64,000 bases of DNA from Piromyces finnis finn (Eukaryota; Fungi; Neocallimastigomycota). The DNA lies in assembly GCA_002104945.1 (NCBI GenBank), contig MCFH01000039.1, forward strand, positions 248,001 through 312,000, in the 5' to 3' direction. The translations under genes and the position numbers were made by a program. Of this stretch, positions 1-64,000 are shown one piece after another (the stretch's first letter is position 1; each line of letters begins with the position of its first letter). The notes under the pieces were generated by a model. The model worked only from the letters and a program-made list of their open reading frames with translations. It made no database searches and was not told the origin of the DNA.

Positions 1-1669
1 CCATAGTATTATCCACAATATTTAATCCGTAGCCTAGTACTGATTTATTTGACGATTGACTCTTATTCATTTGATTATTTTTAATATCCTCTAGGCTGTC
101 AATATTTAATATCTTACTTGAAGTTTGACTTTTATTTAGTTGCATATTTTTATTAATGTCTTCAAGAGTGGTATTTAAAAATGATTTATTTGAGGACTGA
201 CTTTTATTCAATCTATTTTCACGATTCCCTTCCAAGCTACTATTAAGGAAGGACTTCTTGGAGGATTGACTTTTATTTAATAGACTTTTACTGTCTTCCT
301 CATTATCACTATTCAAAAAAGATTTATTTAAAGATTGGCTTTTACCAAGAAGGTTACTTATAATGGAATTGTTTGATGAAGTTGCTTTATCTAAATTTAG
401 GGATAGAGAATTGGAAAAAACATTATTTTTTATGTTTGAATTATCAATGATAAAAGATTGAGAGGTTTTAGGAAGTGGAGGCTTAGATAGATGCTGGTTA
501 TTTAAAATACTAAAATTATTTAGATCTTCTTTACCACTTTGTTCACCCGTATAACTAAACAAAAATGAAGAATTTTGATCCTTGGTTTGTTTAGACGCTG
601 ATAAAATAATAGACGATAAACTATTATTTGTTTGATTATTTAGATTTTCATTAATTTGAGATTGATTAAAATTATTAAAATTTAAATCTAAATTTTTAAC
701 AATGGAATTGTCTGTTTTATTATTTATAATACTACTTTTTTCCGGAGATTTTGACAATAAATTGGTTGATTCAAGGTTAATTTTGGGTTTATTGGACAGT
801 GAATTAGATAAGGATAAATTAAAGGAAGAATTAATTTTACTATGTAACGATTCAACAGATTTATTTTCTTTAAATAATTCAACTAATGATTTTTTATTTC
901 CGATATTTATGTCATATAAGGAGGTATTGTTTGAATTAAGCTCTGACTTTAAAAATTCTGCTGTAGATACTTTATTGCTAAATGAACCCATACTTTTATC
1001 AATTTCATCTAAAAATGTATTATTTGTATTATTTTTATTTTTACAATTTAAATTATTTAATTGGCTGTTATTTTCTTTATCAGAATTAATACTTTTATTA
1101 ACACTATTGATATTAGTACTATTGTTACAAGTATTATTTTTATTATTATTATCACGGTCGTTGTTATTGCTTTTGCTGTTGCTATTGCTATTATTGTTTA
1201 AAATATTATTATTGTCCTGTATTATTATATTATCTTTATTGAATTTTAAATTTAAATTATCTTCCTTTTCAGATGTTGTTTTAATTATTTCAATTTTTGA
1301 ATAACTTTTATTTATTGAATCAAGATTTAATATTTTATTATTAATTAAATCAAAGTTAAAATCAATGTTATCGTCTTGACCAATGTTATTGTTCTTTTCT
1401 ACTTCTTCTTCTAAAATTCTATTTTCATTTGATTCGTCAAAGAAATTCATATCATTGAGCTCCTGTTTTATTTTCTCTATACTTACTTCAGGAGGTTCAA
1501 AAAGTTCAACGTCTCTTGAATGATCGGTTGATATATTAAATTGTAAACTTGAAATTTGAAAAATATCTGAATTAACTGTTTGATTTAATAATATATCAAA
1601 TTGTTCCTCTGTTAAAGAATTATCACTTATACGGTTAATATTATTTTCATTCGTCTGAACAATAGACAT
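1..1669 (-). CDS. Hypothetical N/S/K-rich low-complexity protein, partial (runs off the left window edge)
   Basis: ATG at 1669 (MSIVQTNENNINRISDNSLTEEQF...). The segments I translated by hand have no stop, down to ...QMNKSQSSNKSVLGYGLNIVDNTM at base 2. It is absent from the ORF track, consistent with having no stop in the window. The + ORF 702..1304 is its antisense shadow. Confidence 0.75.
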   Translation of the reverse strand, partial: MSIVQTNENNINRISDNSLTEEQFDILLNQTVNSDIFQISSLQFNISTDHSRDVELFEPPEVSIEKIKQELNDMNFFDESNENRILEEEVEKNNNIGQDDNIDFNFDLINNKILNLDSINKSYSKIEIIKTTSEKEDNLNLKFNKDNIIIQDNNNILNNNSNSNSKSNNNDRDNNNKNNTCNNSTNINSVNKSINSDKENNSQLNNLNCKNKNNTNNTFLDEIDKSMGSFSNKVSTAEFLKSELNSNNTSLYDINIGNKKSLVELFKENKSVESLHSKINSSFNLSLSNSLSNKPKINLESTNLLSKSPEKSSIINNKTDNSIVKNLDLNFNNFNQSQINENLNNQTNNSLSSIILSASKQTKDQNSSFLFSYTGEQSGKEDLNNFSILNNQHLSKPPLPKTSQSFIIDNSNIKNNVFSNSLSLNLDKATSSNNSIISNLLGKSQSLNKSFLNSDNEEDSKSLLNKSQSSKKSFLNSSLEGNRENRLNKSQSSNKSFLNTTLEDINKNMQLNKSQTSSKILNIDSLEDIKNNQMNKSQSSNKSVLGYGLNIVDNTM

Positions 1670-3243
1670 ATTCGTTTTTTTTTTTTTTTTTTTTTTTTTT
1701 TTGGTATTTTATATATATTATTTTAGTTGATTTATATTTATAATTTAGTTGAATTGGATATAAATAATTGTTAAATACAATATATTTTGATATAGGGAAT
1801 CAAAAAATTTTAATTCAATATTAAACATAATGATTTATAATTAAATTTACTTAATACATTTTTAATCTTATATAATAATAGTAGTTACTTTATTATTATC
1901 TTTTTATCTATATACAAATTATACAAATTTTTGGAAATAGCTTTATTTAAAAGTTGAGATTGAATGAATATTTAATTTTTACTCCTGCTTAAAAATATAA
2001 TAATTTTATTGAATTGATATATTTCTTTTTTTATTAAATATTTATAAATACAACGACGAAATGTGTTCTTTCTCTCTTTTTTTATTTAGTTTTTCTTTAT
2101 ATATAATTAATTATTCAATTATTATCCTTTCTACAAAATCTCGTTTTTTTTTTTTTTTTTATATTTAATTTGGTGTTTTTTTTAAGGTTATTAAAACTTT
2201 AAATTAAAAATGAAAAAAAAAAAAAAAAAAAATTCTTTAATATAAAAATTTGATGTAACACAAAAAATTAAAAAAATTTATTTATTTATTAATTTTTATA
2301 TACATTTATATAATTATCAATAAATTTATTTAAATTAATATTATTCATACATTTAAATAAGTAGATGAAATAAAAGAAAAAATGATAATGAATTATTATT
2401 AAGAAAAGTAAAAAAAAAAAAAAAAAAAAGAAAGAAGATATAAAATAAAAGAAATAATTATAAGTAAATATATAAAAATAGTTCCAATTCATTTTTTATA
2501 GTTTTTTTTATTTCAAAAAAAGATATAATATTATTAATTAAAATGGTTAGAATTTTTTTTTTTTTTTTATCTTTTTTAATAAATATTAAAACGAACAAAC
2601 AAACAATCGAATAACCGAATAACCGAATAAAAAGATATATACGTCTAATTAGAAGAGGGATTTTATAAAGTTTTATCAAAAAAAAAAAAAAAAACTTGAA
2701 TACCATTTAATTTAACCTTTTCAGAATGTTTACTTTTTTAATATATTAAAGTTTTAATTCAAGATATGATTTACCAACTAATTAATTGTCAAAAAACTTT
2801 ATAGAATTTATTTCTAATGTAAGACGTTCAAATAAATAATATTCAAATTGTATAAATTGTAGGATTAACTTTATTATTTAATGATTATTAAATATATAGT
2901 TAATTACTTTCAAATTATTTATTTGGTATTTAATAACATAAACTCCTATATTTTATTATTATAAATTAATCAATTAATTAGTCTAAATGATATATAAAAA
3001 AATCTTGTATCCCAACAATAGAAAAAAAAACTATTTAATTATATTATCATTCTTTTTACTTATTTTTTTTTTTTTTTTAATTTTCAAAATAATTATTAAA
3101 AGAAAATAAGAATAATAATAAAATAAAAAAAACAATAATAAAAAGAATTATTATAATAAGCTAAAACATCTTTTTTTTTTTTTTTAAAATATTTACTTTA
3201 TACAAAAAATAAAATAATAATATATAATAAAAATAAAAAAAAA

Positions 3244-3750
3244 ATGAATTTTAAAAAATTATTTTCATTATCTACTTTTTCAGCAGTAGTTTTATTTTGT
3301 TCAAAAATCAATGCACTTTCCTGTTCAAATACAGAAGTATTTCAAAATTGTATAAATCAAGTTTTTACTAATTCAAACGATGTTTGTCTCAGTCATGATT
3401 GTCAAGAAATTATTAATAATCAAGTTGTTTGTAGTGAACCTATTTTCGATATATATAAAGCATCTTTAACTTTATACTGTGCTAAAACTAAGAATGGTGA
3501 ATTTTGTCCGTACCATGAAATTATTGCAAAATCAATAGATCGTAACAATATTAGTGAAAGCATTAATATGGATTTTATATTAAAAGAAGCCATTTCTAAT
3601 ACTTGTGATATTTCAGAGTGTAAAACTTCTTTCTTTGATAATGCTAAAACTATTATTCTTAATTCCATTTTAATTGGTGAAAAACATTATGAAGATATCT
3701 CTACAAATTCACTATATAAAGAACTTTTAAGAATTTGTGAAAAAAAGTAA
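3244..3750 (+). CDS. Small secreted cysteine-rich protein (168 aa, intronless)
   Basis: Signal-peptide-like N-terminus (MNFKKLFSLSTFSAVVLFCSKINA), 10 Cys in the predicted mature region, motif LYCAKTKNGEFCP. Confidence 0.8.
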   Translation: MNFKKLFSLSTFSAVVLFCSKINALSCSNTEVFQNCINQVFTNSNDVCLSHDCQEIINNQVVCSEPIFDIYKASLTLYCAKTKNGEFCPYHEIIAKSIDRNNISESINMDFILKEAISNTCDISECKTSFFDNAKTIILNSILIGEKHYEDISTNSLYKELLRICEKK

Positions 3751-3972
3751 CAAAACAATAAATACCAATACTCTATATAAATAAAAATTATTTAAATAAT
3801 AATAGACATAAGTGTGTGTTTATTCTTATCTCCTAAAATAATTTTTAATAAAATGTCTTTTTTTTTTTTTTTTTTTAAATAGAGAAATAATAATAAAGAA
3901 AATAATAAAAACAATAAATGATTCATCTTTAAAAAAAGTTAAAGGGCTTGATTCAATTATATTTTAATAATA

Positions 3973-4003
<31 letters not shown>

Positions 4004-4332
4004 AAAAAAATTTATAGTGTTTCCTTTTTTTTTCTTTTTTTCTTTTTATTTTTATAAATGACTAAAATAATTGTATAATACGTATAATACTAGAATATGG
4101 TTAAAAAAAGAGTATATGAAAATAATTTTTAATGGTAATATTCATATATATATATTTGTGCAAACTATGCTTTATTATATATTTTCTTTTTTTTTTTATT
4201 ATTTATTATATTTTATTATATTTTAATGGTCATTTAGAATTTTGATTTTTGAATATAAAGGTTTGACAGATTACAGTATTTTTTTATTATATACTTATAT
4301 ATATTTTTATTTTATTTTATTGATAATATTAT

Positions 4333-8418
<4,086 letters not shown>

Positions 8419-9089
8419 TTTGTCTATATATATTTATTATTATTTTTTTTAATAAATAATACAAACTGAGATATAACTACAACAATAACAACAATAACAA
8501 CAACAACAACAATAATAATAATAATAATAATTAATAATAATTAATAAATGAATTGCTTTAAAGTTATTTTTTTCTCTCTCTTTTTACATATATATACCTT
8601 TTTCTTTATTTAGTAATTTTAATAATATTTATTTATTTGTTATGAATGACAGCCTTTTTTTTTTTTTTTTTAAAAATGTTCCCGTTTTTTTATTTACAGT
8701 AAAATAAAAAAAAACAAAAAATAAATAAATATTTAATTTATTAAATGTTATATAATTATATTAATTAATTAATAATTTTAATTTTAAGAATAATTCTAAA
8801 ATTATTTTTTTTTAAAAAATGAAAAAAATTATACAATAATTAAAAAAAAAAAAAATGGAATAAATTTTTATTTTTTTTATTGATTTTTTTTTTTTTGAAA
8901 AATAGATTAGAATAGTATTATTTATTATTTATACAATTAGGTCATCAAGGAGTAATTAAATTATTTACGCATAATAAACAATTTTAAAAATAATGAAATG
9001 GAAGGAAGAAACAAATCAACAATCAACTTTTGAATATTTTTTAAAAGATTAATGCCAAAAAAAAAAAATTACAAAAGTTTTTTTTTTTT

Positions 9090-11931
9090 TTAACAATTGT
9101 TGACATCTTTAAATTCTCGTTCGTTTGATAATGTCATTCGTTTATTTATATTTTCATTAAGTTTTCTAATGGCATCTTCTGAATTAACATCGAAAAATCC
9201 AAAAGTATTTCTTTTAATTGATTTTTCAGTTTCAACGTATAAATTAATATTACTATTAGCAGACAATTTAGTACTACAATTATCTTCTTGACATTTAATA
9301 TTGACAGAAAATTGGTCACTTTCTTTTGTATTTTTTCGACATAAATGAAGATTATCTTTAAATACATTTTTATTTCCATCATAGTCACTTTCACATATAG
9401 GACTCATTAAACCTATTCTATCATTTTTATCTTCTTTGTTTTGCTCGTCAAACATCGATTCACAAACATCAAATGTCACTGATTCAGTACTTGACATTTC
9501 CTTATTTATTTCGTTTTTAATTTTAGAGGCAGAATCAATAACAATTGATAATTTACAGTCATTTAACTTGACTTTACTTTTATTGTTATTATTCTTGGTA
9601 TATTCTTCTTCATTGTCTTCATCTTGTTCTATATGACTATTATCCTCCTGCTCGTTAGCATTTTCATTTGGTTCAACATAACTATTCTCATCTTTATTAT
9701 TTATGTTTTCTTCGACATAACTATTATCACATACTTCATTTGGAATATCTGTTACACTTTTTTCATTATTGAAATTTTCCATTTCATCATCCTTTAAATC
9801 TTGTATGGAAAGAAAAACTGATTCGTCATTGTCATAATCAGATTCATTATTTTCAACTTGAGGACCGACAGACTCATAGGAATCTTCGTCAACTAACGAA
9901 TCGTCAATATCCTCAACCATAACATTAACGGAATTATACTTATCTGCCTCATCATTACATTGAACTTTAAATGCCAATTGCTCTATTACATAAACATTAC
10001 TATTTGTTTTTACTAAATTTTTACTTATACGATTTCTTTTCTTTATATTTATGTTGTTTGATTCTATTGTAATGTTAAAATCTGCAGATGGTGATATTTC
10101 ATTAGCAGAAATTGGGGAATTTATGATGGGGGATGTACAATTAAGAGGCGATATTTTATATGGTGTTGTTTCTGAATCACTATTGAAATAATAATCTACG
10201 TTGTTACAGTTGTAGGTACCCTTTAGAATTATACTTTCTCTTAAACTACTTATTTTTGATGCTCTTTTGGAAGTTCCATTACCTTCCATATCAAATGGTA
10301 ATATAACCATTGAAGATCGATTTTGTGATATTCTTTTTTTAACTGCATTTTTATTTTTTCTTTTAATATTTTTTGATTGTCGGTTGATTTGTAATGCTTT
10401 TGAATTTCTTTTTGAAGAAATGTTTGACATTGAATCTCGTGTCTGACTTCTATTAATACGTTGACTACCAACAGATTCTGGATTTTGAATAGGACTAGAG
10501 AATTTAAAGGATTCATCATAATTTTTGAAAATTTTTGATACTTCTTGTGCAAATTCTGCTTCAAACATTAGGGATTCTGGTCTAAATTTAATTTCTGGAA
10601 GACAACTAGGATTCACCGATATTCTATTTTGGTTTAAATTTTTAACATTTGAATGTGGTCTGTTACTCATTTTTAATAGATTTGGATTTTTATTATCGTA
10701 TAAATTGCTCTTTTTATTGTTATATAAAATTGGACTTTTTTGATTGTAATCCTGATAGTAGTAATCATTGGATAATTCAACTTGCTTTTTATCAACTGAT
10801 GATCCTTCATCCTCCAATGCATTTTTCAAATTACTTATATCTCTAAGACTATTTTCCATTTCCTCCTCCTCCTCCTCTTCATTATCTTTATGCTTATTGA
10901 GCTCATGTTTACTCTCTTTTTTTTCCGTTTCTTTATTAATTTTATTAATAGATATATTTAAACTTTTAGTTTCTTTTTTCTCTTTATTTACTTCTTTTTC
11001 TTTTTCTGCTTTTTCTGCTTTTTCTCTTTCCTCTTTTTCTTCTTTTGCTTTTTCCTTTTTATTATCTTGTATTTTATGTATGATTGCAAATATAATAGCA
11101 CCAATAACCATGGCTACAAAAATAATAATTAATACAACATAAATTAAAACGGTATTTGAGGCTTCTTCTTCTGGAACCTCATCGATATTATCTTGCCTTT
11201 TAAAATATACATCTAGAATTATAAAATTATTAAAGTATATTTGATAGATTTAATATAATAAATTCATTTTCACACATACATATTTTTTTTTTTTTTTTAG
11301 AATATATTTTTATTTTTTAATAAACAGGTTTAAAACTTAACTATTCCTATTGTAATTATCTTCAAAACATTTTTTTATATATTTTAGTTGATATGTTTTT
11401 TTAACTTGTAGATTTTGACTAATGAGATTATAAATATTTTGTATATTACTGTAGTTATTGTTGTTGTCATTGTAAAACTTTTGTATATTACTGTGGTTGT
11501 TGTTGTTATAAATGCTTTTTTTTTTATTATGATTACAATTCATATAAAATACATTGCTACTAAATTTCTTCATATCTTTAATATTGGAGAAATATGTAAA
11601 TGCTATTATTTTATTTTTATTATTTTCTCTATGGATACTATATGTATTTATTAAATCGTGGTATTTATCATTATCATTCTTTTCACATAGTATTTTATTG
11701 ATATAGTTTAGGTTTACATCAAAATTCCTATATATATAGTTATTGTATATATAAAAAATTAATAAAAATAGATAAAGAAAAAAAAAATAAATAATAAATA
11801 ATTAGAAAATTTTCTTTCAAAATATCTAGTTAGGCATATATGTATTATAAAACTAACTTTGAATCAATAGAATCAAGATCAAAAACTGTAAAATTATTGT
11901 TTGAAATACATTGAATTAAAGAATTCTCCAT
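9090..11931 (-). CDS. Hypothetical single-pass membrane protein with a long disordered S/N/E-rich tail (5' end uncertain)
   Basis: The 673-aa ORF extends upstream in frame (VYFKRQDNIDEVPEEEASNTVLILCCINIIIFVAMVIGAIIFAIIHK, one TM helix). Phase-compatible GT/AG joins link it to upstream exons at about 11341-11730 and about 11856-11931 (MENSLIQCISNNNF...). Confidence 0.6.
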
Positions 11932-12652
11932 ATTTATTATTGTAGGGTAGTTTTAATAGAAGCGTTTTATTGTAATATATATTTAATTATTAAAAGTTTA
12001 TAAAGTTTTACAGAGAGTTATACCCTATTAACTTTGGATTGCTAAGGATGCTTTTCAAATCAAGTAGCAATAATTGCTTATATTATAAAATGGATAGTTT
12101 GACCTTTCTTTTTTTCTACTTTGTTTTATTTTCTAATAATAATAATGATAATAGTAATAATAGTAAACACGCATTTGTAAAACGTCAAATTGAATTCCAC
12201 TTTTTTTTTTTTTTAATTATAATTTAAATTCTAATAAAAAATAAAAATATATAAGTTTTAATTATAGAATTTTTTATCGCAACAAAAATATTTTAGATTT
12301 GTGGTGAAAAATAGAAAAAAAAAATTTTAATTTATTTTAATCAATTTTTTATTAAAATATAAATTTTAAAGTTTTGTAAATTAAAAAAGCAAAAACATAC
12401 ATATTTAAAATGAAGATGTCTCATATTTTTACAACTTTATTTTAACATGAGCAACAACAATAACAACAATAGCAGCATTAGCAGCAATAGTAACAACAAC
12501 AACAACAAAAAAATTGATTATTAAAATTTGTTAAAAAAAAAAAAAACTTTTTTAATAATATTACAGCAAAAAAAATTTATTATTAAGATTAAATTAAAAT
12601 ATTATGAACAATTATATACATTTATAGTAATAAGGGAATAGATGACTATTAA

Positions 12653-12686
<34 letters not shown>

Positions 12687-12702
12687 GCAAAAATTAAAAA
12701 AC

Positions 12703-15700
12703 TTATTCATCATCTTCATCATCATCTTCCTCTCTTTTTTCATATTTTAATGAAAGATCGTATAATTCATCTTCAGTATAAAAGGGTTGATTTTTGTATT
12801 TATCCAAGTTAATAATAAAGTCTTGAATAGGCTTTACAGGAATAAAATTAAATGTTTTATTTTGATAGTGCTTAATTTCATTTATAATTTTAGCTGCTTT
12901 TCTTCTCTTTTCAAAGTTTATATTTGAAGTTTTAGCAATGTAATCAGCATTACCAAGTTCTACAAAAGTTAAATCAGTAAAATAGACACCTATTATCACC
13001 ATTGTAAATACAGATAGTTTGTCATAGTTTAATATATAATTGGACATCATGATATTAATATAATAATATTATTAATAATAAATTAACATAATAATAATAA
13101 TAATAATATAATAATTAATGATTAAAAAAAAAACTACCCAAGAATGGCATAATTTGTTCGTTTTTATCATCAAGTTCTTTAAGTTTTTTTCTATAATTGG
13201 AATATTGACCTTTTGGACTAACAAGATCAGAAACATTTGAATATGATTCACTTAATTCTTTATTTTTTTCATTAAAAACCTAATAATTTTTTTATTTTTT
13301 TTTTTAAAAAAAAAAAATTATTATTTTTTTCTTATATAAAGTATAATAATAAAAATATTATTATTATTATTTTTGTTATAAGATTTATTTTATTTACTCT
13401 CCAAGTATTATGTAAACGATATACAGGTCCCATAGATAAACCTGCAACAATAGCGGTAACTCCATTGAAATTATTTATTTTGGAACATTCCTTTAAAAAA
13501 AAAAGTTAAGTCTTTAATATATTTTCAACAACAATCTATATTTATTTTATTATTTAATAGTTACAATAGCAAGTTGAGCAAAATATTTCAATGTATTTTC
13601 TCTTTCTTTTAATATTTCAGAATTCAATACACAACTAGCAACCCAAGTGGTTAACTAATTTATTAATTTATTATTATGTTAATCAAATTCTATTTTTTTT
13701 TATTAATAAATATGTTTCACTTTATTTACTTACTTGATTTGTATGGAAAATCATTCGACTAACATTGGGATATTCTAAAACATCACTAGGTTGTTTAAAT
13801 TCTTTTTGTCTTTTTGTTCCCCAAATTTGATCTAAACATTCTGTTCCAGTAACAGATTTATAATATTCACTTTCAATTAATGTTAATTGTCTTGCAAATT
13901 CTTTTTCTGGAATGGAAAAAATATAATGATTATCATTTTCTAATAAGGATTGAAGTTGATCTAAATTATTCATTGTTATATGTTTTGGTAAAACAGGTTG
14001 TTCTTCATTTTCGTTTTTGGATTTAGTATTATTTCCTTTTTTTAATAAAGGTTTCTATTATTTATTTATTTTTTTTAATATTTAATAATATTATTAATTA
14101 ATTATATATAATTTTTTTTATTAAAAATGTTATTATTTAATTTTTGAAAATAGAAAAAAAAACATTTAAATTGTTTAGTCTTTTTTTTTTTTTTATTAAA
14201 ATTAATTCTATGATGACTTACTTTTTTATCATTATTTTTACTAATATGTTTTAATTCTTTTGAGAATCCTTTTAATTCACTTTTTAAAGCTTCATCAACA
14301 AATGTTATATATTCATCAATGATATCATCATTCATACATGAATCTTCTAGCTTTAAAGTTTCTATCCATTTACCTATCATATTAACAATACTAATCATTT
14401 ATATTTTTTTTTTAAAAAAAAAAGATTATATAAAACAAAAAAATTATTATTAATAATAATATTTAAAAGTGATATAAAAATATATAACTATTATTTGTAC
14501 TTACTGAATTTGAGTTGGAATAATTTTTTTCTTTGACACAAGTTCATATTCAACATTATTAAGTTTTGAAGGAGGTTGAGTATTTTCATAATTTTTGATT
14601 ATATATTTATAAAGATCTTTGGATGATATAAATGAATGATGTGTCATTAAAAATTCATTATAGAATGAATCATCAATTCTAAAACCATTAATTTCTTCGA
14701 AAAAGTCATCTTTTTTTTTTTTTCATTTAAAAAATGAGATTTCAAAAAAAAAAAAAAAATTATTAACATAAAAATATAAAATAGATTTTATTATATATAT
14801 ATATTCTTTTTTTTTTCTATATATATATATATACCATTTGGCCATGATAAGCATTCAATTAATTTCATTAATTTTCCACCCTTTATTATTCTTACAGTAG
14901 ATTTTTCATCTTCAAATATTAAATCAGTTACATCTTCTTTTAATCTATTTTTAAGTTCATCACTTATTTCAATATTATCAACTTTAATTTCATTCTAAAA
15001 GTAATTATAATTATTTAAAAAAAAATAATTAGTATTCTATGTATTGTATTATGTTTTTTTTAATTCTTTTCCTATTTATAATATTTATTATTATAAATAT
15101 AAAAAAAAGGTTATAATAACATTTTTGAAATTAGCTTTTCCAAAGAATTTGAAATGTTTTCTTTGTTGATCCAAGTTTTTAATTTTTGAATCATTGACAA
15201 TTTTTTGAATCTTTTCTGAAGCTTTTTTAGCCATAAAGCCTAATAATCTAATTTTTTTCATACATGGTGGTAGAATATAATTTAAATTACTACATATTTG
15301 TTCACTATTCCAACATTGTTCATTATCTTCTTCTCCTTCTTTTTCTTCCTTTATATTAACAAATATACTATCAATTTTTTCTTCCAGATTTTTTATATCA
15401 TTTATTTGTTCAGTAAATATATTTTTTAAAGGATTTTTAATACATTTCTTTAAAAATCCCTCGACTTCTCCTGTTATATTTTTCATTTGTAAAATAATAA
15501 CATCTATATCTTCTTGAAGGAATAATTCATTTTCGGAATATTCATTTAAATAACTATTGCTATTAATTTCATAAATTAATATATCAATTTTTTCTCTTAA
15601 ATTATTAATTAATATACTAATGTTTTGATTGGGATGCATAATGGATTGAAGTAATTCTGTTGAAGCATGTTCAATATGATGAATATGATCATCAATATCC

Positions 15701-18700
15701 TTACAAAAGTCTAATTGATTATCATCCCGTTCAGTATTAAATTCTTCCATTGATAATGCTAGTTCATTCTTTTTATTATCATTTTCCATTTCATTATTTT
15801 TATTATCAATATTCTTTCCGTAATTTTTCAAATTATTTAATTGTTGGTATGTTTGGAAATCAGTGATATTCTCATTATCAAAGTTTTCTTCAATTTTATA
15901 TTCAAACTATTTAAACATAGGTTTTTGTTTTTAATAATAAAAAAAATAATATTAATTATTATATTTTAAAAAAAATTTTTTTAAAAGAAAAAAAAAAATA
16001 ATATAATAATATAAATAAATTGGTATTTACAGTTAATTCTGTATCAATTTTTTGAAAATATCCTGTGGCATTAGCTAATTTTGTGAGATAAAACGTTTCT
16101 TTAACTAAATTTATCATCTTTCCAACCATATTTTGTGATGCACCCATAGGAGGCCAGCAACTAATTGCAAATGTTGTATCATAATACAATTTATACAATT
16201 CATTATTTGTTCTTAAAAGCATATCTTTAATCTTTGCAATAAGCAAAGTATTATTAAATAAAGAATAATTATTTTTTTCTTTTTTATTATCGACATTATA
16301 GATAACAATAATTTTTGAAATTTCTTTTGTAAAGATTCCCAAGTAATATTCACATTTTGAGTATAAATACATATATTGAGATTTTTCATTTTTATTTACC
16401 AACTCAATTAATTGGAATGAACATCTTAAAATATTAAACCACATAGTATCTAGGTCTGTTCCATAAAGTGGAATTAATTGAATTAATTCATGAATTATTG
16501 GTGTATAATGACAATTTTCAAAAATTTCCTATAGTATTTATAATAAATGTATTGTAAAAAAAAATTATATTATTAAAAAAATTATATTATTAATATTATC
16601 CTATTATATTATTAGCATAAAATAGGATAATAAAAATAAATCATTTATTATTCTATTTTATTTTTATAACTAAATTATTTCCTATCACATTTTATTTCTT
16701 TTCTTTACCTCAATTTCGGTATATTTATTTTTGATTTTTTGATTTCTTTCTATACATATACTTTCATTTGACAGCATGGATGAATTATTTTTTTTAATTA
16801 TTGAACTACTAATAACATGTTTCATTTCTGGGTTATCATTTTTCAAAATGTAATGTTGATAAATGGATTGCATATCTTTAATATTTTTTTTATCCTGTTT
16901 AGTATAAATACTCGTTTTTTTTGAATTTTCTTTTAAAATTTGATTTTTAAGATGGGTTAATATTGTGTTTGCTGAATTACCATTATCCATAATTATACTA
17001 TCAATAAAATTTTCATTTACCATCCAATGATTATGACCTTTTTCTAATATTTTCATAAAAAATGCACAGTTAGAAATCCATGTAATGTCATTATCAAATT
17101 GGGCTCCTCTATTTAATAATTCATTCACAATATCAAATTTATATTTAAGGGTGGCAACCATTAAGGCTGTAGTATTACCAGGACCAACCGCTTTATTAAT
17201 ATCAGCTCCAAGATTAATTAGTGAAATAACAGTATTTTTTGATCCACTATAAGCAGCTGCAATTAATGGTGTAACTACAGAATGCGATTTTCCCTTTCCA
17301 TATATACTATTTACATCAGCACCATGTTTAACTAATATTTCACAAACTTTACTATGTCCTTTTAATGCTGCCCATATTAATGCTGGATATCCCATATTAT
17401 CACATGCATTAACATTGGCTTTTTTTTCAATTAGTTTTTCAACCACATTGACATGACCTCTGTAACTTGCTTTCATTAATGGTGTTGACCCATTTTCATC
17501 TGATTCTTCTATCATAGTTGAATCTAACAAAGAATATATATGTTCTTTATAAATTCCTAAATAGGCCATATTGAAAATAGTAAGATAATACTTTGGAAAA
17601 TATTTTTTATGGTTTTGATGATTTTTTTGTCTTTCATGAACATTACTAAAATTTGTATAGATAGAGTTATTATCAATATTGTAATCTTCATTGACCTTAT
17701 TTATCGTACTTCCAAATGTACTATTTCTAATGGAATTTGTGCTATCATTAATATTTTTGTCCAATATATTATGTAGTTTTGATATATTGTTGTTGTTATT
17801 TCTATTGCTGTCATCGTTATTATTATTATTCTTTAATTCTTTTAGATTTTCATTAGATGGTAATGAATTCGATATTTGAGATGGTATAATATTTTGACAT
17901 TCTCCATCATCAAAATTCAAAGAATACAACAACTTACTAACTTTTTGTCTTCTTGATTTTCCTTTTGTTGAATTATTACCATTATTATTGTTGTTATTAT
18001 CAATAGTGGTGGTGGTACTACTATTACAATTTTGATCAATAAGAGTTTTATTATCATTAGAATTTTCATCATTTTTTTGGGAATAATCCGCAACAAAATT
18101 CATATACTTTTCATTTTCATGCATTAATAAAATTTTATATATATCAGGAAATTCCATTATTTTTGCAATCATTCTTGGCTTAACATTACCATTATTTCTA
18201 ACATTTGGATCGGCACCTTTCAATAATAAAAGAGATACTAATTCATAATCATTTTGAATTGTTGCTAAATGAAGTGCTGTATTGCCGTAATCATCAAGTG
18301 GAGTATCAATACCATTTAACATTAAATTCCACGATTTTTTTATATTTTTCTTTAATTCATTTTCATTCATTCCCTACAGATATTTATAATAATTAGCACT
18401 AAAAATATTATAATATAAAAAAAAAAAAAAAAAGAATGCATATGCATTGCATTTTTTCAAAAAATAAAAATAATAATAGAGAGATATTTACAAGACAGGT
18501 ATTGAATAAAGATTGTCCATGAAATGATTCTCTGTCTATTTCATACATTGGAAGAGTAGAGACCCTATTTTCAAATTTATTTTCATTTTCTCTACTTTTA
18601 TATCAATTAATCAAAACTATTAATATATAACACTTTTATATTATATATCAAATATAAAAATTCTTTCATAATCATTATTATAACTATTTACCTCACTACA

Positions 18701-18735
18701 TCATTTTCCTTTTTCCATAATTTTATTCCCTTCAT
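12703..18735 (-). CDS. Ankyrin-repeat Ras guanine-nucleotide exchange factor (ANK + REM + CDC25-homology domain), multi-exon
   Basis: Ankyrin motifs (DDYGNTALHLA, ENGSTPLMKASYRGH, GYPALIWAALKGH, TPLIAAAYSG). REM-like FYNEFLMTHHSFISPKDL. CDC25 motifs: EFARQLTLIESEYY, NNFNGVTAIVAGL, GVYFTDLTFVELGN, INFEKRRKAAKII. Putative first exon MKGIKLWKKENDVV at 18735. Confidence 0.88.
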
Positions 18736-19390
18736 AATTATATAATATGGAATAACAATAATAATAATTACAAAAATGAATTATATATTTTCCTTTTTTT
18801 TTAAAAAAAAAATAAAATAAAAGTAATTATATAATAAAATATTAAAAAAAATAATAATAAATTTTAAAATAAAATCAAATAATCAATTTTATATCAATTC
18901 TATCGTATTATTATTATTATTAAGTAAAACTGGTAGTTAGTTGTTTTTTTTTTATAATAATACACTACTACTAATTTTAAAAAAGTAAAATAAAATGAAA
19001 TGAAATAAAATTTATTATATATATTTTATATATAATATAATTTTAATTTTTAATAGAATCATTTAAAAAAATAAAAAAAAAGATAAACCTTTTTCATATT
19101 TATTTTTTTTTATAATTTATTTACTTTTTTTTTAAAAAAAAAAAAAATTCTAAATAAAAATAACAACATATTATTATAATATAATTTTTTTTTATTTTTT
19201 ATAATCTATTTATTAAGTAAAAGTTATTTTTCATAATATATTTATGTTTTTTTTTTATTTTTTTTTTTTTTTATTTTTTTTGCTGTTGAAATTCAATTTT
19301 TATTAAATGTTATTTTACATTGATCAAGTTTAACAAATACCAAATAAAGTATATGATATTTTTAAGAACAAAAGACATAAATACACTTTA

Positions 19391-19904
19391 TTAATTTTGA
19401 ATAATTAATTTTTCTTTGAAATCATTAATGGAAATTTTGTTTTCTTTTCTTATAAATTCTTCTAAAAATTCATCAATATCATTTTGTTTTAAAAGTTTTC
19501 CAAATGATTTCATACAATGAATAAATTCTTTTTCATTTAAATTTCCATTACCATCTTCAAAAATTGATATGGCTTCCTTTATTTCCTCTTCAGAATTATT
19601 ATTATTAATTTTTCTTCCCATAATAACTATAAAATCATCCATTTTTAATTTATCTTTATGTTTGGATTTAATCTCTTCTAATTCAGAATCTTTTGGAATG
19701 TATCCTAATGTTCTCACAACATCACAATAGACTAAAGAACTAATTTCATTTTTATTATCTTTATCAAAAAATTTATAGACTTCTTTGAATTTTTTTATTT
19801 GATTATCAGAAAGGACTTCAGTCTATAGGAAATAATTATATGAATAAATATATTATGCTCTTTATACAATTTTTTTATTAATAATAGAATTATATTGTTA
19901 CCAT
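19391..19904 (-). CDS. Divergent calmodulin-like EF-hand protein (possible myosin light chain)
   Basis: ATG-only first exon (19904-19902) followed by GTAAC, then TEVLSDNQIKKFKEVYKFFDKDNKNEIS...VVRTLGYIPKDSELEEI...EEEIKEAISIFEDGNGNLNEKEF. The F-DKD, RxLG-xP and EEIKEA-F patterns match the calmodulin/MLC fold. Confidence 0.8.
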
Positions 19905-22900
19905 TTTTTATATTTCTTTTTTTTTTTTTCCTTTTTTATTATTTTTTTCCTATAGTGTTGGTTCAATCTTTAAACAGTTTTTAATGAAAAAAATAAAAGA
20001 TTTAATTGATAAATATTAATATAAATATTAAAATTATATCAATTACTATTAAAATAAAAAAAAAAAAAAAAGAACTTTAATATTTAAAAAATTAAAAAAT
20101 AAAAAAATAAAAAAAAAATAAAACTTTATAGAAATTCTTTTTATAATCTTTACATATAAAATAATAGATTTTTTTTTGTATTTTTTTTTTATTTTATTTT
20201 GTTAATATGTTGATATGTTGATAATTATTTTTCTTTTTCTAGTTAATGTTAAAACAATTATTTAAAATCTTAATATTTTATTCTATAAATAAATATTTTT
20301 AAAATAATAAAATAAAATAGTTTTTAAGAACTTTTTTTTTCTTTTATTAATATCATCTAAAAGTATTTAAATAAAGATTATTATAATATTAATAAAAAAT
20401 ATATAAATCAAACACCTTTTATATATTTAAATAATATTTAATAGAGATTTTTTTTTAAAATAAAAAAGAAATATTTAAAAAAAAAATATTTTACTTTTTG
20501 TTATTTCTGTTATAAATAAAAATATTATAAAAGTTGTAATAATGGTAAATATAAATTATATAATAAAAAAATAATAATAAAAATTCTTTTTATATATGTT
20601 ATTTATTATATTAACCTTTATTCCTATATTTTATTTCTTATAATAAATATTTAAGATTCTTTCTTCTCTAAATTTTAACTCTTTAAACTCTAAATCTAAA
20701 AAATTAAAAAGAGTTTTTACATATAAAATTTTATTTTATAATGTAGGGAAATATTTATAATCGTTCTATTTGTATTCTTTTTTTTTACTATTCTATTTCA
20801 TTATGTAAATATATTCTATCATTTTTATGATAATTTCACGCTTATTTTTACATAATTATAAGTTATAAGAATGTGTAAAAATATATTTATTTATATATAT
20901 ACCTATATATATATATATTTTATAAAAAAAAAGAGAAAGAAATATTTTAAATTATTTTTAATTGATGCTAAAAAGTTATTAGATTATCAATAACTTTTTT
21001 TTTCGTAAGAGATTTATAATAATGGTAATATTTTACTTTAATTTATTATTAATCATTGCAAATAAAAAATAGAATCATTCTATTATTATAGTTTTAAAAT
21101 TGTTTTTAATGATACAAAATACTTGAATAAACTACAGTTTCTTAGATAAAAAGTAAGATAAAAAAAGATTCCTTTTCGATATTAAAATTTCATAAAAATA
21201 CCCATAGTATTAATTATTTTTGGAAGAGAAATTCCACAGTTTAAAACTAAATTCTATTTATTTTTCAAAAATTTATAATAAATTCATAATTATAATTTAT
21301 TAATAGTTAAATACTTTTCTTTAATTATTTTCATATATTATTTTTTCTGTAAATGAATAAAATTGTTAATAGTTTTAAATTCATTGTTTTTTTTTTTTAC
21401 ATACAAATAATATTTATTAAAGGTTTTTTTTTTTTTTTTTGGGAAAGTAATAATATAATAAATATGAAATATTGACAATAATATAAAATATAATAATAAA
21501 AGATATAATGAAAATAATCCATTCTTAGGAATGAATTTTGATAATTTTCATATCATTCTCTTTTTTTTTTTTTTATTTTTACTTCAATGAAATATGAAAA
21601 TGTTAAAAGTTTTTTTTTTTTTTTTTTTTTTATTTTAAAAATTTATAAACTTTTTTTTAGAAAATTCTATAAAAAATAAAACTATGGAATTTTCTATATT
21701 TCTAAAGTTTTAAAAGGTGGATTTCTTTCTTCCTTTTTTTTTTTTTTTTTTTGTTTCCTTTTAAAATAAATGTGTTAAAAAAGAACGAAGAATAATAAAT
21801 TAATTATTATTATTGCTTTTTAAAATTATTACATATTTTATATGATTTATTCTATACTTTTTTAAAATATACATTGGAAATATATTATTAGAATTTGACA
21901 AAATTCTGTTGTTCAATATTTAAATAAAAACAAGGTATATTATCCACCCTAATAATATTCATATTTTATTCAACATTTAATTATAAATGACTGGAATACC
22001 CTTGTAATTTGTAGGAATACTTGATGAATTATTTGATAAACACGATTTTGAATAAAATAATAGACATAATTGACATTTATAAAATGAATTTTTAAAATTA
22101 TTAAAAATAAAAAGATTTTAAAAAATGAAATGAAATTAAATTCATTTTAGAGTTAAATATTACACTTTTTTTTTTTTTTGTATTTTTCATAAAAATAAAA
22201 AAATAGTAAAACATCTAAACTATTAATCCATAATTGAAAAAAAGTGATATTAATATCACTATAAAAAATAATAATGATACCTTTAACATTTCTTTTTTTT
22301 TTTTTTCTTGGAATATCTAATTAACAGTTTTAAACTATAAAATTTATATTAAAAAATCATATTAAAAAAGGTATTGTTTTGAGTGAAATCATTAAAAAAG
22401 AAATAAATACATTAACATTAATGATTGTTTATTTTTATAAAAATATATGATAAAAAATGAATATAGATGATAATACACACTTTTATATAGAGTAAAAGTC
22501 AAGATCCAATAAAAAAAATATATTCTGATACTATATGATACATAAATTTTTCAAATGGACTTTATTAGTTTGTAAAAATATATATTTCTAATATGGATTT
22601 ACATATAAAATATTAACAAATTAAAATTTGAGTCAATACCAATAAATAATAAATAATAATGATAATAACATTGTGGTGTATTTTGATATAGTTGAAAAGA
22701 AAATAGTAATAATTATAGAATAATTACATTATTCATTTCTACATTACATTTCAATACATTACAATTATCTCTATTTTACAATTAAATATAATTTTCTCGA
22801 TTTAAATAGTATAATCCTTTTATTCATTTATTATATCATGTTTTTATGCATAAAGCTACCACCAATTATCAATGTATACTATCTTATTCTCTTAGTATTA

Positions 22901-24290
22901 TATATTTTTTTTTCTAATTTAAATATTTATTCATTTTATTTTATCTCAACATTTCAATTTATAAATTTACAATAATAAAAATATAGTAGAGGATATATAT
23001 ACTATAACTTTGGGCAATATAGTTTTATTCCCTCTTTATTAAATATAACATCATTTAAAAAAAGTATCTTTAAAAATATCATAGAAATCGATTTTTATAT
23101 TATAAATAAACTTTATATAAAAATAAAAATGTATGATAAAAAAAAGTTTATACATTATAATTTAATTATCTAAACTTTTCTATTACGATTTATATAGATA
23201 AAAGAACTTTTCAAAAATAATAATATAATATATATTTTAATTTTGTCATTAAGCCAATTAACCCTTTTATAAAACTAAAAAATAAAAGTCATTAAATTGT
23301 AAAAGTTTAATTATTATTCATCAAAAATGTATTCATAATTTTATTAAATAATAAGCTATATTTGGAATAAGGATACATATGCATTATTTTCTAAAAAAAA
23401 AAAAAAAGAAAAAAAAAAAGAGAGAGAGAGAGAAAAAAGATATTTATCATAAAAACTGAATCTTTAATAGTTTTATTTTTAAATTGAAAAAAAAAAGGAA
23501 TATAAAATATTGTAAACTTTGATAAATTATAATTAAATAAAATGGAATCTGAGAATCTGATTTTTTATATTCATGTAAAAACATATAAAAAAAAAATAAA
23601 ACTAAATAAGCTTTTTTCATTGATTAAATGTTTTTAAATGCCTTATGTACTTGTGAGCTTTTTTAAATAAAAAAAAAAAAAGAAAGATGCTATTTTTAAA
23701 ATTATATTATTTTTTTTGTAATGATATTTTGATGCAAGGTTTAAATATAGATTAAATTCTATAAATAATATAGTTCTAGTTTATTATTAAATTTAAAATT
23801 TTTTTAATTTTATTTTTAAAAAGTAAATTTCTTTTTGTAAAAGTACAATATTCTCTAATTCCAATATTACTTTTTTTTTTTTTCAAAATAAAATTTTCAA
23901 AAAAAAAATATATAATTAAAATATAATTATATATTTCGGTGTAAAAAAAAAAGTTTTTTTATAGATTTATAATAGATTGAGATATAGTAAATTGTTATAG
24001 TTTTATAACACAATTTTGATATACATAATAAATTTGATTTATAATCACCATTATACATTTATAAATTTCTTATTTTTTTTTTTTTGGGCTTTATATGTAA
24101 ATATATTCTTTATATTAATAATTTTTACCGAAGAAAAAAAGAATAATAAATAATTAAATAGAATAAGATATTTAAAATATTAATGTCAAAATTTAATTTC
24201 TAAAAAGATCAATAAAATCAATATAACAATAATAGCATATTTATTTATTTTATTATAAAATATACTATTCTATAATAGAAAAATTAAAAA

Positions 24291-27200
24291 ATGAGTTCCA
24301 ATGAAGACACCAACTGGTCATCCAAGAACTACACTTGGATTGTAGATAAGGAGGAAGGTTATATTGCTGCTAGAATTATATCACAAGAAGGTGACAATTT
24401 TGTTGTAGAATTAGACAATAATGAAGTATGAACCATTTAAAAATTATAATTTAAAATAAAAATTATATATATATAATAAAATAGTAAAATACTCATATTA
24501 ATCTATATTTTATTATATATTAAATATTATTTATTATAATAATCAATTATAGAAAAGAACTGTTCATAGCAATGATCTTCAAAAAATGAATCCTCCAAAA
24601 TTCGATAAAGTCGAAGATATGGCTGATTTAACTCATTTAAATGAAGCCTCTGTTGTACATAATCTTCGTCTTCGTTATCACTCAAATCTCATTTACGTAT
24701 GTTTTTTAAAATTTAAAAAAAAAATTAATATTTAAAAAAAAAAACCTAATAAGAAAAATGGATTTAATAATTAATATTTTAAATAAATTATCCTTTATAA
24801 TAATTGTGAAATAGACTTACTCTGGTCTTTTCTTGGTAGCTGTTAACCCATACTTCAAAATTCCAATTTACACTGATCAAGTCATCCAATCCTACAAGGG
24901 TAAAAAGCGTTCTGAAATGCCACCACACATTTATGCTACATCTGATATGGCTTATTTAGATATGTTACAAGACCATGAAAATCAATCCATTTTAATTACG
25001 TAAGTTATAATTTTTTTACTACCAATTTAATGTTATTTTTATTTTAAAAAGAAAAAAAGATTTTTTTATTGATTAAATATATTAAAATAATATTAATAGT
25101 GGTGAATCTGGTGCTGGTAAGACTGAAAACACTAAAAAGGTTATTCAATATCTTGCTGCTATTGCTGGTGGTCATGGTAAAGATAAGAAGGGTAATTTAG
25201 AAGATCAAATTTTAAGAGCAAATCCAATTCTTGAATCTTTCGGTAATGCTCAAACCGTTAGAAACAATAACTCTTCTAGATTTGTAAGTTGAATTCATAA
25301 TTAAAGTTTAATTATTTTTTTTTAAAATATTTAAAGTGGTAAATAAAATATGTAAATTCAATAAAATTAATTTATTGATTATATTAAAAAAAAAATAATA
25401 GGGTAAATTTATTAGAATTGAATTTAATTCTAGTGGACAAATTGGTGGTGCAAACATTAAAAAGTACTTATTTGAAAAGTCTCGTGTTACACACCAAACT
25501 TCAAAGGAAAGAAACTACCACGTTTTCTATCAATTATTAAAGGGTGCCTCCAATGATCTTAAGAGTAAGTCTATTTTAAAACTATAATAATTTTTATGTT
25601 TTCAATTACTAACATTTATAATATATAAAAAATAAAAATAATTAAAACTAATTAAAAATATATATATAAATTTAGAATATTTATTATTGGATGGTTCATT
25701 AAATGATTATCAATTTGTAAAGAATTCAAATAAGAATATTGATGATGTTGATGATGCTGTTGATTTCAAGGATTTATGTGTAAGTATATTTTATTAAAAA
25801 AAAGTTAAAAAATAATAATAATATAATAAAAAAAATAATAAAAAAAAAATAAATAGTAAAATTAAACAAATATATATTAATATCTATAATAATTATTATA
25901 TATATATAATATATATTTATAATTTTTTTTATTAATTAATAGGAATCCATGAGAGTTATGGGTATTGATGATGAACAACAAAAGAATTTCTTTGGTGTTG
26001 TTGCTACTGTTTTACACCTTGGTAACATTAAGCCAGTTAATGATAGACAAGATCAAGCTCAACTTCCAGATACTTCTGCTGCCGAAAAGGTTTGTCACTT
26101 ATTAGGTATTAATGTTGACGAATTCATTAGAGGCTTATTAAAACCAAAGATTAAGGCTGGTAGAGATTGGGTTACTCAATCAAAGAACCAAGAACAAGTT
26201 ATATACTCTATTGAAGCTTTAGCCAGAGTATTATACGAAAGAATGTTCCAACAATTAGTTGATACTATTAATTTAACTTTAGATAAAGATTTCTCAAAGA
26301 CTACTTTCATTGGTGTTCTTGATATTGCTGGTTTTGAAATTTTCGAAGTCAACAGTTTTGAACAACTTTGTATTAACTACACTAATGAAAAACTTCAACA
26401 ATTCTTTAATCACCATATGTTCATTTTAGAACAAGAAGAATACAGAAGAGAAGGTATTGAATGGGAATTCATTGATTTCGGTCTTGATTTACAACCAACT
26501 ATTGATTTAATTGAAAAGACTTCTCCAATTGGTATTCTTTCTTGCTTAGATGAAGAATGTGTTATGCCAAAGGCTACCGATAAGACTTTCATCCAAAAAT
26601 TAAACGGTTTATGGAAGGGTAAGTCTGACAAGTATGATGTTCCAAGATTCAATGATGGTTTCATTTTATGCCACTATGCCGGTAATGTTGAATACAGTGT
26701 TAACGGCTGGCTTGACAAAAACAAGGATCCATTAAATGAAAATATCACTAGATTATTCGCTAATTCTACCGATAAGTTTATTGCTAACCTCTTCAGTGAC
26801 TACTTAGAAACCAACGATAACAGTAACAACAGAACTAACCAAAAGAAGGGTTCATTCAGAACTGTCGGTAACAAGCACAAGGAACAATTACAATTCTTAA
26901 TGAAGGAATTATACTCTACTGAACCACACTTTGTCAGATGTATTATTCCAAATGAAGAAAAGAAACCAGGAAAATTAAATATTCCATTAATTCTTGATCA
27001 ACTTAGATGTAATGGTGTTCTTGAAGGTATTAGAATTTGTAGAAACGGTTTCCCTAACAGATTACCATTTGCTGAATTTAGAAAGCGTTACGAACTTTTG
27101 GCTCCAAAGGCTATTCCAGACGGTTTCATGGATGGTCGTCATGCCTCTCAAATCATTCTTGACACCTTAAACTTAGATAAGGCTAGATACAGAATGGGTA

Positions 27201-30200
27201 GTAGTAAGGTCTTCTTCAAGGCTGGTGTTTTAGCTGAATTAGAAGAAATGAGAGATATTCAATTAGCTAAACTTGTCAAAAAGATTCAAGCTATCTGGAG
27301 AGGTTACAAAGCAAGAAAGAACTTCAAAAAGTTACTTGACAAGTTCCACGCTATTCGTGTCATTCAAAAGAATGCTAGAGTTTATGTTAACCTTAAGGAA
27401 TGGTCATGGTGGAAATTATACACTAAGGTTAAGCCTTTATTAAACGTAACTCGTACCGATGAAGAATTAAAGAAGAAGGATGAAGATATTAAGGAATTAC
27501 AAGAAAAGGCTAACAAAGAAGCTGAAGAAAGAAGTAAATTCGAAGCTCTTAGTAATGAACTTGAACAAAAGAAGCAACAATTGGAACAAGATCTTATTAG
27601 TGAAAGAAATCACTCTGCTGAACAAGAAGATAAGCTTAATAACTATAGAACTCAAATTCAAGAAATGCAAGATCAATTAACCGAAACAAAGACTGAATTA
27701 GATAATACTGAATCTCAATACGAAGATGTATTAAACCAAAAGAAGAAGTTAGCTTCTGATCTTGAAGAATTAAATGAACAATTAGAACAAGGTAAGATTA
27801 CCATTGAAAAGTATGAAAAGGAAAAGCAAGCCGAGGAACAATTAATTCAACAATTGAAGGAAAATATTCAAAGTAACACTGATGAAATTGATAAATTAAC
27901 CAGTGAAAAGAAGAATTTAGAACAACAATTAAACGAATTAAACTTAAACCTTGGTGCTGCTCATGACAAGGAAACTGAATTAGAAAAGATCAAGGCCAAG
28001 CTTCAAAACAACGCCAATGAAATTCAAAATAACCTTGATAACGAACAAAAGGCAAAGGAAGAACTTAACAAGAAATTAAACGAATTAACTAAGGAATTAA
28101 AGGCTACTAAGGAAGCTGTTGACGACCTTAATAGAGTTAAAGCTGAACTTGAAAATACCATTGAAAAAAGAGATAAAAACATTGAATCCATTAATACACA
28201 ACTTTCCGAAACCGAATCTGAAAAGGAAAATGTTGAAAAGGCTAGAAGAGAACTTGCCCTTAAGCTCCAAACTGTTGAAGCTGATTTAGAAAATGAAAAG
28301 GCTGAACGTCAAAAACTTGTTAGTCAAAAGAACAAGCTTGAAAATGATATTGAATCTCTCCACGATGTCATTCAAGCCAAGGGTGACGATGAAACTAAGC
28401 AAAATGAACTTAGAAAGATTCGTGAAGCTGAAATGACAAACTTAAAGAGTCAACTCGAAGATACATCTAAGGAATTAGACGATACCAGACGTAAGACAAA
28501 CTCTCAAATTGAAAAGTTAAAGGCTGAAATTGAAGAACTTCAACATGAAAATGAAAACTTAAGACAAATAAAGTCTCAACTTGAAAGAAATGTTAATGAA
28601 TTAACCGAAAAGTTAGAAGACTCTGAAAAGAATGTTGCAAAGTTAGAAAAAACTTGCCGTCAATTAGAAAGCAGTCTTCAAGATTCTCAAAAGCACTCTG
28701 AAGAAATTGAAAATGAATTAAACAATTTAATTGTTGCCAAGGGTTCAATGGAAAAACAAATTCAACTCTTGAATACTCGTGCTGATGAAGCGGAAAGCAA
28801 GTGTGCTACTCTTGAACGTGAAAAGATTCAATTTAAGAAGCTAGCCGAAAACTTGCAAAATGAATTGGAAGAAGAAGTTAACAAAAAAAGAATCTTAGAA
28901 GATGCAAAGAATAAGCTTAATAACAGTATCAATGAATTACAACAACAATACGACGAACTTGAAGCTAACAACAATGATATACAAAGAAAGTTAGCACAAA
29001 AAACTAGTGAATTTGACGCTTACAAGGAAAAATTCAATAAGGAAAATAAGGACAAGATTGAAGAACTTGATTCTTCAAAGAAGAAGATGGAAAAGGAACT
29101 TACCGAAATTAAGGATAAATTAACTTTAGCTGAAAACGCCAAAGACACCTTAGAAAAGACTAAGGCCCGTTTAGTTGCCGAAATTGAAGACTTAAAGCAT
29201 GAAGTTGAACATGAACACAACGTCTCAAGAGCTGCTGAAAAGGCCACTAAGGCTGCTGAAAGTCAACTTAACCAAATTACTCAACAATTAGAAAGTGAAC
29301 AACGTGATCACGCTCTCACCGAATCTCAATCAAAGAAACTTCAATCTACCATTGATTCCTTAAACGATGAACTTGAAAACTTAAAGAATAACTATGATTC
29401 TGTTAATCGTAAGAAGAATGATTTAGAAAACGAATTAAATTCCTTAATTAACGACAGTACTACTAGTAACAACATTCATGACTTAGAAAAGTCTAACCGT
29501 GCTTTAGAAAGTCAACTTAAGGAACTCAAGGAACAACTTGAAGAGATGACTAATGAAAAGGAAAAGGCCGATGAAGGAAAGAAGGTTATCGAACAACAAT
29601 TCCTTAAGTACAAACAAAAGGCTGAACAAGACATGGTTGAAAAAGAAAACCAAATGGAAGAAACTAGAAAGATGTTATACAAGGAAGTTAATTCGTTAGG
29701 TGAACAACTTGATGAAGAAATAGCTGCCAAGAATGAATTAATCAAGGCTAAGAAACGTTTAGAAAACGAAATTGCTAACGCTTCTAACAATGCTGAACAA
29801 TCTACCAAGAATAAGGCTGAAATGGAAAAATCCAACAAGAAATTAGAAACTCTTATTAAGGATCTTAATGCCAAGTTAGAAGGTAAGGAAAAGGAATGCC
29901 GAAACTATGAAGAATTAGCTCGCAACCAAGAACAAAAGTCCAACAACATTCAAAGTGAAATGGAAAAACTTGCTGAAGAACTTGATGCTTTGAAGAGAGC
30001 CAAGAAGCAAGTTGATACTCAATTAGATTCTATTAATTCTGAATATGAACAAATCTTATCTGAAAGAGATTCATTAAGCGATGCTAAGAAGAACCTTGAA
30101 AAGCAAAACAGAGACTTAACCGAACGTTTAGAAGAAATGGAAGATGATCTTAAGGATGCTCAAGAAAGAGGTAGTGTTGCTAACATTGATGAAATTAAGA

Positions 30201-32065
30201 AGAAGGTCAAGGCTGAATTTGAAGAAAAGATTGAAAAGTTAGAAGATTCAAGAAAGGCCTTATTAGCTGACAAGAGAATTAAGGATCAAGATATTGAAGA
30301 TAAGGACAAGACCATTGCCTTATTAGAAAAGCAAAAGAAGATGATGACTGAAGAAAACGACGAATTAAAGAACAACCTTGATAACGAAATTATTGCAAAG
30401 AATGAAGAAATCAATCAACGTAAGAAGCTTACTGCCGATATTAAGGATCTTGAAATTAAGTTGAACCAAGAACAATTAAAGAGTGAAGGTTTGAACGAAT
30501 CCTACGAAGCCTTAAAGGCAAAATACGATACCACTATTTCAAAATTAGATCAAACTGAATTGAACTTAATTAAGGCTGAAAAGGCTGAAGGTTCTCTCAA
30601 GTTACAACTTAAGGAAATGGAAGAAACCTTACAAGATTCTGCCAAGGATCTTAAGCAATACGAAGAAAAGTACAAGCAATTAGAAGACCAACTCCAAGAT
30701 CTTCAAGAAAAGATGGAAGAAGATTCTCAAGATATGCAAGATCTTGTTCTTATGAAGCAAAACCTTCAACAAGAACTTGAATCTAACAACAGTAAGTACC
30801 AAAACGAAATCAATGAACGTGATGAAATGATTGAAAGCACTAGAAAGAAGTACTTAAAGGAAAACCAAAACTTAAGTACTGAACTTGAAATGGAAAGAGC
30901 CACTGCCTTAACCCTTAAGGAAACTAAGAAGAACCTCGAAAACCAAATTAACGAAATTTCAAGTGAATGGGAAAAAGATCGTCGTGAATTACAAGCCTGG
31001 AAGAAGGATAAGGAAAAGTTAGAAAACAGAATTGATGAAATCACCAAGAAGAAGGATGAAGCCAATGCTCGTTGTGATGAATTAGAATCTCAAAAGAACG
31101 ATATTTCCAGTAAATATGGCGATATGAAGACCAAGTGTGAAGATCTCGAAGCTAAATGTAACTTTGCTGAAAAGGCTAAGAAGAACCTTGAATCCCAAGT
31201 TGAAGATCTTAACGAACAAACATTACAATTAACCAAGGCTAAGCAAAACCTTGAACGTAACAACCAAACCATGGAAACTCAAATTGCTGAACTTCAAGCC
31301 AAGTTAGATGAACAACAAGATGAATACACTACTATTATTGAAGATTTAAGAAAGAAGAGTTCTGACCAAGATGAAGTTCACTCTGAATTAGAAAAGGAAA
31401 AGCAAATATCTCTTGACTTGGAACGTTCAAAGATTGCTCTTGAAAAGCAAGTTAAGGAACTTAATTCTCGTATTACTGAATTAGAAGCTTGTGCTCTTAA
31501 CGACAATTCAAGAAATATTTCTAGAATTCAAGCTCGTCTTGATGATGTTTCACAACAACTTGAAAATGAATCTAAAGAAAAGATGCAATTATTACAAAAC
31601 TCACGTAAGACCGAAAGAACTATTCGTGACTTACAAAACCAATTACAAGAAAGAAACAAATATAAGGCTAAATACGAAGAAGATATGGAAAGAAATGAAA
31701 GTAAGATTAAGAAGATGAAGGCACAAATTGAAGAACTTGTAAGTTTTTTCTTTTCATTTTTTTAAATATAATATATATATTAATATTTAAAATAATATTA
31801 AATAATAAAATTTTTTAAATTTAAATATATTTAATTTGTTTTCAAAAAATAGGAATTATCTGAAAGCAACTTACAAATTGCTAAACGTAGAATTGAACGT
31901 GAAGCTAATGAACAACGTGAACGTGCTGCTAGGTAAACAAACTTTATAATTATTATTTATATGAAATTATATAAAATAACATATTTCTAATTCCTATAAA
32001 TAATTATGTTAAATAGATTCGAAAAAGAAAACGAAAAATTAAAGGCCAGAATCAATGCTATTTAA
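24291..32065 (+). CDS. MYO1: Myosin class II heavy chain, multi-exon
   Basis: SH3-like N-terminus, [13 protein letters not shown]-loop [67 protein letters not shown] motifs, WxWWKLY and a very long heptad coiled-coil tail. Stop at 32063-32065. Symbol follows S. cerevisiae usage (myo2 in S. pombe). Confidence 0.97.
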
Positions 32066-32833
32066 GCAAATATAACTTTTTTTTTTTTTTTTCATCATAC
32101 CCCCTAAAATAATACAAAGTACAATCTATAAAATATTTTAACAATTTTCTTTAAAAAAAAAAATAATAATATTGTATATTGAAAAAAGTTGAATATAAAC
32201 TTTAAATAAAAACTATAAAATATATATATATATAGAAAAAGAGAAAAAGTTAGATAATCATTTACATTATTAATAGTGTTGTTATATAAAAAAGCATACA
32301 GAAATGAATAATGTTTTTATCAAAAAAAAAAAAAAAATTGATAAATAATAAAAACCAACCTTTAAATGAAATTATCATTTTAATGATAGAATAATACAAT
32401 GATAAAGTGATATTAGTTCGTGTAAATGGAAAAGGTTTAAATACAATAGAAAAAAAAAAGTTTTTAAATTTATTCATTATATTTCATTAAAAAAAAAAAA
32501 AAATGAATTATTTTATAAAAATATTTAAATATTTATATATTAAAAAAAAAACTTGCCCTATGTTGTTTTATATTAAATGTTCATTAACTATTATTTAATT
32601 GTGGGTGTGTTTCTTTTTCCTTGTTTCTTCTTCTTTTGATAGAGCTATTCATTTATTCGTTTATTTATTTAAATACTTTTTTTAATAATACAAAAATATT
32701 AAATTTTTTTTTAATTTAAAATTTATTAATATTTAAAATTATATTAATTAAAAATATAAATTGGTTAATTTTACCACACTTTAAAATAGTTTGAAGAAGA
32801 AAAAAAAAAAAAAAGTAATTTTTTAAAAAAAAA

Positions 32834-35800
32834 ATGGATCCGGGATATATACATTATATTCCAGTGTTACCACAATACTATTCAAACCCATATTTACAAC
32901 AACAATCTCAACCTCCACCTCCACCACCACCTCCTCCATCACAAGCAGCCCCTCAACCATTAACAAAACCAAATTTCGGTAGTTCAACAGTTATGATACC
33001 AATGGTTACCGCACCTTTACCACAGCAACCACCACCTCCTCCTCCACCTTTACCCTCACCACCACCTCCTCCTCCTCCACCATCCTCACCTCCTCAAACA
33101 AAAGTAGATAATTCGGAAATTCCTCAACAACAACAAAAAGATGAAAATTCTGATTTACAAAAATCACCTAAAAAAAATTCATTAGATTCAGATAACACAT
33201 CTAATTCTACAAATTCAAAAAATGCATCTTCTTCACAATTATTAATTTCTAATAAAAATCCCGATGTAAAACCATACTTTGAGAACGGTAGTGATAGTAA
33301 AGGAAAGGAACATGGAAAAATGAATTATTACTATGGCAATTATGATAGTAAGTATAAATCTGGATATTATTTAGATAATTATTCAAAAGGAAGGTATAAA
33401 TATGGTAAACCTATTAAAGGCGTATATGATTCAAATTCGTCATACAACTATCCAGGAAAGGAAAGTAAAGATTCATATAATTATTCCAAAAAAGATTCTA
33501 AAGATTCATATTATTATACCAAAGATAATGAAAAATATGGTTTTTCAGATTCATATCACTACTCAAATAAAGATATTGATAAATATGAATATTCAGATTC
33601 ATATCATTATATGAATAAAGATAGTATGGAAAAATATCCATATCCTGATAAATCGAGTAAATATGATAAACGTTATGACTACGACTATGACTATGACTAT
33701 GATTATGATTATGACTACGATTATGACTATGATTACAATTATGATTATGATTCCAAATCTCGAAAATATAAAAAATACCCAAAACACTTTTCCAGCAAAT
33801 ATGGTGATAATCCAAAGTATATGGATAGTTTTTATTCAAGTAGAAGAAAATATTCCGATAAAGGACCTAGATATAGAAAGTCAAGAAGAGATTCATATAC
33901 CTATCATAGAAGCGAACTTCAATCACGAAATTCTAGGTATATTTTAAAAAATAAACCAGAGATAAAAAAAGAGGAAGAAGAGTATAAAGAGGTTATACCA
34001 AAATATAATGATATTAATCCAACAGACGTTATTGATGAATTTAAACGTTCAGGTGTATTTGATAATATAAGAAAACTTTTATTAAATAAATTTAAAGAAA
34101 GTTCAGAAATGAAAAATTTAGAAAAGCAAATAAAAGAATCCATTGCGGTAATAAAAAGTAATCCATTAAGGGATTCCACAGATCGAAAATCAAGTAGTAT
34201 TTCATTTGAAAATGCAATGAAATCATGGGAAAAAATGAAACTTCATTCCTTTTTTATGAAAGAATTAGAATTAGAAACAAAAAACTTTAAAGAAACAAGT
34301 GATTTTGTGAGAAAAGAATATTTAGAATCAAAGTACAAAAATGAAATATTCGATGAATTATCAAAGGCTGTCCAAACAATTGACGATAATAAGAAGGAAA
34401 AAATAAGAAAATTAAGGGAGGAAGAAGAGGCAAAACTTAAAAAAGAAGAAAAACGGAAAAAGGAAGAGGAAGAAGGGGAAGAAGAAAAGAATAAATCAAA
34501 TGAAGAAGATAAATCAAAAAATGATTCTGTTTTACCAAAAATTAAATTTGTTATGAAAAACAATGAAACAGACGGTAATTCTGATCAGGATACAAAGAAG
34601 GGAATAAATCAAGATAATCAAGTAAATGTCACGTCAACAACTAACAATAAAAATGAAGCAAACCCGGAAGGTACGATAAAAGATAAAGATTCTATGATGG
34701 AAGTAGAAAAAACCGAAAAAGATAATTTACCGGAAAAAGTGGTAGATAAAAATACTATTGAAAATTCTGATATGGAAATAGATCAAGATGATGAGGAAAA
34801 TGATTATACTGTTGACACAGAAAATAAAAAAAGTAAAGAGGAAAAGGAAGAGGAGAAGCATAAAGAAAAGAAAGCAAAGAAACAAAATAAAAATGAGTCA
34901 GAAGAAAAAGATGAAAAAGGTGAAAAGGTACACAAAAAAGATGAAAAAGAAAACCGAAAAGAAAAAAATAATATTAAGCATAACAGTAAAACCAAAAATA
35001 ATGATATTGACACTGTTGTAAAAGATACCGAGAAAGATGATGATGATGATGATGATGATGATACCAATGATAAGGATAATAGATCTGATATGGAAGTTGA
35101 TATACCCGAACAAAAAGAAAATAATAAAACTTCAAATAAGAAATACGAAAATAAAAAGAATAATGATAAAAAAGAAAATATTGATGTAGCGGAGGAGAAG
35201 GACGATACTGACAATAAAATAAAAAAAGAAAAGGAAAATAAAACAAAAAAGGATTTATTAAATGATAATGATCAAGAAAAAGAAGAAGAAGAAGAAGAAG
35301 AAGAAGAAGAAGAAGAAGAAGACAAGGACAAAAAAAATAAAAAAAGAAAAAAAGAAAATAAAGAAAATGATACTGAAAGAGATAGTGATGAGCAACAAGA
35401 TGAAAGTAATGAAGATGAATCAACCGAACCGGAAAGTAAAAATAATAAAATTATATCAAAAGAAAAAAAGGGAAAGGATCATAAATATAAAAAGAAAGCC
35501 AATGAAAAAGTTGATGATAAGGATAACGATAGTGATGATGAAAGGGAGGATAATAATGATGATGATGGTAATGATGATGATGATGATAGTAGTGATGATG
35601 ATAGTGATGATGATGATGATATTGAAAAGAAAGAAAAAGCAAATAAGCATGAAAATTTAAGAAGATCAAAGAGAAATACAAAAAATAATTCCAATGAAAA
35701 TGAAAAAATGAGTAAAGAGGCATCATCGATAAATGAAGTAAAAAGAATAACAAGATCAAATTCAAAAAAATTGAATATTAAAGGTAATAATAATAATATT

Positions 35801-36131
35801 TAATAATATTTGATAATAAATAAATAAATAAATAAATAAATAATAATAATATTCAATGATATATCATAAAAAAATTGTAGTTAATGAAGAAAATGAAGAA
35901 GAAAAGAAATTCAATGTTGGTGATAAAGTAGCATGTTGGGTTTCTGTTAGAAACTTAAAACCAAATTATAGTTCAGAAAAACGTTGTTATGTTGTTCAAA
36001 TTGATAAATATCTTCCACAAAAGAAAACGTAATTATCATTATTATTAATTTTTTTATTTTAAAAAAAAAATCGATCAATAAACATTAAAAATTATTTTTT
36101 TTTTTTTTTTATAAACTTAATTTAATGTAAC

Positions 36132-36182
<51 letters not shown>

Positions 36183-36922
36183 AGTTATATTGTTAAAGAT
36201 GTTGAAACAGACAAAGATATACCAGATACATGGATGATACCAGAAGAAAAAATTATTGATTATAGAAAATATGCAAGTTATAGTACTAAACAATTTAATA
36301 AAAATGATCAAATTTATTCCCTATTTCGTTTTGAAGATAACGAATTATCAACAGAATTTTATAAAGCTGAAATTATCAAGATTGGAAAGGTAAATACAAA
36401 AAAAAAAAAAAAAAGAAATAGTTAATAGATATTTTAATTTTTATTTTTTTTTTTTTTTTATTTGTATATGGCTTTTATAGTATTTAATTTTATAGTATTT
36501 GTTTTTATTTTACATATCAATATTATTTTATTATTCTTATTTATTTTTTCATTCATTCATTTATTTATTTGTTTGTTTGTTTATTCCATGAAAATCGTAA
36601 ATTATAATAATAATGATTTTATTCCGTTCTTTAAATTTAGACTTATTTAACCGTAAGATTTGAAGATGGAGATGATGATGCTAATATGAAACCAGGAGAA
36701 TTTTTCCTAGTATCTGATTCAATCCAAAGTCCATCTTCCGAAAGAAATAGTTCTCATCGATCCTCACTATCAAAATCTTCGTCAAACGATTCAATCAAAT
36801 CAAAAACATCACAACAAAGTAATAACACCACCGCTAAGAAAACTAAAAGTACAATAGCAAAAAGAAAAGCAAAAAGTTTTGATAATAATACGAATAAAAA
36901 GAAAAAGAAAAAACATAAATAA
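32834..36922 (+). CDS. BOD1/Shg1 (COMPASS-associated) domain protein with a C-terminal SGF29-like tandem Tudor, 4 exons predicted
   Basis: Shg1/BOD1 motif DVIDEFKRSGVFDNIRKLLL at about 34025-34085. Donor AAAG|GTAATA (about 35783) joins in frame to acceptor TGTAG|TT (35880). Further exons 36185-36389 and 36641-36922 give FNVGDKVACWV...YIVKDVETD...FNKNDQIYSLF...TEFYKAEII...LTVRFEDGD. Confidence 0.7.
33674..33751 (+). repeat. Coding (GAY TAY)n hexamer repeat encoding a (YD)n tract
   Basis: Reads YDYDYDYDYDYDYDYDYDYDYNYDYD in ORF 32834..35803. Confidence 0.9.
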
Positions 36923-37796
36923 ATTTCATGATTCTTAATTTTTAATTCATAATATATACCTTTATAGAGGAAAAGAAGAAAAGGAATTTCCATATCTATT
37001 GATATATACACGCATATATATATAAATTTAATTCTCAAAAAAAAAAAAAATAATAATAATAATAATAATAATAATAATTTTGTAAATAATAAATTATTTT
37101 TATGTATATATATATATTTTCTTTTTTTTTACATATACATATATATAATTTATAAAATACCATATTAAATATCTTTATTTTTTTTTTGAAAAAATATATA
37201 TATTTATATATTTTATTTCTATCCAATATCCATCATCAAATATTTTAGTTTCTATATCTTTAAAAAAAAAAAAAAAAAAAAAGAATAGTATAAATTAATA
37301 AAAAGATATTTTTAAAAATAAAAATATATCCTTTTTTTTTTTTTTTTTGTTTTCCTTTATCATAGGTTTAATTAAAAAATAAATAATAAAAGAAGAATAA
37401 TGGCATTATCTTTATACAAATTAAAATCAAATGAGATAAAGTATTATGGTTGTCAATTGAAAAAAGAAATCATTATTTTTTTTTTTTTTATTTATTTATT
37501 TAAATATTAATAATATTAGTAGTAGTATATTTATTTGGTTATTACATTACTGTACTTTATTTCTAAATAAATAAAATAGAGGGAAAGAAAAAATAATATA
37601 TATATATATGTTTTTTTTTTTTAATTTCATTAATGTTTTATTGTATTGATTTTTCTTTTTTTTTTTTTTTTATATTTATATTTTTTTTTTTTTATTATTA
37701 TAAATATTTATTTTTTTTTTATTTATGCCTTCATTTTTTTTTTTATTTAAAAAAAAAAAGTTATTATTGATGTTTTTTTTTCTTGTTTTTGTTTTA

Positions 37797-37827
<31 letters not shown>

Positions 37828-37958
37828 GTTTGTTTTTTCTTAGTATTACTATTTATACTTTATTTTATTTACTTTTTTTTTTATTTTATTTACTTTTATT
37901 TAGTTATTAATTCCTCATAAGGAAAAAATAGAAAAAATAATTCATTTTTATTATTATT

Positions 37959-37994
<36 letters not shown>

Positions 37995-38060
37995 GAAATA
38001 AACCTTTTGAATTTTTTAATTATTTATTTATTATTGAAAAAAAAAAAAAAAGTTCTATTT

Positions 38061-40058
38061 TTAGAAAACAATTTGATGATTTTGTGAGATAATATTGTAA
38101 TTTGCTGTGTTTCTTTTAATAATATCTACAACTGGACCTAATAATCTTGTGAAGGCCTTTTTACCTAAAGTAGCACACTTTATCTTTCCCTTAGCCTTAA
38201 TAGTAGCAGCTCTTGGCTTATCTGTTAACAAAGCTAATTCTATTATTCGAAAAGTAAAAAAGTTACATTTATGAATTATTAGTATTACCGGGAAATGGCA
38301 TAACATTTTCAGTTAAACTATTGCAATTCTATATTTAATAGTAAAACAAAAAAAAATTCTTTTTTTTCTAATACATACCACCAAAGTATTCACCCTTATG
38401 TAGGGTAGAAATTTCACGAACAATACCTTCATCATCTTCTTGTAAGACAGCAGCTTCACCAGATTCGATAAGATAAAAGTTTTCACCAACATCACCTTGC
38501 TTAATAACAATTTCACCATCATTATAAGTGACAGATTCTAAAGCATCAGCAATCTTATGACGTTCATATGGTTCTAATGATTGTAATAATGGAACTTCTT
38601 CCAAGAAAATTTCATACATCTTTCTCTTACGTGAAGTATTTTCCATAAGAATCTTACGGAAGGTAATACGATCTAAAGCCCATAAAATACAATCAGAAGT
38701 AGCAGTAATAGTGGCAGCTCTTGGAGCATTGTACATTAAAGCTAATTCACCAAAACTAGCACCAGCTCCATAATCACCAACCTTAATTGGTGGGTTACCA
38801 TTCTTTGATATATAAATATCAAGAGTACCAGTTTCAACAACATAGAAGAAATCACCAACACCACCTTGTTTAATAACAATATCACCATTAACAGCACGTT
38901 TTTCACTCATAGCATTAACGACATCAGTGTATTGTTCTTCATCCAAGTTTTTGAATAAGAAATTGTTAGAAATAGAAACTTGAATACGTTTACGTTGTTC
39001 TTGAGTCTTTGGAATAATAACCTTGACATAGTTCTTGTCAGTAGTTGGTGCCATTGATTCAGCACTTACAGATGTACGACGACCTTTAAGCGTTATTATT
39101 ATGTTTTAAGAAAAGACATTTTTTTTTAAAAAAAAAAAATATATTATTTTTCATGTAAAGTAAAAAAAGTTTTTATATAAATAACCAATGAATTTGCATA
39201 GGTATAACAATAATATTAACAATAATAAAATTGGGTTTAGAACATAGTGTATTTAAATAGGACAAAAATTATATTTTAAAAAAAAATTATATACTTCAAT
39301 AAAAAATATACAATTTTTTTTAATTAAATTAGAATGTATATTAAATATATGAATAGGTCTATAGTACCTCTATTATAGTTAACTGGTGGTGGTGGTGGTA
39401 AGTCCATAGTTTCATCTTCTGATTCAGTTTCTATATGATCATTAACATCCATATTTTTTGATTTAGAAAGAGAACCAACGGTATCTTGTTCTTCTTCCTT
39501 TTCATCTTCGGATACAGAACCAGTATTAGAAGAAGCATCTTGCTTTTCACTAGTTGCAGCACTTTCTGACATATTTTCTAAAGCATCTTCCATTTCTTCT
39601 TCTTCATCTTCTTGACTAGCTTCATCATTTTCATTTTCATTTTCATTATTATTATTATAACTTTCAGAATATGATTGTGCTTTATTTTTATATATATATA
39701 TATAAAAATATTAAAAGTTTATAATATTTATTTTTTATATATATTATATTAGTTTCAAAATATGTAATAATAATAGTGTTAAAAGAAAAATTGTTAGTTC
39801 ATAATTAATTATTTAAAATATTTTTTTATATTTTTCACTATTATTGTTATTAGTAATAGTAGTAGTAGTAGTAGTATACTATTATTTTTTATTACCTAAA
39901 GAGATTAATTGAGCTCTTTGTTCCTTGAGTTTGTAATGGAAATATGTAGCGCAAAATTGAACAACATCTTGTGGTTGATGTTCTAATAATTCTTTTTCTA
40001 ATTCCTTTAAAATTTCTTCGGAATCTGCTGAAAGTTCTTTATTTTCCTTATTATCCAT
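38061..40058 (-). CDS. BCY1: cAMP-dependent protein kinase regulatory subunit, multi-exon
   Basis: N-terminal D/D domain (LKELEKELLEHQPQDVVQFCATYF), inhibitor site GRRTSVSAES formed across a splice junction, and two cNMP cassettes (FGELALMYNAPRAAT; FGELALLTDKPRAAT). Confidence 0.95.
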
Positions 40059-41307
40059 ATTTAAAAATTATTTTGTTTAAGAAATATATATACTAAAAAT
40101 TAAAAAAGAAAAATAATGTCTCTATATATCATATTTTGGATATGGATTGAACATAAAAAATGTTTTTTATAGAGGTATTTTTATTTTTTGTTTTGTTTTA
40201 TTTTTGTAAATAAATTATTCCATTAATAATCGATATTTTTTTTTACGAGATGAAATAGATATTTGATTTTGTAAAGTATTGTTTCAAATTATATAAACAT
40301 TAATTAGGTTTATTAATAGATATATTGGTTAGTATTAAAATTTAAAATTATTAAATAGTAATAAACATTATTAAAACATTAATATATTTCCATCTACACA
40401 TTCATTAATATAATTGTTAAAAAAATAGTATTGTTGGTACATTAACAATTTTTTTTCCCTATCTTTCTATTATCGTAAACATTTATATTTACATATATAG
40501 GTTAGCTATTAAATAATCGATTATTTTTTTTCAAAGATTTATCTTACATCTTTGATTATTATAAATATTTTTTATTTTTTTTTTTAATAATTTTATTTAA
40601 ATTCTTTTTTTTTACATATATATATATATTTTATACCTATGTATAGTGTAATATTATTCCTTTTTCTATCCTATATTATTTATTTGTTATAAAAAATAAA
40701 ACTTTATATCTTTTTTTTTTTTTTTTTTTGTCTATTTTTTATTATTTGATTTTCGAAATAAAAAGTATACTTGAATCCTATTACACTTTTTAAATTATAT
40801 AATCACTTTTTTATTTTTCGGAAAATACTATTATTATTATTATTTTATTGTTTACTTTTAAACCGTTTTTTTATTTTTTTTCTGCTATTATTTCTACTGT
40901 ATTAGTTATTTAACATTTTTAGTTTATTTATCTTTATAAAAAGTTTTTCTCTTTTTTTTTTTTTCAATTTACAAAAGTTGTTAATTTTAAATAAATACTA
41001 TTTTTTTATTAATAGTATTATTTATTTATTATTTATTATTTATTTATTATTATTTTATTATTTATTATAGATATTTACAATGTTATTAGTTTTACTTTTT
41101 TTTTTTCTAAATAAAATTAATATTTCTCTTTTTTTAATCTTCAATAAAGAAAAAAAAATAAAAAATAAAAAAATAAAAAAATAAAATAAAAATAAAATAA
41201 AAAAAGGGGGAAAAAAATAAATAATAAAAAAAAGTTAAAAATTTAATAAAGTAAAAAATTATATAAATTATTATTTTTTTATTTTTTATTTTATTATTTA
41301 AATAGAA

Positions 41308-41356
41308 TTATTATTACTATTATTATTATTATTATTATTATTATTACTACTACTAT

Positions 41357-41431
<75 letters not shown>

Positions 41432-41505
41432 TACTACTATTACTACTACTACTATTACTACTACTACTACTACTACTACTACTATTATTATTATTATTAT
41501 TATTA
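41308..41505. repeat. Compound (TAT)n/(TAC)n microsatellite
   Basis: Direct reading: alternating TAT and TAC blocks in the long intergenic region between the PKA-R and AAT genes. Confidence 0.9.
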
Positions 41506-42066
41506 CACTAAGGAATAATGTTTTGTTTTGTTTTGTTTTTTAATTTGATGATTTTTATGTAATTTTATTTTGAAAAAAAAGAAAAGAAAAAAAAAGGTAT
41601 TTTACAAGATTTAGACTATTTTTTAATATTAATAAATAAGATTTCTTTCTTAATTTTTTTTTTTTTAAAATTATTATTATATAAGTTAAAAACTATAAAT
41701 ATGAATGAATATTTGGATGCTTTAAAAAAACGTACTTAAAAAATACCCACTTAACTAAATATAAATCTATACTACTATTATAGAATTCAAATATTCAATA
41801 TTATTTAAATATTTATATATATATTTCTACAAATTTATACTGATAATAATATAAATTAAACTAACAATAGTAAAAAAATTATCACTAGTCATTAATAAAA
41901 TAAAGTGAAAGAAAAAGTTGATATTTACATTATATTCAATAGTTGTGGTAATGAATACTATCATTTAATTAAATTATATTTTAGTAAAAGTTTTATATTT
42001 TTTTTTCCGTTTTATTGAACATTACAATAATGGTTTAACAAAATAATAATTAATAACTACTACTAC

Positions 42067-42103
<37 letters not shown>

Positions 42104-44085
42104 GAAAAAATTATTTAATTCTATTTTTAATATTTTACACCTTTTAAAATTATAAAGCTCCGAGAGTTAAAATTGTTAAAAGGGAAAATAAAATAGTATT
42201 ATTATTATTATTATTATTGTTCTAGTTTTAATAAAATAAAAAATAACATTATCTATTTATATTTAAATCGTCACTATAAATAAATTAAAAATTAATATTC
42301 CATTGAATTATATTATTATTATAAAAAAAAAAAAAAAGTTAAAATGAATATAAAAAATGAAAAATAAAAAAAAAAACATTATATTTTCTTACAATATTTT
42401 GTTAATTTTTTCATTAAAGAAAAAAAAATTGTATAATTAAAACTTTTCTAATATAATGTATTTATTGTTACATTTTATTTAATTAGTTATTATTTTTTCG
42501 ATAAAATAGTTTAATGCTTGATTAAAAATATTCATACATAGAAATAAAAAAAAAAAAGTTTTTTTTTTTTTAATATAAAATTATAGTTATTAAGATTATG
42601 ATTCTAATCTTAACATTACTATAAAAATAAAAAAAATAAAAGTTTTCTTTCTTTATACTCTAGATTCTTAAATATATTTGATGGTTTTTACGGGGGTGAT
42701 AGTTCAAATAATACCAAAAAGTGTTGTAGCATTAAAATAAATTTGTATATATTTCTTTTATTTATATAGTATGATGATAGTAATGATTTTCATTTAATAT
42801 ATATCTCTTTTTATTTATATATACAATTATTTATAGTTTAATATATTAACTTTGATATATTAAAAAAAGGTTGGTCTATTTTTTTTTTTATTTATTATTT
42901 TCTTTATTTACTACATATTATTAATCTTTTTTTTTTTTAGTATTGTTTCTAATTCTTTTCCTACTTTCCCCATAGTTTAATTTTTTTTTAAATTTAATTA
43001 TTCCTTTTTTAGACAAATAATATAGAAATCAAATTAAATTTATGTATCATACATGAAATGTAATTTAAAGGTTAGATTATTAAAAGGTTGAAAAAAAATG
43101 GTTTAAAATTAATAATAAATAATAATAAAAACATAGATATAAATACATATACCATTTATACCATTTATAATAAAGAATTTTTATTTTGAAATATAGTATA
43201 ATATTACTTTAATGGAAATGTTTTATTAAAAAAGGTTTAAAATACTTTTTTTTTTTTTTTCTTTTCTATCAAAAATAAACTTATTGACTTTAAAAAGTTT
43301 AACATTGAATTATAATCCATTACATAGTAATGAAACAATACTTTTTTAAACATTGTTAGATAGTTATAATATTAAATATATAATGTTGATATATATATAT
43401 TTAAAATAGTTTTAAGAGCCTTTCATGATCAATCAACAACTTTTATTGATAATAAAAAAAAAGGTATCGAATTTGATTCTATTTAGTGAAACAGAGACAA
43501 ATTCATGTAATACATAATAATTAAATGAATTTTATACATAATTAGTTCAAAGTTGAAACAAGAATAAAAAAGGAAAAAAGAAAAACTACCTATTTATTAA
43601 ATTTTACATAACAAATGCTTTTTTTTTTTTAATGTATACAAAAAAAAGTAGTGATATTTATGTTATTTATTTTATTATTTTTAATATTTATTTTGTACAT
43701 AACTTGGTGGTTTAAATTATTATTATTGGTAGTAGTAGTAGTAGTAGTAGGTACTAAGTTTTTTTATTTTTTATTTTTTATTTTTTATTTTTATTGGATA
43801 TAATAAAGAGTGATTTAATTGTTTTATTGAAAGAAAGAAAAAAAAAAGAAAACAAAAAAATTTTATTATAATTCTTAATAAATTTATATTTAATAATAAA
43901 ACGTGCTTAGGATGATCTATACTTTTTTTTTTTATTCATCCATTTTTTTTTAAAAAAAAATTATTAGTGTTATCCTTCTCAATAAATAAAATATAATAGA
44001 TTATTTAATTGGGGGATATTTTTTTATTTTTACTTTGTTATTATCATTGGCATGGGAATTCATTATTTTACTTCTGGAATTTTAT

Positions 44086-46492
<2,407 letters not shown>

Positions 46493-47597
46493 TTTTTTTT
46501 TTTTTTTTCCTATTTATTCTATCTTTTTTTTTTTTTTTTTTTCAAATTTCAATTTTATTTGAAATTTTGGTGGTGAATTAACGGGTGATAGTAATTTTTT
46601 TAAAAAAAAAAGAATTTTTAAAATGGGTGATTTTTATTTAAATTTCACATAAAAATCGAAATATGGTGATATGTCACATGATTCATAGAATTATAAATTA
46701 AGGTTTGAAATCTTTTTCACTGTAGAAAAAATAATAATAATTAACGTTTATCAGTCATTATGGCTTTAATTTTTGATGGTCAGATTTTAATGGAATATAA
46801 AAAAATATTTATTATATTAAATTAATATTATATGTGGCTTATAAATAATTATGAATTAAATTTGGAAAACAAAAATGGTCAATGGAATCCTTGATCCAAA
46901 GTCTTTTTTTTTTTTAAAGTACACCATTGAAAAATGTTTTTTATTATGAAAAATAAAAAAGAAAGAGGATTAGATCTTTACCATTGTTTTTTAATTTTAG
47001 ACTAGTTATTATATAATTTCATATATTAATTATCCATTAAAATATATATACATATATGTAAATATGAATAATGGAAAATATTTAATACATTTTATGGCGG
47101 ATTATAGGATGCTTTGACTTTGAAATATTTTTCAATCATCTCGGCACGATATCGTCCATTCTTGACGCCTGATGAATCATCTTTTATTGTTAATCATCTC
47201 GACATAATATCGTTCATTCTTGATGCTTATATCTAATCAAAGACATTATTAGTATAGTATTCATAAGAAATATGTCAAATTTCTTATTAATACTCTACTC
47301 TATGGTTTTCTTTATCATTAAAATTTGATAAATTCAATAATTTTGAAAGATGGATAAAAAAAAAAATAAATAGTAGTATATCAGTATCTTTTATAATTTT
47401 TATGATGACCAGTTTAAAAATCATGAAAAATTTGATAAATAAATAATAATATATAGTAAATAAATTTTATTTATAATTTATAGAGAAAGATATATATATA
47501 TAAAAATACAATAGAATTAAACAAGCCAACAAACTAACGAAAAAAAAAAAAGGAATAGTTAATAATTTATGTTTAATAATAATTATACAATGATATA

Positions 47598-48943
47598 TTA
47601 AAGTAGAATATAAGATATTAAAAGAGTGATAACTATCCCAACTATACTATTAATTTTTAATAGTTGACTACCGTTAGCATTTGCGGTAGGAATAGGTTTT
47701 TTTACAGAAGTATAGGTTTCACCATTAAGTCTTGTAACATATTCAATAATATCACCATGATTATAATAATCAACAGAAATGAAATTGATTTTATTTTGAC
47801 AATTGACAATATGTTCATTAATACTGTCAAAAGAATTTGTTTGATCGATAACGGTGGTATCAGGAAGATAACCACTACTATTTAAAATTTGAACATGTTT
47901 CATATGATATCTATGTAAAAAAACATTTATATATATATTATATATAATATAAATAAATATATATAATTAATTCAATGAATAAAAAAGGATTTATATATTT
48001 TTTTTTATCCTTTTCGATTTAAATAGTTGATAAATATGATATATATATATATAAAATGATTTATAAAAAGAATGCTTACAAAAGGAATAAACTTCCAGAA
48101 CCACCAAATACATCACAATTCCAATATTCTTGACTCAAGGAAACATAATTATTGTAGGAAACATATTGACTCAAGGATAAATACCATGGATAAGCTGGAT
48201 CTGTAAGTTTATCAGAGAAAACAACCACATTTTGATGATTATCGACCATTTCACCAAGTGTTGGCCAATCTCCAATGTAATATGGGGTAAAAACGTAATT
48301 TATTAAACCTGAATTAGTAAAGAGTTCGTTTATCGTACTAGCTGGTATATTACCATTGAAATTTTCAAAAAAGATGGTAATAACTTCATTTGGATTTTGT
48401 TGAATAAATTCTGTTATTTCATAAAGAATATCGACAGCTCTACCGGCATCTAAATATGGTTCAGTACAAGAATTATGACATAAATGTACAGAGCCATCAT
48501 CATGATAGAAAACATCCAACATTAAACCACGAATACCATCATAAAGTTGTTGTGAAATACCTAATTCTTGGTTTGCAGAATATGATTTTCCTATTGTTAA
48601 GTTTTTTTTTTAAAAAAAAAAAAAAAAAAACGAAATGTCGTTAATATATCATATATAGGTATATAATGGACAGACAATAAAGTATTTAATAAAGTATTAT
48701 AAAAACCAGTTTTCATTTCAATTTATATATATATATGTGTGTATATGTATGTGTTTTTTTTTTTAAAAAAAAAAAAAAATTACCAACAGCAAAAGAATTA
48801 TGAGTTGTAGCGTAGGTTAATTCGTCATAATTTTTATAACAATAACTTTCATAGCCATTACAATATTTTTGAGCTTTTGTTAATAAAATAAATAATTCCA
48901 AGTAAAGGGTATAATATAGTATATTTTTCAAACTTGAAAGCAT
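47598..48943 (-). CDS. Secreted PI-PLC X-domain-like phosphodiesterase, probably GPI-anchored, 3 exons
   Basis: Signal peptide, CNG...C, YDELTYATTHNS, QQLYDGIRGLMLDV, VHLCH, NPNEVITIFFEN and FISVDYY. The C-terminus is hydrophobic after small residues (NANGSQLLKINSIVGIVITLLISYILL). Confidence 0.85.
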
Positions 48944-49814
48944 TTTATTTCTACTTTGAAGAACTTGATAAAAGAAAAAGAATATATATTTTATTCTATA
49001 AAATGGGGGGTAATTTTAATAATTGAATTTTATAATTTATTAAAGTTTTAATTTAAAAAGGTAAAGTTTTTTTTTTATGAAATCTATTTTCTTTATTAAA
49101 TTGATAAATCTGTTATTTTTATTATTATTACTGATAGTGTTCTTATTTTATTATTAAAATAGTGGTCAATTACTTTTAAAAATGTATTTTTTTTTTGTGA
49201 AGTTTAAAACATTTGAGTGTGACTTTTAAAGTTTATCTTCTTTATCTATTTGATATTAAAATAAATATAATTGTTGTTGTTGTATTAATAATAAAAAGGT
49301 CTTAATTGATAGAGATATAAAGAATCTATAAAAAAAAAAAAAAGAAAAGAAAATTGAAATCCTTTAACTTTTTTTTATTATTATAATGAATCATTAATGG
49401 TTTATTAATATTCATATAGTTATTTATTTAGTTACTTAGTTATTTATTCACTCATTTTTAATGATTTATTTAATAGGAATAAACTATAAATTTATCTAAA
49501 TTTTCCTTATTATTCATTTAATTTTAAACTTTATGAATTAATAAAATGAAATATATTGTAATATATTGCAATATATTTAATTTAATTATTAATGATTTAT
49601 TCTATTTCATTATTTATAAAAATGCGGCTATTAATATCTTTATTAATTATAAATTCAACAAGTAGTAAAATATATTCATTTTAATTAAATTATATATTAG
49701 ATTATATTATAATATATTGTAAACAATAATTCATATTAATTTGAATCTTTTGACCGTTCTGGTATTTAAGAATAAAGGTCTCTACAAAAAAAAAAAAGAT
49801 AAAGAAAGAAAAAT

Positions 49815-50205
49815 ATAATGATGGTATAATAACGGTATAATAGTATTGATATAATAATAATAATGATATGATATATAATAATGTTATGATATGTAATAAT
49901 GGTATAATATAGTAATGATATGATATATGATATAATGTTATTAATGTTATAATGTAACAATGTTATAATGTTGTAAATATTGTTGATATAATGTTATATA
50001 ATGATAATGATATAATATATAATAATGTTATATAATAATGGTATAATGGTGTTATATAATGATAATGATATATAATAGTGTTATATAATAATGGTATAAT
50101 GGTGTTATATAATGATAATGATATATAATAATGTTATTAATATTGTTATAATGTAACAATGTTATAATGTTGTAATGTTATATAATAATGTTAATGATAT
50201 ATGAT
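49815..50205. repeat. Degenerate A/T/G low-complexity minisatellite
   Basis: Recurring TATAATG/ATAATGAT/GGTATAAT units. An approximately 50-bp unit (TTATATAATAATGGTATAATGGTGTTATATAATGATAATGATATATAATA) occurs twice, and GTTATAATGTAACAATGTTATAATGTTGTAA occurs twice. Confidence 0.75.
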
Positions 50206-50571
50206 ATTGCTATCTATTTAGAAAAAAAAAAGTTTAAAAGGCATCAAAATAATTTGTTTATATTAAAAAGTATGTGCTTCTTTTTAATGAATTTTTTTTT
50301 TTAGTTTATATTAAGTAGTATAACTTTTTTTTCTCTCTCTTTCTTTCTTCTTTTTATAGTTTATTATAGGTATATGGTACAACACCAGATTTTAGTATAT
50401 TTGGTGATGAAAATATAAAAAAAAGAATAATGAAAAAATTAGTTTTATTGTTTATGAAAAAATAGTATCAATTAAAAGCTTTATTATTTTATAAATTTTA
50501 AAGGATTTGGTTGTTTCTTTGTCATCCTTTCTTTTTAATAAAATATCATATAACTTAAAGTGCGAATAAAT

Positions 50572-50579
50572 AATAATGC

Positions 50580-50660
<81 letters not shown>

Positions 50661-50670
50661 CATAATAATA
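50572..50670. repeat. (TAA)n microsatellite bounded by TGCA interruptions
   Basis: Direct reading. Confidence 0.9.
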
Positions 50671-52120
50671 GTAATAATGTTTGTTCTATATCTCAAGTAT
50701 CATACATAATGTATTGAAAATAACCAATGATCATTGTCCATATTATTATTCAAATACATTATAATACATTGCATCATTTGTATCATTTGTTGACAAAAGA
50801 AAAAAAGAAAACAAAAAATAAGATAATTAATAGAATAATGCATTCAAATTACCAAAAACAATTATATCAAAAAAAAAAAAAAAGGTATATAATAAAAGGG
50901 AATATATTAAAAGGTATATGATATAAGATATAATAATATAGAAATTAAATATTTAAAAATAACATTTTTTTTATATTAAACAGTTATCATAGACAATTGT
51001 TTTTAATAATAATATTTATTAAAAATGGTTGTATGGAATACTAAAGATAGCATTATAAAACAACAAATAATAATGAATTTTAATTAGTATTCTTATTCGT
51101 GTAAAACACTTTTTTTATTATTATTTCATTCTAATGAAAAGAATATTTAACATAAAGTGGTGTAGCAACCTATTTTTATTTATTGTGGAGTCGTTAGGAG
51201 TTGAAAAGGGCATTTTTTTTATATAATAATTATGCAATGATGAAAAGTTAGAATGCGAATTTATTTAATTTTATCTATAAAAAAGTAAACTATTAAATAA
51301 TTATCCATTGCTATACATTATACTATATATTTTTTTATAAAGTATTATTTTGTTTCTTTTTTTCTTTCCATTCATGTAATGCAATGCATTCCCTTAATTA
51401 TCTAGGCATTCCCTCTATTGATTTTGCTGTTTATCTAACCATTCCCTTAATTATCTAGGTCTTTCCATATTTCTATATTGACTTTATCACTTTTTATCTT
51501 TGCTATATATTAACAAGCATTTTCAATTGTTTTTCTTTTTATTTCATTGGTGAAGCTTCTCGACAAAGAAATAAACACAAACCAAAATTTAATTAGCAAT
51601 TTAATTAAAAAAATGTATTGAAATTTGTAATCGAAACAACCAAAAAAATTAAAATGCACTTTTATTTTAGTCAATAATACATTAAAATTTTGTAAAAAAA
51701 AAAAAAAAAAGAAAGAAATTTAAACTATAATTTTTACTATTTTCTCTTTTCTTTATCACCACAACTATTTATGATGACTTTTTTTTTTTAAAAAAACTAA
51801 ACTTTTTCTTTTTTGTTATTTTGTTTAAAAAAAGAAAAATTAAACTTTTTATTTTTTAATATAAAAAATTTTGTTTTTTTTTTTTTTTTTTAAAAATCAT
51901 CCACAAAAGGAAATATTAAAATTTTGATTTGTCATTTTTTTTTTTTTTTAGAAAAAGTGGTAGGTAAAAAAGAAAACAACAACAACAACAAAAGTAACAA
52001 CAAAAGAAAAGATGAAAATATAAAAAAAAAAGGATTTTACGGCATTTGTAAACTATCATTTTCATAATAAATTCAATAGTCAAGTTTTAATGCATTAAAA
52101 AAAATAATAATAATGAAACC

Positions 52121-52182
52121 AATTTTATTTTAATTTTATTCTAATTTTATTCTAATTTTATTCTAATTTTATTCTAATTTTA
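52121..52182. repeat. 11-bp tandem repeat (AATTTTATTCT)x4 plus partial copies
   Basis: Direct reading. Confidence 0.85.
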
Positions 52183-53536
52183 ATGTTTCCCATTTTTCAA
52201 TTTCTATTTTGTTTTGTTTATTTTTTGATAAAAAAAAAAAAACAACTTGCTAATTGATTTTAGTTCAGGAATCTTTACCTTTTTTTTTTTCTTTTCTTCC
52301 TAAAGAATTGAAGATATGGCATACATCTCTTGAACAGAATTCATACTCAACATGAATTTTTTATTTTTTTTTTTAAAAAAAAAAGGAATGGTATAATTTG
52401 AATAGATCAGTTTTTAATTTTTGAAGAGGTATTTTTTTTATATTCAAAATAAAAACTTTTAATATCAATAAACAAAAAAAAAAAAAAAGTCATTACTACT
52501 TTATGTTCAAGAGGTAGTAAAATTCATGCATTTTCAAGTAAATAAATAAACCTTTTAAATCTGTAGAATCATTTTTTCATAATATGAAAAGGTATAAAAT
52601 CCACTTTTTACCAAGAGTGATGATGATGATGATGATGATGATAGGTAAAAGATCATCAAAATAAATAATTCAATTCTTTATTTTATTATTAAAAGGAATT
52701 ATCTATCCTTTAATAATTTTAATTCAAAATTTATCCTTCCTTTTTATTATTCATGAACGTAGTTGTATGTAATTTAATCCTTCCCATTCTTTTTTTAATA
52801 GAAAAAAACACCTCATCATTTAAATGTAACAAAAAAAAAAAAAACTATATATATAAAAGTAACGAATTCTTTATTAATAAAATAAATCCAATATACATCA
52901 TTATACCTTTACAAAATAAAAAAAAGGTATAAATCCTTTCTTTCTTCTATCTACTTTTAATTGTATACCTTTTTTTTTTTTTTGCTTGTTATTCTAGACC
53001 TCTCTGACTGCCGACCCTTCTCATGACTTGATGCCTTTTTCCAACAGAAATAAATGAAATCAATAAAATGGATTATACAGGAATATATTTCATTCCATAT
53101 ATTAAAGTTTTAGGTTTAGTATATGGTAACACAAATAAATTAAAAATAAATGAAAAAAATTATATTTTTATTTTTAATTAAACTTTAATTTATAATAAAA
53201 ATGAATAAAGAAAAAGTTTAAAAAAAAGTTGAAACATTTTTTTATTATAAAAAAAAAAGAAATTAAAAAATTATAATTAAAAAAAAAAAAAGAAGAAAAT
53301 TAAATTGTTTATTTATTAAGTCATTAACTTTATTTTTTAAAAAAAATATAAATAAAACAGTTTTTTCTTTTCTTGTTTTTTTTTTTTTTTTACTTTTAAC
53401 ATTATTGTAAATAGAAAATAGAAAATAGAAAAAAAAACTATTGTTTATAAAATCTATTTTATTGTAATATAACATCTCACTTCCTCCAATTTTTTTATAA
53501 TATTATATTTTTTAATTTAATTTTATAATAAAAAAA

Positions 53537-54732
53537 ATGACTATTGAAAACGTTAGTTGTACCTTAAACAGATACCCAGAGGGTATGGTTAAACTTGATG
53601 ATTTTAAGATTGTTCAAGGTCCAATTCCAGAAATTAGTGATAATGATGTTTTACTCAAGGTTCTTTGCTGTTCTGTTGATCCATTCATGCGCGGTCGTAT
53701 GAAGAAGGATAACCCAAGTTCTTATGTTCCACCATGTCAACCAGGTAAAGTTATCCAAGTTTTCTCTATTACCCAAGTTGAAAAGATTGGTGCTAATGTT
53801 ACCGATATTAATGTTGGTGACAAGTACATGTGTTTCAACGGTATTGAAAAATACACTGTTGTTCCACAACAAGCTATTAAGGGAGATGGCCAAAAGAACC
53901 TCGGTAACTACAACAAGATTGATCCAAACAATCCAATAAAGGATTCATTCTACCTTGGTTTATTCGGTAAATAAATAAAAATTTTTTTTTTTTACAAGAA
54001 TAGTTAAAAAAAATTGGTGGTGTGTATAGTTTGTTTACCTTCGTAAAAACTAATAAAATTTTTTTGTGACCAAAAAAAATATGAATTAAAATATAAATAG
54101 GTATGCCAGGTATGACTGCTTGGGCTTTCTTTAACAAGGTTGGTAAGCCAAAAGAAGGTGAAACCATTTTTGTTAGTGCTGCTTCTGGTGCCGTTGGTCA
54201 AGTTGTTTGTCAACTTGCTAAGCTTAAGGGTTTAAAGGTTGTTGCTTGTGCTTCTTCTCCAGAAAAAATTGGTTTCTTAAAGGGTGCTATTAAGGTTGAT
54301 GAAGCTTTCAGTTACCGTGACTTCCCAGACAAGGAATCCTTCGTTGCTCAATTACGTAAGGTTTGTCCAAACGGTATTGATATCTACTTTGATAATGTTG
54401 GTGGATACATTCTTGATTCTGCTCTTCAACTTATGAATGTTCATGGTAGAGTTGTTATGTGTGGTATGATCTCTCAATACAACCTTAAGGACAAGTACCA
54501 ATACACCCTTCAAGATATCTCTAACAGAAGACTTACTCTTCAAGGTTGCTTATTCAACGATTACTTCCCAAGATGCATGGGTGAATTTATGCAAGATATG
54601 ATTCCAATGGTTCAATCCGGTAAACTTATCTACAAGGAAGATGTTTACAAGGGTGTTGAAAAGACTCCAGAAGCTTTTATTGGTTTATTCAACAGTAAAA
54701 ACTTTGGTAAGGTTGTCATTGAACCATTCTAA
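53537..54732 (+). CDS. NADP-dependent oxidoreductase, MDR superfamily (prostaglandin reductase / 2-alkenal reductase / CurA-like), one intron 53967-54100
   Basis: SVDPFMRGRM, LFG|MPGMTAW, FVSAASGAVGQVVCQLAKLKG, PNGIDIYFDNVGG, GRVVMCGMISQYN and AFIGLFNSKNFGKVVI. The two track ORFs join in frame through a GT-AG intron. Confidence 0.93.
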
Positions 54733-55242
54733 ATTTAACTCCCATTGAAATATTTTTATCATTTTTTCAAAAAAAAAATGGTCTTTTGAATTTTTTTATT
54801 AAAAAATTTAAATAATTTTATTTTTTAATTTTTTTTCAATCCTATGAAAAAAAAACATCAATCCTATATATTATTACTATGTACTTTGAATTATCATTCT
54901 ATAAAAAATATATAAAAAATCTTGAAATTTTACAAGTCTTCATAAACGTTAAGAAAACTTGTAAAAAAAAAACTATTTATTAAAGAATAATATAAAACAT
55001 TTATAAAATTGTATTCTATAGAATGTATAAATTTAAAAAATTTACTTGATTTTAGAATAGATAATAGAATTTTATAAAAGAGAAAAAAAAGTTTAAAGAG
55101 TATTTTTAAAGATAAAATAAAAATAAAAAAAAATATTAAATATAAAAATTGGGTTTATATTTATTTAATTTTGTTTATTGGGGAGTAAATTTTAATTTTC
55201 ATTTTGATGGAGGTGTGTACTATTCAATAGAAATAGATATTT

Positions 55243-55320
55243 TAGATTTTGTTACGCTTTATTTGGATTGATTCCTTTCCTTTGAAATGGAACTTTGTTT
55301 CCATTGTTTCTATTCCAAAG
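55243..55320 (+). pseudogene. Short remnant of a related LINE reverse-transcriptase gene
   Basis: Translates to IWIDSFPLKWNFVSIVSIPK, against IWDGDFPNSWNESSIVSIPK in the intact RT (13/20 identical). It stops abruptly where the repeat ladder starts. Confidence 0.6.
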
Positions 55321-55754
55321 CCCTCTTGGGAACGTGCCTTCATTTATTTAATAAATGTAGTTTCTACCCTCTTGGGAACGTGCCTTCATTTATTTAATAA
55401 ATGTAGTTTCTACCCTCTTGGGAACGTGCCTTCATTTATTTAATAAATGTAGTTTCTCAAGGGGGTCTACTCATGCTCATGGTACTGAGAGAGTAGAAAG
55501 AATTAAACCCTCTTGGGAACGTGCCTTCATTTATTTAATAAATGTAGTTTCTCAAGGGGGTCTACTCATGCTCATGGTACTGAGAGAGTAGAAAGAATTA
55601 AATCCAAGTATTGCGCAATGGATGCTTGGTGCCCTCTTAGGAATGTGCCTTCATTTATTTAATAAATGTAATTTCTCAAGGGGGTCTACTCATGCTCATG
55701 GTACTGAGAGAGTAGAAAGAATTAAATCCAAGCATTGCGCAATGGATGCTTGGT
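55321..55754 (+). repeat. Ladder of nested 5'-end copies of the retroelement: A+a, A+a, AB, ABC+g, A'BC(full element)
   Basis: A (45 bp, CCCTCTTGGGAACG...GTAGTTTCT) at 55321, 55367, 55413, 55508 and a variant at 55632. B (50 bp, CAAGGGGG...AATTAAA) at 55458, 55553 and 55677. C (28 bp, TCCAAG...CTTGGT) at 55603 and 55727. Confidence 0.93.
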
Positions 55755-55866
55755 TAGTCTTCAAGGGAAAATTATTAGGACTAAGCTCATGGTACTGAGC
55801 GATTAAAAAACATTTTATTCATCAAATTTAAGTATTTGATGAATAAGTGAATGTTTGATTTTTCAG

Positions 55867-56207
55867 GTAAGTTTGTATAGTATTTAATTAGAAGAGTAAT
55901 ACATTTTGTTGCTGTATTTTTTCTTTTATTCATGTATTCATGTAGTACTACTCTTCTCTTGTAAGAATCCAATGTAGTCAACTTTAGCATTTGCATTGTA
56001 CTTTTATATTCATGTAGCTATTGTTGTATTGTTTCTTGTAAGAGACTGATTCACTCTACATCATGTAAAAATACTATTCACAAGCTTTCTGGTGTCGACA
56101 TTCTTGATTCAAATTTTTTACCAATTTAAATATTTAATGAAAAGTAAAGTCAAACAAGTTTAGTGTCAAAAAGCGAATCGAATTTACTAACAACAAACCA
56201 AAACTAG
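55867..56207 (+). other. Putative spliceosomal intron in the LINE 5' UTR
   Basis: CAG|GTAAGT donor at 55867, TACTAAC branch site at 56185-56191, CTAG acceptor at 56204-56207. The same three signals occur in copy 2 (61348; 61666-61672; 61685-61688). Confidence 0.55.
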
Positions 56208-56397
56208 AATTTTTAAAGAAAATTTACAACTAGAATTCAAAAAAAGAAACTTTAAACAAAGCATCGTAACAATTTTTGTACTATCCAGTACTTTTAAGAA
56301 GAGAGAGAGAGACAGATTTTTTTCCATATACGTTATATTTGTAATTTTTATTAGTATTTATTTTATATTCAATATTTTTTAATTAGAATTTATTATC

Positions 56398-59300
56398 ATG
56401 TCAGTCCTTTATATTAAAGATAAGAATTATATCAGACGTGGTACCCGGTCTTATGGTATCCCCTTAGATGATATTCGCTCCTTCTTTATCCGTGGTATTC
56501 GATCATGGTCAGTAAATATGCTATGGGAAAAACTCGAGGTTATTCTAGAAGATAAATTTAATTCAGTTATTAGTGTTAAATATTTTCAAACTTTCAATGA
56601 TCACTTTTTCTTAGTCAAGGTTCATGGTTCATCAAAAGATTGTATTAAAATCTTACACATGTTAAAGAAGAAACTTTCAGTTACCTCAATTTCCTTTTCA
56701 GCTCGTAGTAGAAGGAATCACAAATACACTTTTTCCACTCTCAAACGTAAAATTTTAGTTTCTAATAAACATCAACATTCTATTCAACAATCATTTCAAC
56801 AATCAGTTCAACAATCAGTTCAACAATCTCATCAACAATCCGATCTTCAACAAGATCTTCAACAGGATCTTCAACAAGTTTCCCATCATGAAAATATTCC
56901 AGATCTACAGCAAACACAATTTCAATCTCAACATTCAACAATTAATTCTAATAGTTCTATCAACTCTGATAACAGTTCAATAGTTGATAGTTCTTCAGTT
57001 TCACAGCCATCTAGTAATAGTTCTACTTATTCCTCTGATGCATCATCCATTAATAACGATGACTTTAATAATAATAATAATAGCAACGATTCTTCCTCAT
57101 CCAACAAGCCTGTTAACTTTTCTTTTTGTCTTAGTTGGAACACCAATGGGTGGAATCATGAAAAGAGAGATAGTATTAGCTATTTCACAGCTATTTTCAA
57201 ACCATTATTCTTATGTTTCCAAGAAACTGGTAATGGTTCTGGATCGAATACAGATTATCCTTGTCGTGTTACTTTGCGAAACTATAGACACTTTTTCAAG
57301 AAAGCTGACGAATCAGTTCCGGGAATGAGAGGTTTATATTTAGGTTTTCACAATTCGTGTCAAGCCTCACTTGAAAACTTCTCTGGAAAGTATATTATTT
57401 CTATTTATACTTTTAGTCTCTGGAATAGATTCAAATGCTCGATTGGAAATGTTTATATGCCTCATAGTCATCACAACATCTATGTTGATCATGCAAAGTT
57501 AGAAGTTCGCTTGTGGTTACAAACTCATTCATCCCATCCATCGATTCTTGTTGGTGATTTTAATATGTCTAAAGTAAAATTATCCAACTGGTTATCAACT
57601 AATGGATTAGGAGATTGGGAAATTCTTCCGCTTAGAGGGTCTACTATCTCTTGGACTCGAGGTGATCAATCTTCCGACATTGACCATGCTCTTATCAATT
57701 CGAAGATGAAAGATCTTATTCACTCAGGATCATTTATAAATAATTTTTATCCTGTATCAGACCATAAGCCACTTCTTATTAATGGTAAAATTATTCCTAT
57801 GGAAGATTTTTCTAATGACTTTAATGTTCCTAAGAAAATTCTGAAATGGAATAGATTAAAATGTATTGAGGAAAAGGAATCTATTCTCAGTCATAATAAA
57901 TTCCAAATACTTTCAGCAAAATCCAACGATCCTAATGTTTCTACAGATGAACTTTCCAAAGAGTTTACTTCAACTGCTTTTTCAATTGCAGACGAGCTCA
58001 GTATTACCTCAGCAAATAATGTTATAAAGTCTTCATTTCATATTTCACAACAAATTTTTAATCTCCAAAAAATCAAAATGAAGTTGTATAAGAGATTTAA
58101 AAAAGAAAGAATTTATGATATAGATGAATTTATTAAAAGAATTAAAATCTACCGTAAACTCATTGATTACATCCACAAAAGATGTAATGAATTTAGGAAG
58201 CAAGAATATCTTCATTGGATTAAAACAGGATGTGAGTATATGAAGAGTCATAATCCTAAGAAGGCCTGGAAATGGATCAAGAAAACTGCAAAAATTGGAA
58301 AAGATTCTTTCTTTATTGCTCAACCAATTAAAAACAAAAATGGAGAATTAGTTGTTGCTACGGAAGAACAACTAGATGTGTGGCATGATCATTTCGAAAA
58401 GCTTGCATCAGATCCAAGTGGTGTAAGTCTTGATTTGGAGCATTGGTATGAAGAACCAACGAATAAACGTTTTTCACTTCCTATGCTTGATGAATGGGAT
58501 ATCAACCAAGATATTAGTATTGATGAAGTCAAGTCAGCTATCCTCTCTACTCCGAATTATAAAGCATCAGGTCCGGATGGTATTCCAATTGAATTTTACA
58601 AAGCATTAATTCCATCAAGTAATGATTCTAATAATGCTACAGATAATAATTCTTCCGGTAATACCACTTCAGATAATGATGCTTATGGTTTAAATTTTAT
58701 TCTTAAATTATTCAACCGTATTTGGGATGGAGACTTCCCCAACTCATGGAATGAATCCAGTATTGTTTCTATTCCTAAGAAGGGAGATTTGACAGATTGT
58801 GATAACTATCGAGGTATATCACTTATCAATAATGGTATTAAGTTGATTTCCAAAATTGTCACCACTAGAATCTCAGAATATGGTCTAAAGAATAATTTCA
58901 TTAGACCTGAACAATTTGGTTTTCGAAAAAAGGAAGAAAGTATCAGTCTTTTCATTTCAATCCAAGAAATATGCCGTAGACGTCAATTAGATAATAAAGA
59001 GACATATTTGGCCTTTTTAGATCTCAGGAAAGCATACGATTCAGTCCCAATCGGTAATATTCTCCATAAATTAGATTGTTTAGGAATCCGAGGTAAGAGT
59101 TTACAATTCATCAAAAATTTATATTTAACATCTAAGGCTAATGTCAAATTAGATGGACAATTCTCGAAATCTTTTGATGTGAAGAAAGGAGTCCGTCAAG
59201 GATGCCCTCTTTCTCCTATTCTCTTTAATCTCTTTATTAATGATATATTTAAAGAGTGTGAAGATCTCGGAGTCAGTTTAGGTGACACTCGATGCTGTGG

Positions 59301-60924
59301 TGGACTTTTTGCAGATGATATAGTTATTTGTGCTCCAACAAGAGGATGCTTAAAAAAGATGCTTAGAAGAGTTAATGAATGGGCCTTGTATAATGAAATG
59401 GAATTTGGTATCCAGAAGTGTTCAACGATGGTGATTCGTCCTGAATCAATAGAAAATCAGAACAAGAGAGATCCAACATTTTACTTAGCAGGACAACCCA
59501 TTCCAACTACTGATTGTTATACTTATCTTGGTGTTCCATTTGATAAGAATCTGTCCCTTAAACCAGTTATTAAAGCTCTTAATAACAAGGTTTTGAAAGG
59601 ACTTTTCTCAGTCAGTAAATTCTTAAGAAATCCTAATATTCCTATTCCCTTCAAAAAGCTAGTACTTAACTCACAAGTGATTAGCAGAGTTTCATACTTT
59701 GCACCATTACTTGGATCCAACAAAGCCAGGTCTAGGATTGCACAGAAGCATGTTAACAAAGGAATACGATGGGTTGCCGGAGTTCATAAAGCTGTATCGT
59801 TTATATCTTTATACTCTATCTCAAAAGATTTGAATATTCCTCCATTGTCAGCCAAATGTGGGTTAGCTCAGGTTAGATGTTTTAACAAATGGAAAAACTC
59901 AAATTGTATTATCTCACACCTTGTCAATTACATTCCTAAATTTAGAAAATACACGTGGTGCAAATCAAGTAGGACACTTGATAAAAAACTAAAGAAACAT
60001 GGAGATGTTAAAGCAGTTAAAAACTTTTATTGGAAAGATCTCAAAGGGAATTCAATCAAAGCGCAATATTATGATGATAATAAGTTTATTGATACTAAAG
60101 ATTTTATTAAATTATGTTATGAGTACCCAGAGTTTGCCTATGGCTTCTACTGGCTATTGAAAGCAAGAAGCGGATATAAGTTGGATGCTAGAGTTGCCAA
60201 AGCTGCCAAATTTGTTGATCCAGTTTGTCCTAACTACTGTCCATGTTGCAAGTGTGGAGATCAAAGTATTAAACATTGGTTATTAGATTGTCCAACATTT
60301 AGAGATATCCGTATTAAACATTATGATTCCATAGTCCAGCTATTAAATTTTTTCAGTAAACGTAATTCCAATAGTCCTATCAATAATAATGAAATTGATA
60401 ATATCAGTAGAGATAGTAATAATATTAATAGTAATAGTAACAATAGTAATAATAACAATAGTAATAGTAACAATAGTAATAATAACAATAGTAGTAATAG
60501 AAATAATAATATTAGTAATGATAGCAATAGTGAAGATAATAATTCTAATTTAGATAGTAATTTAGTTAATGATAGTAATAGTTCTAATAATCCGGTGAAT
60601 ATTAATGTGTATGATTATTCTAGTGTGTGCAGTAAAATATTTAAATTCCTTCTTGGGGGAAGAAGTTTTAACAATATCAATTACAATTCAAGGGAATGGA
60701 AAGAACTTTGTAAGCGTCAGATTCAATCTGGTACTAACGAAGGAACACCATTCTTGACGGTAACCGCGGAACTTCTAACCAAAATCATGCCTTTTGCTAT
60801 TGGCCAGCAATGGTCAATGTTCAAAAGGTTTGAAGCAACATCCAAGAGCGTCAATGCTGAAGAAACAGTAAGACAGGCCAGGAGGGCCAGCGCAACCAAT
60901 GGAGATCATAATTTTGTCCCATGA
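56398..60924 (+). CDS. LINE polyprotein: RRM-like N-terminus, APE endonuclease, reverse transcriptase, C-terminal CCHC knuckle
   Basis: APE motifs: CLSWNTNG, FQET, ILVGDFN, SDIDH, SDHKPL. RT motifs: KASGPDGIP, IPKKGDLTDCDNYRGISL, QFGFR, AFLDLRKAYDSV, GVRQGCPLSPILFNLFIND, LFADD, YTYLG. Zinc knuckle: CPCCKCGDQSIKHWLLDC. No stops or frameshifts. Confidence 0.96.
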   Translation: MSVLYIKDKNYIRRGTRSYGIPLDDIRSFFIRGIRSWSVNMLWEKLEVILEDKFNSVISVKYFQTFNDHFFLVKVHGSSKDCIKILHMLKKKLSVTSISFSARSRRNHKYTFSTLKRKILVSNKHQHSIQQSFQQSVQQSVQQSHQQSDLQQDLQQDLQQVSHHENIPDLQQTQFQSQHSTINSNSSINSDNSSIVDSSSVSQPSSNSSTYSSDASSINNDDFNNNNNSNDSSSSNKPVNFSFCLSWNTNGWNHEKRDSISYFTAIFKPLFLCFQETGNGSGSNTDYPCRVTLRNYRHFFKKADESVPGMRGLYLGFHNSCQASLENFSGKYIISIYTFSLWNRFKCSIGNVYMPHSHHNIYVDHAKLEVRLWLQTHSSHPSILVGDFNMSKVKLSNWLSTNGLGDWEILPLRGSTISWTRGDQSSDIDHALINSKMKDLIHSGSFINNFYPVSDHKPLLINGKIIPMEDFSNDFNVPKKILKWNRLKCIEEKESILSHNKFQILSAKSNDPNVSTDELSKEFTSTAFSIADELSITSANNVIKSSFHISQQIFNLQKIKMKLYKRFKKERIYDIDEFIKRIKIYRKLIDYIHKRCNEFRKQEYLHWIKTGCEYMKSHNPKKAWKWIKKTAKIGKDSFFIAQPIKNKNGELVVATEEQLDVWHDHFEKLASDPSGVSLDLEHWYEEPTNKRFSLPMLDEWDINQDISIDEVKSAILSTPNYKASGPDGIPIEFYKALIPSSNDSNNATDNNSSGNTTSDNDAYGLNFILKLFNRIWDGDFPNSWNESSIVSIPKKGDLTDCDNYRGISLINNGIKLISKIVTTRISEYGLKNNFIRPEQFGFRKKEESISLFISIQEICRRRQLDNKETYLAFLDLRKAYDSVPIGNILHKLDCLGIRGKSLQFIKNLYLTSKANVKLDGQFSKSFDVKKGVRQGCPLSPILFNLFINDIFKECEDLGVSLGDTRCCGGLFADDIVICAPTRGCLKKMLRRVNEWALYNEMEFGIQKCSTMVIRPESIENQNKRDPTFYLAGQPIPTTDCYTYLGVPFDKNLSLKPVIKALNNKVLKGLFSVSKFLRNPNIPIPFKKLVLNSQVISRVSYFAPLLGSNKARSRIAQKHVNKGIRWVAGVHKAVSFISLYSISKDLNIPPLSAKCGLAQVRCFNKWKNSNCIISHLVNYIPKFRKYTWCKSSRTLDKKLKKHGDVKAVKNFYWKDLKGNSIKAQYYDDNKFIDTKDFIKLCYEYPEFAYGFYWLLKARSGYKLDARVAKAAKFVDPVCPNYCPCCKCGDQSIKHWLLDCPTFRDIRIKHYDSIVQLLNFFSKRNSNSPINNNEIDNISRDSNNINSNSNNSNNNNSNSNNSNNNNSSNRNNNISNDSNSEDNNSNLDSNLVNDSNSSNNPVNINVYDYSSVCSKIFKFLLGGRSFNNINYNSREWKELCKRQIQSGTNEGTPFLTVTAELLTKIMPFAIGQQWSMFKRFEATSKSVNAEETVRQARRASATNGDHNFVP

Positions 60925-61135
60925 TAAAATTTTGATCTTTGGCTCGGTGTCCCATTGGAAGTCAAATACAATTATTATACTTTAGTATGATAGTGGCTTT
61001 CTTACTTTAATTAAAATTACTAGAATACATTATACCCAATTTTTATTCATTTGTGTTTATTTAAACATATTTTTTTTTATTTTTATTTTATTTTAATTTT
61101 TATATTACATGTATTATAATTTTAATTAAATTAAT

Positions 61136-61160
61136 AATAAAGTTTAAAATATTTGATGCC

Positions 61161-61195
<35 letters not shown>
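61136..61195 (+). terminator. Polyadenylation signal and encoded poly(A) tail of LINE copy 1
   Basis: AATAAA at 61136-61141, 22 nt upstream of a run of 32 A. Confidence 0.85.
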
Positions 61196-61197
<2 letters not shown>

Positions 61198-64000
61198 AAG
61201 AATTAAATCCAAGCATTGCGCAATGGATGCTTGGTTAGTCTTCAAGGGAAAATTATTAGGACTAAGCTCATGGTACTGTGCGATTAAAAAACATTTTATT
61301 CATCAAATTTAAGTATTTGATGAATAAGTGAATGTTTGATTTTTCAGGTAAGTTTGTATAGTATTTAATTAGAAGAGTAATACATTTTGTTGCTGTATTT
61401 TTTCTTTTATTCATGTATTCATGTAGTACTACTCTTCTCTTGTAAGAATCCAATGTAGTCAACTTTAGCATTTGCATTGTACTTTTATATTCATGTAGCT
61501 ATTGTTGTATTGTTTCTTGTAAGAGACTGATTCACTCTACATCATGTAAAAATACTATTCACAAGCTTTCTGGTGTCGACATTCTTGATTCAAATTTTTT
61601 ACCAATTTAAATATTTAATGAAAAGTAAAGTCAAACAATTTTAGTGTCAAAAAGCGAATCGAATTTACTAACAACAAACCAAAACTAGAATTTTAAAAAA
61701 AGTTAACAACTAGAATTCAAAAAAAAAAAAACTTTAAACAAAGCTTCGTAACAATTTTTGTACTATCCAGTACTTTTAAGAAGAGAGAGAGAGACAGATT
61801 TTTTTCCATATACGTTATATTTGTAATTTTTATTAGTATTTATTTTATATTCAATATTTTTTAATTAGAATTTATTATCATGTCAGTCCTTTATATTAAA
61901 GATAAGAATTATATCAGACGTGGTACCCGGTCTTATGGTATCCCCTTAGATGATATTCGCTCCTTCTTTATCCGTGGTATTCGATCATGGTCAGTAAATA
62001 TGCTATGGGAAAAACTCGAGGTTATTCTAGAAGATAAATTTAATTCAGTTATTAGTGTTAAATATTTTCAAACTTTCAATGATCACTTTTTCTTAGTCAA
62101 GGTTCATGGTTCATCGAAAAATTGTATTAAAATCTTACACATGTTAAAGAAGAAACTTTCAGTTACCTCAATTTCCTTTTCAGCTCGTAGTAGAAGGAAT
62201 CATAAATACACTTTTTCCACTCTCAAACGTAAAATTTTAGTTTCTAATAAACATCAACATTCTATTCAACAATCATTTCAACAATCAGTTCAACAATCAG
62301 TTCAACAATCTCATCAACAATCCGATCTTCAACAAGATCTTCAACAGGATCTTCAACAAGTTTCCCATCATGAAAATATTCCAGATCTACAGCAAACACA
62401 ATTTCAATCTCAACATTCAACAATTAATTCTAATAGTTCTATCAACTCTGATAACAGTTCAATAGTTGATAGTTCTTCAGTTTCACAGCCATCTAGTAAT
62501 AGTTCTACTTATTCCTCTGATGCATCATCCATTAATAACGATGACTTTAATAATAATAATAATAGCAACGATTCTTCCTCATCCAACAAGCCTGATAACT
62601 TTTCTTTTTGTCTTAGTTGGAACACCAATGGGTGGAATCATGAAAAGAGGGATAGTATTAGCTATTTCACAGCTATTTTCAAACCATTATTCTTATGTTT
62701 CCAAGAAACTGGTAATGGTTCTGGTTCGAATACAGATTATCCTTGTCGTGTTACTTTGCGAAACTATAGACACTTTTTCAAGAAAGCTGACGAATCAGTT
62801 CCGGGAATGAGAGGTTTATATTTAGGTTTTCACAATTCGTGTCAAGCCTCACTTGAAAACTTCTCTGGAAAGTATATTATTTCTATTTATACTTTTAGTC
62901 TCTGGAATAGATTCAAATGCTCCATTGGAAATGTTTATATGCCTCATAGTCATCACAACATCTATGTTGATCATGCAAAGTTAGAAGTTCGCTTGTGGTT
63001 ACAAACTCATTCATCCCATTCATCGATTCTTGTTGGTGATTTTAATATGTCTAAAGTAAAATTATCCAACTGGTTATCAACTAATGGATTAGGAGATTGG
63101 GAAATTCTTCCGCTTAGAGGGTCTACTATCTCTTGGACTCGAGGTGATCAATCTTCCGACATTGACCATGCTCTTATCAATTCGAAGATGAAAGATCTTA
63201 TTCACTCAGGATCATTTATAAATAATTTTTATCCTGTATCAGACCATAAGCCACTTCTTATTAATGGTAAAATTATTCCTATGGAAGATTTTTCTAATGA
63301 CTTTAATGTTCCTAAGAAAATTCTGAAATGGAATAGATTAAAATGTATTGAGGAAAAGGAATCTATTCTCAGTCATAATAAATTCCAAATACTTTCAGCA
63401 AAATCCAACGATCCTAATGTTTCTACAGATGAACTTTCCAAAGAGTTTACTTCAACTGCTTTTTCAATTGCAGACGAGCTCAGTATTACTTCAGCAAATA
63501 ATGTTATAAAGTCTTCATTTCATATTTCACAACAAATTTTTAATCTTCAAAAAATCAAAATGAAGTTGTATAAGAGATTTAAAAAAGAAAGAATTTATGA
63601 TATAGATGAATTTATTAAAAGAATTAAAATCTACCGTAAACTCATTGATTACATCCACAAAAGATGTAATGAATTTAGGAAGCAAGAATATCTTTGGATT
63701 AAAACAGGATGTGAGTATATGAAGAGTCATAATCCTAAGAAGGCCTGGAAATGGATCAAGAAAACTGCAAAAATTGGAAAAGATTCTTTCTTTATTGCTC
63801 AACCAATTAAAAATAAAAATGGAGAATTAGTTGTTGCTACGGAAGAACAACTAGATGTGTGGCATGATCATTTCGAAAATCTTGCATCAGACCCAAGTGG
63901 TGTAAGTCTTGATTTGGAGCATTGGTATGAAGAACCAACGAATAAACGTTTTTCACTTCCTATGCTTGATGAGTGGGATATCAACCAAGATATTAGTATT
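61195..64000 (+). mobile_element. Second copy of the same LINE, head-to-tail directly after copy 1's poly(A); truncated by the window edge
   Basis: Starts AGAAAGAATTAAA-C... and is roughly 99% identical to copy 1 by eye across the leader and ORF. Confidence 0.95.
61880..64000 (+). CDS. LINE polyprotein copy 2 (partial; open to the window end)
   Basis: ATG TCA GTC CTT at 61880, colinear with copy 1. The only indel seen in the ORF is an in-frame loss of one His codon (CTT CAT TGG to CTT TGG, about 63694). Confidence 0.9.
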   Translation, partial: MSVLYIKDKNYIRRGTRSYGIPLDDIRSFFIRGIRSWSVNMLWEKLEVILEDKFNSVISVKYFQTFNDHFFLVKVHGSSKNCIKILHMLKKKLSVTSISFSARSRRNHKYTFSTLKRKILVSNKHQHSIQQSFQQSVQQSVQQSHQQSDLQQDLQQDLQQVSHHENIPDLQQTQFQSQHSTINSNSSINSDNSSIVDSSSVSQPSSNSSTYSSDASSINNDDFNNNNNSNDSSSSNKPDNFSFCLSWNTNGWNHEKRDSISYFTAIFKPLFLCFQETGNGSGSNTDYPCRVTLRNYRHFFKKADESVPGMRGLYLGFHNSCQASLENFSGKYIISIYTFSLWNRFKCSIGNVYMPHSHHNIYVDHAKLEVRLWLQTHSSHSSILVGDFNMSKVKLSNWLSTNGLGDWEILPLRGSTISWTRGDQSSDIDHALINSKMKDLIHSGSFINNFYPVSDHKPLLINGKIIPMEDFSNDFNVPKKILKWNRLKCIEEKESILSHNKFQILSAKSNDPNVSTDELSKEFTSTAFSIADELSITSANNVIKSSFHISQQIFNLQKIKMKLYKRFKKERIYDIDEFIKRIKIYRKLIDYIHKRCNEFRKQEYLWIKTGCEYMKSHNPKKAWKWIKKTAKIGKDSFFIAQPIKNKNGELVVATEEQLDVWHDHFENLASDPSGVSLDLEHWYEEPTNKRFSLPMLDEWDINQDISI

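What the first reader, a model, noticed from the sequence alone, without database searches (positions are those of the whole stretch)
55321..64000. Self-targeting Russian-doll LINE: an element that appears to insert repeatedly into its own 5' UTR, building a head-to-tail array
Seen: five starts of the same 5' sequence of increasing length (45, 45, 95, 123 bp, then full length), then a complete LINE with a poly(A) tail, then a second copy that begins inside its own leader. The 41 bp just left of copy 1 (AGAAAGAATTAAA+C, 55590-55630) recur just right of its poly(A) (61195-61235, one mismatch), which is the arrangement of a target-site duplication. Single extra bases (a, a, g) sit at three of the four 5' junctions. 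Inference: copy 1 inserted into the leader of copy 2 and left A4-B2-C1 on the left. The stubs AB, A and A would then be the severed 5' ends of three more copies further downstream, each hit in its leader by the next insertion. The first-strand nick (bottom strand 5'-TTTCT/AC) resembles APE-type TTTT/A cleavage, and long TSDs are known for RTE-clade elements. Self-nesting would give the element a safe harbour and tandem amplification. It recalls telomeric or subtelomeric arrays (HeT-A/TART, Cryptococcus Cnl1) but with the element's own leader as target. I do not know a description of this in gut fungi. An alternative reading is a 13-bp TSD (55495-55507 / 61195-61207) with an internally repeated 5' end produced by template jumping.
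Basis: partly seen in the sequence, partly recalled or inferred. Interest (0 to 1): 0.9.

Follow-up and report, generated by a model that had tools for sequence, protein, structure and literature searches.

The report
Nested LINE pair with 5' stutter
An abundant, active LINE retrotransposon of a gut fungus (very probably Piromyces finnis) has landed once inside the leader of another copy of itself with an ordinary 13-bp target duplication, and the short 'ladder' in front of it is best read as partial re-copying of leader RNA by the reverse transcriptase, not as five nested self-targeted insertions.

Summary
Five starts of the same leader lie at 55321, 55367, 55413, 55508 and 55632. They are followed by a full 5.56-kb LINE with a poly(A) tail, then a second copy that restarts at leader position 83.

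The Russian-doll reading is not supported.
- A copy of the same family elsewhere in Piromyces finnis (L008) sits in ordinary AT-rich DNA. It has one leader, no ladder and an 11-12 bp TSD. A SINE-like insert inside it has a 13-bp TSD.
- So the perfect 13-bp repeat AGAAAGAATTAAA (55495-55507 / 61195-61207) is the real TSD.
- The 41-bp "TSD" mismatches at a site that separates two subfamilies. The 123-nt stub is the L008 type, whereas both long copies are a different, minority type.
- All three stub end points fall at helix boundaries of the predicted leader RNA.

Best model: one chance nested insertion, plus 5' template switching onto leader RNAs.

Three or four nick sites share AGANANT. The motif is common and is commoner on the element's sense strand.

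Earlier unchecked notes of this scan report similar head-to-tail LINE arrays on other pieces of this genome, so preferential self-insertion is not excluded. Interest is moderate.

The parts
55249..55320 (+). Left flank: fragment of a different LINE family's RT coding region (..WNFVSIVSIPK), cut exactly where the ladder begins
   Evidence: The frame translation resembles this LINE's ..WNESSIVSIPKKGDL. Three DNA contigs continue past 55320 with AAAGGCGATCTTTCAGA, which reads KGDLS, as expected for uninterrupted copies of that family (loose ends).
55321..55412 (+). Two identical 45-nt leader stubs (leader 1-45), each followed by one extra 'a'
   Evidence: They break at 45|46; nt 46 is unpaired (p=0.99) in the predicted leader fold.
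55413..55507 (+). Leader positions 1-95: the severed 5' part of the target copy (copy 2). Its last 13 nt (55495-55507) are the left target-site duplication
   Evidence: Perfect 13-bp repeat with 61195-61207. No extra base at the junction with 55508. The length matches the family TSDs of 11-13 bp in L008.
55508..55631 (+). Extra complete 5' module (leader 1-123, three hairpins) plus one extra 'g'. It is of the L008 haplotype (G8, C13, G40, T102), unlike copy 1
   Evidence: 100% identical to the L008 leader. T102 is shared with L008, not with copies 1 and 2. It ends one nt after hairpin 3.
55632..61194 (+). Copy 1, a full-length LINE: leader hairpins 55632-55754, 5' UTR to 56397, ORF 56398-60924 (N-terminal domain, APE, RT, zinc knuckle), 3' UTR, poly(A) 61164-61194
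   Evidence: ORF. RVT_1 E=1.3e-35. Exo_endo_phos 31.2 bits, above cut-off. Closest solved structure is human L1 ORF2p. The leader fold has z=-5.7.
61195..61207 (+). Right copy of the 13-bp target-site duplication AGAAAGAATTAAA, directly after the poly(A)
   Evidence: The nick site is preceded in the intact leader by AGAGAGT.
61195..64000 (+). Copy 2 (the target copy) from leader position 83 onward. Its ORF starts at 61880 and is open to the window end. It is the same minority subfamily as copy 1
   Evidence: 99.0% identical to copy 1. It shares 59 differences from L008 with copy 1 and has 17 private differences. tblastn covers aa 1-708.

Best explanation
This is an abundant, transcribed, APE-type (L1-like) non-LTR retrotransposon family of an anaerobic gut fungus, very probably Piromyces finnis. 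Two ordinary processes produced the structure.

(1) Nested insertion. Copy 2 was already present, inserted into an older LINE of another family. Its leader was then nicked on the bottom strand after leader nt 82 (top strand AGAGAGT^AGAAAG) and on the top strand after nt 95. Copy 1 was made there by target-primed reverse transcription. This left a 13-bp target-site duplication and split copy 2 into a 95-nt 5' stub and the rest.

(2) 5' stutter. When the reverse transcriptase reached the capped 5' end of the copy-1 RNA (the extra g), it switched to another, L008-type leader RNA. It copied that RNA's three-hairpin module (nt 123 to 1) before the cDNA was joined to the target. The two 45-nt stubs in front of copy 2 record the same kind of event at copy 2's own integration, or one such event followed by a 46-bp tandem duplication.

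What is shown: the anatomy, the TSD length of the family, the haplotypes, and the normal insertion of the family elsewhere. What is inferred: that template switching, rather than further insertions, made the 45-nt and 123-nt units.
For: - Family TSD length. In L008 (P. finnis MCFH01000011.1) a 97.6%-identical full-length copy has a single leader directly after its flank, no ladder, and an 11-12 bp TSD (A)TTTCTTAAAAA. A poly(A) SINE-like insert inside it has a 13-bp TSD. The perfect 13-bp repeat here fits; 41 bp does not.
- Haplotypes. The 123-nt stub is 100% identical to the L008 leader and carries T102. Copies 1 and 2 share C102 and 58 other differences from L008. At the downstream sites listed in the read data, the L008 state is the majority (about 80%) in the DNA reads (places 55762, 55824, 56001).
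- No crossover. Copy 1 stays minority-type to its 3' end. There is therefore no sign of a crossover that would have removed a nested copy.
- Breakpoints. 45|46, 95|96 and 123|124 lie at helix boundaries of the predicted leader RNA (unpaired probability 0.99 at nt 46, 0.92-1.0 at nt 95-96), whereas the nick at 82|83 lies inside a stem.
- Junctions. The three junctions read as switches each carry one extra base. The integration junction (55507|55508) carries none, like L008.
- Module exchange. In relatives L001 and L004, about 105 nt of leader ending after hairpin 3 are 94% identical, while the rest of the elements is at most 72% identical. This shows that the 5' module is exchanged between LINE lineages.
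- Nick motif. AGANANT^ precedes three poly(A) junctions: leader 83, ORF place 58516, and the L008 LINE. The L008 SINE-like site is similar (AAGAAGT). The motif occurs about once per 255 bp in the window, and 20 times on the sense strand against 8 on the antisense strand of the element. A same-orientation hit in a leader therefore needs no special targeting.
- Precedent. [quoted passage not shown] L1 chimeras with other RNAs are reported (10.1101/2025.02.02.635956 and PMC4476161, abstracts).
Against: - Only one other genomic copy of this family could be fetched, so the frequency of ladders and of leader hits is unknown.
- The 95-nt stub assigned to copy 2 carries G8/C13/G40, whereas the only known leader of copy 2's subfamily (copy 1) has A/T/A. 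This requires a recombinant or polymorphic leader.
- Two adjacent copies both carrying 5' reiterations is a coincidence if such events are rare.
- Two identical 45+1-nt units need either the same switch twice or a later duplication.
- Unchecked first-reader notes on other pieces of this genome (s1-185440, s1-176580, s1-185442) describe arrays with junctions inside the element's 5' module. That would favour preferential self-insertion.
- The sequence right of the window, which would decide the matter, could not be read.
Confidence: 0.55

Rival explanations
1. Russian doll. Five copies each inserted into the leader of the previous one. The 123-nt stub is copy 2's 5' end (41-bp TSD), and three more copies follow copy 2.
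For: The stubs all begin at element nt 1 and increase in length. The 41-bp repeat exists. Extra bases at 5' junctions are typical of full-length LINE insertions. Other notes of this scan report leader-junction arrays.
Against: - The 41-bp repeat mismatches at a subfamily-diagnostic site.
- Family TSDs are 11-13 bp.
- It needs three different target sites, one of them hit twice with an identical result.
- Four leader hits at one locus are very improbable unless targeting is strong, yet L008 and the ORF junctions show untargeted insertion.
- An LTR element is noted 16.4 kb past the window end. That leaves room for fewer than the predicted copies.
Confidence: 0.07
2. Several true self-insertions into leaders (self-homing), followed by homologous recombination between the tandem copies. 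The recombination deleted the inner remainders and left orphan stubs on the left.
For: Tandem 5.5-kb direct repeats recombine easily. This rescues the stub count without requiring further copies downstream. It is compatible with the 13-bp TSD pairing of the 95-nt stub with copy 2. Notes s1-185440 and s1-176580 claim recurrent 5'-module junctions.
Against: - Copy 1 is minority-type along its whole length, although the stub in front of it is L008-type. A crossover would therefore have to lie at the extreme 3' end.
- The implied nick sites near nt 33 and nt 111 lack the AGANANT context (sequence).
- The stub ends coincide with RNA helix boundaries, which a DNA-level nick would not explain.
Confidence: 0.13
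3. One integration event only. The RT made a concatemer by serial template jumps: copy-2 RNA up to nt 83, then the poly(A) end of copy-1 RNA, then leader fragments 1-123, 1-95, 1-45 and 1-45. The 13-nt overlap is coincidence.
For: All four stubs share G8/C13/G40, and the 123-nt stub also carries T102, as in L008. This is as expected for fragments drawn from the RNA pool. All stub ends are at RNA helix boundaries. Head-to-tail products from tandem template copying are reported for R2 proteins. A poly(A)|58516 junction exists in RNA contigs. Notes s1-176565 and s1-176719 describe TSD-less arrays and concatemers.
Against: The overlap between the 95-nt stub and the restart at nt 83 is exactly the family's TSD length and is perfect. 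The chance of that is about 3% if the two break points are unrelated. Position 83 lies inside a stem, unlike the other break points.
Confidence: 0.12
4. The repeats are a heritable, monomer-type 5' end (a tandem promoter module) carried by the source elements and copied with them.
For: The 123-nt unit is a complete three-hairpin module. One DNA contig joins place 55635 back to place 55508 with an extra T (table 5c), hinting at another locus with a related 5' reiteration. Mouse L1 has tandem monomers (own knowledge).
Against: L008 has a single module. The two modules in front of copy 1 differ at 4 of 123 sites and belong to different subfamilies. The units are truncated at their 3' side, not their 5' side. 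RNA contigs barely cover the 45-nt ladder (first depth bin).
Confidence: 0.08
5. Assembly artefact of a long-read assembly in a repeat.
For: High-copy family. Only 75% of the sampled 31-mers of the ladder are held by the main DNA run.
Against: The units are short enough for any long read to span. The two long copies differ at 27 sites, and the stubs carry a distinct haplotype, which is not what collapse or mis-joining produces.
Confidence: 0.03

Closest known systems
L1-like APE-type LINEs (human L1 ORF2p is the closest solved structure)
   Same: APE endonuclease plus RT plus C-terminal Cys/His knuckle. Poly(A) tail. Short variable TSDs. Target-primed reverse transcription. An extra G at the 5' end consistent with cap copying.
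   Different: A single 1508-aa ORF with a roughly 230-aa N-terminal domain instead of a separate ORF1. Nick context AGANANT^ rather than TT^AAAA. A structured three-hairpin 5' module.
Tail-to-internal and head-to-tail tandems of non-LTR elements formed by double or nested insertion (McGurk and Barbash 2018, PMC5932611)
   Same: A poly(A) end of one copy abuts an internal or 5' position of the next copy of the same family, with a target duplication in the junction. It is produced by transposition, not recombination.
   Different: Here the hit lies in the leader and is accompanied by a ladder of partial leader copies.
Template jumping by LINE reverse transcriptases (R2 in vitro and PRINT 'extra template' 5' junctions, PMC11371274; U6/L1 chimeras, PMC4476161)
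   Same: After reaching the 5' end of its template, the RT continues on another RNA, often with one or a few untemplated bases at the joint.
   Different: The acceptor here is the element's own leader (another copy's RNA), entered at internal helix boundaries, and this happens repeatedly.
Mouse L1 monomer arrays (own knowledge)
   Same: Tandem repetition of a 5' regulatory module.
   Different: Mouse monomers are heritable, of equal length and truncated at the 5' side of the first unit. Here the units are 3'-truncated, of unequal length and absent from another copy (L008).
Site-specific or array-forming LINEs (R1/R2, Dictyostelium TRE, HeT-A/TART, Cnl1, Chlorella Zepp; own knowledge)
   Same: Head-to-tail same-orientation stacking.
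   Different: No fixed external target. No tRNA in the window. Not at a chromosome end. The family also inserts in ordinary DNA.

Membership tests
APE-type non-LTR retrotransposon (LINE) | Reverse transcriptase domain | tested here: met
   Pfam RVT_1 E=1.3e-35, aa 792-1047. PDB best hits are L1 ORF2p, E about 1e-33.
APE-type non-LTR retrotransposon (LINE) | Apurinic-like endonuclease N-terminal to the RT | tested here: met
   PF03372 at 31.2 bits against a cut-off of 24.5, on aa 231-500. QET, GDFN and SDH motifs are visible in the translation.
APE-type non-LTR retrotransposon (LINE) | 3' poly(A), no LTRs, flanking target-site duplications of variable sequence | tested here: met
   Poly(A) of 31-32 nt. 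TSD of 11-12 bp at L008 and 13 bp here. No terminal repeats.
Site-specific / self-targeting LINE | Most copies sit at one target sequence (here: the element's own leader) | tested here: not met
   L008 lies in unrelated AT-rich DNA. Other junctions are at ORF places 58516 and 59201 and in another LINE family. The sample is small, so a preference is not excluded.
Site-specific / self-targeting LINE | Endonuclease with a long, rare recognition sequence | tested here: inconclusive
   Three or four nick sites share only AGANANT^, which occurs about once per 255 bp per strand in the window.
Telomeric / subtelomeric LINE array (HeT-A/TART, Cnl1) | Array at a chromosome end | tested here: not met
   55 kb of ordinary genes lie to the left. 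At least 27 kb of contig lie beyond the right end.
tRNA-gene-targeted LINE (TRE-like) | tRNA gene at a fixed short distance from the array | tested here: not met
   No tRNA gene anywhere in the window.
Monomer-type 5' UTR (mouse L1 kind) | Tandem 5' units present in the family's full-length copies generally | tested here: not met
   L008 has one leader. The units here are unequal and of mixed haplotype.
Template-switch 5' chimera | Joint exactly at the 5' end of the LINE RNA, with the upstream piece derived from a different RNA | tested here: met
   All joints lie at element nt 1, with 0-1 extra base. The 123-nt piece has a different subfamily haplotype from copy 1. The RNA-level mechanism itself is inferred.
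Known self-cleaving ribozyme at the LINE 5' end (HDV-like and others) | Match to a curated ribozyme model | tested here: not met
   No Rfam hit at E<=10 in the leader or at E<=1 in three relatives.

The most novel reading that the evidence does not exclude
The three-hairpin leader is a preferred landing site for the element's own machinery (self-homing). On this reading the stubs are scars of several successive leader insertions, whose remainders lie downstream or were lost by recombination. The family would then build head-to-tail arrays as a safe harbour, as several unchecked notes on other pieces of this genome also suggest.
Probability: 0.2. Interest if true: 0.7.

Novelty: new member of a known kind. 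Interest (0 to 1): 0.38.

Why it matters
If the template-switch reading holds, this locus is a clean natural record of serial 5' template switching by an L1-like reverse transcriptase, with break points set by RNA structure. Together with the near-identical 5' module shared by divergent LINEs in related fungi, it suggests how LINE lineages acquire and exchange promoter or leader modules. It also cautions against reading same-family nesting in a LINE-rich, AT-rich genome as evidence of targeting. If the self-homing reading were right instead, it would be a new target choice for a LINE.

Tried and rejected
- Exact look-up of the ORF product, and of a large host ORF, in the contig collection: nothing found. 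The window's own scaffold therefore could not be extended to the right.
- Protein searches: only relatives at 70% identity or less, plus one P. finnis gene model, P0222. Only one extra genomic copy (L008) was obtained.
- Metagenome scans with a leader 27-mer and with a C-terminal protein piece: nothing.
- Read laying returned assembler contigs only, which cannot cross 30-nt poly(A) runs. The region 61062-61249 was skipped as repeat, so the poly(A)|83 junction could not be counted genome-wide.
- tRNA targeting rejected.
- Known ribozyme or RNA family for the leader rejected.
- Relatives from other species (L001, L003, L004, L006, L009) show single leaders and no arrays. Most are short-read contigs that would break at arrays.
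- DNA-level tandem duplication rejected. It cannot place a new leader start after nt 95.
Full report
**What is there**

The window is AT-rich (about 20% GC). In 55321-64000 it holds the only copies in the window of one LINE family.

Five sequences start with CCCTCTT, at 55321, 55367, 55413, 55508 and 55632.
- The first four stop after 45, 45, 95 and 123 nt.
- Single extra bases (a, a, none, g) follow them.
- The fifth continues as a 5563-bp element ending in a pure poly(A) at 61164-61194.
- Directly after the poly(A) the element restarts at leader position 83 and runs to the window end. This copy 2 is 99.0% identical to copy 1.

A 32-nt leader probe gives 5 hits against 0 in shuffles.

**What kind of element**

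- The single ORF (56398-60924, 1508 aa) has an APE-type endonuclease (PF03372, 31.2 bits, above cut-off).
- It also has an RT domain (RVT_1, 1.3e-35) and a weak zf-RVT knuckle.
- Human L1 ORF2p is the closest solved structure.
- Relatives (70% identity or less) come from rumen and gut metagenomes and from Anaeromyces, Piromyces, Orpinomyces and Neocallimastix records.
- A 96%-identical fragment sits in a Piromyces finnis gene model (P0222). The host is therefore very probably P. finnis.
- The family is high-copy and is present in RNA runs of the organism.

**Surroundings**

- An oxidoreductase-like host gene ends at 54732.
- No tRNA gene is in the window.
- The 72 nt left of the ladder (55249-55320) are not host DNA. 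They are a piece of another LINE family's RT region, on the same strand, cut after ..SIVSIPK.
- Three DNA contigs continue past 55320 with letters that encode KGDLS, as intact copies of that family would.
- The whole structure therefore sits inside an older LINE.

**The key comparison**

L008 (P. finnis MCFH01000011.1:739399-761083) carries a 97.6%-identical full-length copy in ordinary AT-rich DNA.
- It has one leader that starts right after the flank, no extra base and no ladder.
- Its TSD is (A)TTTCTTAAAAA, 11-12 bp.
- A roughly 595-bp poly(A) SINE-like element inserted in that copy has a 13-bp TSD, TTTAACAATATCA.

The family's machinery therefore makes 11-13 bp duplications. The perfect 13-bp repeat AGAAAGAATTAAA (55495-55507 and 61195-61207) fits this. 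The 41-bp repeat does not.

**Haplotypes**

- The four stubs share G8/C13/G40, and the 123-nt stub has T102. This is exactly the L008 leader (100% over 126 nt).
- Copy 1 has A/T/A/C.
- Copy 2 has C102 and shares 59 differences from L008 with copy 1. It also has 17 private differences, and copy 1 has 10.
- At the listed downstream diagnostic places the L008 state is the majority in the DNA reads, at about 80%.
The 123-nt stub comes from an L008-type template, not from copy 2.
- Copy 1 is minority-type to its 3' end. There is no sign that a nested L008-type copy was removed by crossover.

**RNA structure**

- The leader folds into consecutive hairpins (z=-5.7).
- The stub ends 45|46, 95|96 and 123|124 fall at helix boundaries. 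Unpaired probability is 0.99 at nt 46 and 0.92-1.0 at nt 95-96, and 123 is one nt past hairpin 3.
- The nick at 82|83 lies inside a stem.
- DNA nicking has no reason to respect RNA helices. RNA-level switching, or RNA fragment ends, would.

**The 5' module behaves as a unit**

In relatives L001 and L004 the first roughly 105 nt (three hairpins, same layout, conserved GCGCAATG loop) are 94% identical. The rest of those elements is at most 72% identical or unalignable. This echoes note s1-176605. It shows that this module moves between LINE lineages, as 5' template switching would allow. No Rfam family matches it.

**Target choice**

- The top-strand heptamer before the nick is AGAGAGT at the leader site, AGAAACT at the L008 LINE, and AGATATT at the poly(A)|58516 junction seen in RNA contigs.
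- The L008 SINE-like site has AAGAAGT.
- AGANANT occurs about once per 255 bp per strand in the window. In the element it occurs 20 times on the sense strand and 8 times on the antisense strand. Only one occurrence lies in the first 240 nt, and that is the site used here.
- With a family this abundant, occasional same-orientation hits in its own leader are expected without any homing.
- Other joints point to insertion at many places: a 5' end next to ORF place 59201, and poly(A) next to 58516.

**Model**

Best model (confidence about 0.55):
- Copy 2 was inserted into the older LINE.
- Copy 1 was then inserted into copy 2's leader with a 13-bp TSD.
- At the capped 5' end of the copy-1 RNA (the extra g), the RT switched to an L008-type leader RNA and copied nt 123 to 1 before joining.
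- The two 45-nt units in front of copy 2 are the same kind of event at its own integration, or one such event plus a 46-bp duplication.

Template jumping, 'extra template' 5' junctions and head-to-tail products are documented for R2 proteins (PMC11371274). L1 chimeras with other RNAs are reported. Tail-to-internal tandems of non-LTR elements formed by repeated or nested insertion are common in Drosophila (PMC5932611).

**Rivals**

- Strict Russian doll: 0.07.
- Several leader insertions followed by recombinational loss: 0.13.
- One-event concatemer: 0.12. It is penalised because a 13-nt perfect overlap of exactly TSD length would be a coincidence.
- Heritable monomer-type 5' end: 0.08.
- Assembly artefact: 0.03.

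**Weak points of the best model**

- Only one further genomic copy was available.
- The 95-nt stub assigned to copy 2 has G/C/G, whereas copy 1 of the same subfamily has A/T/A.
- Both neighbouring copies carry reiterations.

**Earlier notes of this scan**

Unchecked first-reader notes on other pieces of this genome describe head-to-tail LINE arrays.
- Some have junctions in the element's own 5' module: s1-185440, s1-176580, s1-185442.
- Some are variably truncated or lack TSDs: s1-176565, s1-176719, s1-176601.
- Some lie next to tRNA genes: s1-176549, s1-182189, s1-173597.

The scan has therefore seen this kind of arrangement before on other DNA. I could not read those sequences, so preferential self-insertion remains possible (about 0.2).

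**Verdict**

This is a new member of known kinds, namely an L1-like LINE, a nested tandem and a 5' template-switch chimera. The ladder whose break points follow RNA structure is the unusual feature. Interest is moderate.

Noticed in passing
L001:359-462 and L004:152-256 (relatives from GCA_016295205.1 / GCA_016295295.1); window 55632-55754: A roughly 105-123 nt three-hairpin 5' module is 94% identical between two LINEs whose bodies are at most 72% identical. The P. finnis leader has the same layout, with covarying stems around a conserved loop. That loop contains ATTGCGCAAT, a palindrome of the bZIP / C/EBP-site type. No Rfam match.
   Followed up: partly
L008:10833-11427: A roughly 595-bp poly(A) non-autonomous element is inserted in the LINE copy with a 13-bp TSD. 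Its head contains a tRNA-like GGTTCGACCCC box. Its tail shares about 53 nt (85%) with the LINE's 3' coding end. It is a likely SINE partner of this LINE (compare note s1-180631).
   Followed up: partly
L006:181-300 and L009:8427-8545 (also L003:1139-): A second leader type (CCCCTAGCAGGGGCGTACT..) in related LINEs has the strand order P1-P2-hairpin-P1'-hairpin-P2', which recalls the HDV-like nested double pseudoknot. No Rfam hit; not modelled.
   Followed up: no
L009:8427-10560 (Anaeromyces robustus MCFG01000096.1): An internally deleted derivative of a related LINE (aa 5-336 joined to aa 1413-1499) that keeps the leader and the 3' end. It is a candidate non-autonomous deletion element annotated as a host gene.
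   Followed up: no
window 55249-55320: Remnant of a different LINE family's RT region, same strand, interrupted by the ladder. Intact members elsewhere continue KGDLS.
   Followed up: partly
window 55866-56397 and 61347-61879: The 5' UTR contains CAG|GTAAGT and a long AT-rich stretch before the ATG (a possible retained intron; noted separately as s1-173763). RNA contigs cover it unspliced (records 17, 25, 26).
   Followed up: no
window 56772-56900: 12-nt periodic repeat (TCAACAATCAGT-like) that encodes a Q/S-rich tract in the N-terminal domain. RNA contigs and L008 lack one 12-nt unit.
   Followed up: no
window 25949-35803: Two very large ORFs (1938 and 989 aa) lie in a GC-richer block (0.31-0.34). 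Not examined.
   Followed up: no
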